A stretch of 64,000 nt of DNA, taken from contig BCKZ01000003.1 in the NCBI GenBank assembly GCA_001600815.1, positions 248,001-312,000 on the forward strand, written 5' to 3'. The translations under genes were made by a program, and so were the position numbers. The stretch is from Alloascoidea hylecoeti. Lineage: Eukaryota. Below are positions 1 through 64,000 of the stretch, piece by piece; the stretch's first letter is position 1; every line of letters begins with the position of its first letter. A model generated the notes under the pieces. The model was not told the DNA's origin, searched no databases, and was given only the letters and a program-made list of their open reading frames with translations.

Positions 1-140
1 GTTTAGAACTTGACCTAGATTTTCACTAACTGCTACATTCAACAGGTTCATGAATCTGGAGCCAAAGTTAGCTTTTTCAACGAAAGGAACAACAAAAATA
101 ATGAATGTGATGATGAGTTCCTTCACACCCACAAGAAATA

Positions 141-223
141 GGAGGGTTGGCCGAGTGGTCTAAGGCGGCAGACTTAAGATCTGCTGGACGTTGTCCGCGC
201 GAGTTCGAACCTCGCATCCTTCA
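141..223 (+). tRNA. tL(UAA): tRNA-Leu(UAA), intronless, long variable arm
   Basis: GGAGGGTTGGCCGAGTGGTCTAAGGCGGCAGACTTAAGATCTG...GAGTTCGAACCTCGCATCCTTCA. It has an A box, a CTTAAGA anticodon loop, a GTTCGAAC B box and a downstream T-run. Nearly identical to the S. cerevisiae tL(UAA) sequence as I recall it. Confidence 0.97.
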
Positions 224-1143
224 TTATATTTTTGATTTTTATCACACATATGATAACTATTACAAAGAAAATATGGTCCAATAACCAAAAGGTGATAGAA
301 CTAAAAGAAAAGGAAATTTTTTCTTGATGTTAGTCATAAGGAAAGAAAAGAGCGGTAACAGTGTTTTTGGTTAGAAAATATCACAGAAAATATTATCAAC
401 AGGAGAATAGTTTATCAGAACCACAATGGTCTAAAGTGATTGAAAGGGACTCCACAAAGCTTTGCCCTAAATCACTTAGGTAAAAACGAAAATTAATTCA
501 GGAATTCAAATAAAGTAGATGACCATGTTAGATATGATCTCAGACTTAGTTTTACCGCACGAGTATTTAAACCGTTATTATATGAAATTATTCAACAAAT
601 CTTTTTATCCTCTTATAGCTTAGGTGGTATAATTTATAATAAAATAATTAAGTACAAAAAAACCCCCCTCAGCGGCTGAAGCCACGATCTACAATTTGAG
701 GATGGGGTAATTGAAGAACTGTACCGATGGAATGGGAAATATATGCTCTCTACGGTTCACTTTTGTAAAAACATTGCGTAATTAACGTTATCCACCAAAA
801 TAGAATTCGAACGTGAGCACAATTTGGTTGAATGCTCAATTCGCAACTAAATTTCAATGGTTATTATAATCTCTCCGAAGAAGATTTATAAGTATAATTA
901 TAGTCGGAAATACTTAAACTTTTGCCTTATTCTGAGTCTGTAGTTATAGTCTTAATAATTGTAACTGAGATCACTTTTGCCGTTATTGATAATATACCTG
1001 CTCAATGCTCATCTGCGTCATTTGCAAGAATCTGGCTTCTCGGAAATTTACTGATAAGAATAGGTTTCTCAAATTATAAAGCAATACATCTTTGGATATT
1101 CAGGTATATCTATAATGTGCAAATCTTCATTCAAATATTATAC

Positions 1144-1866
1144 TTAAATCCCAGTTATACCACCAACCCTATCCTCATTCCATCTAGTCATCCATTCTTT
1201 CCTCTTGTAATATTCTTTTCTTTGAGATCTGTAGTTTCTTATAAATTCATTAACTTGTGCTATATTATCACCACCATTTGAAATGTTCATGGATGATTGC
1301 ACAGGGGTAGAATATAAACTGGATTGTTCGGATCCATTACCACTACCAATTGTATTATTATTATTATTATTATTATTATCGTTACTATATGTACCATTAA
1401 GAAAAGATTGCGATAATGAATTAGTCAATATATCTAACTCCTGAATTGACCTATTCAATTTGATCTTAATAAATGATGGTGAAAATTGTGATAAAGCGTC
1501 ATACATTTCTTTTTCAACATTTCTCCACTCTATTTCTAAATTATTAGCGGAATATAGTTTTGATTCAATTAACGACCTTAACTTAGGTAGATCATCATTA
1601 ATTTTATTTGAGAATGAGTTTAGCGTTTCTAAACATAGTTCTAATCGTTGCTTTTGTTTGGTCGTAATTTCTTTTGAAGCTGATAATGTACTAACATATG
1701 ATATAAGAAGATCTCTTGAAGATATAAATGCCTGCAAATCTTGTGAAGGGACTGAAGCTAGAATAGTAGGTGCCGGCACAGAAGCAATAATTTCCGGTGT
1801 CTTAGATATTTCAGGAGTTGAAGCAGACACTGAAGGTTTTGGAGGCAATTGTGGTGGAGTTGGCAT
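1144..1866 (-). CDS. SRN2: ESCRT-I subunit Vps37/Srn2-like (Mod(r) domain)
   Basis: First true ATG at 1866 (MPTPPQLPPKP). A coiled region is followed by the C-terminal 'FIRNYRSQRKEYYKRKEWMTRW..RVG' motif typical of fungal Vps37. Confidence 0.8.
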   Translation of the reverse strand: MPTPPQLPPKPSVSASTPEISKTPEIIASVPAPTILASVPSQDLQAFISSRDLLISYVSTLSASKEITTKQKQRLELCLETLNSFSNKINDDLPKLRSLIESKLYSANNLEIEWRNVEKEMYDALSQFSPSFIKIKLNRSIQELDILTNSLSQSFLNGTYSNDNNNNNNNNTIGSGNGSEQSSLYSTPVQSSMNISNGGDNIAQVNEFIRNYRSQRKEYYKRKEWMTRWNEDRVGGITGI

Positions 1867-1927
1867 TTTGATAGATCCGAATATAAATTTATAAATTGCG
1901 ATTGATATCAACAGATTAAGGAAGTGT

Positions 1928-1961
1928 CCGGGTAATTTTACCAAGTAACTGTGTTACCCGG
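1928..1961. promoter_or_regulatory. Pair of inverted Reb1-type sites upstream of the VPS37-like gene
   Basis: CCGGGTAA (1928-1935) and TTACCCGG (1954-1961), 60-95 bp upstream of the ATG. Confidence 0.6.
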
Positions 1962-2295
1962 AGTACACAGGAATTTAGTTTGAATCGTATTCTAGTAATA
2001 TTCCCAATTTCCCAGTAAAATATCATAATCGTCTAACGCATTTATATCATGCCCAATTGATTATAAACAATTACAAACGATATATAATATGAGTTAACAT
2101 AAAGGAGAACGAACAATTATAACTAATGGGGTAGCATTTATTAATTAACTAAAATAAACGAATGATGTTAAATTTTATACTATTTAACTATGAAACGGAC
2201 CCTCATGATATAAGTACTAGCTACATATTTTTGTATGCCCTTAGTTTTAAAAAGCATTGATTGAGGCTGCAGCCTTTTTCTCAATTAACTGCTTG

Positions 2296-2850
2296 CTAAT
2301 TTTCAATAAGGATCTTTCTTTTTGGTGCCGTAGATTCCGGTGATTTAGGAAGAGTTAATTCCAGAACACCATTATTGTACTTTGCTTTAATATTCTCTTC
2401 ATCGATCTTAATATTTCTTGAAAGTTGAACAGTTCTTTCAAATTTTCCTGTTCTTCTTTCTTTAATGGTCAATTCCTTCTGTTTTTCCTCATTCAATGTT
2501 TGTGTCTCTCCACTAATTGTAAGTTGATTTGTTTTTGGATCAAAGTCAATGTTAATATCTTTTTGATCTGTTCCAGGAACTGAAGCATGAACGTCTATTT
2601 GTTTTTCAGTATCATAAACATCAATAGTAGGCGCAAATAATGTATTATCATCCCAATCAACATAGAATGGATCTCTTTTGTTAATAATTGATGTTGAGAT
2701 TTCGTTTCCATTTAAGGATTTGTTTGGAATTGTAGTAACTGATTTTCCATCTCTTGGAACACCATGCTCTTCTAAGTGTCTGTTTAAAGAGTCAACTTGA
2801 TCTGTGACTGTGTCAATAAAATCCCAGAATGGTGAGTAAACAAGTGACAT
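2296..2850 (-). CDS. Small heat shock protein, Hsp20/Hsp26 family
   Basis: Alpha-crystallin domain motifs 'PTIDVYDT..', 'ASVPG', 'ERRTGKFERTV.L' and 'AKYNNGVLELTLPK', plus a C-terminal IxI. Confidence 0.95.
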   Translation of the reverse strand: MSLVYSPFWDFIDTVTDQVDSLNRHLEEHGVPRDGKSVTTIPNKSLNGNEISTSIINKRDPFYVDWDDNTLFAPTIDVYDTEKQIDVHASVPGTDQKDINIDFDPKTNQLTISGETQTLNEEKQKELTIKERRTGKFERTVQLSRNIKIDEENIKAKYNNGVLELTLPKSPESTAPKRKILIEN

Positions 2851-3097
2851 TTCAGATGAATGTATTTCTTTAATTTGTAGATAATAAAATGTAACGACTC
2901 AAGTATTACTGTAAGCTTTAAATTAATTAAAAATGTAAGCTCGGTGACGAATATTTATTAATGGCAGTCCCAATTAAGGGCAGAAGTGACCCTTAAATAC
3001 ATTTTGATTCTCCTCTATTTTATTTAAATTCAATTACTTATTTTATTCAAAAATGAAATCATCGCACTCAAGAGATTGGCGAGCCTGTTCAAATTCG

Positions 3098-3177
3098 GAA
3101 ATTTCTGAGTTTGTGGAACTTTCTAGGTTTCAACAGCAGGAAGTCTCGGTATTTTGTTTCTCTTTAACTTTCGAGAA
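3098..3177. promoter_or_regulatory. Heat shock elements upstream of the sHSP
   Basis: GAAatTTC (3098-3105), GAActTTC (3116-3123) and TTCgaGAA (3170-3177), 250-330 bp upstream of the sHSP ATG. Confidence 0.6.
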
Positions 3178-4372
3178 AACAAAGAACAGGTAAACAAATA
3201 TTAATGGAGCAACTTTAGACGTGTCATCACTTTACTGGATACTCCGATAATACTTCTATCATGGTCATGGAGAATAAAAAGAAAAGACGGAGACGGAGTA
3301 TTATGCAATTGTGTTCAAGACGCAAATGCTTTATTTCCTAAAATGGTATCTGCTAGATAATTAATTCATACAGCTGCAGTACACTTGACTGAGGAGATTT
3401 CGACAAGCTCCAAATAGTAAATCTGATTTTTGCAATTGTAGATGTTTACGATTACGAGATAGAACAATCAATTGTTTGGAGGTCTATCCGCGAGTTTTTC
3501 TTCTAGATCTTCATCTAATTCTCAAAATAATATCTTAAATTAGCCTTGGGGTTTTAATATTAATTGCATTGTAGACAAATGATTAACGCTATTATAAGTT
3601 ATATATTTACATGTAGACTCTGTTAAAGTAATTATTTCACTCTAGCCATATATAGCCGAAAGTACAACTTTCCAATTGGAATTCCTAAACTATAAATATA
3701 TTCCCGCGGACGAAGGCCGTATTATAGATATTGATCTTGAGCCGAATCAGATCACATGAATATGAATATAATGAAAATTGGAATGTGGTGGATTTTTACA
3801 CGTTTGAGTTTTGGAATCGTTGTAATTACGTATATTTATCTTAAGCTTGGAAACATATAGATCTAGTTAAGAACTATTGCAGCCAGGTATAGAAAATTTT
3901 TGAAAACTAGTGAACTACAATGTACACAGATATAGATCTAAAGTGCTTACTTTTATTTTAAATTATTTCTAAATTTTCGATATCGCTGTCTGATATTTTC
4001 TGATTTTCATCGATAACGTTGACGTTAAAATTGATAATAAATCTGTGCTTCACAATGTTCACATATGCAATTGAAAATTTACAGCAACATAAACATGGAA
4101 ATTATTTAATTACTGAAGGTTTGCAACTCCATTTTACTCTCTACCATTTATCATCATGATCATGATCATAGTTAGCTATAGAGAAAGATGTATCTTTTTG
4201 CGGGCTGATATTGTTCAGTAAGTTGTGTTTTTTTCTCTTCATAAGAAATAATCCCTCTTTCGTTTTTCCGCACCCCAAAAAGTTATAACTCTAAAATTCC
4301 TGTTCACTCAAATACACGTATAAGGCTTATAAGAGTAATTATAATTACAAAAACTGTAAAAAAATCCTAAAA

Positions 4373-4580
4373 ATGAGAGTCAACCAGAGACGCTTCATTG
4401 AAGCCGAAAAGATCCGCATGTATAGGATGCGAAAGGATTTTGGGTACTCCGAATGCGATATTCCTGAAAAAATCAACGCGCCCTGCGCTGTCTGACTATA
4501 TTCTTCATGCTATTAAAAGGCCAAACACCCTCTATTACGAGGACCTAACCCCGTTGAAGAAAACCGTTAAACACACTTAG
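4373..4580 (+). mobile_element. Possible decayed Tc1/mariner transposase N-terminal HTH fragment
   Basis: The ATG at 4373 reads MRVNQRRFIEAEKIRMYRMRKDFGYSECDIPEKINAP, then frameshifts into 'DYILH...LTPLKK'. This resembles the G.S...IA..L....TV.YIL helix-turn-helix of Tc1-like transposases. Resemblance judged by eye only. Confidence 0.3.
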
Positions 4581-4865
4581 GTTCATAAGAAAATGAATGC
4601 ATGCACTTTACACGTTTAGATCTTGCTGAGAGGAATTAGCGGTTTGAAAATATCGCAACACAATCTCCTGTAACGGTGCTCAGATACCATGACGAAGAGT
4701 GCTTAACCTTCGAAAAATGATAGAATATTTAGTGCATCATCTTTCCGTTAATTACTAGTCAAGATGACCGAGTATTATTTAATTCAAAATGTGGACGAAT
4801 ATTTAATATAGGAGCAATAAAAAAGTATAATCAGTATTTATGTATTTTAAGTTAAATCGATAAAC

Positions 4866-4873
4866 TATGTACA
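4866..4873 (-). promoter_or_regulatory. Puf3-type element (UGUACAUA) in the TIM54 3' UTR
   Basis: Minus-strand TGTACATA ~125 nt after the TIM54 stop. Puf3 binds UGUANAUA in mRNAs of mitochondrial proteins in budding yeasts. Confidence 0.45.
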
Positions 4874-4997
4874 AATCGATCAATATAAATAATAATCATG
4901 AGAATATCGTTACCTCAGATATTATAAAAAGTCTATCATTTATTGACTTTATCAGTGTTGTTTTTCTTTCTCATTTTAATTGTTTCTTTTTTTTTTT

Positions 4998-6440
4998 TTA
5001 ATTTTCATTTACACTAGTTATAGGTTTTTCACCATCTATTCCTTCTTCAGAATAAACCCATAATTTATTAAGGATTCTTGAGTCTGTAACTAATGGTTTC
5101 ATCCATTCTGAATCTTTCTTAATACCTTCTTTCCTCCATTTTTTGGGCCAATCTAGTTCATCTGTAGCAGCAAGCTGAACATCTTCAGTAGTATTAAAAG
5201 GTCTCGTATTTCCGACGACAACTGCGGCGGCTTGTCTTCCCATTTCTTCAGCAACGTATCTTTTTGTTAAGAATCGATAAATTCTAATAGGGGTGTTGAG
5301 GAATCCTACCAAACTAGGATGTCTAAAAACAGAAACAGGTTGAAGGAATTTATAATTAGGATAATCTGTTAAAGTGTCATAATTGGAAATTTCATTTGAT
5401 GATGGAACTGGTGGTAATTCAGGTGCAAATTTAGCTGATTCATATTCATTTGGAAAAATATAAGGAGTTGGTACGGGTTTTAATTTTTTTTTCTTATTGC
5501 CATCTTCATCTAATTCATCTTTTGCTTCTTCTTCATTCTTCGTCTCTTCCTTTTTTTCCTCATTGGCATTTGTATTATCACCTTCATTCTTTGATACAAT
5601 TTCACCCAAAGATTCAACTTTTGGCTCTTCGATTGCTTTTTCTGTTTTATCTATACTTTTTTTTCCCTCATCAGTTGAAGTTTCAGATTCATCTTCTCTT
5701 ACGGGTCTTTCTAAAGGACCAAGTAATCCTTCATGTAAACCAGCTAAGTATTCTTTATAAGATCCTCTACCAATACAAATCACACCACCCCCAGGTAGTG
5801 TTCCTGTTTCTGGTTTAACCCTCGAGAAAATTACTTGATCAACTTCATCAGTGACTGGGGTTCCGAAGGGGGAAGAAATACAAGCATGTACCTCAGTAGC
5901 TTTTGAATCATTAACGCTGGGAGGTGGATTAGAACGTAATTCACGAACCTCATGAGCAACGACGGTTCTTATTTCGCCTTGCCTTTTTTCACTTCTTACT
6001 TCATAATCAACTGCACCAGCAACTAAAATAGGCTTTATGAATTTTCTAAAAAATTGATCAGCTTCTGTTAAATAATCACCCGGTGGTGGAGCCATATAAA
6101 TTGTAACTTTTCTTGCTGAAGTTAAAGGGTCAAATGGTTTTTTTGAATAATCTTCAACATAGTTCATCCATTTTTTACGGATTTGTTTTTGTTGATATTT
6201 ATCATAAGCAATAGCTGATGAAAATCCGCCAAGTAATGTCCAAAAAATCAACCAATTCCTTGAAGGTATTCGAATCTTTGGAATCCCCATCATTTTTAAA
6301 ACAGGATGTTCAAATGCTTTTCTAGCATCTTTTTTAACTTCTGTTGTAACATTTTCTATTGGTTTAGATACATCAGGATTTATCTTTGTTGTTTCTGGTT
6401 TTAAATCAGGTTTATTGGTTGAATTCGGTGGTTCTGACAT
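4998..6440 (-). CDS. TIM54: Mitochondrial inner membrane translocase TIM22 complex subunit Tim54
   Basis: Motifs 'PSRNWLIFW', 'YDKYQQKQIRKKW', 'PPPGDYL', 'IGRGSYKEYLAGLHEGLLGP' and 'EL.DWPKKW'. Confidence 0.95.
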   Translation of the reverse strand: MSEPPNSTNKPDLKPETTKINPDVSKPIENVTTEVKKDARKAFEHPVLKMMGIPKIRIPSRNWLIFWTLLGGFSSAIAYDKYQQKQIRKKWMNYVEDYSKKPFDPLTSARKVTIYMAPPPGDYLTEADQFFRKFIKPILVAGAVDYEVRSEKRQGEIRTVVAHEVRELRSNPPPSVNDSKATEVHACISSPFGTPVTDEVDQVIFSRVKPETGTLPGGGVICIGRGSYKEYLAGLHEGLLGPLERPVREDESETSTDEGKKSIDKTEKAIEEPKVESLGEIVSKNEGDNTNANEEKKEETKNEEEAKDELDEDGNKKKKLKPVPTPYIFPNEYESAKFAPELPPVPSSNEISNYDTLTDYPNYKFLQPVSVFRHPSLVGFLNTPIRIYRFLTKRYVAEEMGRQAAAVVVGNTRPFNTTEDVQLAATDELDWPKKWRKEGIKKDSEWMKPLVTDSRILNKLWVYSEEGIDGEKPITSVNEN

Positions 6441-6786
6441 TTTCCACTAATAATAGCTTTTGATGGTAAAAATGTTTATTTTTGCTTTGGTGGTAGTGTG
6501 TGTGGATGTATTAAATCTAGATCTGCCATATGGTAAAATTATTGAAGGACGACGCCAAATGCTTGTAAAATCTATAAAAAAATATACTACCCCGATTCTC
6601 CTGTGCCTAACCTAAGATGAGTGCCTTTTATTTAGGCAATAAATAAAGTCGTTGAATTTTAGACAAAATGTTTTAGTTAAGTGCACGGGTTGTTGTTCAA
6701 CTTAGAAATAGCTTTACAACAATTATGAATAAAATAATGTATTTAAAATATATATATACCGTAGATTATATTAAATAGTTATGATA

Positions 6787-8363
6787 TTACAATTCACCAG
6801 GTATAGGATATTGAGCAACCCATTCAGCAACTTCTTTACCCAATTCTTTAACTTTTTCACTTTCACCTACTTTTATTTTAAAATCAGCTATTAAAGCTTT
6901 TGGTGTTTCACCAACAGTTTGTGATTTTATTTCAATTGCTAACTTTGTAGCTCTTTCAATATAATCAGCAACTTTTTCAAATTCTTTTGATTCAAATCCA
7001 CGAGTTGTCATTGCAGGTGTACCAACTCTTAAACCAGACGGGAATAAAGCAGATTTATCACCAGGAATTGTATTTTTATTTGCTGCAATATTAATATTTT
7101 CTAAAACAAATTCTAATCTTGCTCCATCAATTTTTTTAGATTTTAAATCAATTAAAATTAAATGAGTATCAGTTCCACCAGAAACAATATCAAAACCTAA
7201 TTTTTGTAAAGAATCTGAAAAATGTTTTGCATTTTTAATAACTTTTTCTTGATATGATTTAAATTCAGGTTTTAATGCCTGACCTAAAGCAACAGATAAA
7301 GCAGAAATTGTATGATTATGTGGACCACCTTGATGTCCTGGAAAAACTGAAAAATTGATTTTTTTTTCTAAATCATATAAGATTTCTTTACCTTTTTTAG
7401 TTGTTTTCCTAACACCTTTTCTAAAAAATATCATTGCACCTCTTGGACCACGTAATGATTTATGAGTTGTTGTTGTAACAATATCAGAATAAGGAAATGG
7501 TGAATCTGTTACACCAGCAGCAACAAGGCCAGAAATATGAGCCATATCAGATAATAAATAAGCATCTATAGAATTTGCAATTTCTTTCATTTTTTTATAA
7601 TTAATTATTCTTGAATAAGCAGAAGCACCAGCAACAATGATTTTAGGCCTAAATAATAAAGCAGTTTCTTGTAATTTTTCATAATCAATTAATCCAGTTG
7701 ATTCATTTAATCTATATGGCATTGTTTGAAAATATTTTGAAACCATTGAAATTTTTGTCTTTGGAGTTTGATAACCATGACTTAAATGTCCACCATGTGG
7801 TAAATCAAGACCCATTAATCTATCACCAACTTCTAAAACTGCAGAATAGGCATATAAATTAGCAGGAGCACCAGATAATGATTGAACATTAACACCCCAT
7901 TCATTTGGATCTAAATTAAATGCTTGTAAAGCACGTTTTTGACATAGAGATTCAGCTTCATCAATAAATTGATTACCACCATAATATCTTTCACCAGGAT
8001 AACCTTCAGAATATTTATTTTGCATTTGTGATCCTAATAGGTCCATAACAGCTTGAGAAGTGAAATTTTCTGATGGAATTAATGTAATACTTGTTTTTTG
8101 ACGGGTTTTTTCACGATTGAGAATTTCATACATTTCAGGATCAACTTCCGAGACATGTTGAGAAATTAACTATTAGAAGATCATCAATTAGTATCATATA
8201 TTTATAAATTTATAAATATAGTAAGATACAAACTACAGTATTAATTAAAACATACCTTTTGTTCGTTTGCTGAAAGAGCATAAGATCTGGCAATTGAAAG
8301 AGTAGGGATAGTTCTCACTTTAATAGATCGTAAGGATCTAGAAGTTAATCTTGAAGCAAGCAT
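6787..8363 (-). CDS. SHM1: Mitochondrial serine hydroxymethyltransferase, 2 exons (8256-8363, 6787-8169)
   Basis: SHMT motifs ([35 protein letters not shown]). Exon 1 encodes a presequence-like [17 protein letters not shown]. The 86-nt intron at 8170-8255 has GTATGT / TACTAAT / TAG and restores the frame. Confidence 0.96.
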
Positions 8364-8475
8364 TTTCAGTTTTCAAAATGATTACAAAATTGTTGAGAAT
8401 AATGTTAAAAATTTATAATATTTAAACAAGAAACCTGAAAGATTGTTAAAAGTTTAAGAGGGTAACTTTTTTTAA

Positions 8476-8603
8476 GAGTCAAGTTCCACAAAATGAGAAA
8501 GTGAAGCTCATTTATAAACCAAATTAATCACCGAGTCAGATTGCGTTTATAGCAGATAACAATACGAAACTTGGATGTAAAGATTCAAATTTCACTGAGT
8601 CAT
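8476..8603. promoter_or_regulatory. Three TGACTC (Bas1/Gcn4-type) sites upstream of SHM1
   Basis: GAGTCA at 8476 and 8533, TGAGTCAT at 8596. These fit known Bas1/Gcn4 control of one-carbon metabolism genes. Confidence 0.6.
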
Positions 8604-9573
8604 GGCTATACCGAAGTATAAACTGCCAAAACTATATTAATGAATAAATAGAATGATAAATCATCGCTGATGATTAGCAATACTTTGGCACCCCTGCACA
8701 TTATAGTTCGCAGCATTATTGGCTACCATATTGAATCAAGTACCGTTTAATGAAATGAACTGGAACATATAGAAATCTACAAATCAATCATGTAAATTTC
8801 AATTATAAAATAAAATATTACTTAAGTCAATCATCAATTAAATTAAATTAAATTAAAAAAAGTCGTTCGCATTATATAAAAACAAGTATTTAATGAAGAA
8901 AAAAAAAAAAGAAAGACAAATTTTAAAGACTCTTTTTGTTTGATTTATTTTATAATTAAAATCATATAACTTGAAAAGATATGTGGTGTAGAGAATGAAA
9001 TAATAATTAATATATTTATTTATATATAATTCATGTTAAAAACAGTTTTAAATAAATGAATGAAGTTAATAGTGTCAAACCAGCTGATACTTTTAAATAA
9101 AGAAGAAAAAAAAAAAAGAAAAACAATTATTTCAATACTAGACGCTTTTTTTCCTTCTTTTTGTGAAATAGTTATAAAATTAAATATTTCAAAAAGAATG
9201 CGGTTATCAAAAGCTAACAAGTATTTTTAAATCTTTATTATATATTATCTTTATATTATCTTTCTGTATGCTCAAAAAAAAAAAAAAAAGAAAAAGAAAA
9301 AGAAAAAGAAAAAAGGAAAAAAAAAATATTAAAAAATCAAAAATAAATATATATAAAAAGAAGTGTTTTTTTATTATAATCCAGTTATTGTTAAATGTTA
9401 ATGTTAATGTTAATGATATTGTTATTGTTTTTTTGTAAGAGAAGCCCCATCATAAAGAAAAATAAAATAAAAATATGAATAAAAAAAAATTGTTAATGCT
9501 ATATTGTATAAATTGTTATTGTGTTTGTATTATTGTTATTATATTATTAGTGTTCATTTAATTTCATCATTTA

Positions 9574-11325
9574 TTATTTTTTTTTTAAAATTTTGTAAAT
9601 TTCCTTCTTTCCATTTTTAACTTCTGATTCATGTAATCGATTTAATCCAGCGATATGAGCTTTTTCACTATCAACAATTGTATGAGTATGATTTTTACAA
9701 TTTTCAAATCTTAAAATATTACCATTTTTAATATCTTGATATTCATGACATGTTTCAATTGTACGTATCCATTCATCTTCTAATAATTCATCAATTGTAA
9801 ATCGATCACATGGTGCTAATTGAAGACAACCACGTATAAGTTTCCAAGAATCTTTAGGTAATGCATCTAAAACTCGTAGTTCAGAATTTGTTTCTTTACC
9901 AAAATATTCTTCAGATGGAGATTGTGAATTACTTTGATTATTAATAGTATTATTATTGTTATTATTAATACAAGTTTTGGAATTACATGAAGATGCAGAA
10001 GTTGTTGATGATCGAGCATTTGATAGAGTTGATTTATTATCTTTTGAAAATATTTCATTATCATTATCATTCTCTGAAATTGAAATGGAATTTGATGCAT
10101 CAAAGGATTCATATGGATAATTTATCATCCCTTCAGACATTGGTTCAGTACAATATTGATCATAAATATAAACTGTATTTGATTCTTCATTTGGCTCATA
10201 ACATAATGAATCATTACAACACTGATCATAATCTGATGATTCAGGTTGAATTTGAATTTGTGGTTGATTAATTGGTACACAAGTACAAGGAAAATTAAAA
10301 CCTAAAAGTTCTTCTTGTGGAGTATTAATTATAAATTCATTTGTTGCAACTGGACCTTTAATTTTTGAATTTTTACTTCTTTTTAAAGCAGCTTTTAATG
10401 ACTCACCACCTGCGGGTCTTTCAATAAATCTTTTGAAATTATCATCAGATAAGCGCGCAGAAGACCATGGGAAACGACGAACAATCATACAAATGAAAAT
10501 TATACCTAATGACCATATATCAACAGGTCTTGGATCATAATCGATTTGCATGACTTCTTCGGGAGCTAAATATGGTTCAGAACCAACTATACCAATAGCT
10601 TTTATGATTTTATTAGAATGAGGGTAATTAAAGATTGAAGCAGCACCAAAATCGATAATTTTAACAATTCCATTTTTATTAATAACACAATTGTCAAGTT
10701 TTAAATCACGATGTGCAACACCTGTATGATGAAGATAATTTACCCCTTTTAAGATTTGTTTAAAACAACAGTAAATCTCAGGTTTTTGCATTTTAGCAGA
10801 CATGACAATGGCATATAAATCATATTCACAATACTCCAAAACTTGATAAATTTTAGGACCTTCATAACTAAGTTCGACAGTTTTGATAACATTTGGATGA
10901 CGGAGAACCGAGCCGATCGTGTATTCAGCGCCGATTTTCTTTTGGTAATCGCGAACAGATTCACATGGATCACGGGTACGGAAACTTTTAATAGCGAAGA
11001 GGTTGGAGTCTTTTAAGCTTTTGACGAGATAAACATCACCTCCCACTCCTTCACCCAACTGTTCTTCTTTTTTATATCGCTTGAAAACAGGGAGGGTTCT
11101 GCCCATTTGGTTACGCGGGGTATTGGTAGTGCGCATTAAGTTTTTGAGATCGGTTAGAGATGCGTTACCTAATTTTGAGCGGTGTTTTGAAATCAGCTTC
11201 GGCAGTTTTTCGCTCAGTTTCTGTTTTGGCACTTTCAGCTTCTGTCCAGGGGGGTCCTCGGGGACGTCTTTGGGGAGATGGCCGGGGACAGCCTGGGGCC
11301 GTGGCTGCGACAGAAAAGAGGCCAT
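9574..11325 (-). CDS. SAT4: HAL/NPR-family Ser/Thr kinase, Sat4/Hal4-like
   Basis: Kinase motifs GEGVGG, HRDLKLDN and DFG, 'EYCEYDLYAIVMS', 'CCFKQIL', 'YDPRPVDIWS', and the C-terminal 'HTIVDSEKAHIAGL' characteristic of Sat4. Confidence 0.85.
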   Translation of the reverse strand: MASFLSQPRPQAVPGHLPKDVPEDPPGQKLKVPKQKLSEKLPKLISKHRSKLGNASLTDLKNLMRTTNTPRNQMGRTLPVFKRYKKEEQLGEGVGGDVYLVKSLKDSNLFAIKSFRTRDPCESVRDYQKKIGAEYTIGSVLRHPNVIKTVELSYEGPKIYQVLEYCEYDLYAIVMSAKMQKPEIYCCFKQILKGVNYLHHTGVAHRDLKLDNCVINKNGIVKIIDFGAASIFNYPHSNKIIKAIGIVGSEPYLAPEEVMQIDYDPRPVDIWSLGIIFICMIVRRFPWSSARLSDDNFKRFIERPAGGESLKAALKRSKNSKIKGPVATNEFIINTPQEELLGFNFPCTCVPINQPQIQIQPESSDYDQCCNDSLCYEPNEESNTVYIYDQYCTEPMSEGMINYPYESFDASNSISISENDNDNEIFSKDNKSTLSNARSSTTSASSCNSKTCINNNNNNTINNQSNSQSPSEEYFGKETNSELRVLDALPKDSWKLIRGCLQLAPCDRFTIDELLEDEWIRTIETCHEYQDIKNGNILRFENCKNHTHTIVDSEKAHIAGLNRLHESEVKNGKKEIYKILKKK

Positions 11326-14300
11326 TTTTTGCAGGTGGGGGAGTCAACGAAAAAAGGCAGATTTTGCATTTCTTATATATGCGGTGTGGCCATGCGGGTG
11401 GCCATGCGGGTGCCGGGTTAATCCCTCACAGACAGTCCGGGTAACGTCCGGGGCAGAGCTGCAAAACGTGATCCGTGCTGATTTACAATGTGTGTGTATT
11501 ATGCTAAGAATGTGGCACTAAGACCGGGCGGTCCTGATCAGCTGATCCTGCCGCACACAGGACGTCTTTGCAAAGACGTTATTCGTGCCAGATCTGTTTC
11601 AAACGATCAGCCTTGGCGCTATTATAATAGTGGTACTGGATGCCTATTTGCCTCTTCTCATCTTCAAACTCACTTTAGGCTGCTGAGTATGGCTGATCGA
11701 TTTCACAGCTAGCTAATTAAGGATGCACAAGACATATGTAGCTTATCACTTCCGTCGCTTAAATATATTATGAGTTCCCCCACTTAATTATATCCCAAAC
11801 ATCCAGAAGTTTATTTGTTTATTTATTGTGCTATTTTATTGGTTGCATTATTGCCATAATTATGTGTTTTTGTTTTAAGCGTGGACTAGATACGGATCGG
11901 GATATAGTATGGAAATGTTTAATTAATGAATCGAATATTTAGTTCGAACAGTGGCCGAAGTTAAGTGTAAAAAGTGTACTAAACCCGACTGCTAGCCCTT
12001 TCAAAAGAAAATTCCGCTTAGCTAAGTACTAAATATAGGGCCTTGCATTAATGAAATATACTAAACTATTACGTCATTAAGGCATCATACCAGCCAAACA
12101 CAATTGCAATGTAATGCTAATTAGAGGGAATAAGCTTACGGGGAAATTCATAGAGTGTATGTAGGGTTCCTTGGCAAATAGAAAATACAACACTAAAAAA
12201 TCTAACACATTAAACTTAATTTCTCCCTAATCAACCTCATTCATCCATCACCACCATGCCAAAAAAAGCTTAATTCAAGGCGGATGTTGGATATAAGGTC
12301 ATTGTTTACGTTTAGCAGAACCTTAAAGTATCCTGTAACGAGATTGCAAGATCTCATCGTTCCTGAGCAGACGCAACATCAACAACTGCATTCAACAGTT
12401 TTCAACTTTACACAGTTCTAAATATCATATCGATCAATAAAAACAAAAGGGTATTGTGTGAGTGGTGAATGGGCCAGACCCCCGCCTTTTTAAATAGACA
12501 CAAGAAGATTATTTACGTACCGCCTGAGGTTCTCGATTCGTATAGATTCTTTAAAAAGGACAAAAATAGCATGCAATTGTGGTTCAAATGGTTCAGATGC
12601 CAATGTGACAAATATAAATACAAGAATCCTTTATTTGTAATAGCATTACATGGTGCGATATTTACAATGTAGATGGAGAGTCATGAGACTAGTACCATAC
12701 TTACTACCATCTTCTTGAAAGTCTAGATGAGTGCTGGTTTTAGTGGAATGCATACCATGGGTGATTCTATTCCCGCGGTATATATATTTTTAAATCAAAA
12801 TGTGTCCAGAGTTCATGGTCTAAAGATCTCAGAGCGGAAGAATAAATGAGTTCATTACGTGTTCAAATAGTGGATATAATTCATCCTACTTAATGAGGAT
12901 GTGAAGTCTCCTTTAAAAAAGGAAGAAGATACTTACCCTCAGCGGGCATTCCATTCATTTAAATATTGAATTCTTAGATAGTTGTAAGCTTATATTAATT
13001 AATTAAGAATTTTTGCAATCGCTCCTTAAGCTTGTATCACAGAAGATCCAGTACTGGAAACTTCTGGATAAAATATTAATCAGTTTCAAGGTCAAAAAAT
13101 CAGTCAATGGAAGAGTTGTTATCATAGGGCCCTATATCTTGATTTTTGGTTTTCCCTTAACTAACATATATATGCACCGTATAAGTGAACGTATATTTTT
13201 AGGCACCTCTCCAAAACTATCAATCTTTTTAAATATACTCATATGCCATAGAATGACTTCTTGAATTCCAATTAGCGATATCTAACGTAATTGTAATTAT
13301 AAAAGGAAATTTCAACTAACTTTGCGTAACTTTGGACTGAACCCAGTTGTACACCGTACCACCTCCACGTAAATAGTGATTTACCAAAAAGTTGCTCTAA
13401 AAATTAATAGAAGCAATTGAACCATAAGTTATTTTGCGATCAATCTACTCTTTTTTGTTTTGAGTACTGTCTAAGAGTTAATTGCTGGTAATACTCTTCA
13501 AGCTGTATAAACCTCAAAGCTTCATATTGTATGATTAGTTAACAGTTAGTTTAGTATTATCAGTGAATTAAATTGTAAAAATATTTGATTTGTTTTATTA
13601 TCACCAGATTATTTTGTTTTAGTATTTAGTAAATTAACCGTTATATCGTTATTAATTGATAGCGAACGTAAATTACAGAAATAATCAATATCAGAAACGC
13701 CTGAAGCAATAATTTAAACAAAAATGAAAAACTCTCTCGAATGTCTACAATCATGACTCTTTGCTACAATGGTAACTTGTTGAAGATTAAAGATTCCACT
13801 TGAAGACCAAAACATTGATCTACTAAATTCTTTATTCAAAATGTATTTATTAGTTTCAAATAAGATCTTCCGATAAAAACAATATAAATATGGTGTATCT
13901 CATAAGATTTGTATGTTTTCACCGGATTTGAGTCTCGCACGAGACCTGATTGTGGTGTCAAGATATGCATGCAATCTACAATTATCCCTATTTGGTAAGT
14001 TATGGACTTATGAGAGTGTTTAGTGCTCAAAAAGAATGAAAGAATAAGCTTAAAAGAACGACATTATATTCGGATTCATTACACATGATCATAAGCTTAT
14101 AATAATATATAATTAATCCAATTCAATCATAATCTAATCAATCTAATTATAATCTATTCAAACCAATATAATCTTTCTAAATTGATATTACCATACAATT
14201 TAGTCGATCTATCATCAATGCCGTTACAGGGGAATCCTATCCTTAGACGGAGAAGAAAACCGGGTCAATTCTAAAAGGTTGGCCGCACGTAGCGATTCAC

Positions 14301-14739
14301 TATGATAAAAAGAATAATATTTGTACCATGAGTTTATGAATAGGAACTTATGATCGTCTAGTTGTGGGTGACTTCGATGTTGATCCTTCAAATTTCTGTA
14401 TGTGTTTTTTAATATGTTTGGAGTAACTATAAGAATATTCGTAAGAATCGCAAAGAAAAATAAGTTTATTGATGAACGCTCAGGTTATGTAATACTATAC
14501 GAAAACAACATAAAAGTGTGGACTTAGAATGCAAATGTAGCAATCACCCTCGTCAATATTCAGACAGAATCGCTGCCCAAATTAGGGTATTTGACAGACA
14601 GATATTTGTATGAACTATTTGTTATTAAAGGTTTGGGATATGTATGAAAGTTATTACTAAACTATGTGTGGGTGTTAGCACTTAGGCAATGTATGCAGCG
14701 AATTATATTCTGTAATAATGTGCGGAATAAGTGGTAGTA

Positions 14740-15046
14740 TACCGCGCATCGGCAAAAATTTGGCGTTCGATGCGTTCGAAAATCTTGAACTTTGGCGGCC
14801 GAGCTAGACCGGGGAGGATTTTTAGTGCTCGCCTCTAGCTCGGAATATTTATTTTTCTGTTTTTTTCGGTCGTGATTTTATTAAACAGTATCATATAGAT
14901 CGTTTGTCAGTCAAGAAAAAGTTTTGAGTTCTCCTCGTAGTCGTCAAAATCCGCTTCGATACTCGCAATCAGAAATTTAGCAGTGTTCGCCTTGAGGTTC
15001 GCCAAACTGTGTGTGCTCGGTGTTCGCGTCTCGGCGATGCGCGGCC
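14740..15046 (-). mobile_element. MITE-like element, copy 1 (~307 bp)
   Basis: Terminal inverted repeats CCGCGCATCG (14742-14751) and CGATGCGCGG (15035-15044), TA on both flanks, non-coding. A second copy lies 0.7 kb away. Confidence 0.7.
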
Positions 15047-15739
15047 TAATTGATAACCATAAGTAACGGTATTCGACTACTGATATCAATCGAATCAAAT
15101 AACAGATTACATCTATAATTAAAGGCTGATCATACATGCTTTAAAACAACTAATGCTTAATTATAAGCTTATGTCTTCATAAGCGGGAGCTTTCTTTACA
15201 TACTTCATTTGCATTTTCACAAGGTAATTGAAGGTAGTTAATTAATGTAAATAATAATCATTATTATCAGAAGCTGGCTATGGAGAAAATTCTTTCATTA
15301 CCGCGGAGACAAATTGTCAGTACAACTACAAAGGTGTGATCAGCTTTGCGTTTTTTGCAACAATGAACTATTTTTGAAATTATAATTAAGTTAAAGCTCA
15401 AGCATAAGACATTAAGAATCCTGATAAATTATAACGTAGTTATGAAGAAAATAATGTAATTCTGGCTCTGATCAATCATAGACAAAATACTCAACTAATT
15501 AAAATAAACCCTTCATATTTAATTAACGGTAATATCAAGCTTAATCAATGAAAATGTTGCTGAGAACTCCCGAAAACAAAAAAGGAAAGTAGGAACATAA
15601 TTGTCATTAATTGGAAATGTTCACAAAGTTCACACGTAGAGAGTAATGATCTAGAAGGGAAGGTGTAATTGAACCTGAGAATCACATATAATGTGAGGCT
15701 TCTTGGCATATTGATTAGTCATGGTATATAGTTATAGTA

Positions 15740-16053
15740 GGCCGCTCATCACCGAGACGCGAACACCGAGCACACACAGTTTGGCGAACCTCAAGGCGAA
15801 CACTGCTAAATTTCTGATTGCGAGTATCGAAGCGTATTTTGACGACTACGAGGAGAACTCAAAACTTTTTCTTGACTGACAAACGTATAGAGCTCATGAA
15901 CAACACAACAATCCAGGCGATCTATATGATACTGTTTAGTAAAATCACGACCAAAAAAGAACAGAAAATATGCCAAACTAGAGGCGAGAACTCAAAATCC
16001 TCCCCGGTCTAGCTCGGCCGCTAAAGTTCAAGATTTCCGAACGTATCGAACGC
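15740..16053 (+). mobile_element. MITE-like element, copy 2 (inverted relative to copy 1, outer TIR missing)
   Basis: Reverse complement of 14763-15046 with scattered substitutions and a ~33-bp insertion. Begins TA|GGCCGCTCATC. Confidence 0.7.
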
Positions 16054-16229
16054 GAAAGGTCAATAGATCTTCACCTGGGAAAACGTTTATATAACTTATT
16101 TGCAACTGTCCTAAGTCTAATTATAAATATCAAGACTTTGAGCTCATGTAATATTTGAAATTAATATTTGTGGTCGCGAATGAACACCAACGTTGTCTAG
16201 CTAGTCATATCACCATAGCCATGAGTTGC

Positions 16230-16480
16230 AGTTTCAAACGAGAGTATCCGGACCTCTGAGATATGCATAGGAAAAATTAAAGAACAGTATATCAATATCA
16301 AGCTGTGAAACAATGAGACACACAGAATGTCTTGCTTGAACTATTATTTTCAAAGGGGCCTAGCTTTAGCTTGCTATACGGTCGTCAAAAAATTGGGAAT
16401 TCATTCGCTGATCAATTTCGATTCAAGATGCAGAGCTATCTAACAAGATCTAGAGCAATATTTGTGGCGCAACCCTTCCA
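16230..16480 (+). mobile_element. Highly decayed pogo/Fot1-like transposase fragment
   Basis: Collinear remnants across frames: FKREYPDL (cf. F..RHPEL), L*NNET (cf. WNMDET), IIFKG and NWEF. Confidence 0.45.
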
Positions 16481-18499
16481 AGATGAAATTATACAAAGAG
16501 AGTCACTTTACTTGCACATGCAATAATTTTTATAATTAAGAATAGAAGAAGCGCGATTCCATCGTTGGAAATCACAAAGTTCGCAAACCTCGTGGCTAGA
16601 TAAATGAATTAGTTATTTTAGATGTTCGTATGGAACTCACTGCAGTAAAGAGTACCATTAACTAACGGGTTTGGAATGAGATATTGTGGCCTTTATACAG
16701 TATCAGCATATACTTCCCCGGCTATATTATACTTTCATATAAGTTATACATGTACCATCTTTTACTAAATATAATATTTTATAATAGCTTATATAATCTT
16801 ATAGANCGATGCTTCAGCGTCTGATCCACTATGATAAAACCTTCTCGCAAATTGCTGCAGTCTTAAGCTTGTATCAGTTAAGTTCAGTTTAGTATAGCAT
16901 TACTAGGAGAGGAGGAAAACTTCTATTTTCTGTAAGAGTATTAAGGAGACTATTAGACATTTGGTTACAAAAATGTTTTTCGAAATATTGGTCTTATGCC
17001 ACAATACAGTCTAAATATAAATAGAAAACACAAATATTTTCCTTAAGCATAAAAATAGAAGTCGACGTCTCTCATATCTATGTTTGAAATGCTATCTGTT
17101 ATATAAATTATAACGCTTACGTTATCTTAGGTAAAAAGTGAAGTTTTTCAAGCTGACCTTCTAGATCTAGATATGTTGTGCTGTCTCATGCATATGAATT
17201 TTTGTGGATTATCTAGAACTAAAGATTTGTATAGTAGCTAGCGCATTTCAACAAATATAACAGAAAATTTTTGATGCTGTAGAGGAAAGCGTGCGCCACA
17301 TATCGGCAAATGGCACAAATATTTTTATAGTAAATATTTGGTATATGCTAATGTTAGCATTCTCAGGTACATTTCCACGGTATCTAGAGTCCTAGTTTTC
17401 CTATGTTTTACATTCTTGAATCTGATGTCTATAATATAATTACACTTGCACAAAATTAATAATTATTATACCTTTTAAATTTATGTTGTCCAAAACAATA
17501 TTACAATACACAATTATTTCCATCAATGTCCGCAAAATAGAAGTAAAATAAGATAGCTGTAGAGGTTTTTGTGGTGATACATAAACAAGTTTCCATATTA
17601 GATGTGATATTCCCTATTGTCAAAAAAAGTTAAAGCAAAATCTAGGCAATTTTAGACCGAATATTACTCTGAACACATTCAATTTCAATAGTTTCATTTG
17701 TTCAATGACTAGAAATACCTAATAATTAAGTATAAACAAGTTTTGTGGTTATAAAAACGTATAACGGCTCAATAATATATGCAGTCCTCTCTCAAAATAT
17801 CTAGACTAATGATGATATCAATATTTCTCTGCATCCTTAAAGTATTGTACGTACTATATGAACTCAATTGAAAACGTTAAATGTTTTAAATCGATTGCAT
17901 CATATACCTTATTTAAAGTTATTTTTATAACTGATATAATCATCTTGCTGTATTGCAATATATTAAATCTTTTTATATATTCATGTTTAAGATTTTTGTT
18001 TTGTTTTGTTTCATACAATATTATGAAGACAGTTGCATCATCATAATAATTTCTTTTAAATATAGTATTTGTAAATGAAATATTATAGCTCAGCCCCAGG
18101 ATGATTCTTACAATTGTGGTTGAATTGGTATAAAAAAACAAAAGAGAATCAGAGCTGAAATACCTATTTGAATCATTTTTCATTATGAAAAGAGCAAATA
18201 AAAAGTGTTATAGACATTTAAATAAATGATAAAGACACTTCTCATTATGATTTTGCAACTAGAAGATTAAAAAAGGAATACTGTTAGAAACAAAGAAGAA
18301 AACAGTCATTTATTCGATGACTTTAAGCTCCACCAATCAGTCAAATTTTAGTACAACAGCTAGAAATGCTAAAACTTTATATTTAAAGGATGTATATTAT
18401 TTGCATACAATGGCATTATGATACAATGTGTAACAGTGTAAAGAAAATGACTGGTATATGGATAAATGATAGTTAATTGTTACATTTTGAGGTGAAGAG

Positions 18500-18780
18500 A
18501 GACCAGAAATCGTAAACCAAGGTTGTCGAATTTGATCACCTGGAAAGAAACTTTTGAACCCAAATTTGCAAGTAATATCTTCGTCTAAGCCCTTTCCCTC
18601 TTTCAAATAAGAGGTGATCGTCTTGGCTTCCAAGACTATTCCAAAGTCTCGTTGATGATTAATGGGACATAATGGGACATATCGCTCCTGCGATATCAAA
18701 CTTGTGAAACTCTATGATTAGCAAAAGAAATAATGAATACCCTCTTCTTCTTGAATCGGCATCATAGACCAATAATTTTA
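18500..18780 (+). mobile_element. Possible decayed pogo DDE-domain fragment
   Basis: WKETFEP (cf. WL..VFEP), frameshifted LMING-HNG-HIAP (cf. LLILDGHxSH.T), then AKE..NTLFFL..H. Confidence 0.35.
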
Positions 18781-19634
18781 GCTTTTTAACTAGTTCGTTT
18801 GAAAAAAAGGGGAGAAAGAATGTTTCAATATAAAATGGAAGTGAAATTTAACTGATAAGTAAAGCTGGAATTTGACATTTAAAAGAAGCATAAGCTTAAG
18901 GGGCGTTGATAATATAAATTTAAATGTTATTTATATTAATTAGTAATGCCATGACCAGCTGTATTTCCGAATTATGTTGAAATAAGCACTATCTTATTAA
19001 TGATTTGAGATATTAATATCAGATTATGTGACTTTTTTCAGCGACAATATCTGATCAATTTATTCTACTGTACTAACTGTGTAAATGAAATGAATATATC
19101 ATGATAATTAATATTGATCTCAGAGTGATAATTGTTATGTGCTTCAAGTAAAATTGAAATCATCAGAACATATCTAAAAGCAAAATTAACGCTTCTTTTG
19201 TATCGCTATCGATATCTATGATAAACATACATCAAAATTTATCTTTGTCTTAGGTCATGACTATTTATCAAGTAATAACATCGTAAGGATATATGAAACT
19301 GTATTTATAGCATTACAAGGGTAGGGGTATATAGAACCTCAAATTCGTTCATTATAAATGGACCTCCGTTATAAATCTTTTATATCTTGTTTTCATAACA
19401 TATTCATAGATGAATGTGGGTGCTATATGTATACAATTGGAGTTAATTATGATCATCCACAATAAGAGCTTTCTATTTAACATTCTTACTGATAGACTAA
19501 ATTATATTAATTTACTACTTTATATATTGACATATTATATAACTTGGAATACTATGATTGAAATATATAGGCCTATATTTTCCGTATACACTTATAATTA
19601 TATTTAAAGCTTGATAGAGATCGATATATTTCTA

Positions 19635-19790
19635 GAGACGAACATACTGTTGATTCATCTCACTCATCATACAATTAAGAAATCAGCTTTGTAACATAAA
19701 AGAACTATTGTTATATTATATATCCCAAAAGAACGCAACCAATTTCATAAGTGTATAACGAATGAGATGAATCAGAAGTATTCTCGTCTC
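19635..19790. repeat. 156-bp foldback/MITE-like element with 49-bp imperfect terminal inverted repeats
   Basis: GAGACGAACATACTGTTGATTCATCTCACTCATCATACAATTAAGAAAT compared with the reverse complement of 19742-19790: 40/49 matches by manual alignment. Confidence 0.7.
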
Positions 19791-22700
19791 AATATTAAAT
19801 ACTCGCAAAAATCCAGATAAGTCTCCATATTTTATTCTTTAAATAAGAATTTTTTGTTTTACTGGAAAGAAAAATAAAAAAGTTGAGGAGCAGATTTATG
19901 GGTTTAAATAGCTTTAACCTCAACCGGGTATGTTTTTTTCTTTTTCCCTCTCAGAATTAAAATCTATACTTTAGCTTTTTTACCTCTCAACGTCCGTTTC
20001 AACAATGCAACAAGTAACGTCGACAAGCTTGTATTATCAGATGACATACTATGCCTCAGACTAATGAAAGAAAATTAATGCTTAAGTAAATTCTCAAGAT
20101 GCATTGCGCATAATATCAATGAAACTTCAGAAATAAATAAAAGAAACTTAAAATTTAAGTAGTAACAAAAAATATATATTATTTTTTGTCATTAATTATT
20201 AGTTAGAAGGTGAATAAGCATGTACTAATTATAAGGAGCTTATAATTAATTATAAACAAAAGTAATCGATATTGAAGGGCAAACAAAAAGAAAGAAGGCA
20301 GCTTGAAAGGTTAAGAAATTAAAAGAATTCTTTCTTACTACTTCCATTCACAACAATCTTGAATAAATATCTTCAGATAATATACATGTATAATATTAGC
20401 CCCTCTTTTTCTTGTTTAAGGATATTGTTCTTTCTTATAAAAATATCCAATGGTTTTGAATTATAATTATAATGATCTTTAACTTTATTTGCATTCCGTT
20501 TTATAAAAATATAGTGTTGAAATATTTATAATTAATTATAAATACTATAGCTAGTGATTAATTGTAATTGTTGCAATGGTAATTATAATGTTCTGCTTCT
20601 GCACATATTAGTATTCAATGCTATTCATTAATTATAAATTAATGCATTAACATATAAGTTAGGCTCCAAAATGAAAATTACAATAAAAATAAAAGAGGGC
20701 GTAACATCTAATCGGACATTAATGCTCCTCATATCTTATAATCATCAGATTTAAATACTCTTCTAATATTACTTATTGTTATTCCGCTTAAAATATGAAA
20801 TCCCACAAGTTATTGTTCATAATTAGTCATATATTCATATGATTATTATGTTTAATTTCTACCTTGCTTTTCTTTTTCTAGATCTTAAGCTTTTATTATT
20901 AGTATTAAAGTTTAAATGCACAGCATGCAATTCTTTTGTCACTTTTGTTTTTATAAATTTAAGGAGAAAAATCCAGGATCTTTGTACGATTAGAAATTTT
21001 AACTCATGATCATTATGTTGTTTATAATTTGCAGCAGTATACATATTATATTTGAAAATCCAGAAAAGATCATCTTAGGAAGTTTACCATGTAAAATTAA
21101 GCTAATCTTTAGCTTGTGTGGTATAATAAAAATGCAAGTAAATATATCACAAAAGAGTCACAACTTGCAATAATTGGGCTCATATTCACCTTCCAGTATT
21201 TTCCGGATTCCCATATATTAATATTTCCTATTTTCCAAAGGTATATTGCGTTTTGACGTTAACTTTAGTCATGGGGTTTCCTTAAAATTCCAGGTTTTGT
21301 CTATATTTTATGGGTGATCATCATAAGTGCATGCGTGGTAAAAATCAAAGAACTTTCAGGGTAAGAAAAATAACAATCTTAATCCAATATACAGAAAAAG
21401 AAAAGATCTGGAAAGACTACTATTTTTGATCCACCAACCTTCGTTAATTATTAATCTCTAAAAATAGGCGTGTATATGCATTAAGCTCATGTAATTGTTA
21501 GAGAGACCTTTTCTTTAGATATTTAATGAGCTCCTTCGCCAGGAAGAAATATGAGCGTTTTTTGACCAATTTCAACACTAAGATTCATGATCAACATCAC
21601 AAATGCTATCCAAATCAAGACTGAGACTGCAGTAAACTTAATTATAAAATACCGTGAATTAGACCTTGAGACACCATACCTTGATAAGTATTATTAATTA
21701 CTTTCAGCATAATTTCTATATTTTAAGTTCAAAAGATATTAAAGATTGATTGATGGCCATATGCATAGATCGAGGGATATTTAAAGGTCTTTTTAAACCC
21801 TTTTATAATTAAACATTCTTGGAAAGTACTATTAATATATATTGCAATTACAATTGATATACTAATAAATGCTTTACGAAAGATTGAGAAGTTGAGTGAT
21901 ATATTTTTGTTTATTAATTTTGATCATTTGCAATATTATTGATTATATCATAAATTAATATCTATTAATATTGTTTTTAAATAATTTGGCAAACAACAAC
22001 CTATAGCCATGTAATATATAGTTAACTTTAAAATAAATCTACTAGTTACTGAAACACCCCTTTTAATATTATTGATCATGATATTCAAAAGAAGAAACAA
22101 CTCTAGATTTTCTCATATCCTAGCTACGTACACTCCCACACGCTATAACTTGTTTCACTATATATATGCTATACAGTATCTAATATCTATGTAGCGTTAA
22201 CATACTAATATATAAGGATTCATGATTATTGAATGTACACTCAATTAAGGGGTTGTTCATATCCCTCAGCAGGGAAATTTTTGTATTACTGCGCGCTAGC
22301 TGTGCAAAAGTAATCGATAGACTTATAGATAATTAACATTGATCTGGAGATCTTGTCTTATCTTTGCCCTAACAAATCTTTGGAGTAAGCCACCGGATCC
22401 ACTCCCTCCGTTTTCCTTATAAATTGACTACTTTTATCCTCATATCGCGCGAACGGTGTATAATGAGTCGGAATTAGGAAATATATAGATAATTTGCAAT
22501 TAACCTTGAACAGGCTTAAGCATGTAACTAACCGTACAAAGTTATAACCTTGGACATACCAGATTTGGTATAACTTGGACAGGCTTAAAACATATAACTA
22601 GTAAATATATGGAGGGTTATAACCTTTAAATATATAGCTGATAGCTATCAAACAGCTAACTTGAGGTATATGATTATACAAGATATGCACATAGATTTCT

Positions 22701-23853
22701 CGAATAGTTTAAATATTTTGGAGCAACCAAGTTGCAATATTCATCTCTAGCATTGCAGGTATTTATTGTCTGGGTGTATTTGGGGTTTGATAATAAGTAA
22801 ATTTATTTAAAGACTTTACTACTTCGATTGTATTTATAGCCATTGGCTGGCCATGGTTCACCTGACATTGTTTGATGCCATTATTAACAAACTGAACGTT
22901 TTTTTTCTCCGTCAATTCTTTTATTAAATGCCTTGTTTTGTTCCTCTACTTTTCTACAATAAGGCAACATACATCTTCAAACAATTTCAATTGTATTAGA
23001 CGAATTTTACGTACTGTTGTCCCTTTTCAATGTTAAATTGACAATGTTTTTGGTCCATCCTATGCACTGGAAAAATATGAATGCCGCATGTTCTGCGCGG
23101 TCTGATACTTGCATTAATATTGATATTACTTACATAGGAGGATCTGGCTAATAGTGTAGGTATAGGTTGGGGTGAAAAAATTCAATACCATTGAAAAAAT
23201 TTAACCGCGTCCTAATGGGGAAAAACCAAAATATAGACATGGTTTTATTATAACCATATTCAAAACTCTAAACAATTACGAAGCTAGGCTATTTATATAT
23301 AATTATAATGCATTGTTCACTTTTATTTTTAATATCTATAACGTATTAAATTACTTCTCTATGTTTTTCCGATCTCTTGAGACTTTCTATAATCAAAGTA
23401 ATTCGAGGAAACAGAAAAAGTAATCCCTGTATATCATACAAGTGCAGTAATATCAAACAGTAAACTCAAAATTTAATCGTAGACTAACTTCTAATTTGGC
23501 ACCTATATAGGGATATCACAAATCTGAGAAATATCATAACATCGAAAGTGAACATGAAATTTACCTTCTTATTTATAAAATCTGTTCTTCTATTTCATTT
23601 AAGAATTATTACTGATTACTTATCTAAAACATATAATATTAATATTCAATTGCAATCTTAATGCAAATATAAGTAGGTTTAAGCTTTATATATTTAGATT
23701 TAAAATTTCTTTAACTACGTTTGTAGCTAAAATAAAAACAATAACAATGGTGGTAAGTTAAATAACAATGTGGACTGGTCGATCTATCTCTCTTATTTTT
23801 ATTCGTTTGGATTGACCTAAACTTGACCCTCTACTACATTGGGTACTAATATT

Positions 23854-25884
23854 ATGGCATCGTCTAAAACGATCGAACAGCTGCAGGATCGTGTTGAGGG
23901 TGACTCAAATGAAGAGGTTAAAGGTAAAAAGACAGCAAGATTCCTTCTCGTCACGATTAGTTTCATAACATTTGCTACTTTGATGTCAATATCAGCAGCA
24001 ACTTTAGCTCTTCTGTTATACAAATTAGTACAAAACAATGACCAACACTTCAAAAGAACAAAAGAAGATTTGGCAACAATTACTATACCTATTATAGGAG
24101 CTTTTAACTTACTGTCCTCTATAACAAATGTCATCACGATACTTTCTTTTTGCTTGAACCTCAGAGTACTGAAAAAATTCATACTTTCAATGCTATTGTT
24201 AGTAACCCTCATTGGGTCGTTTAGCGTGGCTTTAATATGGGCCGCTTACACCATTCGAAATCCAAAAATGATGCGTCCCCGAAAGATCAAAGATATTGAA
24301 ACATCTTTTATAATCCTGCTATTTGCTTCACTTATATGTCAGGTAGCAATCGTTTCATTGCATTTTTTGGTATCCAGCAAGAAATGCTCAACATCGGATA
24401 TTGATAATATTCCACCATTTTGGAAAGTGGACATAAATGAATCTGACCACAACACAAATAACTATCCAGCAGATAATACTTCAATTAATAACCAGCAAAT
24501 TAATGCCAATGATAAGGAATTCAAACGAAAATCGATAACAAAGCTTTTCTTGAATGTAATTAACAATAATAACGAACATTGTTTAAGTGAGAAGTTTTCT
24601 TCATCAACACTTATTGATGGTAAATTTACGTCACGTTATGAACCGAATTCCTTAATTGGTTCTTCCCTTTTTAATTCAATGCAATCATCTAGAACGAAAC
24701 AGAAAGACACAGAAAAGAGCATAGATTCAGCTTCAAAAAACTTTTTATGGAATAAAAATAATGCTGATAATTTAATACCCCAATTTCGATTTCAATCTAT
24801 GACCCCAGAGAATTTTAGATACCCGCGTCCAACTAATCGACATGAACATCCACGAGTAGGTCAATCACTTTCTGTTCCGAATATTAAACACAGGCTTAGC
24901 AGCGAAGATGATAACAAAGAATTCTCTGTCAACGGAGATTCAAACCACAACTTAGAAAGGGAAATAAAAAAGAAAAAGCTTGTTAGAAAAAGCTCAACAA
25001 CAAAAAAAAAGAATTATCATTCCAAGGATAATCAAAGGAAGGAAAAAGATAGTATTTCTAGATTTCATCCTACTCTTTTACCCCCTCATCTCCGAAATCA
25101 ACCTTCAGATATACGTATTTCCCAGCAATTTTTACATGATTTCGTTTTGGAGCAACAATGGGAGACGGAGGAAGCATCAAGGGCTGAAGACCAACAGCGA
25201 CAATTACAACAACATGAATACGAAAATTTCGATAATTTCAAGTTTAGAATTAATGTCGATGAATATGATAAAGTACGCAAGTCTCCTAATGAAAAATACC
25301 ATGATTCCACAGTCGATACTATAGAGCTTAAAAAGAGATCTGATAGTACACTTAACCTACTAGAAAAGCAAATGATAGAGGTAAATAACAACATTCAATT
25401 ACAATGGTCTCTTACACATATTGATGGAATGAGAAATATCACTCCTGATAATTTTAACAGTATGAAATATCTTGAAAAGAACAATTTTAATACTGAATCT
25501 TCATCAAAGAGATATTATTCAAACTCTTCCTATATAAGTAAGGATATGTATCCTTCTGAAATAGAACTTGAAAATTTGAAATCGACACCCGTTAAGGCCC
25601 AAAAGCTTTATAAACTAAGGACACCATCTACAGCTTCTAGTTCATCCTCAAAATTCTCAAAAGGCTTAATTAGAACTAAGTCTGCTTGCTCCCTTCACTC
25701 ATATCGATATAGCCCTGAAGATGAAAATCAAGATAGACAAATAAGTGATGGAACTACAGCATCATCAATAAGAATTGCTGAATTAAGTAGTGCTGTGCTT
25801 GAATCAATAGATCAAAATGATTATCAGTACGATGCTTCCATATTGGACTCGCCACTAAATAGAAATGTTCACTTAAGACCATGA
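23854..25884 (+). CDS. Protein with ~4 N-terminal TM helices and a long disordered tail (Irc8-like architecture)
   Basis: ORF of ~676 aa from the ATG at 23854. Four hydrophobic segments in the first ~175 aa are followed by S/N/K-rich low-complexity sequence. The family assignment is tentative. Confidence 0.75.
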   Translation: MASSKTIEQLQDRVEGDSNEEVKGKKTARFLLVTISFITFATLMSISAATLALLLYKLVQNNDQHFKRTKEDLATITIPIIGAFNLLSSITNVITILSFCLNLRVLKKFILSMLLLVTLIGSFSVALIWAAYTIRNPKMMRPRKIKDIETSFIILLFASLICQVAIVSLHFLVSSKKCSTSDIDNIPPFWKVDINESDHNTNNYPADNTSINNQQINANDKEFKRKSITKLFLNVINNNNEHCLSEKFSSSTLIDGKFTSRYEPNSLIGSSLFNSMQSSRTKQKDTEKSIDSASKNFLWNKNNADNLIPQFRFQSMTPENFRYPRPTNRHEHPRVGQSLSVPNIKHRLSSEDDNKEFSVNGDSNHNLEREIKKKKLVRKSSTTKKKNYHSKDNQRKEKDSISRFHPTLLPPHLRNQPSDIRISQQFLHDFVLEQQWETEEASRAEDQQRQLQQHEYENFDNFKFRINVDEYDKVRKSPNEKYHDSTVDTIELKKRSDSTLNLLEKQMIEVNNNIQLQWSLTHIDGMRNITPDNFNSMKYLEKNNFNTESSSKRYYSNSSYISKDMYPSEIELENLKSTPVKAQKLYKLRTPSTASSSSSKFSKGLIRTKSACSLHSYRYSPEDENQDRQISDGTTASSIRIAELSSAVLESIDQNDYQYDASILDSPLNRNVHLRP

Positions 25885-26127
25885 TCAATGAACATGTGTA
25901 CAATATTTTTATAATGTTTAATGGGGTTTGTATGTCATATTATGCTATATATGTTATATTTATTTTTGTTTTATTTACATGTACACGAATTTTGTATACT
26001 TGTGCCGTACACGTATAACTATATAGTCTATATGATATTAATAATAATCATGATAGAAAAAAACATCCGCTTATAGCTACTATCAACAACCGTTATACAG
26101 GTATTTATATAGAAGTATTATTTGCCC

Positions 26128-27390
26128 TCATTTTACTGGTGATTCAACCTCCACCTTTTGAGACCCAACCTGCTTCCAATCGGTGCTCAGTGCAGTTCCT
26201 TTACTCTCAACATAAGATTTCATCATAGCTCTTTTAGTATCATCATCTGCATCAGCGTATACCTCTTTGAAAAAATCCATAGAACTTTGATTATCCTCTT
26301 TTATTTCGTCATTGTATTGTGATGCTATCTTATTCCAATCTTTTTTACTTGTAGAAGGATATGTTTTAACATCGGGGCCCGAATTTGTATCCTTTACTGC
26401 ATTTGATTTTAATGTGGTCCAATTTATTCTTTCAGTTTTCTTTAAAATCAGCTCAATTTTAGTCCCAAATACATTAAATTTAGAAGCGTTGGGGTCTATT
26501 GGTTCTTTAAGATCAATAGAATGTGAAAACACATCACCGGAATCTAATGGGAATTCAACCCTTACAGATTGTTCTTCGAACAAAACTTTAGTTTTATCTT
26601 TTGGTGCTTGTTTAATGAATAAAGATACATTAACGTCTGATTGTGTTTGATACCAATCAGATCGGAAATTCTTAGATGATTTTTCTAGAGCTGACAATTG
26701 CTTATTAGGTTTAGAAATACTTTTTTGAGTAGTGATCTTCCCTTTATTGGTACTAAAATTCGCATTAATACTTGTCAATTTCACGGGTGTTTTGACATCT
26801 TTACTGATATTAATACCTTTATTAATGGGGTGCTTTTCGGTGACCTTCAATGCATTGGGTCCTGGGGATTCCCCTTTTGACTCATTAAACGATTTATTAT
26901 ACTCTGATAGAGATCTAAGTTTAATCGTCTTAATGTTTTTTTTAGTTGATTGTAATATTTCTTCCTTCAGCTGTTTATAATCATCAGTAATTGGAATACC
27001 AGCAATTTCCAAATAAGCCCCAGTCATAGCAATGGTGTCTAAGCTTTCTTTGAAAAGGTTCAATTTAAGAAGAATATCAGCTTTTAAAGTATTCACTGTA
27101 GCCATACTTTTCCAATTACACTCAACCATATGAAGCCTTGCGGAAGTGTTCGCATCATTTAATGATTTTTCCAATTCATTAAGTTTAAAATATGACTTTG
27201 CTCTGGTTTAAGGCCATGTTAATATGCCATTTAAATCAGATGGAACATTGAAGATGAATGTCACTTACCTACCAAAATAAAGTGATGCCAATGCCGAATG
27301 AGACTTTTTTTCTACCCCAGAGGACTTGATAAGTTCAATAGAGTTGGAATAAGTGCCTACAACGTTGGTCTTGTCTTCAAAAGGGGGCAT
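26128..27390 (-). CDS. SGT1: Hsp90 co-chaperone Sgt1 (TPR-CS-SGS), 2 exons (27269-27390, 26128-27202)
   Basis: CS domain 'RSDWYQT' and SGS domain 'YPSTSKKDW..I', 'FFKEVYADADDDTKRAMMKSYVESKGTALSTDW'. The 66-nt intron at 27203-27268 (GTAAGT...TATTAAC...CAG) gives an open 398-aa frame. Confidence 0.93.
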
Positions 27391-30300
27391 ATTATTGATG
27401 TAGTAAAAGAAAAACACTTCTACTTCCCATATGTATCACGTGAAGTATACTTAATTTAGGTCATATGATCTACACATTCAGCTGCAGCCTTTCTGTTTAC
27501 TATTAGCCTAGTTAGGCCACTCAACTTAGTAAAGTGCGACCGAGGTCAAAAGCAAAAGGTAGCTTATTTAAAAAGTGGCCTAAATTAAGTGGAATGACTG
27601 TGTATCTTTGAGTATCTTCAATTGATGAAGACAAGCTTAATATTAATTTTGATAATTATATCATCATCATCGATTCATCAATATACATATTAATGTTAAT
27701 TAATCAATTGACAATTTGACATTAATTAAATTATACCCCCTATATTAATTCTCCCATTCAAATACTGGCTATTAAAATTATAGGTATACTGTATCAAGCA
27801 TTGCAATTGGCACTCCTTTAGACAAGTTAAACTGCATATAAGTTATAATTATCAGGCATGCAATGTATATTATACACAATATTGTAAATTATATCAATAT
27901 TGTATATTGATAATTTGATATGTTAATTATAACATGTGTAGCATTGTGTACACTACATATCAGCTTAATTAATTTATTAAATCTAAAATAGAATTATAAT
28001 TAAATAAAATCAGATATAATTTATAATGAAATATCAAGTCAAGATGTCGAAGTAGTGAGCTTCAATTCATCAAATTAATCTAGATTTTTTTCTTCCTACA
28101 CACTGTACCGTTATATGTAGGCCTATATAATTTCCAAAGCTCGCTATCCTGAATTATCTTTAATATAACTTATAGCTATGAAAAACATGTACATATACTT
28201 ATAGATATATGGGTATAATATAAGGCCTAGGTCCTTGTAAAGAATGTTTTGACTTAATTTCGGTGAATGGAACAAAATCACTTTATAATGGACACAAACG
28301 GTACATCCACCAAATAAGCACTTCAGGATTGAAACTTATATATACACGAAATATTCAGCAGAGAGTCAGACAGAGATATACTTAATCACGTGAATAATAT
28401 GTGCCGATAACCTCACATTTGTTGCACTAAAGGTTTTGTCTTAATGGAGAAGGTGTTGCACTATTAACGAGAGTTAAGATGTTTCGCTATCACTAGGTTA
28501 TGGTTTTAGAATTTAAGGTTATCGTAATTGTATCAAAGACAATATTCCAATCATAACTTTTTATTTCTATAACTGGTACTTAGTTCTTATATATTAATAT
28601 CGATCGTGTACTAGATAATCAGCATTACAATGTATTGCAATTATACTTTTAATTAGTAATTATTGAAAAAAATGTTTAACTAATTAGAATATATTTGATC
28701 TTAATAAGCCTTCTCTTGCATTTAAAGAGACTATAGGTATAATAGCGCTTATATCCTGGAAATCTTAACCATCTAGATCTAATGATAACAACATTTAAAT
28801 TTCCTAATGAGAACCAATATATAGGCCTATATCATTCAACTCTAGTAACTAAATAACCAGGTGAATTGCATTTAATATAAATGCAAAAAAATCTGTTCTC
28901 TTCTAGAATCATTTTATAATAATATAGCTAACTTATCGTGTTGTTATTTATATTGTCAGACTAGTATAGAGAATCTTGCTTTGGAAACGTCCCACATTTT
29001 ATGTTAGATTATAAATGCCTGAAATCATATATACCACGGTATAGAACTAAACTATAAGGAATCTATGTTCATTTATATCTATTATTAACAATAAATTTAA
29101 GGAATACTACCACTACGATACATATTTATTTATAGGCACTATAAGACTTATACCACACATATGGTACAGTCAGTCTTATATATAACATTGCAATTGTTGC
29201 CATGTCGTAAAAGCTAGGTGCACTGCTATTTGACATTTATACCGTGTTTTTATGACTAATTATAAGGTACAATATACAGTACTGTATATAGTTTGTATAG
29301 GTTATATAAGTTTATTGAGTCTGAAACAGGTGTGTGAGTATTTAATTTACAGCTATAGGCTATATAACACGTTCGCATGTACGTATATGGCTATGGGACA
29401 AATAAGCAACAAGTATAAGTAGCTACTAGCCAGTGGCCACCCTTGGAATTGTCAATGGTTCGAAAAATTTGTATTATTATAATTGACGATTGAGTAGATA
29501 TAGATGTGTATATAATTTTCAATTGCAATGGGTTATTATTTGAACCTATACCGATAATTATAGAAGGGTACTCTATAGCCAAGCGAATTGCTGTATGCAC
29601 GTACCAGTAAATCATTCATAATTATTATATAGGCCTTGAAAATTTTGGTCAGATATATATGTTCAGATGCAATTGAATCAATAAATATTAACTTTCAATT
29701 CAAATCTATAGACTATTTATTTAATTCTAATATTAACTGATCATCCTTTAACAGTAAATATATCGACTTCGACTATAGACTATGGATGTCACAAAAAGCT
29801 AGACCATCCTGAGATTTATGTATGGGATAATATTTTGGTAGGCTCAATTGTTTGCAATTGGTCCGTTGGAGAAAGAAGTATAATTAGATAAATTGCAATT
29901 CTCAGGAAAACTTTGGCCCAACGTGTATCGCAGTATAATGAACATATGCATAAAAAATGAAAATTTTCAAGCTCATGTAAGGTAGCATTTAATTATAAAG
30001 AGTTTTCCCCCGGCCCCTTAATATTAAACTCGACAAATATTATGGAAATGATTGGGGGCTTCAATTTTTCATTAGCATTTATTATAAGTGTCGATTAGTG
30101 GAGCAAGCCTTTGAAAATTAACTATGCAATAATCAACAAATAATTTATTAAAGTTCAGAGAAAAATCGTTGATGTGAGATATATATTGATCAAAAGTCAT
30201 AGGTTTCTTATTTCATGCTTTAATTGGATGTTATTTAGCAGAGACGCTCAAAATTAATTAGTGAAACGGGGTGGATATATTTAATGATTCTATTCCAGCT

Positions 30301-30599
30301 CAACAAGTTAAATATAATAAGCGCTTTTTCAAACAAAAGAGATGATGAAAAGAAAGATTTCAGACTCCTGGGAAAACTATCTCAGCTTTTGTTGGAATGA
30401 ATTTTAAAAGCGCTAATCAATTTCACATTGTTTCACTGATAAACTTTAGACGTATATGATTTCCAAGTTGATACCAACGTATAGGGTAAATTTCGTAACA
30501 ACCGCGAATATCATAAGGAATCCGCCCCTAAAACATTTCTTAATTTAACAAAATTATTTATCTTTTATATAAAAGGTATTCATCATTTTAAGTGAGATA

Positions 30600-31200
30600 C
30601 AGGAGAATCTGGTAGTTCCATCGCTTCTTCGGGACTTTTTCTGGATTGAACGGTGATATACCTGTTTTTTTGAAATCGGCATGTTTTTGGAGGTCAATTT
30701 CTGGTTTTGACTTATTGTATAGTTACAGGAAGTCAGCTTGGGCGCGGAGGTTCCGACCAGGCCAACGTAAAATTTCTCCATTATACTTCTTGAACACTCC
30801 CTCAAGCTAACATAAAATATTTTAACTTAAGATATTGATTCGTAAAGGTATACAACCATCTGTTATTGTCATGTTTGTTTTTAAAATACGCGCCTCGTTA
30901 TTCTCATCAATGACACGAAAAAATTGTGGTCTATCTAGGGCGCAGCCAAAAATCTGTCATCTCCTTAAATATTTCTGGAGATACCGTATATGCCTCCCCT
31001 AGAACAGCAAGCCTTTGTTTCAATTGGTTGTTGATGTCTTTGGAAACAGCTCCATTAATTTGGCCTCGCAATGAATGTGTACTATCGCTCACTCCATGTA
31101 GTTCTTTTCACGGGAAATAGCCGAGCGTGTGGAATAATGTCTTCTATATTTGAAGTCTTTCTTAGTTTCTGGACACTTTTCGGAGTTTTTACCATACTTT
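30600..31200 (-). mobile_element. Decayed, internally deleted pogo/Fot1-like transposase (relic A)
   Basis: The minus strand gives 'AQADFL*LYNKSKPE...FKKTGISPFNPEKV', matching the pogo C-terminal motif K.DFL..Y...F..TGI.PFNP..V. There are multiple stops, and DNA similarity to 51440-52135. Confidence 0.7.
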
Positions 31201-32856
31201 GGTGTGGGGTTGGGTATTTCCCCTATACCAGATGCAATCTATGTGTGTATATTACTTTACAAACCACTTATCAATAGTGTTTCCTAGGTTACTTTAAGAT
31301 TTCTAAATATTTCCGATTCTACTTAGTTAAATTTTTAAGATTAATTACCTCTTACATTGCTAATAAATTCCCAAACTCCCTGTTAATATTTCTCAAAAAT
31401 AAAGATAAAAACAAATAGAAACTGTATCTACAAACTTCATTTAATTCGTTGGCATCTGATAATTTGTAAACTTGTTTGTCTAATTTGGTCCAGCACAGCT
31501 AATAACTGCTACTATAGATGAATATTTCTATATGATCGTACAGTCAAATGCACTCACTTAATTATAGACCGCGGTGAGCTCTAGACATATGCTCTTTAAC
31601 ATGCCATGCTAATTGGTTTTAAGAAAGTGTAGAATAAGACCGATTAATTATGTGCGTTATATGTCATTTACAATGAATATGTAGATTGTTTAATCGTAAA
31701 TTGAAACCAAATTGAGCACATAGTGTTCACAACGTTCATAATTGGTAGTATGTTACCAGCTAATAAGCTTTTACGTGATTATAAAGGATTATACGAGTTA
31801 TTTCCTACACCTCGTACATAACCAATTATAATAATTATGACTAATTATTATCTAATAAATGTTATTCTTGTTCTGATTATAAAAACTTATAATCTGATCA
31901 TGATCATAATCATCAATTGTAAATGTATATCGCGATCCGATATAATCGTATTACTTAATTATATACGGACGGTTATATGCAGGTTGTTTAAAGTAACGTA
32001 ACTAGAACATGATTTTCATGGTTTAATCTCCTTCTGGAGTTTAATTAATTCTTTAATATTCATTAATAGTAGTAAATTGGGATATACTGAGTTAGTTGAA
32101 GCCATATAATTATAAGATCGCTTACCAATGACCAATAGAAGCGCTTATACAATTATGATACGTTTATAAGGGTTGTGTCATTGTTCCTGACAATCAGTAA
32201 TTCTGGATCGGTTTGAATACAAAACAATTGAATCGATATGGAGACAACTGAATTAATATGGAGATCAAACGATAAATCGAACGGTTAACACAATATTTTG
32301 TAGTTTAGTAAGTTTAGTACCATATTTTCTGTACTTATTAACATCTGCAATGATTGGTTAGTATCTACCGTTGTTCATAATTAGTGAGCTGACTACTTGT
32401 GTACGAATATTACATCCTATTTTATATGAATAGTACCATATATATGGTGCATACCTAATAGTCATAATCTAACTTTTAGTTACAATAAACAGTAAAATAA
32501 ACAGATTATTAATATTAATGATAAAGATATCATAAGACAATATTCACACACAAAACTGAAGCTTAAGAAACAAAACTTGAAAATCAATAATATCAAATTA
32601 AACAATCAACAAATTAAAGCTGTATGTATATATAGTAAAGAGTTAAAAAGTAAAGTTAACTCAGGTCATAATAGTATTAAGGTGAAAACTTGAAAGAAAA
32701 AAAATCCTAAGTAATTCATTAAAGACTTTATCATTACCAAATCAAAACTAAAGTGTAAATTCAAATTTGGAGATAGAATTCCAAACATAAAAATTAGATA
32801 ATCAAAAATCAACAAAAACAAAAACAAAAACAAAAACCTTTGTACAAGCATATACA

Positions 32857-35800
32857 TCAATTGAACAATGTCCGATATTGTATGGCATCAATACTTTCAA
32901 TATCTTGCAAGCCTATCCCAAGTTGACTATCAACATGATTAACGGCTTCACCATCATTAACATTGGAATTTGTAGTAGTTCTTTTCAGTCCCGAAACACC
33001 TGTAATTGGTAAAGTTGATGAAGTGTTCCGAAATGAATTGATATAAGTTGAACCAGATCTTGGTTCTAATCTATTATTAACTCTATTGTCAATAATATCA
33101 TTATCATTATTATTAATACAAACATTACCTAAAGTACTTTTTCTCCTTGATGATTCTCTTTCATTTTTCATCTCTTGTAGAACAGCATCATAATTCGGAG
33201 GTAATAATACCTTACCTAGACTGTTACTACTTATATCGTTGGAATTTTGTCTGCTTTGACGTTGAAATGATCCATCGAATACTGAATCAATACTCATTCC
33301 ACGACCTTTATTGTAACTTCCCTCAAAACCTATACCCGGACTTGAATTGAGATTAATATTAATACTAGTTGATGGTGAGTTTGATAAACCAACAGCGGAT
33401 GTCGATTTTAAGTCACAATTATATATATTCTTACCATTATTAAATCTCGAAGGTGATCCCCTTGTAAGAAGAGAGTTGGAAGAAGTATTATATGATTGTC
33501 CATGTTGAGATATAGAAATTGGTTGAATTTGATTAAAGGCTGATGATGCAGATGCGGGCGATGATGTTAATGATACAAAACGTTTCAGGCCCTTTAAATT
33601 AAGCTCTGATATATCATTTTCATCTTGGTTATAGTTGTCGTTATTTTTGGCATTAGTTTTATTTGTATTTGTATTTTTATTATTATTATTATTATTAATA
33701 TCATTATTTTTTGAAAAATCAAAAGTCTTAAGTCGATTCGTTAAATTTGATGCAGGTATACAAGTATTATTTTCAATTAAATTTGATTCATTTAAACTTG
33801 ATCCATTAAAATTGATGGAAATTGCAGAATCTGAACATGTTAAAACAGGACTATTTGGAGTTTGTGTATCTCCATTTCTATCTGGTAAATCATGTAATGG
33901 ATCCATTGGATCAACTCCATCAGTTGAACTATTATTATTACTCAACGTACTTATTGGAGTGTTTGGTAGATCAAGAAAACTGTTAATATTTCGAAAGAGG
34001 TTCCCATTTCCATTTCCACTCACATTACGATTATTATTTTCGTGACTATTTTGTAACGAGTATAATTCATTATCATCATTAGTTGAATTAGTAACTGATT
34101 GTGATAAATTTAATGATTGAACATCATCAAACGCCCCTCTATTTGTAATTGTTTTCCTAAGCAAATGAGATTGAGATTGGGATTGTGGTATAAAAGGTGG
34201 AGTACTTAAAGCTTCTTGAAAACTTGGTGGTACATCTTCACCAATACCAAAAGAATTGCCATAGTGATTTAATTGATAAGGATTTGGACTATCCAATGAA
34301 AAATCCGATGTATAAGATGAAATTGTATTTGATCTAAATAATGCATCATTTGGATTTGAACTAATTCTAACAAGATTATAATTTGAATTTAAATCATCAT
34401 TTGTTTGTTGATAATAATTATTATTAAAAGACATTGGTGAATTACAATTAGCAAACGCTGATGGTGAAGAAGGTGTTGGATTTGGAGAATATAAAGGTAG
34501 TTCAACATTACCACCTTTACAATATCTTGATAATAAATGAATTGGTGTATCAACAATAACTTCATAATGCCTTACTTTTTTAGAAATTTCTTCAGGAGTG
34601 ATGCTATTATCCTTTTTTGATATTCGAAAAGAAATTTGTAATCTGTGACTTACTCTTATATATTTACAGTTTGAAGAATCTGGGAATAAACTCATTGGAT
34701 CATTTTCATTTTCTCTGCTACTTGATCTTCTTTTGAATGGATCTTGAACAGGAGCAGCGAATGGTAGTACAGGAACCGTTGGTGCTAAAACGGGACTAAA
34801 ATGGTTGAAAGGATTTGAACTCCAGGAACCAAATTCAGAATTATCAAGATCTTGACTGGATTGATTATTATTGTCATTATTAGTTGTATTGATATTGTTG
34901 ATATTTCTTGGTTCAGCGGCAACAAATGGTAATTTACAAACTAATGTAGTTGGCTCTGAAATAATAATTTCATTTTCTGAATTTTCAAAAGATGATTGTT
35001 TATTTAAAAGTAAACTATCATGTTGTTTATCATATTCTAATTCCAAAGGCTTTTTTTTCTTATTTTGAGATTTTTGTATAACATTTGTATGCATTGAAGG
35101 ACTCATTATATTATAGGCTGTCATTCTTCTTTGTTCTTCATCTCCAGAACCATCTTTCCCATTATTAATCAATTGTAAATTTCTTAATTTCTCTTTGCTA
35201 GCTGCTTTTTTATCATAAATAACAACTTTTCTTTCAGCTTGTTTATTAGTATATTTTTTAATTCCATCTTCCCATTCATATCTTAAATCCTTTGAACTAT
35301 ATTCAGCCCTTTCAACGATAATTATTTTAATCCGATGAACAGCAACTCCTTTATCAAGTGGAGTTAATTTCATTCTTAACTCGAAATCGGAACCTAAAGG
35401 TATAAACTTTAAAGGGAAAGTTATTTCATATGATAAAGCGTTTGCCCAAACCCTATTAATGTAGATCGGATGATTGATCAATGAATCAGCAATTGATGGC
35501 GGTGATCTAACAACCATTATTTGTTTTTTAACATTAATTGATTTCGTTAATGATGATAATCCAAGTTTTGGTGCCAAAGGTCTTGTAATATTAATGTGAA
35601 AAAAGTATCCTAATCCAGCATGGGGAGCTAAAATTGATTCTGGCATTGAATGTGGGATCAATATTGGAAAAATAAAGATATAATGACCAGGCTCATAAAT
35701 CTTTTTAATATTATTGTTATTATTGTCATTTTTATCTTTATCATCCACCATGTGAGATATAGCACGTGAAAGGGATAATGATAAGGGTGAATTTGGGGAA

Positions 35801-36456
35801 GTGCTATCACTCCAAACATCATCCTCATAATCTAATTGTTCAAGTAATTTTGTTTTTATACCTCCATTGTTAGCCAATACGGTAGGTCCATTGGAGTTAA
35901 GTGGTATGTATGCATCAGGTGAAAGATCAGTGGAGTCATGAGCCAAGACATTCCAGGATTCTCTCGCTATAGAGAATTTTTCTTCGTGATCTTGTTTCAA
36001 AGGTGGGAATCCATCGGGCCACTGAACACAAGCCACACAATCTAAAGATGTTGTGATAGTTTTCAGGACGGTTTGTTTTTCTATTGTTAATATCATGGCA
36101 ATATCAAGTGGTGCACAACCTTGTAAAGCAGTAGTGGCAGATGATGGGTCTAGGATTTGGGTGGCCGGATCAGTGTCAGAAGATCCTGATTTTAGATAAA
36201 TGATAGGATTGGAAATTGCAGTTGACACATGAATACCATTGGAAGAGCTTAAAGTTGTGAAATTAGATAAGGCCCGAGAATTTAGAAACGGAGCTGTTGC
36301 TGCTAATATACCACTTGAATTAGTCCCCTCCCTCGAAACTTCTGAAACATGGTCTCTGTCGGAGGTCGCAGTTGTCATGGAGGACCTCCGTATGGAAGAA
36401 GTGACTGACTGTGAGTCCGCATCTTTTTTACGGTGCCATATTTTGAACAAGGGCAT
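32857..36456 (-). CDS. ECM21: Alpha-arrestin ubiquitin-ligase adaptor, Ecm21/Csr2 (ART2/ART8) type
   Basis: First ATG at 36456 (MPLFKIW). Arrestin-fold motifs 'PIYINRVWANALSYEI', 'HRLQISFRISK', 'HYEVIVDTPI', PY-type motifs (LPLY, PPSF, PPNY) and an N-rich tail. Confidence 0.8.
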   Translation of the reverse strand: MPLFKIWHRKKDADSQSVTSSIRRSSMTTATSDRDHVSEVSREGTNSSGILAATAPFLNSRALSNFTTLSSSNGIHVSTAISNPIIYLKSGSSDTDPATQILDPSSATTALQGCAPLDIAMILTIEKQTVLKTITTSLDCVACVQWPDGFPPLKQDHEEKFSIARESWNVLAHDSTDLSPDAYIPLNSNGPTVLANNGGIKTKLLEQLDYEDDVWSDSTSPNSPLSLSLSRAISHMVDDKDKNDNNNNNIKKIYEPGHYIFIFPILIPHSMPESILAPHAGLGYFFHINITRPLAPKLGLSSLTKSINVKKQIMVVRSPPSIADSLINHPIYINRVWANALSYEITFPLKFIPLGSDFELRMKLTPLDKGVAVHRIKIIIVERAEYSSKDLRYEWEDGIKKYTNKQAERKVVIYDKKAASKEKLRNLQLINNGKDGSGDEEQRRMTAYNIMSPSMHTNVIQKSQNKKKKPLELEYDKQHDSLLLNKQSSFENSENEIIISEPTTLVCKLPFVAAEPRNINNINTTNNDNNNQSSQDLDNSEFGSWSSNPFNHFSPVLAPTVPVLPFAAPVQDPFKRRSSSRENENDPMSLFPDSSNCKYIRVSHRLQISFRISKKDNSITPEEISKKVRHYEVIVDTPIHLLSRYCKGGNVELPLYSPNPTPSSPSAFANCNSPMSFNNNYYQQTNDDLNSNYNLVRISSNPNDALFRSNTISSYTSDFSLDSPNPYQLNHYGNSFGIGEDVPPSFQEALSTPPFIPQSQSQSHLLRKTITNRGAFDDVQSLNLSQSVTNSTNDDNELYSLQNSHENNNRNVSGNGNGNLFRNINSFLDLPNTPISTLSNNNSSTDGVDPMDPLHDLPDRNGDTQTPNSPVLTCSDSAISINFNGSSLNESNLIENNTCIPASNLTNRLKTFDFSKNNDINNNNNNKNTNTNKTNAKNNDNYNQDENDISELNLKGLKRFVSLTSSPASASSAFNQIQPISISQHGQSYNTSSNSLLTRGSPSRFNNGKNIYNCDLKSTSAVGLSNSPSTSININLNSSPGIGFEGSYNKGRGMSIDSVFDGSFQRQSRQNSNDISSNSLGKVLLPPNYDAVLQEMKNERESSRRKSTLGNVCINNNDNDIIDNRVNNRLEPRSGSTYINSFRNTSSTLPITGVSGLKRTTTNSNVNDGEAVNHVDSQLGIGLQDIESIDAIQYRTLFN

Positions 36457-36924
36457 GATTAGTTCTAGAGATAGTGTGTTTGTGTAAGTACAAAAGAAAT
36501 ATATTGACTGATCCAGCGGCAACACCCAGACACCCGTTTAAGATTAAGTTGAATAATATTTCCTTTTTGCGTGACGCATCACGAAGATCTTACAGGTGTA
36601 GCAGCATCACGAAGAGGCCGCAGATCTCAGTTGCAGGAAGCCAGTGACAAGCCATGGAAGCCACAGGCCAATCCCCACCTGTCAGGATGTGCCGATTATC
36701 GATCTCCAGGTGTGCCAAAAATAATTTGGATGTTTCAACCCCAGAAGCTGCGCGGAAAGGAATGTTCCGCAGGCGTATAACTGGTGGATCTAGACTTGTA
36801 AGTAAAGCAAGTGTGGGCGGCTACAACTCTAGATCGAACTCTACATCTAGGTAGTTGTATATTACTATATATAGCATAGCTATATATAAATATGTTCCTC
36901 CGCTTGTAAATCCATTATTATCAA

Positions 36925-38514
36925 ATGGCTTATCAGAGACCCGTCAGAAACCTTTGCACGACAAGGAGAACCGGCCAGATTCGCTCACTGAATAATCTTG
37001 AATGGTCTCATGCTCTACTAGGTTATAGAGACCTTCTAGGCTCAAACATGGTAACTGCTACATACACCACTTCCTTATCGAAAAGAGATCTTGTCGGGGC
37101 TATACGGTGTGTCATCCTGGAAAATCCATGGTTATTGGCGAATATATTCACACATGATCTCAAAGGTTCCTCACACAATTGCTATTGGAGATATATCAAT
37201 GAGGTCAATTTAAATGATGTTGTCGAGTTTCGCTATATCAACAATAATACCCGTGTTAAACTTTATTCTTCTCTTGTCTCAAATTTAGTTCATCGAAGCT
37301 TTACTTGGAAAGGCTTCAATAAGAGAGATGAATTACTATGGAAAGTCGTTGTTATCAATGATATTGAGCTTTGCTTTATATTCGACAATTCTTTATTGGA
37401 TGGTAAATCCGGTGATATCGTCCAACTTTCAATTCTCAAAATTCTTAGAAATTTAGAAAATGTTCCTTCTAATCAAAAAGAGTTATATTTAAAAACTATT
37501 GGTCGTTCAGATTTACCCGCTTTAATTCCTCATATTAATGATCCACAAATATATCTAAACTATAACTATTCAATACCTTATCTACTAAAAACAATAATAT
37601 TACCAAAAATAACAGATTTATTAACTCCTAAAAAATTAAAATATTCATTCTTTAATCCTTTAATTCCAAATCTCAAAGATCCTTCTAATGTCCCTGAAAA
37701 GATAATATTTGATAATGATAATGATAATGATTCTCTTGATCCTAAGCTTACAATCATAAATTTAAGTACAATTGAAACTAAAAATATTATAAATTCATGT
37801 GAAGATCATAATGTTTCAGTAACTGCTTTTTTAAATATTGTTGCAATTAGAGCCGTTAATAAAGTTTTAAAAAAGAGGAGATTAATTTATCAAAGTTTAA
37901 TAGATTCAAGAAACTGTATATCTCCTTCAAATTCAATATTAAATTTAAATCAAAAATCTTCAAATATTTTACTTGGTAATTTTTTTTCAATTATTAAATG
38001 TCATTACGATGAACAAAAATTTAATACAATATCATTTTGGAAACATGTTTTAAAAAATGATAGAGAATTAAAAAGAAAATCATTAAAAAAAAATATTAAA
38101 AAAAAATCATTAACTTGTTTAATTTTATCATCATCTATTTATATTTCAAACGTTTATAAATATATAAATAAATTGGTTATTTCAAAAAGAGATGCTATTG
38201 TTACTATTGCAAATTTAGATCATGATAATAGAGATTTAGATTTACAATTTAATAAACTTTCAAAATTTAATATTGAAAGAATGTCTTTTATTACTGGTGC
38301 TGCACTTGAGACAATATTAATCCAGTCAATAACAACAACTAATACTACTAATACAAATAATTCACCTGTTATGACTTTATATTTTCAAGCTGGAATAAAT
38401 TCAATAAATTTTCAACAATTAAATGAAATAACAACAGAATTTAAAAAAACAATTACTGATATTACAAACTTAGGGAAACACATAGTCACAGAAGAAAACA
38501 AAACGTTAGTTTGA
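36925..38514 (+). CDS. Alcohol acetyltransferase (Atf/Sli1, AATase) family protein with an altered catalytic motif
   Basis: N-terminal 'RSLNNLE...SNMVTATY', 'LWKVVVIN' and 'FDNSLLDGKSG' at the HxxxDG position, then 'SCEDHNVSVTAFL', 'IDSR' and 'IANL'. Confidence 0.8.
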   Translation: MAYQRPVRNLCTTRRTGQIRSLNNLEWSHALLGYRDLLGSNMVTATYTTSLSKRDLVGAIRCVILENPWLLANIFTHDLKGSSHNCYWRYINEVNLNDVVEFRYINNNTRVKLYSSLVSNLVHRSFTWKGFNKRDELLWKVVVINDIELCFIFDNSLLDGKSGDIVQLSILKILRNLENVPSNQKELYLKTIGRSDLPALIPHINDPQIYLNYNYSIPYLLKTIILPKITDLLTPKKLKYSFFNPLIPNLKDPSNVPEKIIFDNDNDNDSLDPKLTIINLSTIETKNIINSCEDHNVSVTAFLNIVAIRAVNKVLKKRRLIYQSLIDSRNCISPSNSILNLNQKSSNILLGNFFSIIKCHYDEQKFNTISFWKHVLKNDRELKRKSLKKNIKKKSLTCLILSSSIYISNVYKYINKLVISKRDAIVTIANLDHDNRDLDLQFNKLSKFNIERMSFITGAALETILIQSITTTNTTNTNNSPVMTLYFQAGINSINFQQLNEITTEFKKTITDITNLGKHIVTEENKTLV

Positions 38515-40117
38515 AACTAAATTAAATCAGAGGATTTAATTTTATTTACTTTTTCATTTCAATTGGTTGATTATCATAACTATGAAGTAGTCGCAAAGGA
38601 TCTAGATCCTAAAATATTAATGAAACAAATTTCATCCTTTTTTCTTTTTCTTTTTTTCAGTTCCATAATTCAATTCAATTAATAATGCATATATGATATT
38701 ATCTATCCAGCTATAATACCCATCGTATGGTAGTTAGATTTTAAGCAGGCATAAGTATCTTTATTTAACTATAATTCTAATGAACCAACTACATTTGAAA
38801 TGTAATGATGTTAACGTTTGATGCTAAAATTGTCTATTAATTATATACAGGTATTCGAAGAGATTTGAAAAATAGAGAAATAAAAAAAGAGCATTGTGGT
38901 TGATATCGATGAGTTAATATTATTAGATATTGGAATTTTCCCAGCTGGCCCATCTCACGTGAGATGCTGCAGCCCTCCCAATCCAGATAATTTGCATCGC
39001 CCTCAACAGATCTAGATCTAGGCCTGGGTATAATTATGTCCTCCAACCGCCCTTGTCCCTCTCACTCCGTGTATACCGAATATCCATCGCTCTGGTATCA
39101 AATTTAAATTACGAGTCATGAACATTCTACTTCTATTCTATTTTCCACCATATATCATTTTAAGCGCCGAAATCGATCTTCACAAATATGGACCGATAAT
39201 TAGTGTTGATGTCTTTGGGATTATGGTATATTTCACTGTAGTATGTTTTTTAAGACATTATAGGCCGTAGAGAAAATTGATTGTTCAAAGTTAGAATCGT
39301 AAATAATATCTTTGAAATTTAGATTATATTTAGATTATCTAAGAATATAAATATAGAGTAAAACCTTATTTGTTATAATTAGATGCTAATTTGCGATTGT
39401 TCTTTTAAATTTTTTCAAAAATATTATATACGAGTTACAAACGTATTTCTGTCGGGAAGACACACAGTGTATAAGTATATACTACTTTTACCCCTTTGAT
39501 TAAAACTTTACAAACTCATCATGGTCACTAATGAGGCTCGCAATTGTATGATGAGAGGAGACATGCTTGGAGAGGTTATCTTTTCTAAACACTATTTAAA
39601 ATTGATCTCGCTTATGTAGATTCTAATTATAACTTTTACCTGGGTAGGGTTGATTTCATGTCAGAAAATTCTTGTTTACAATAATCATATCTCTGCGGCC
39701 ATGGGTTAGAATTCCATTCTCTTTTGACTATAATTAGGGTCCATACATTCTATGTATAATAACATAATTAATGAAGTTCATTTCCTAAAATCTCAAAATA
39801 TTTACATTAGCTAGAAGTATGACATACCTCTTCAAATGAAATAAAAAGAATTTAAATTTATAATATATATGTGTGTATGTATATGACAAATAAAGATCAA
39901 TTTTGGAGAGTATTCACTTCCTCATGCACATGGCCAATTCAACGCTTAGATTCATATAAATTTTAGCAGGTATCTAAAATAAACATCCATAAGCATATGC
40001 TTGAATCAAGTAGTCGATTGATAGCCAGTCACCGTGAAAACTTCTGATTTATCAGTTATAATTTTATATTATATAGCAAACTGTTAAAGTGCTATAATTG
40101 CAAAATTTTAGAAGAAA

Positions 40118-42090
40118 TTACCATGTCTGTGTTTCTTCAAATAAGTCAACTCTTCCTTTACATTCAGATAAGTGCTTAGTTACTGAGTTTCTGATTGTAT
40201 CTGAAAAGAAATCAGGTCCACATGTTACAATACCAACAGATCCAGCACTGACTTTAAATTCCTCGTAGATGATTCCATCAAGATTTGGTCTTCCTTTTAT
40301 TAACTTTATATAAGGAAACTTTGCCCCGACTGTTTCCCAGAGATCTGAGGAACCGGAAGATAATCTTAGATGTTCAATACCTTTGACATCTTTGCTGTCA
40401 CAGAAATCGAAACCCTTTTCTGAAGTTGAAGAAGAATCATTAAATGAAATATTACTAGATGGTGTCTCATTCCCCCTTGTTACGTAGATATGAGTAGAAA
40501 TCTTGCTACTATTAAGTCTTTCCAACTCTTTATAAATCCATCCAAAGGTGGTGAAGTGACGAATTACCCAAACAAGTACAATTCGTTGATCTCCAACTTG
40601 TCGTTTACTAAGAGCCTCAGCGTTACAAATACCAGTTGGGATTCCATGACCAGCTGTGAATATAAGAGCTGAATCGTATTTCTCAAGAGGAGCTCTCGAA
40701 CCATATGGGCCTTCAATTAACACATTCAATGAAGCAAAATGATTAGGCTGTTTNNNNNNNNNNNNNNNNNNNNNNNNNNNNNNNNNNNNNNNNNNNNNNN
40801 NNNNNNNNNNNNNNNNNNNNNNNNNNNNNNNNNNNNNNNNNNNNNNNNNNNNNNNNNNNNNNNNNNNNNNNNNNNNNNNNNNNNNNNNNNNNNNNNNNNN
40901 NNNNNNNNNNNNNNNNNNNNNNNNNNNNNNNNNNNNNNNNNNNNNNNNNNNNNNNNNNNNNNNNNNNNNNNNNNNNNNNNNNNNNNNNNNNNNNNNNNNN
41001 NNNNNNNNNNNNNNNNNNNNNNNNNNNNNNNNNNNNNNNNNNNNNNNNNNNNNNNNNNNNNNNNNNNNNNNNNNNNNNNNNNNNNNNNNNNNNNNNNNNN
41101 NNNNNNNNNNNNNNNNNNNNNNNNNNNNNNNNNNNNNNNNNNNNNNNNNNNNNNNNNNNNNNNNNNNNNNNNNNNNNNNNNNNNNNNNNNNNNNNNNNNN
41201 NNNNNNNNNNNNNNNNNNNNNNNNNNNNNNNNNNNNNNNNNNNNNNNNNNNNNNNNNNNNNNNNNNNNNNNNNNNNNNNNNNNNNNNNNNNNNNNNNNNN
41301 NNNNNNNNNNNNNNNNNNNNNNNNNNNNNNNNNNNNNNNNNNNNNNNNNNNNNNNNNNNNNNNNNNNNNNNNNNNNNNNNNNNNNNNNNNNNNNNNNNNN
41401 NNNNNNNNNNNNNNNNNNNNNNNNNNNNNNNNNNNNNNNNNNNNNNNNNNNNNNNNNNNNNNNNNNNNNNNNNNNNNNNNNNNNNNNNNNNNNNNNNNNN
41501 NNNNNNNNNNNNNNNNNNNNNNNNNNNNNNNNNNNNNNNNNNNNNNNNNNNNNNNNNNNNNNNNNNNNNNNNNNNNNNNNNNNNNNNNNNNNNNNNNNNN
41601 NNNNNNNNNNNNNNNNNNNNNNNNNNNNNNNNNNNNNNNNNNNNNNNNNNNNNNNNNNNNNNNNNNNNNNNNNATGTACATCGGTTGCATTAAATGTTGA
41701 ATCAGAAGAATCAAGTAAGTACTTAGATGAATTCACATAAGCAGAATTTAAATCATCATATGTAATATTAATACCATAAAGAGGACAATTTTTAACCGCA
41801 ATACCAAAAGCACTCTTGATAAAACTTGATTCTACAACATCTGCATGTTGATAAACACAAGTAGAAAATGAACCAAGTGCTGGAACAGAAGAACAAGTGC
41901 ATGCCCATTCGGTTGTATTAACATTACAATCAAAAGTAATGCTACTAGAAGCATAATAACAAGCTATTCCTAATATTTCACCTTCACCATAGTTATATGC
42001 TCCCAAGACGGGTGCAGAGTTTGTGATGAGTAGTAGAATTGTTAAAAATGTTAAAGGACATTTTTTAATTAAATATTCATATAATTTCAT
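40118..42090 (-). CDS. Ferric/cupric reductase (FRE family), copy 1, interrupted by an assembly gap
   Basis: The N-terminus (41674-42090) and C-terminus (40118-40753) are near-identical to the intact paralog at 44083-46326. Motifs 'EGPYG', 'GHGIP', 'CGP' and the terminal 'EETQTW'. Confidence 0.88.
40754..41673. other. Assembly gap (920 N)
   Basis: Run of N inside FRE copy 1. Confidence 1.
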
Positions 42091-42155
42091 TTTTTGAATG
42101 ATTTTTTAAAGAAATAATTGCAATATTGATTTGATTTATAGAATATTGCAATTGT

Positions 42156-42245
42156 GTTATTAACCAGAATAACTTATAATCAGAATTAAAAGTATATAAT
42201 AAGCAAAATATAGTCACTTGTATCTGTTATTAACCAGAATAACAG
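42156..42245 (-). promoter_or_regulatory. Two CUGG-loop stem-loops (SRE-like) in the FRE copy 1 leader
   Basis: Minus-strand GTTATT-CTGGTT-AATAAC at 42156-42173 and 42226-42243. The second stem extends to 8 bp. Confidence 0.6.
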
Positions 42246-44082
42246 CCAAGAATTAAATTTAAAGTTCAAAATAAGGATTATCGTTGAAATTTGAGAAAAT
42301 CCCAGGTTTATATCTCATAAAATGATATAATAATATGAAACACAGTAATCGTTATATAATCAATTATGCTTTCTAAGCTGATACACAATATTTTCGTTTA
42401 GTGGAATGATTAATATTGTATGTATTAATTACATAAATTATAAAGACCAAGAAGTTAAATATGCCTGAATGGGAAATTTTCTTTTGGGCCCTATATAAAT
42501 TCCTACATAAGATTTGGAATTTGAAACCGTTTGATATCGTTTAAGTTAGTAGTTGCAGTTGCGATATTTTTGCATGGTCTTAGATTTCCAAAATAAGACT
42601 TAGATCACTTTTAATATAGCTAAGGTATTCCGCTCCGATACGTATTGTTGAGAATAGCTTGGCGGAAATGGATGACGGATCGGAAACTGGAAGAACTGCT
42701 GATGACAAAGATTACATTGCCCTTTGAACTATTACTCTATTATCTATTAAAAGACATCTACATACAACTATAATATGATTTATCAATACTATCACTGTAA
42801 TTATACATATATATGGCATAGCCTTAACAACAAAATAACCCCAATTTGCTGGACTTAATATTTATAATATAAAATATAAAGTTTATATAAGTTATATAAG
42901 CTATTAAATATGAATATATTTAATGCCCCACTACGATCTAGAAGTCAGCACACAAATAGTCTGTAGTTTTAATCTACTAGAGAAATGGGAATCGTTACTT
43001 AAGCTTAAGCGCTTGGAACTTTTTAATATTTGTGACAGAATTCGAAGGATATGTAACTTATTTGCATAATGATATATAAGTTATATACCAGAACAATCAA
43101 ATTGCTACAGAATTCATTATTAATATATAACAAGCAAGAAATTTTAAAACCTATCTACATGTTGATTAGCTAATAAATATAGAGATGAAGCTTAAGATAA
43201 TTTACTTTGTCACAAATAAAGTACGAGAACAATTCAAACTGTCTTAAAAATTAGTACCTTTAATTATTATAATTATATGTTTTAAATATATCCACCCATA
43301 ATAATATACAGATTCGTATATGCATATGTGTCGGTGACACTAAACACGGAGAAGTCGAGGGGGGCAATGCATACCTATACTTATTAGTAATTTATTACTA
43401 TCCGTCTAACACAGATAGTGGGGAATGATTAGCTAATAATAATTAATTTATATTTATTTTAGAAAAACCCCAGGAAAGAACACAAATTTTTATAAAAGAA
43501 CGAAAAAATAACTCTTATCTTTTCTTCAAATTATTTTGAAGTCAGTTGATTTCCAATTCCTTCGTACTGCCCCTTCTTGACAGAAAATGAATGATATTAG
43601 ACTTCCATTTCTGCATTTTTATTGTAGCGTATGTGGTTCCATATTATTGCTTAATTGGATTCTACTCTATGTCTATACTCAAAAGAAACTCTACAGTATC
43701 AATCGCCTCACAAGGTGAAAGGACTCTAAAATTTAAAGATAGATGATTAATACAGAATGTAGTTCTCGAAAGAAATTAACATTGATTAATATTACTCTTT
43801 TTCAAATTCTTGTAATTATAGTTGCGTTCATCAGCATGTATGGCTGTACATGTAAGTCGTAAATACCTCACGATCGAATGAAGTAACATGAAATAAATAT
43901 GTTTTATGTTCATAACTAATAATAAATACACAAAAAAAAGAAATAAATTCCAAGTTTCTAAATATATAGTCTATTAACGTGCTTCAGTTTTTAAAATAAG
44001 CAAAATTTAATCAAATAATCTGTCTTTTTGTGGTGAAAATATCAGTTATCATTTCAACACCTAATCAAAAAAAAAAAAAAAA

Positions 44083-46326
44083 TCACCATGTCTGTATTTC
44101 TTCGAATAAATCAACTCTTCCTTTACATTCCGATAGGTGTTTAGCTACTGAATTTCTAATTGTATCTGAAAAGTAATCAGGCCCACATGTTACAATACCA
44201 ACAGATCCAGCACTAACTTTAAATTCCCCTCTAACCATCTCATCAAGATTTGGCCTTCCTTTTATTAAATTTATATAAGGAAACGTATCTTCCATTGTGT
44301 GCCAAATATTTGAGGAATCTGAAGATAAACTTATGTTTTCAAAATCCTTAGTGTCTTTACCAGTACTAGATTTATCACCATGATGGAAACCCTTTTCAGT
44401 TGAAGAAGAATCATCATTAAATGAAATATTACTAGATGGTGTCTCATTTTCTCTAGTTACGTAGATATTAGTAGTGATCTTGCTACTATTAAGTCTTTCC
44501 AACTCTTTATAAATCCATCCAAAGGATGATAAATGACGAATTACCCAAACAAGTACAATTCGTTGATCTCCAACTTGTCGCTTACTAAGAGCCTCAGCGT
44601 TACAAATACCAGTTGGGATTCCACAGCCAGCTGTTAATATAAGAGCTGAATCGTATTTCTCAAGAGGAGCTCTCGAACCATATGGGCCTTCAATTAACAC
44701 ATTCAATGAAGCAAAATGATTAGGCTGTTTCGCCAAATATTCACCAATCTTTTTAGTCATTCCACCTTTCATTTTAAAACAAATAACAATATCCTTATCG
44801 TTCTTATCATAAGCAGACATTATGGTGAATGGATGAGATTGCCAAAAACAATTATGTCTCATAATATAAATATAAACAAAAGATCCAGGACTTGGTTTCC
44901 AAGAAGAAGGTCTCCTAATTGTAACCTTAACTGTTTCTTCCTTTTCATAAAGTTGGAATGATGCTTTAGTAGTTATTCCAAACCATAATAATCTTGTTAC
45001 TCTAATCAAATGATCAAAAAGCCAAATTCCTATTGAGACATAAAGATATTCTAACCATCCAAATAAACGGCTATGGTAAAAACAAGCGACCAAAAACAAA
45101 GCAGCTAAAACAGCATGCATTATTTTAAAAACTTCATAACGCTTAATACGATATTTGTAAAGAGCTTGAACAACTATTATAATTCCAAGAACCATTGCAG
45201 TAATAGCAAATCTAAAACGTTGTGTTTGTGCTAATATTCCAAGAACATTATATTCATTATTTTCCAAAACTATAAATACATAACAAATTGAATGAATTAA
45301 TGCTTGAGCCGTCATACCACGAGCAATCCATTTATGGAAAACAATAAAAGATTCAAATTTAATTCCAGTTAGCCAAAGTAAAAAGTTATTTCTTCCTGCA
45401 AATAAAAATATTAATGGGAGATGAGCAAATGAAAGGATTCCTGTTCTGTCACCTACAAACTTTTGTATCATCAGTGGTTTGGTTGAGAAGTTTACCTTTG
45501 GTATAAATTTTGCTGTGATTTTTTCCTCATCAGTTAGTTGAAGAATATCGTAGTTGCATGCAGTAAGAACAATTAGCAGAATCAAATAACCTATCAAGAT
45601 TATCGTATGTGCTCGAATTGGTACCAACATGATATTCCCTAAAGAGCCAATATGTCTTTTTCTGCCTGTGGCTGGAAGTGTTATATACTTTCGGAAAAGA
45701 TTAACAGTTTCGTTTTGAGTACTCATCATAAATNGAGGAAATACTTTTCTAAGGAAAGTCAAAATTGATGATACAATTAAAACAAGACCCCAATAAGCTA
45801 ATATTATTCCACCATAGTAGTCACCTTTATCATATTCATTATAGTAAGTTTTATATACACGAGCATATAAATTTTCTGTCTTATTACTGATTGAAACCGG
45901 TGAATAATGTACATCGGTTGCATTAAATGTTGAATCAGAAGAATCAAGTAAGTACTTAGATGAATTCACATAAGCAGAATTTAAATCATCATATGTAATA
46001 TCAACACCATAAAGAGGACAATTTTGAATTGCAATACCAAAAGCACTCTTGATAAAACTTGATTCTACAACATCTGCATGTTGATAAACACAAGTAGAAA
46101 ATGAACCAAGTGCTGGAACAGAAGAGCAAGTACATGCCCATCCTGTAGTACTAGCATTACAATCAAAAGTAATGCTACTAGTAGCATGATAACAAGCTAT
46201 TCCAAGGATTTCACCTTCACCATAGTTAAATACACCTAAGACGGGTGCAGAGTTTGTGATGAGTAGTAGAGCCACCGTTAAAAAAGTTATAGGACATTTT
46301 TTAATTAAATATTCATATAATTTCAT
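44083..46326 (-). CDS. Ferric/cupric reductase (FRE family), copy 2
   Basis: 747 aa. Signal peptide and Cys-rich ectodomain, 'AGRNN', heme His residues in 'FHKWIAR', 'LIHS' and 'MHAVL..FYHS', FAD motif 'WQSHPFT', NADPH motifs 'EGPYG', 'AGCGI' and 'CGP'. Confidence 0.96.
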   Translation of the reverse strand: MKLYEYLIKKCPITFLTVALLLITNSAPVLGVFNYGEGEILGIACYHATSSITFDCNASTTGWACTCSSVPALGSFSTCVYQHADVVESSFIKSAFGIAIQNCPLYGVDITYDDLNSAYVNSSKYLLDSSDSTFNATDVHYSPVSISNKTENLYARVYKTYYNEYDKGDYYGGIILAYWGLVLIVSSILTFLRKVFPXFMMSTQNETVNLFRKYITLPATGRKRHIGSLGNIMLVPIRAHTIILIGYLILLIVLTACNYDILQLTDEEKITAKFIPKVNFSTKPLMIQKFVGDRTGILSFAHLPLIFLFAGRNNFLLWLTGIKFESFIVFHKWIARGMTAQALIHSICYVFIVLENNEYNVLGILAQTQRFRFAITAMVLGIIIVVQALYKYRIKRYEVFKIMHAVLAALFLVACFYHSRLFGWLEYLYVSIGIWLFDHLIRVTRLLWFGITTKASFQLYEKEETVKVTIRRPSSWKPSPGSFVYIYIMRHNCFWQSHPFTIMSAYDKNDKDIVICFKMKGGMTKKIGEYLAKQPNHFASLNVLIEGPYGSRAPLEKYDSALILTAGCGIPTGICNAEALSKRQVGDQRIVLVWVIRHLSSFGWIYKELERLNSSKITTNIYVTRENETPSSNISFNDDSSSTEKGFHHGDKSSTGKDTKDFENISLSSDSSNIWHTMEDTFPYINLIKGRPNLDEMVRGEFKVSAGSVGIVTCGPDYFSDTIRNSVAKHLSECKGRVDLFEEIQTW

Positions 46327-46380
46327 TTTTAAAAATAATTTTCAAAGAGATAACTCTAATATTGATTTATTGAATGTTGT

Positions 46381-46526
46381 GTTATTTGCAACAATAACTT
46401 TAAAAATGAACGATAGAAGATACAGGTAATCAATTGTTCGTTATTAACCAGAATAACCTAAGATTAGAATTAAAGTAGCGATTGAAAGAAAGAGGTAGCC
46501 AATTGTGTATTATTAGCCAGAATAAC
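46381..46526 (-). promoter_or_regulatory. Three stem-loops (two with CUGG loops) in the FRE copy 2 leader
   Basis: Minus-strand GTTATT-GTTGCA-AATAAC (46381-46398), GTTATT-CTGGTT-AATAAC (46440-46457) and GTTATT-CTGGCT-AATAAT (46509-46526). Confidence 0.6.
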
Positions 46527-48821
46527 AACAATGAGCTGATTTAGATATGGCCATGTAAATTGAGAAAATGTCTCGTTTATATATCATAAAAGAGAATATT
46601 AATGAGAATGCGATATATCGATATGAAACTCATGATCAGTGATCATATGCCTTCTTATACGACTAACACCTTCCTTCCGAAGTGGAATGATTATGATATC
46701 GACATATATTGTTACATGTTATATATATGAAGGTCCCCGTTAAATCTGTCTGAATGGGTAATTTTTCTTCTGAGGCTCTATAAATAAATTATAAGCTTTC
46801 TAATTATAAATTTGAGACTCTTAATTATAATGTTTAATATTTTTTGTAACGATCACAATTTCGATGTTGTAAAAGTTTAAAGGTCTTAGATTTCCGGAAT
46901 AGGACTGTATAATTAATATTATTCCGCTCCGATATTGTAGCATGATATGTTTACGAATACTTTGATCAGCTACACTACAATTTTTAATTTCATAAATACA
47001 TAACATATGTGCAGTATATAACTATATAGCTAGTGATTGAATAAATATACGTAACACCCCGAATATATTGCCTAACTTTAAAGCAATTAGAATCAATGGA
47101 AATAGTATTGCCCAATTGAAGTATTAGGGAATCGTCAAAATTAGCTTGGAAACTTATAATGCATCGTAATTTATTTGTGTCAAAAAAATTTGATGTTACT
47201 TCTTTGCATATTCTATTATTTGATAAGCTTACTAATTTAAATATACATAGGTAATAGGTATGTTAGATGTATGGATCCTTATTTTATAATATTATATAGG
47301 TCTATATCAATATCTCTACAAGATTTTGTTTAATATTTGGTTGAATAATATCCTGAAATGTGTAAGTAGTATAATATATAGTTATATACTACTATCTTTG
47401 GCAACATGGCTAGTGTTTAAATATATCTAGAAATAACCAGACTAGTTATCACTAACCGCTATAGCTATATTTATATACACCAGTAGTTTTTACATTTTCA
47501 CATGTTAAAGCATCAACTAGTCATACAACAGAGTAGTCAATTGGTCTCAAGGGATTAGCTATCGATATCTATAACGCTTTAATTAAAGACTATCCCTATA
47601 GATATCTGCATATACTATATAATAATATATGCAGATAACCAGTTGGAAGCTTAAAACACCTCGTACAAAAATGTCTTATGATTAATATTGAACACATTTA
47701 CATTATTGATAATATCCTTATAATATTTTCCAAGAAATATAAATAATACAGATGACTATATGACTAAATATATGGAAATTGCTATTAACACACTTACAAC
47801 AAAATTTCCAGCAAAAAGAACTTGCAATTGTATAAATTGATTACAAATATATTCTCCGGCCTAATACTAAATCGGACATGTGTTCATCATACGATGCATA
47901 CAAGCGTAAGAACTCACACCATTGTAACTGAAAAAAGATTCTTTAAATTAAACTAGATGAAACAGTCCTTCAAACAGTTCAAAAATTCTAATGCGTGTAC
48001 TATATCGAACTTTAAATTTGAAGTAATTGGTCTTGGAACTAATGACTATATATTCTTTTATTAAAAACGTTCGCCAAACTGCAAAGTTGTTTTGATGGAA
48101 TAGTGTGACTGTTCTGTCAAGTTCTAGATACCATTATATATGGACTCGAAGCTTCGATATTAATGTTCTGTTTTGTAGACCTACCAGTAAGAAAGAGTAC
48201 TACATAATTATATACATACATGTATGTATAATGCCTGTTATCATATTAATTATAAAGAAAAATTATAAACATTAATTGTAGGTATAACTTATACATGTAT
48301 ATGTATAGCTGTTGTATGAGAATAAAAGAAATTTCAAGATACCACAAACGAAAACAAATATTTTTCAAAGCTTAAGTCTTACGAATTTCGAAATTTTTAA
48401 GAAATGAATTCTCAGGTTAAATTAAGAATTAAAAGTAATTCATTTAACCTAATTTTATTTTAAATTACTTTTCAGTGTTCACGCGTGTCCTTTACTTACT
48501 GTATCGTAAACTCTACCGAAACTGGTACTGGTGAGTCTGTGACCCTTAAGCTTGGTATAAGACCTTAGATATCAATCCTAGTTAAATGTAAAATCTGCAG
48601 GTCTCGGTAAAATATACGATCGTGTAATTGCTTTATATGGTAACCGGCAGCACGGCTAGTTACACACTTACCATTTATTTGTTATACCGTATACGCTATA
48701 AGTTATATAATTATAGCTAAGTATTCAAATACCTTAATTTATTCTTACTTGTCCTTATCAATATACATGTGCTTATACCTTACGCCTACAAATAAACCTC
48801 GTATTTAATATATAATTTTCT

Positions 48822-50126
48822 TCACTTCTCCATAGACATTGGTGCGAAATCATATATAACAGGATGGTTAGTACCCTTGACAAACGCACAATTCCCCATA
48901 TCGATCTTCTTAACATCGGTTTCAGGTCGAATATCAAAATCAAATATATCCATTGGTAAACCGATTGTGGTACATGAATTTGGAATATCTACTATACCTG
49001 CAACATGGCCCTCAATTGGAGCCGTTGATAATAATAAATAAATCTGATAATCATTGTATCCATAACGTCTCAAATATTCAATAACCCTAATACAAGTCTG
49101 TCTGTATGCGACCGTGGTATCTAAAAACTTTTGTTTACCATTCTCATCAACAGAAAATCCTTCAAATGTTAAATATCTACTTGGGCCATAATGATTCTCG
49201 ACATCACCTGCAATATACATTGGTGACTTAAGTGATAGTTTCTTCATGCCACCTTTAATAACAGAACACGAAATAGTGATGCAACCTGCCATTTCAATAG
49301 CTCCACAAAATGAAATTTCACCATCTCCCTGTGAAAAATGTAAATCTCCAAGTGACAGTTTTGCGCCTGGAACATAAACAGGCAAATAAACTTTAGATCC
49401 TCTCCCAAGATTCTTAATATCACAATTTCCACCATTCTCCGGTCTCCCAGGAATAGTTCTCGCTCCTTCTTTTGCTATTTTTGCCGACAATTTTTCATCT
49501 GCAGATCCAGACCATGCAGATTGTTCAATTGGCAAAAGAGCAGGAATAACATCTTTTTCTTCGGGATCTGAACTAGTAGCAAAGATATTTACAAGTTCAG
49601 TTTCTCTCTTCATCCATTCGGCAAGAACTTCGGCGTTTGGAGCAGTACCAATTATTCCAGGATGAATCATACCAGTAAACTTGACATGAGGAAGATGTCT
49701 TGATGTTGCATGAATTCCTTCGAAATCGAATACTGCTTTTGCAGCTTCAGGATAAAAACGATCCAAGAATCCACCACCATTTTGCTTGTGAAACACACCA
49801 CAGTAACCCCACGGTTGTCTTTCTAATGGTTGAACGTCTTTGATTTCAACAACTAGAACATCACCAAGTTCACTATCTTCAATGTTAAACGGGCCAGATA
49901 GGTAATGAATTTTTGTCAGATCTGCTTCTTTTATATCATCTGCAAAATCATTGTTTCCAACTTGATTTCCAGTCCAGTCAAGGCATTCTATCTTAACTGT
50001 TTCCCCTTGTTTTATAGATTCCGAAAACGGGACATCTGGGTGCCATCTATTATGGACTTGTGGTTGCTCACCACCAGGGATTGTGAGATCAATCTTTGTT
50101 GCATAACGAATTGGATGTTTTCCCAT
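48822..50126 (-). CDS. fmdS: Formamidase (FmdA/AmdA family)
   Basis: Motifs 'HNRWHPD', 'ECLDWTG', 'HYLSGP', 'ARTIPGRPENGGNCDIKNL' and 'GDLHFSQGDGEISFCGAIE'. Confidence 0.95.
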   Translation of the reverse strand: MGKHPIRYATKIDLTIPGGEQPQVHNRWHPDVPFSESIKQGETVKIECLDWTGNQVGNNDFADDIKEADLTKIHYLSGPFNIEDSELGDVLVVEIKDVQPLERQPWGYCGVFHKQNGGGFLDRFYPEAAKAVFDFEGIHATSRHLPHVKFTGMIHPGIIGTAPNAEVLAEWMKRETELVNIFATSSDPEEKDVIPALLPIEQSAWSGSADEKLSAKIAKEGARTIPGRPENGGNCDIKNLGRGSKVYLPVYVPGAKLSLGDLHFSQGDGEISFCGAIEMAGCITISCSVIKGGMKKLSLKSPMYIAGDVENHYGPSRYLTFEGFSVDENGKQKFLDTTVAYRQTCIRVIEYLRRYGYNDYQIYLLLSTAPIEGHVAGIVDIPNSCTTIGLPMDIFDFDIRPETDVKKIDMGNCAFVKGTNHPVIYDFAPMSMEK

Positions 50127-51439
50127 GATTATCTATGAGACAATTTATGAAAAGCTATATGGGAGTAATGGTAAACGAAAAGGAGAAGTGGGGAGAGCCT
50201 ATCGGGATGCTGATAAGATTGAGCCTAATATAGCTAACCACGTGAACGATATCTAAATAATCTTTTTTTGGATATTTTAGTAGGATTATCATCCTTCCTA
50301 GCTGAAAATTTAGTCAACGCTATTTTTGGTAGTCGTCTACCACTTTACCTTTCTATTTTGAAATGATCTGTCTTTTTCCCACATGTTGCGATATATATCA
50401 TTTTGAACATCTTAGTTCGCTCTAAGACGAGTCGGGGGGTTTGGAGGTACATATAGAAAACGAATATTTTAAGCGAAACAAAAATATATAGAACTTATAT
50501 ACTAAAAACAAAGTTCCCTACTCAATTATGATAGTTTTTATTTTGAATATAACATTTATGGGCAAATATCGCTAAATTATGTCTGTCAAAGTTTAATCAA
50601 GTTGTCAACTCCAAAATTGAAAGTACCAATATAGTAATAATTACATGCAGATCTGCTGATTACGCGAATAACGTTCGCGGAAACGTGTACGGACGAATTA
50701 AATGGGAAAGTAATGCTACGAGAAACTCCCAAATTTAACGTTTCCGGAAATCATACCCCTATTTTCAGGACAGGGTAGTTTCTAGGTATCAAATGTTCAG
50801 GAATCATAGCTTTAAGGGTGGGGGTTATGTTGTCTAGAAACTTTTAAGGTGTACATCCTTAAATTATGTATTTTCCCAACGTCCGTGCTCCTTCCCAAAT
50901 CAGTTTTCCTGTTCAAGTTCTTTGCTACGACTCGTGTCGAAAGGGTGTCCGATTTAGAATTTATCTGCGTTATTTAATTGAGTTAAGAAAAGGTGAGTTA
51001 TCATCTCCCTGGTCGAAATGTTATATTAGTTTGGACATCTAATTTATATAAGATAGCATATAAGTCTTGTAATCGTATAAAATCATGTAATCAATCGATC
51101 AATATCCCTCCATTATTGTAGCTAGGATGAATACTTCATAACAACGGTTAGCATGGGTTAAAAACAATCCAAAAACTAAAACATTTTTTAAACTTTAACA
51201 CATTTAGTCACTGTCTATGTAAAAGTATATACTCATCTTAAGAGAGTCACTGGAGTATTTGAAAATTTATACACTGTGTTACTGTATTTTAAATACATCA
51301 CAAGCGTCTAACTTTATTCAATAGCCATAAGGCTTATAGGTGAAATGCGTCGTGAAGATGATTCCATGTTCTCCACACCCTCTTAAATTTAGTGAACCCT
51401 CCTTATGCAGTAGTGAACATCATTTCAATAGGTTTAGCT

Positions 51440-52135
51440 GAACTTGATTTATCCTGGATTGAAAATATATACAACTGTTTTCTTGAATCCAGAAGTTATG
51501 TTTTTGAAGGCCAATGCCTAGGTTTCGGCAGATATCAGGTAGTCATAAAAAATCAGCTTTCTGACAAGGGTGACGTAGATTGTTTGAGTTATATGTCCTG
51601 AAACCAGCCTTCAAACTAACTACTGTATCAAATAATGGCGCCCATTGAGACACCTTCTTGTTCGCAGTTGGTACTAGGACCTTAACCGATTCACTTAACT
51701 ATACAAGAATCTTAGGCTTGTTACATCTGTGTTCCAGAGGTTCTTTTGAACCGCCGCTACTCTAACCAGTTGCACCAATATGAAACCTCTTCTCTGTTCA
51801 AACCAAAGAGCCTGTAGGCATTCAGAGATTTTGTGTGTATATATTTCAACTCAGGATGTTGATTCTTAAAGACTCCTTACACGAACCATTCATATTCAGG
51901 GAATTTTTACAACTTCTACAGTTGTCTGGCTTGCTCAAAATACGTGTTTCGATACACCTATCAACGACACACGGAAGCCTTAACCAATCACTGTCATTTC
52001 CTGAATATTTTGTGTGATCTCAGCCTCCTCTAGAACAGTAAGCATTTGTTTCAACTGTTGGTTGAAGGAAACAGTTTCATTTAGTTGGCCTTTCAGTATA
52101 GTTTAAGCTCTCTTCGTGATCTTTTGCGAGACATT
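51440..52135 (-). mobile_element. Decayed pogo/Fot1-like transposase (relic B), same family as relic A
   Basis: Minus-strand remnants MSRKRSRRE, FKNQHPELKY, NLWNTD, QKADFL and NITSGFKKTVVYIFNP. It shares a segment with relic A (caacagttgaaacaaatgcttactgttctagaggaggc vs caaccaattgaaacaaaggcttgctgttctaggggaggc). Confidence 0.7.
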
Positions 52136-52517
52136 TTGGAAATATCCGAGTGTGTACAGTGTTTGATGTTGTTGAGTATTTTGAGTTAAAGTTGGGTAAT
52201 CTAAAAAGTTAAGTTTCACAGGGCGGTAATGCCAAGCATATTTCGAGATGATCTTCTGAACAAATCATACGAAACACACATTTTATAAGCGAAAGTAGCT
52301 ATTTTAGCCTTATAATTCAAATGATTTATTTAATATACTGTATATACGTTTAATAAAAGGAATTGAATGCAATGAGTAGAAACCCTTCAAGGGACTGATC
52401 AGGATAAAAATAAGATTCCTTTTAAAAAAAATGAAGATAAAAAGAAGGAAAATCTGAACTTATAAATAGTACAAATATGTATCAAATGTTATATTTTATG
52501 ATAAATATAATCTTTAA

Positions 52518-54572
52518 TTAACAACCGTGAATTAAAGAATTTTTCGGCCATGCATAACCAGCTTCATCCCATGTTGTATAATTTGGATTTTTATATGCTT
52601 TTGGATGATCGTTAATATATTCATAAGTAGGATAATCAGATGGATCACAAGTCATACTAACTTGATCTGATGGTTGATAAATTCTAACATAATCAATTTT
52701 CATAATACTTGGAAAAACTATACCTAACCAATTGATATATGCCCAACTATTTGAAATACCCAAATTTAATACCATCGCCATTGGTTCTTTTGAAATTAGC
52801 CTCCAATCAATATTTCCATCCGGATGTAAAGCCATTGAATGTAACGTCATTGTTGGATCATCTCCGACAAACCATTTAATATATCCATCATCTTTATCAT
52901 TTAAATATTCAATTGAATATTTTTGAAAATAGTTTTCACCGTAATCATAATTTTCATACCAAGAATTATTTAAAGTTGTCACAGCGGAAACAGCCTGTTG
53001 AAATGGACCACCAGCATATGTATTCATTGCAGTTGTTGTTTTATTATGTATTTCGACAAAATCATAATCAGGTATATACCAAATATTATAAGGAGCAGTT
53101 TGTAATGACTGTGAGGCTGTTCCAACGGGTAAAGTTGTATCAACAGCACCTTCCAAAGCATCAATTTCAGGAGAACCTCTACCTGTTCCAATATTTGGAT
53201 GATCTTCACCAGAGCATACACAGCTATTCAACCTTTGACCAGGCAAATAGGAAATACCATCAGCACTGGATTGGTTTGCGGTTGCCCCAGCATCACAGGC
53301 TTCATAACTATATGGCCAAACACCTTCGGTGCTTGCTTTATACCCAGGTCTACCTAAATTACCCATTGACCAAATACCTGGCCATAGACCAGTTACATTG
53401 CCATAATTTGGTAATTGGGCACTAACTTCCATTATTCCCTGAGTAAAACAAAGCTTATTCCAACTTTGAAGCATACCAGATCTATAAAACATATTGTGGT
53501 TTTTGTAAGCATCTAAACGAAGTTGTAGAGAACCATTTGCAGTCGTTGAGGCATCTGGGTCATACCATTCCAAATCAACAGTTCCTGAATACCAAATATC
53601 AGGTGCAACCCAGAATTGATCATCACCTTCATAGAAAGTTCTACCTTCTGTATTAAATTCATCTGAAAATACCAATTTCCAATCATCACCACTCCTTGCT
53701 TCTCTTGTGTAAGCATCTTTTGGTGTATCTGAATCTATTAGATTTGTTCGTATTCCAGATAATAAGGGATACGTATATTCAGTTAATACTTCATAAGACG
53801 TGGATCCATGATCATTGGTCACACCCGTGTATGTAATAACAGGATAAACTACAAACAACACTATGGCGCCAAGGATTAGAATCATGAAACTTGCGGCATT
53901 AACCCATCCTCTTCGGTCCAACTCTTTAAGAGAGCCGCAGCATCTACCTTCTAATTGAGCATCTAGAATTGGATCTGGGTTGTGTAAATAGTCATCATCT
54001 TCTTTTTCATCCATATGTAATGGGAAACTTGAAGCTGGATATCCCCCAAATGGGGAAAAATCTGCATCGACAAAACTAGAATTCGTAGGGTCCAAATTTG
54101 AATTAGAAGAATTGAAACTATTTCTATTGGAATTTAAATTGACTTCATTAGTAAATATCGAGGAAGGGCCACGGGCCGGATAAGGGGAAGAAACGGCAAG
54201 AAAAGAGGAGGTTGGGTTGAGATAATTAGTAAGGGAGGATTCGTCTTGGTCTAGTGAATAAGTTAAACTGTTTGAGCTCATTGAATTTGCATTCCCAGCT
54301 ATAGGATTACGACCGTCATAATTGGATCTGGAAGGAGTTGGGTGGCCGTTACCTGTTGAAGGAAGTAGATGGATATATGAATTATCTAGATGAGCACCCA
54401 TGGTGTTTATATTGCCATACGCATCAGAAGAATCTAAAGAGTGAGCTTCGGAACCAAATGGGTTATTTGTGTGCTCTGGGTTGATACTGTTGATCTCAGA
54501 GTTTGGGTCTTGAAGAGAAGAGGTTGTGGACCCTCTCGGGTTTGGATCTAGAGGAGTTAAGTTGCGAGCCAT
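52518..54572 (-). CDS. KRE6: Beta-1,6-glucan synthesis protein Kre6/Skn1 (GH16-like type II membrane protein)
   Basis: First ATG at 54572. Motifs 'EDDDYLHNPDP', a TM helix, 'LVFSDEFN..GRTFYEGDDQF', 'SGMLQSWNKLCF', 'RGSPEIDALE' and 'IDYVRIYQ'. Confidence 0.93.
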   Translation of the reverse strand: MARNLTPLDPNPRGSTTSSLQDPNSEINSINPEHTNNPFGSEAHSLDSSDAYGNINTMGAHLDNSYIHLLPSTGNGHPTPSRSNYDGRNPIAGNANSMSSNSLTYSLDQDESSLTNYLNPTSSFLAVSSPYPARGPSSIFTNEVNLNSNRNSFNSSNSNLDPTNSSFVDADFSPFGGYPASSFPLHMDEKEDDDYLHNPDPILDAQLEGRCCGSLKELDRRGWVNAASFMILILGAIVLFVVYPVITYTGVTNDHGSTSYEVLTEYTYPLLSGIRTNLIDSDTPKDAYTREARSGDDWKLVFSDEFNTEGRTFYEGDDQFWVAPDIWYSGTVDLEWYDPDASTTANGSLQLRLDAYKNHNMFYRSGMLQSWNKLCFTQGIMEVSAQLPNYGNVTGLWPGIWSMGNLGRPGYKASTEGVWPYSYEACDAGATANQSSADGISYLPGQRLNSCVCSGEDHPNIGTGRGSPEIDALEGAVDTTLPVGTASQSLQTAPYNIWYIPDYDFVEIHNKTTTAMNTYAGGPFQQAVSAVTTLNNSWYENYDYGENYFQKYSIEYLNDKDDGYIKWFVGDDPTMTLHSMALHPDGNIDWRLISKEPMAMVLNLGISNSWAYINWLGIVFPSIMKIDYVRIYQPSDQVSMTCDPSDYPTYEYINDHPKAYKNPNYTTWDEAGYAWPKNSLIHGC

Positions 54573-55205
54573 CAAGTTATCCAACCAGGTTCAAACCAGT
54601 GACGAGGATAGGTAAAATAGATTAGAAATTAAAAAATCTTCGGGGATTTTTCAAGCTATTTATAAAATTCTATCCCTGCACTGGTTACATCATCAACCAT
54701 CACATTTTGAAGTTACACAACCTCAGCCGCAACGCGAGCTTAAATTTTAAATAGATATATTATACTATATATTTTAAATGTGCTACACTCTTACAATTTT
54801 TACATAACCAATCAGCTATATCGTTAGAATTATAGCCGATTATAAATAAACCAAAACAAAATTAAACAAATAATCATGCGAAGGAACAAAATCATATGTA
54901 TAGATTAGCATATTTTTTATGCATTATTATAATCACCTTTGAGTTTCAAAAGAAGGGTCAAAGTTTAAGAATAAAAATCAAATGCAATGATAAATTGTAA
55001 AAAAATAGCGAATGGAACAACTCCAAAACTCAAACAAAAGAGTAAATATCAAACCAAATTTTAGAACTGAGTATACCAAAAGGATCAGCCCGAGTTATAA
55101 TTGATCATAAACAAAATAAGAAATTTAATCCAAACAAATTATAAGCTGAAAATTAGCCAATAATAAGATTAAAATGAGAACTTTAAAATAAATTATACCA
55201 GATAT

Positions 55206-57170
<1,965 letters not shown>

Positions 57171-58184
57171 TCAGTTGAAGTATAAGAAAAATATAGAAAG
57201 AAGGAGTGAAGAAGAGTTTAATAGCTGTAAAGAATATTAATATATTAATATATTAATTTGATCGTGATCATGATCATGTATATATACATATTCAGCGCAT
57301 GATGTTCGGATATAATAGAAAGATGTAAGTAAGACAGTTAATGGTTAGAATTGTGGGTTCAATGGAAATGGGATATACCTAGCCCATATGTTCATCTGTT
57401 AGTTGTGAACCTGTCTATTTTGCTAAGTAGCAGTAGCTTAATCAAGTCATATAAATATAAGTATAATAATCATATATCTGAGTCTATCAATTAAAATGTT
57501 TCTAAATCATAAATTTTATGATAATTTCATTGTCATCGGGTCCTTAAAAAATCTAAGATTAAGATCTTCTTGTTAGATTTACATAATCTCAAGTACTTTC
57601 AGCTATTCAGTAATAAACTTTAATTAAAAGATTTTCTTGCAATGCTGCCATTGTTTAATAATTAGGGTCTAGATCTTATTTTTAAATATACACTGATAAA
57701 TTTCAATTTTGTAATCATTACAGTTTTTACACTATGAGTTCGCCCAAATGAAGGTGCATTTTAGTCATTTTAGGGGATGTATATTCGGCATACTGGAGAT
57801 TAAAATAAACGCTGCATAATTGCGAATCTATATTTGCGCAGATGTCGAATTGGGTGACCAAATGTTAGTCACTTTATTGACAAAAATATTTCATGTCCAG
57901 TAACTATATAGTCGCAGTGGAAAAAATGTCTTTTTTCTTTGTAATAATGATCATATGATAAAGACTCTCAATAAACTTTAAATTTGATAGCTGGTTACTA
58001 CATATAATAGTTCTATACAGAAGTTCAACATATTATATATTAACTGAACAAGTAAGTAGAAGTTTTCCACCTACACCTTCAGTGAAATATCAAATATACA
58101 AAAATCTAAAACACTCTCAAATGGAGGGTTGATAATAACAACTTGATATTATTGTAGCGATGTTTATTTTCAATCTTCAATAAG

Positions 58185-59447
58185 TTATACTAAATGTTTT
58201 AAATATTTTTTTCTTAATTTCTCAGTGAAATCATAGATAACAACATCACATTCTACAGTACAAGCAGCTAGCATTTTCGAATCAGCACCAATTGAAAAAG
58301 GAGGATGTAAATTTGTTTGTGTCTTTTCTAAAATTTCAAACTCTTTAAATAATTTTAGATCACTTAAATTCCAAATCTTAATAATAGAATCATTATTAAC
58401 AGAAATGATTTTATTATTAACTATGAATAATCTATGTGGTCCTCCGTCCGATAAAACATTTGTTGTATTTGTTTGTAAATCCAGAACTGCTATTCTGTCG
58501 TAGTCACTAACAAATAAATATTCATCATTTGCTGTAAAGGAATGTATAATAACAAATGGAAATTGAAATTCTTGCATCATTTGACCAGTTTCAATATTCC
58601 AAGATCTTACTTTGTTATACCCTCTACTATATATAATACCATTATGAATGCAAATACCATTTATCCAATATTCTATTTCTATACGGTGTTGAAAATCAAA
58701 CTGTAGTCGATGTTCCAAATTGTTAAGACCTGATTTCCAAACCCCAATATAAGCAGTCCCACAACATACAATATAATCATTGTATAATTCCACGCCATTT
58801 AAGATTAAATAGTTTGTTTGTGTTGGTACTGTAAGACGATCTATTGGTTTAAAATCTGGTAATTCCCAAATTATGCAAGAACCATCTTCTGAACCAAAAA
58901 CCAAATATTTATCATTAATATCCATAAATATAATACTATCAAAATGAAATATATCATCATTTTTTTCTATTAATTCCAACAATGACGTTTTTGTAAAAGT
59001 ATCTTTTGTATCAACGTTTGGTTTACCTAATACTCTTAGACAATGAAAAGTTTCATTATCCCAAATTCTTATTGTACAATCTCGTGAGCCAGTTAGAATC
59101 CAGTTTCTAAAAAACACAACACAGTGTATTTCGGCAGAATGACCACTTAATTTATGCTTTGTAAATTTATCATTTTTCCAATTTAATTCTAAAAGATGTC
59201 GTTCTTTATATAGTTCAAACCATGAATCAGTTTCTGAATCATCATTATAGTACTTCCAAGATTTTTGATCTTGAAATTTTGATCTCCATATAACGTCATT
59301 ATCAAGTATTCGTTTCCATGATTTAGATACTTTTCTACAATTAAGTAAAGTTGTCGGTGGCAAATCTAAGAAAATTATTTCAGATATTTCATTAGGGAGG
59401 TCGGAAACAAAATCGGTTGTAGTCCCAGGATTTTTGTGTAAGGACAT
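58185..59447 (-). CDS. F-box/WD40 protein (divergent; not clearly Cdc4 or Met30)
   Basis: First ATG at 59447. F-box 'DFVSDLPNEISEIIFLDL...LLNCRKVSKSWK', then WD repeats 'GHSAEIHCV...TGSRDCTIRIWD', 'GSEDGSCIIWE' and 'DSIIKIWN'. Confidence 0.88.
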   Translation of the reverse strand: MSLHKNPGTTTDFVSDLPNEISEIIFLDLPPTTLLNCRKVSKSWKRILDNDVIWRSKFQDQKSWKYYNDDSETDSWFELYKERHLLELNWKNDKFTKHKLSGHSAEIHCVVFFRNWILTGSRDCTIRIWDNETFHCLRVLGKPNVDTKDTFTKTSLLELIEKNDDIFHFDSIIFMDINDKYLVFGSEDGSCIIWELPDFKPIDRLTVPTQTNYLILNGVELYNDYIVCCGTAYIGVWKSGLNNLEHRLQFDFQHRIEIEYWINGICIHNGIIYSRGYNKVRSWNIETGQMMQEFQFPFVIIHSFTANDEYLFVSDYDRIAVLDLQTNTTNVLSDGGPHRLFIVNNKIISVNNDSIIKIWNLSDLKLFKEFEILEKTQTNLHPPFSIGADSKMLAACTVECDVVIYDFTEKLRKKYLKHLV

Positions 59448-59732
59448 ACTGTAATTGTTTAAATGGTTGTTTATGGTGCTCGTGGTTGTTAATAATATTA
59501 TGGCTTTTTTCAACAGCAAATGGGTAGAAAGGAAAGAAGGAAAGAAAAGGATTCCTATTTCTATATGAAACTAGATAATTATAATTATATAATTGAGTAA
59601 AAAAATCTATCTAGCGCGCGCGGCTATATTAGTGAAAAATTGAAAATATATTATATTAAACGTTTACTATACAGAGGAAAATTAATATAGGCATATAGAA
59701 AGCCAAAGCTTAAGTTATAACATGAACCAATT

Positions 59733-60827
59733 TTAAACTGATTTACTGGAAAATTCTTCATCTTCAACATCTTCCACAGAAGGTTGTCTACTAAGATTTT
59801 TAGCAGAATCATTACCTGAAACGGACATAGTATCTTCAGCTGAAGGTTCGGATTCAGTACTATTGGAAATGCCATTAACAATGTCCCAATTATCTTCTGG
59901 ATCATCTAAATCTTTTTCTGAATTTGAATTATTATTGTTACCTTCTTGAGTTATTTTTGTTTGGTAAATATCATCATCATCATCATCATTATCTTCTGAG
60001 GTTGAATTTGTCATTTCTGCATATTCTAACTCTTCAACTTGTCTTTGATCAACGATATTGGCATCTTGATTCTGTTGTATGAGAGAAGCTGGTTCTGTAT
60101 CGACTACAGGCCCTGATTCAAGAATAATACGCCGTTTCTGCTTCTTAACTTCTTTTGCTTTTGGAAAATCTATTACCAACAATCCATTGTTAAATTTAGC
60201 AGTAACTCCTTCGTCATCAACCTTGACATCTTTTGGAACTCTAACAACTCTTTTAAATTTACCATATGATCTTTCTGAAATTTTTAAAATTGCATTTGGA
60301 TCAGAAGATGATCTTGGAAGAACACCGTATACTGTTAAAGATTGTAAAGAAGGTTCATAATCAATATTTATATCATTTTGAGATACACCTGCTAAAGAAA
60401 TATAAATAGTATATGATGATTCTGTTTCATAAGCATCCAATGGGGGAGAAACGGTTTTGATGTTGTAACTTTTAACTTTCTTTGATTTAACATTACTAAC
60501 ATCAACTTTAGGCCCAGTAGATGTCTTTTGAGCATGCCTGTGGTTTGGCTTTGTGAAATTGGGCTTTGCAATTGTTGCAAAAGCTTTCCTTTCTCTAGAG
60601 TTGTTAACCTTACATCGAGGAACATTAACATTGTCAAATAAGAAATTAAGTGTACGTGGGGAGAATGATTGATCATCTGTATCATTATTAGAACCCTGGC
60701 CAAATAATCCAGACAAGATGGACCCTAAATTTTCTTCGGATAATTGTTGTTTCTGTTGAGATGAGCATTGTCTGAATCCGGCAGCAGAGGATAAAAATTC
60801 ATCAAAAGGGATTTGAAATGTGGTCAT
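59733..60827 (-). CDS. HSP42: Small heat shock protein with N-terminal extension and acidic tail, Hsp42-like
   Basis: Alpha-crystallin domain 'SPPLDAYET', 'SLAGV', 'SERSYGKFKRVVRVP' and 'AKFNNGLL', with long flanking low-complexity regions. Confidence 0.75.
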   Translation of the reverse strand: MTTFQIPFDEFLSSAAGFRQCSSQQKQQLSEENLGSILSGLFGQGSNNDTDDQSFSPRTLNFLFDNVNVPRCKVNNSRERKAFATIAKPNFTKPNHRHAQKTSTGPKVDVSNVKSKKVKSYNIKTVSPPLDAYETESSYTIYISLAGVSQNDINIDYEPSLQSLTVYGVLPRSSSDPNAILKISERSYGKFKRVVRVPKDVKVDDEGVTAKFNNGLLVIDFPKAKEVKKQKRRIILESGPVVDTEPASLIQQNQDANIVDQRQVEELEYAEMTNSTSEDNDDDDDDIYQTKITQEGNNNNSNSEKDLDDPEDNWDIVNGISNSTESEPSAEDTMSVSGNDSAKNLSRQPSVEDVEDEEFSSKSV

Positions 60828-61002
60828 TTTTAAATAGATGGTATTTAATTTAGATTTATAAATTAGGAGATTGTTTTTAGAGTATTTATAATTAAGAAAT
60901 TATTTAATCAAAAACGGAATGGAGGACAAATCAGCTTCATTTTATAAGCTAAAATTGTGGCAAAAGTGTTCAGTAATTATAACGCTATCAATAAACAAGT
61001 TA

Positions 61003-61063
61003 GAAGGTGCTTCCAGATAATGCTAGAACATCACTACAATTTTAAAGTCGTGGAACCTTCTAG
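61003..61063. promoter_or_regulatory. Degenerate heat shock elements upstream of the HSP42-like gene
   Basis: GAAccTTC (61053-61060) plus nearby nGAAn/nTTCn units. Confidence 0.45.
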
Positions 61064-61387
61064 CGTATCGTCATGCAACCGCAGGGCTGATTTAGGCGTT
61101 CCCGTTTGTTTTCGTGCATACTTACGGATTTTACCCGAAACCAATAATTTATATGCGATATTTTCATGTCGGAATATTACCGCTGATTGAATGCCTTCAC
61201 TTTTATTGATTAGATGCTTGATTCTGTCTCCTTTAAAATTTTGTGCGGCCCAGTTTTGCCATTAATATTAAAAGTATGCGATTCTTATTCTACGTATATA
61301 AGTGGCGTTAAGATTAATTAATATTGTATATCTGCATGTATTATTTATCCAGATTTGACAGTTACTTGGCTATCCAAAGGTTTTATA

Positions 61388-61521
61388 CTTATCCTATCTG
61401 TTTCTTTTCACGGGGTATAATATACGGTATAATAAATCATTGCATATAAGTATAATCTAAAATTATTATAAGACATCGGGAACTTATCATGATCAATGTT
61501 CTCTGATCAGACAGTGATAAG
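61388..61521. promoter_or_regulatory. GATAAG cluster (nitrogen GATA-factor sites) upstream of OPT
   Basis: CTTATC at 61388 and 61483, GATAAG at 61516. Confidence 0.5.
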
Positions 61522-61621
61522 GATATCTTCATTTTATACTTATATATATAGTCAAAAGAATACCAGAATTTTAACAACAAAAATTATTAAACTGGGTCCA
61601 TGTTCGGTCATCTTCATCAGA

Positions 61622-64000
61622 ATGCCTATAACTAATATTTTCAATAGGTTCAAAGCCACCAGACTTATAGATGGCCATGTTGAATCAATAGATGGCATTC
61701 CAAATGATTACTTGAATAACTCAACTTCAAAAAAGAATGAAATTGACAACAAAACTCTTGGTCCCGAAGTAATTCAAAACGTTTCAGATGATGAGGAAGC
61801 TAATATAGACAAATCAGCAGTTCCTATTTATGATGCAAATACTATTATTGACGAATCCTGTGATGATGCACCATATCCAGAGGTAAGAGCCGTAGTTAGC
61901 CCATTTGACGATCCTTCCATGCCCGTTAATACTTTCCGTGCCTGGTTTCTTGGAATTATTTCTACAATTATTGGATCGGGCGTAAACCAGTTTTTCAGTA
62001 TGAGATATCCAAGTGTTACAATTACATCATTAGTCTGTCAATTAGTATCATATCCAATTGGACAAGCTTTTGCATCAATTTTTCCAATGTGGACTTTCAA
62101 TTTTGGACGTTTGGGTAAATTTCAATTAAATCCAGATCGAAAATTCAATGTTAAGGAACATACTTTAATCACAATTATGGCTAATATATCTTTCACCTCC
62201 GCTTGGGCTACAGATATTATCCAAGCACAGGTAAAATTTTATAATAGACCTGCTCCAACTGGATTACAGGTATTAATGGTTATCACCTGCCAATTATTTG
62301 GTTTAGGTGTTGCTGGTCTAGTTGATGATATTTTGGTAAAACCCTCTTCTATGATTTGGCCAAGTACATTGGCTAATGTAGCATTATTTGATTCTATTCA
62401 TTCAAAAGAAAATGCTCAAGTAGACGGTTGGAAAATCACCAGAATTAGATTTTTTCTTTATGTATTTATTGGATCATTTATTTACTACTGGCTTCCCGGT
62501 TATATTTTCACAGCATTATCAACATTTGCTTTTATTTGCTGGGCTGCTCCTGGAAATATAGTAGTAAATCAAATATTTGGGATGCAACAAGGTCTTGGGT
62601 TATCATTAGTAACTTTTGATTGGGCACAAATTGCTTATAATCTATCACCAATTTTAACCCCTGTTTGGGCACAATTAAATGTCGTTGCTGGATGGATAAT
62701 CTTTTTTGTTATTCTTCCTCCAATACTTTATTACAAAAATAGTTTTTATTCGGCGTATCTTCCAATGTCATCTTCAACTGTATATGATCATTATGGTAAT
62801 GAATATAATGGTTCAAGAATCATTGATGCTAATGGAAAATTTATCCTGGAAAAGTATAAAGAATATTCTCCTGTATTTCTTTCCGTAACATATGCCATTA
62901 GTTATGGATGTTCTTTTGCTGTTTTGACTGCTGGTCCTGTTTATGTATATTTACAATACGGTACGGAAATTTGGAGTGCAATTAAAGGTTCCGGGAAAAA
63001 AGATATTCATGTTCGATTAATGGAAAGATATAAAGAAGTTCCGAAATGGTGGTATATTTTGTTAACTTTACTTGTCTACGTTGTTACTATTGTTATAATG
63101 GAAAAATATCATACTCAGTGGCCTGTCTGGGGTATAACTTTAGCGTTAGTAATGGTTCTTATTTTCATTTTACCAATTGGTATTATTTATGCAATCACAA
63201 ATACAAATACTAACTGTATGACTGTTCTTGGTCAAATAATTTCTGGTTATGCCCTTCCTGGATTGCCAATTGTAGCCCTTACATTTAAATTTTATGCGTA
63301 TACTGGCATTTCACAAGCAATGGCTTTTAGTCAAGATATGAAGTTAGGTTATTATATGAAAATCCCCAAAAGAAGTTTATTTTGGGCTCAGTTCATTTCT
63401 TGTGTTCTTGGTGCACTGGTTCAAGTTGGTGTTTTAATCTGGATGTTTGGAAATATTAGTGATTTATGTGATACTGATCAGTCTGATGGGTTTACCTGTC
63501 CCCAAGGACGTACCAATTTTGCAGCTTCGGTTGTTTGGGGTGCTGTTGGACCATCGCGAACATATGGAGTTGGTCAAATCTATTCTGGATTCTTACATTT
63601 ATTTTGGATAGGTGCTTTACTACCTATTATAACATACTTTCTGGCAAAAAGGTACCCAAACAATATTATTTTGAAGAATTTGAATTGGGTTGTTTTATTT
63701 GGTGGTACAGGTAATTATCCACCAGCAACTGGTATCAATTATGCTTCATGGGCTTGCTTTGGTTTATTTTTTAATTACTTTGTAAAAAGAAAATGGGGCG
63801 CTTGGTGGTCTAAATATGTTTTTGTAATGAGTTGTGCTTTAGATGTGGGTGTTGCTCTGGCTGGTATCATAATATTTTTTGCCCTTAGTTATCCAGGTGT
63901 TACCATAAGCTGGTGGGGCAATAATGTTAATAGTAACACAGCTGATGGTTTAGGGACACCTTATAAATCTTTACCTGAGACTGGGTACTTCGGTCCAGAT
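61622..64000 (+). CDS. Oligopeptide transporter (OPT family), 3' end beyond the window; absent from the ORF track
   Basis: Reading frame from the ATG at 61622 continues in frame to the window end. OPT motifs 'PYPEVRAVVSPFDDPSMPVNTFRAW', 'FNVKEHTLITIMAN', 'MIWPSTL', 'DIHVRLMERYKEVPKWWY' and 'QDMKLGYYMKIP'. Confidence 0.95.
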   Translation, partial: MPITNIFNRFKATRLIDGHVESIDGIPNDYLNNSTSKKNEIDNKTLGPEVIQNVSDDEEANIDKSAVPIYDANTIIDESCDDAPYPEVRAVVSPFDDPSMPVNTFRAWFLGIISTIIGSGVNQFFSMRYPSVTITSLVCQLVSYPIGQAFASIFPMWTFNFGRLGKFQLNPDRKFNVKEHTLITIMANISFTSAWATDIIQAQVKFYNRPAPTGLQVLMVITCQLFGLGVAGLVDDILVKPSSMIWPSTLANVALFDSIHSKENAQVDGWKITRIRFFLYVFIGSFIYYWLPGYIFTALSTFAFICWAAPGNIVVNQIFGMQQGLGLSLVTFDWAQIAYNLSPILTPVWAQLNVVAGWIIFFVILPPILYYKNSFYSAYLPMSSSTVYDHYGNEYNGSRIIDANGKFILEKYKEYSPVFLSVTYAISYGCSFAVLTAGPVYVYLQYGTEIWSAIKGSGKKDIHVRLMERYKEVPKWWYILLTLLVYVVTIVIMEKYHTQWPVWGITLALVMVLIFILPIGIIYAITNTNTNCMTVLGQIISGYALPGLPIVALTFKFYAYTGISQAMAFSQDMKLGYYMKIPKRSLFWAQFISCVLGALVQVGVLIWMFGNISDLCDTDQSDGFTCPQGRTNFAASVVWGAVGPSRTYGVGQIYSGFLHLFWIGALLPIITYFLAKRYPNNIILKNLNWVVLFGGTGNYPPATGINYASWACFGLFFNYFVKRKWGAWWSKYVFVMSCALDVGVALAGIIIFFALSYPGVTISWWGNNVNSNTADGLGTPYKSLPETGYFGPD

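Follow-up and report, generated by a model that had tools for sequence, protein, structure and literature searches.

Two tandem ferric reductase paralogs, FREa and FREb, carry a short palindromic element that lies past a conserved TATA block and ahead of the start codon. The element is an 18-mer that reads GTTATT-CTGG(T/C)T-AATAA(C/T) on the gene strand. It occurs in four copies, with a fifth one that has retained only the arms, and all five are found upstream of these two genes. Its existence, copy number, position and conservation are read directly from the DNA, and the comparisons described below indicate that it has clearly been preserved by selection. The most likely single reading, to which we assign a probability of about 0.42, is a dyad DNA site for a dimeric regulator. 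The present evidence is mixed, however, and the element may either dock a regulator on the DNA or form a hairpin in the RNA. The genes, the candidate leaders and the individual copies are listed here. Positions refer to the window, which is the complete 64-kb stretch of DNA that was analysed, and negative numbers are counted from the ATG.

40118-42090, minus strand: FREa, paralog of FREb, its middle hidden by a run of N (40754-41673)
42091-42315, minus strand: candidate 5′ leader of FREa, 225 nt without any ATG before the start codon
42156-42173, minus strand: FREa proximal copy, GTTATTCTGGTTAATAAC, 18-mer identical to the distal FREa copy; -83 to -66, starting 139 nt past the TATA block
42226-42243, minus strand: FREa distal copy, GTTATTCTGGTTAATAAC, GTTATT-CTGGTT-AATAAC; -153 to -136, starting 69 nt past the first T of the TATA block
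42307-42312, minus strand: FREa TATA block, TATAAA within TTTTATGAGATATAAAC; 16 of 18 positions identical between the paralogs
42627-42637, minus strand: CGGAGCGGAAT, a conserved block shared by the two promoters, roughly 540 nt before the start codon, candidate zinc-cluster (CGG-type) site
44083-46326, minus strand: FREb, complete ferric reductase of 747 aa with Ferric_reduct, FAD_binding_8 and NAD_binding_6 domains
46327-46551, minus strand: the corresponding 225 nt of FREb, likewise without any ATG before the start codon
46381-46398, minus strand: FREb proximal, arms-only copy with replaced spacer, GTTATTGTTGCAAATAAC, GTTATT-GTTGCA-AATAAC; -72 to -55
46440-46457, minus strand: FREb middle copy, GTTATTCTGGTTAATAAC, the same 18-mer as in FREa; -131 to -114, starting 126 nt past the TATA block
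46509-46526, minus strand: FREb distal copy, GTTATTCTGGCTAATAAT, GTTATT-CTGGCT-AATAAT; -200 to -183, starting 57 nt past the TATA block
46576-46583, minus strand: FREb TATA block, TATATAAA, which fits TATAWAWR

In FREb, a single N at 45734 leaves one residue unread. The N-terminal 140 aa of FREa are 88% identical to FREb, and its C-terminal part carries NAD_binding_6. The two genes evidently exchange sequence, as judged from a tract of high identity (91.6%) that reaches 46 nt into the leader and stops before the elements. The SHMT of this lineage has its closest named relative in Ascoidea rubescens (81% identity).

The earlier note on this DNA had described the element as a tandem hairpin, and its observations were borne out when the window sequence was read. 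This holds for the coordinates of all five copies and for the 8-bp stem in one of them, the distal FREa copy, where the flanks lengthen the stem (42224-42245). The distal FREb copy has one loop change outside the CNGG and one terminal stem change; as had been noted, the latter gives a G-U pair on the gene strand and an A-C mismatch on the plus strand. The fifth copy has indeed kept its stem and lost its loop, and the stretch around it is missing from FREa in the paralog alignment. For the tandem spacing, put at about 70 nt, periods of 59-70 nt were measured (70 nt in FREa, 59 and 69 nt in FREb). The strong divergence around the hairpins was found again: flanks within the repeat units are near-random, while the core agrees in 17-18 of 18 positions.

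When the window was searched for GTTATT-N6-AATAAY with at most one mismatch, 19 strand-hits were found against 4.96 expected, a number reached by none of 100 shuffles. Ten of these 19 rows are the five FRE elements, and the other nine are near expectation. The hexamers GTTATT and AATAAC occur 82 times in all within the window, and exact inverted GTTATT...AATAAC pairs no more than 30 nt apart occur four times, all in FRE leaders. In the alignment of the paralog promoters (about 610 nt, overall identity 67%) two element positions are the top two 18-column windows, with 18/18 and 17/18 identical letters; the TATA block has 16/18. The binomial probability of at least 35 identical letters out of 36 at p=0.67 is 1e-5. 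Comparison of strain contigs gave no differences in the FRE leaders, a metagenome scan for the element returned chance-level matches only, and one metatranscriptome yielded 0 contigs.

According to the proposal that we favour, the element would be a selected cis-regulatory dyad that both FRE paralogs inherited as a small tandem array. A dimeric, sequence-specific regulator would recognise GTTATT and AATAAC on the DNA, the invariant, A/T-rich arms, which form inverted half-sites 6 bp apart in 5/5 copies. The sites start 57-139 bp past the TATA block, in the zone that would be scanned by the budding-yeast initiation complex. This position makes us lean towards an operator-like repressor that would hinder scanning or promoter escape when metal is plentiful, where we infer the binding to DNA, the dimer, the sign of the effect and the link to iron or copper. 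Alternatively, the element might be a proximal activator site.

Besides its rank in the promoter alignment, an argument for a DNA site is that the arms are conserved as sequence and not merely as pairing. Across the five copies the arms comprise 60 letters with a single change, a transition at the outermost position, and there is no covariation or compensatory pair among them. In the fifth copy 4 of the 6 loop letters but 0 of the 12 arm letters differ from the other copies (P 0.005 if changes were random). Thus the arms, and not the CNGG, have been retained there, as expected for half-sites with a freer spacer. The poor folding of the stem, alone and in context, points in the same direction, as does the similar performance of both strands, which fold about equally well.

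Working protein sites at a similar distance from the ATG are known from the FRP1 ferric reductase promoter of Candida albicans, for which passages in PMC8217685 place a CCAAT at -134 and a CGG motif, the putative Sef1 site, from -164. The likeness is that a ferric reductase gene under iron control has protein-binding DNA sites (HAP complex and Sef1) at 130-165 bp from its ATG, and that the FRE promoters also retain, further upstream, the CGGAGCGGAAT block, a candidate conventional upstream control region. In contrast to FRP1, the FRE element contains neither CCAAT nor CGG and is an A/T-rich dyad downstream of the TATA block.

Several observations speak against the DNA site. No known iron or copper factor motif matches the element. 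Regular-expression scans with consensus strings, covering the 900 nt ahead of each gene, gave no Aft1-type or Mac1-type site, and matches of the GATA, CCAAT and TEA type all lie outside the element. Inside it, the consensus strings revealed no Aft1, Mac1, GATA, CCAAT, CGG or Rim101-type motif; only TTAATAA was matched, a heptamer that is Yap-like but whose centre is non-canonical. The site is downstream of the best-conserved TATA block, and activator sites downstream of TATA are unusual in yeast. Furthermore, the spacer is kept in 23 of 24 letters in the four CUGG copies, which exceeds what a free spacer needs. This spacer carries CNGG on the sense strand (chance about 0.1-0.2%), and the one stem change is compatible with a G-U pair on that strand only.

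The reading that we rank second, a possible but distinctly less probable one, is that the 5′ leader forms an RNA hairpin. Either an RNA-binding protein that is not Vts1 would recognise it, or the hairpin, stabilised by protein, would stop scanning ribosomes. Its action would be like that of the animal iron-responsive element (IRE) in a 5′ UTR, with no family tie. This reading accommodates an inverted repeat with an asymmetric, conserved loop and a stem change that gives G-U on the sense strand only, and it depends on the elements being transcribed. They are downstream of the conserved TATA block, a candidate for the working TATA box; the TATAWAWR consensus, which the FREb block fits, is given in parts of PMC7849388. 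In scanning-type budding yeasts, start sites are mainly found 50-120 bp downstream of the TATA box, according to the same passages of PMC7849388, so that the proximal CUGG copies, 139 and 126 nt past it, would fall within the transcript. The distal copies, which start only 57-69 nt past the TATA block, may however sit at or before the start site.

That both genes are free of ATG for 225 nt ahead of the start codon also suggests that the elements are transcribed, and this counts against the DNA site. Among 17 ORFs this is the second longest such stretch; in FREa an ATG is found directly upstream of the TATA block (42316-42318). From -225 to -61 there is no ATG in FREb, compared with 3 CAT (P(0) 0.05-0.07). 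In the same interval of FREa ATG is equally absent (P(0) about 0.05), but so is CAT, and thus the gap is not strand-specific there. Base composition weakens the case for a transcribed hairpin further. Across the elements the sense strand is rich in T, and in both genes it turns rich in A and poor in G only at about -65, beyond which it resembles the -60 to -1 stretch of the other 15 genes. This switch from T to A hints that transcription may mainly start beyond the CUGG copies, as the DNA site would have it.

The folding results are likewise unfavourable to a hairpin. The stem consists of five A-U pairs and one G-C pair, the loop is closed by U-A in all copies, and the G+C content of the stem is no higher than that of its surroundings. 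When folded alone the CUGG copies reach -2.5 to -6.5 kcal/mol, and only one of the four beats its shuffles. This is the distal FREa copy (-6.5 kcal/mol, z -2.45), which also has a pair probability of 0.94 in a modelled leader with assumed transcript ends at 37 C. For the other three, the energies alone are -2.5 to -3.3 kcal/mol with z of -0.5 to -1.0, and the pair probabilities in the modelled leader are 0.07-0.22, as other pairings win. Individually, and with the same assumed ends and temperature, the values are -2.5 kcal/mol (z -0.79) and 0.13 for the proximal FREa copy, -3.3 kcal/mol and 0.12 for the distal FREb copy, and -2.6 kcal/mol and 0.07 for the middle FREb copy. The arms-only copy still folds (-4.0 kcal/mol alone, pair probability 0.72-0.88 in the modelled leader), which favours a hairpin. 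The missing covariation weighs against it, and no Rfam family matches the element.

The comparison with the animal IRE/IRP system of the ferritin type concerns function only: in both, translation of an iron gene would be blocked by a hairpin that precedes the start codon and is bound by a protein. An IRE has a CAGUGN loop and a stem with a bulged C. These features are absent from the FRE element, which has CUGGUU or CUGGCU as its loop and a 6-bp stem without a bulge, and the FRE stems are far weaker. To our knowledge, no IRP-type system exists in budding yeasts.

The earlier note had gone further and interpreted the hairpins as putative Smaug/Vts1-type recognition elements (SREs), by which a SAM-domain protein would recruit Ccr4-Not and repress the mRNAs. 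We consider it unlikely that CUGG-loop arrays in the 5′ leader are read by a Vts1-type SAM-domain protein, or by a new hairpin-binding protein, and provide post-transcriptional control of the FRE genes. There is a likeness to the SREs that Smaug, Vts1 and SAMD4 read: the hairpin is short, has CNGG at the start of its loop on the mRNA-sense strand, and is present in several copies per gene. The loop opens with CUGG in all four loop-bearing copies, the sole loop change is outside the CNGG, and the low chance of CNGG at the loop start under leader composition means that the match is not trivial. Only five CNGG-loop hairpins with a Watson-Crick stem of at least 6 bp are found on both strands of the window, and three of these are FRE leader copies. 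Passages in PMC4053848 give a broad Smaug consensus of CNGGN0-3 with CUGG as the preferred and best variant, the 3′ side of the loop being untouched by the protein and N0-3 tolerated.

However, the same passages of PMC4053848 state that Smaug does best with loops of 5 nt that are preceded by a G, and for Vts1 the loop is defined more narrowly as CNGGN0-1 in parts of PMC3045596 and PMC2573929. The loops obtained in Vts1 selections were tetra- and pentaloops, and a G:C pair closed them in 21 of 23 clones, as reported in a section of PMC3045596. The 6-nt loop of the element (CNGGN2) is thus inside the broad Smaug definition but outside that of Vts1, and it is closed by U-A where SREs of 4-5 nt have G:C, a preference that is strong although not absolute. 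According to passages of the literature, Vts1 targets have their SREs preferentially in coding sequence and reviews put SREs in 3′ UTRs, and not in 5′ leaders such as the putative ones considered here. SRE stems are sequence non-specific, whereas the arms of the FRE element are invariant, and the arms-only copy has kept its stem while the CNGG was lost (GUUGCA). Weak hairpin formation is a further difficulty, and SRE-like hairpins become common once G-U pairs are allowed (18 in the window). A full-text literature search for Vts1 together with ferric reductase gave no relevant paper. Yeast iron regulation has a known layer after transcription, Cth2 (Tis11) acting through UUAUUUAUU in Saccharomyces and Candida glabrata, but it is different: its element is linear, AU-rich and located in the 3′ UTR rather than being a hairpin, and UUAUUUAUU is absent from the FRE element. 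In C. glabrata the motif is also found in iron-uptake transcripts, according to passages of PMC5082906.

It is quite improbable that the repeat unit belongs to the core promoter, where its A-rich 3′ arm, AATAAC, and a pyrimidine-purine step would provide start-site context and the array would set the point of initiation. The distal copies are inside the 50-120 bp zone, AATAAC is followed by A in 3/5 copies, and scanning yeasts favour start sites at which a pyrimidine-purine step comes after a run rich in A (stated in parts of PMC7849388). This proposal is purely inferential, leaves the dyad symmetry and the conserved spacer unexplained, and does not fit the proximal copies at 126-139 nt. A functionless relic, i.e. 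a leader segment that was recently duplicated in tandem and copied with the gene and has not yet decayed, would account for tandem periods in paralogs that exchange sequence, but is very improbable given a conserved core amid near-random flanks, a conservation P of about 1e-5 and a high-identity tract that ends short of the elements.

Iron uptake is poorly mapped in yeasts outside Saccharomyces and Candida, and the lineage analysed here has been little studied. As the element fits none of the known iron or copper factor motifs, it would mark an as yet unassigned control step for the ferric reductase pair. Being short, repeated and sharply bounded, it makes either reading simple to check. Should it act as a dyad DNA site, it would define a regulator site that is unusually placed, between the TATA block and the start codon. 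Should its action be at the RNA level, it would represent the first case in which a hairpin controls iron uptake in fungi, and, if this works via the CUGG arrays, a fungal functional counterpart of the animal IRE/IRP switch that is built from different parts.

The two ferric reductase genes FREa and FREb form a head-to-tail pair, encoded by the minus strand of this budding-yeast window, which is A/T-rich (G+C about 0.32) and whose SHMT has its best named-protein relative in Ascoidea rubescens (81% identity). The features considered here are:

44083-46326, minus strand: FREb, complete, with the domains Ferric_reduct, FAD_binding_8 and NAD_binding_6
40118-42090, minus strand: FREa, broken by a run of Ns at 40754-41673
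42156-42173, 42226-42243 and 46440-46457, minus (gene) strand: three copies of the 18-nt dyad, GTTATTCTGGTTAATAAC
46509-46526, minus (gene) strand: distal FREb copy, GTTATTCTGGCTAATAAT
46381-46398, minus (gene) strand: arms-only fifth copy, GTTATTGTTGCAAATAAC
42307-42312, minus strand: TATA block of FREa, TATAAA, kept in both paralogs
46576-46583, minus strand: TATA block of FREb, TATATAAA, kept in both paralogs
141-223, plus strand: tRNA gene, the sole Rfam match at gathering score in the whole window
2296-2850, 59733-60827, 48822-50126 and 61496-64000: two Hsp20-family genes, a formamidase/acetamidase and an OPT oligopeptide transporter

FREb shares only 43% identity with its best homolog in the protein collection searched. 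In FREa, the 920-N run masks the central portion, with the transmembrane and FAD parts; outside this run FREa and FREb are 87-92% identical. Single Ns occur at 16806 and, within FREb, at 45734. A tract of 91.6% identity (41674-42136 vs 45907-46371), which comprises the 5′ coding part of the paralogs and 46 nt of leader, looks like gene conversion and stops short of the dyad elements. Elsewhere in the window, about 12 kb (11500-23800) are devoid of stop-to-stop frames of at least 120 aa, which is unusual in a compact yeast genome. A large inverted repeat (14759-15048 vs 15738-16057; 148 nt at 98%, 689 nt between the inner arms) lies within this stretch, for which a centromere-like structure and an element bounded by terminal inverted repeats are both conceivable.

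All five copies were found on the gene strand where the earlier note had placed them. For the fifth, it had reported a kept stem and a lost loop, and indeed four of the six loop letters but none of the 12 arm letters differ from the other copies (P 0.005 for four changes placed randomly among 18 positions). The proposed tandem unit of about 70 nt corresponds to copy-to-copy distances of 70 nt in FREa and of 59 and 69 nt in FREb. When the degenerate pattern is searched with at most one mismatch, the 64-kb window yields 19 strand-hits against 4.96 expected, a number reached in 0 of 100 shuffles; the five FRE elements account for ten of these rows, which leaves nine, a number near expectation. 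The arm hexamers total 82 occurrences, and exact inverted pairs within 30 nt are confined to the FRE leaders in this window. The element was not found upstream of the Hsp20-family, formamidase/acetamidase and OPT transporter genes.

The upstream regions of FREa and FREb align with 67% identity overall. The best two 18-column windows of this alignment are the element positions (18/18 and 17/18; binomial P about 1e-5), ahead of the TATA block at 16/18. The earlier note had called the inverted repeat the best-conserved part of the unit, and its observation is confirmed. Within the repeat units, no more than about 45 nt can still be aligned, extending from a TTTAATTC-like piece on the 5′ side of the core to a CANNTG piece on its 3′ side. 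The element is therefore real, has sharp limits and is under selection. No RNA run is among the 10 listed as containing the sequence, and one metatranscriptome yielded 0 contigs. DNA contigs of two sequencing runs match the window without any difference over 42060-44212, those of one run also over 46301-46900; the second run is without cover at 46434-46595. There is no polymorphism in the covered FRE stretches of these contigs. A metagenome scan with the 18-mer gave at least 120 single-match loci. Among those listed, none resembles the window (blastn) or the reductase (tblastn), and these are chance matches.

The elements start 69 and 139 nt (FREa) and 57, 126 and 185 nt (FREb) downstream of the first T of the TATA block. 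From its phylogenetic position, we take the Ascoidea lineage to belong to the scanning group of yeasts. In budding yeasts except Yarrowia, transcription starts mainly at 50-120 bp from the TATA box, on its downstream side (PMC7849388); by this rule, each gene should transcribe its proximal CUGG copy, with the distal copy being borderline. The 225 nt upstream of either FRE are devoid of ATG, and of the 17 ORFs in the window only one has a longer ATG-free stretch; the probability of zero ATG in -225 to -61 is 0.045-0.075 per gene. In this interval FREb has three occurrences of CAT, the antisense equivalent; the gap is strand-specific only in this gene, because CAT is absent from FREa as well. 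In both genes the sense strand is rich in T between about -250 and -75 and does not become rich in A and poor in G until about -65, where its composition matches that of the last 60 nt before the other 15 window genes. A T-to-A switch occurs at yeast start sites, and its position at about -65 speaks against a long leader. On balance, we consider it rather probable that at least one CUGG copy per gene lies within the mRNA, in a candidate 5′ leader. In each paralog the conserved TATA block is overlapped by a WGATAW motif (42313-42318, at -225; 46581-46586, at -260), and a GATA-type iron repressor acting on the TATA box is conceivable.

Our tentative preference, with a probability of about 0.4, is that the element is a candidate DNA site of a dimeric regulator, resembling an operator. 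Invariant A/T-rich arms at fixed spacing, a change at an edge position, one copy with a different spacer and a stem that is not selected for G+C are the traces that a dimeric DNA binder would leave. In the ferric reductase promoter FRP1 of Candida albicans, as described in PMC8217685, protein sites (CCAAT at -134, a CGG motif beginning at -164) work at similar distances from the ATG. A free spacer does not explain why four copies have kept their spacer almost perfectly. Neither Aft1-type (consensus from PMC5082906) nor Mac1-type sites occur in the 900 nt upstream of either FRE. Matches to GATA, CCAAT, Rim101-type and TEA-type motifs lie outside the element; the only one inside it, TTAATAA, is a heptamer of Yap-like type whose centre is non-canonical. 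None of the known iron/copper factor motifs scanned in this way fits the element. The paralog promoters also keep blocks upstream of the TATA block, which are likely to be conventional upstream control sites:

42400-42640 and the aligned part upstream of FREb: kept blocks CGGAGCGGAAT (42627-42637), GGAAATCTAAGACC, the CCCATTCAG block and TAATCATTCCACT, with TEA-type CATTC cores within the last two

The next alternative, an RNA hairpin that is read by some other protein or blocks scanning, appears unlikely on its own. As isolated 30-mers, the four CUGG copies fold with -2.5, -6.5, -2.6 and -3.3 kcal/mol, and the 8-bp copy is the only one that differs clearly from shuffles (z -2.45; 5 of 200 equally good); the opposite strand folds about equally well. 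In modelled leaders, with ends assumed at about 30 nt past the TATA block and at +60 of the coding sequence, their pair probabilities are 0.94, 0.13, 0.12 and 0.07 at 37 °C (0.94, 0.17, 0.22 and 0.08 at 25 °C), and that of the arms-only copy is 0.72-0.88. The stem consists of five A-U pairs and one G-C pair, and compensatory changes were found in none of the copies. Its sole change, a terminal transition, does give G-U on the mRNA strand and an A-C mismatch on the other, as had been noted; by itself this is a 1-in-2 event. Stem extension was discarded as a sign of selection, with two of five copies extended, which is about chance level. An Rnt1 AGNN loop, a Cth2 ARE, Nrd1/Nab3 sites and a leader intron, judged by eye, misfit or are not common to the copies. 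Rfam gave only a chance-level mir-92 row (E 0.66) at 41900-47000. The most stable hairpin of the modelled FREa leader is the 12-bp core of a 22-nt inverted repeat (42106-42127 / 42142-42163, 82% complementary), which is present only in FREa, just downstream of the proximal element.

The earlier note had read the copies as Smaug/Vts1-type hairpins (SREs), which we now regard as improbable. Smaug, as described in PMC4053848, recognizes CNGGN0-3 loops, with CUGG as the best variant, 5-nt loops performing best, G preferred 5′ of the loop and the 3′ side of the loop untouched by the protein. For Vts1, PMC3045596 gives a stem of at least 4 bp and a tetra- or pentaloop CNGGN0-1, closed by a G:C pair in 21 of 23 selected clones, and a review places SREs in 3′ UTRs (PMC9893680). 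The FRE hairpins carry the four CNGG letters on the sense strand but differ in their 6-nt loop, their U-A closing pair and their putative 5′-leader position. The match is not trivial, since CNGG at the start of a given 6-nt spacer has a chance of about 0.1-0.2% under leader composition, but it is post hoc. SRE-like hairpins with stems of at least 6 bp number 18 on both window strands if G-U is allowed (four are FRE copies) and five with Watson-Crick pairs only (three are FRE copies). The fifth copy, having changed its loop and kept its arms, argues against CNGG as the selected feature. Both coding sequences contain a sense-strand hairpin with a CUGGAUC loop (44197-44217 and 40232-40252), whose 7-pair stem, nearly all G-U, is probably too weak to matter. 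In the parts of the open-access literature covered, no description was found of fungal ferric reductases controlled by a hairpin or by Vts1.

A start-site context element is quite improbable, and a relic even more so.

Taken together, the RNA readings remain a minority view that comes close to the DNA reading. Whichever molecule carries it, the element is, from its conservation between the paralogs, a genuine cis-regulatory dyad that selection has maintained in the FRE pair. As a DNA site, its position downstream of a conserved TATA block would fit a repressor better than an activator.
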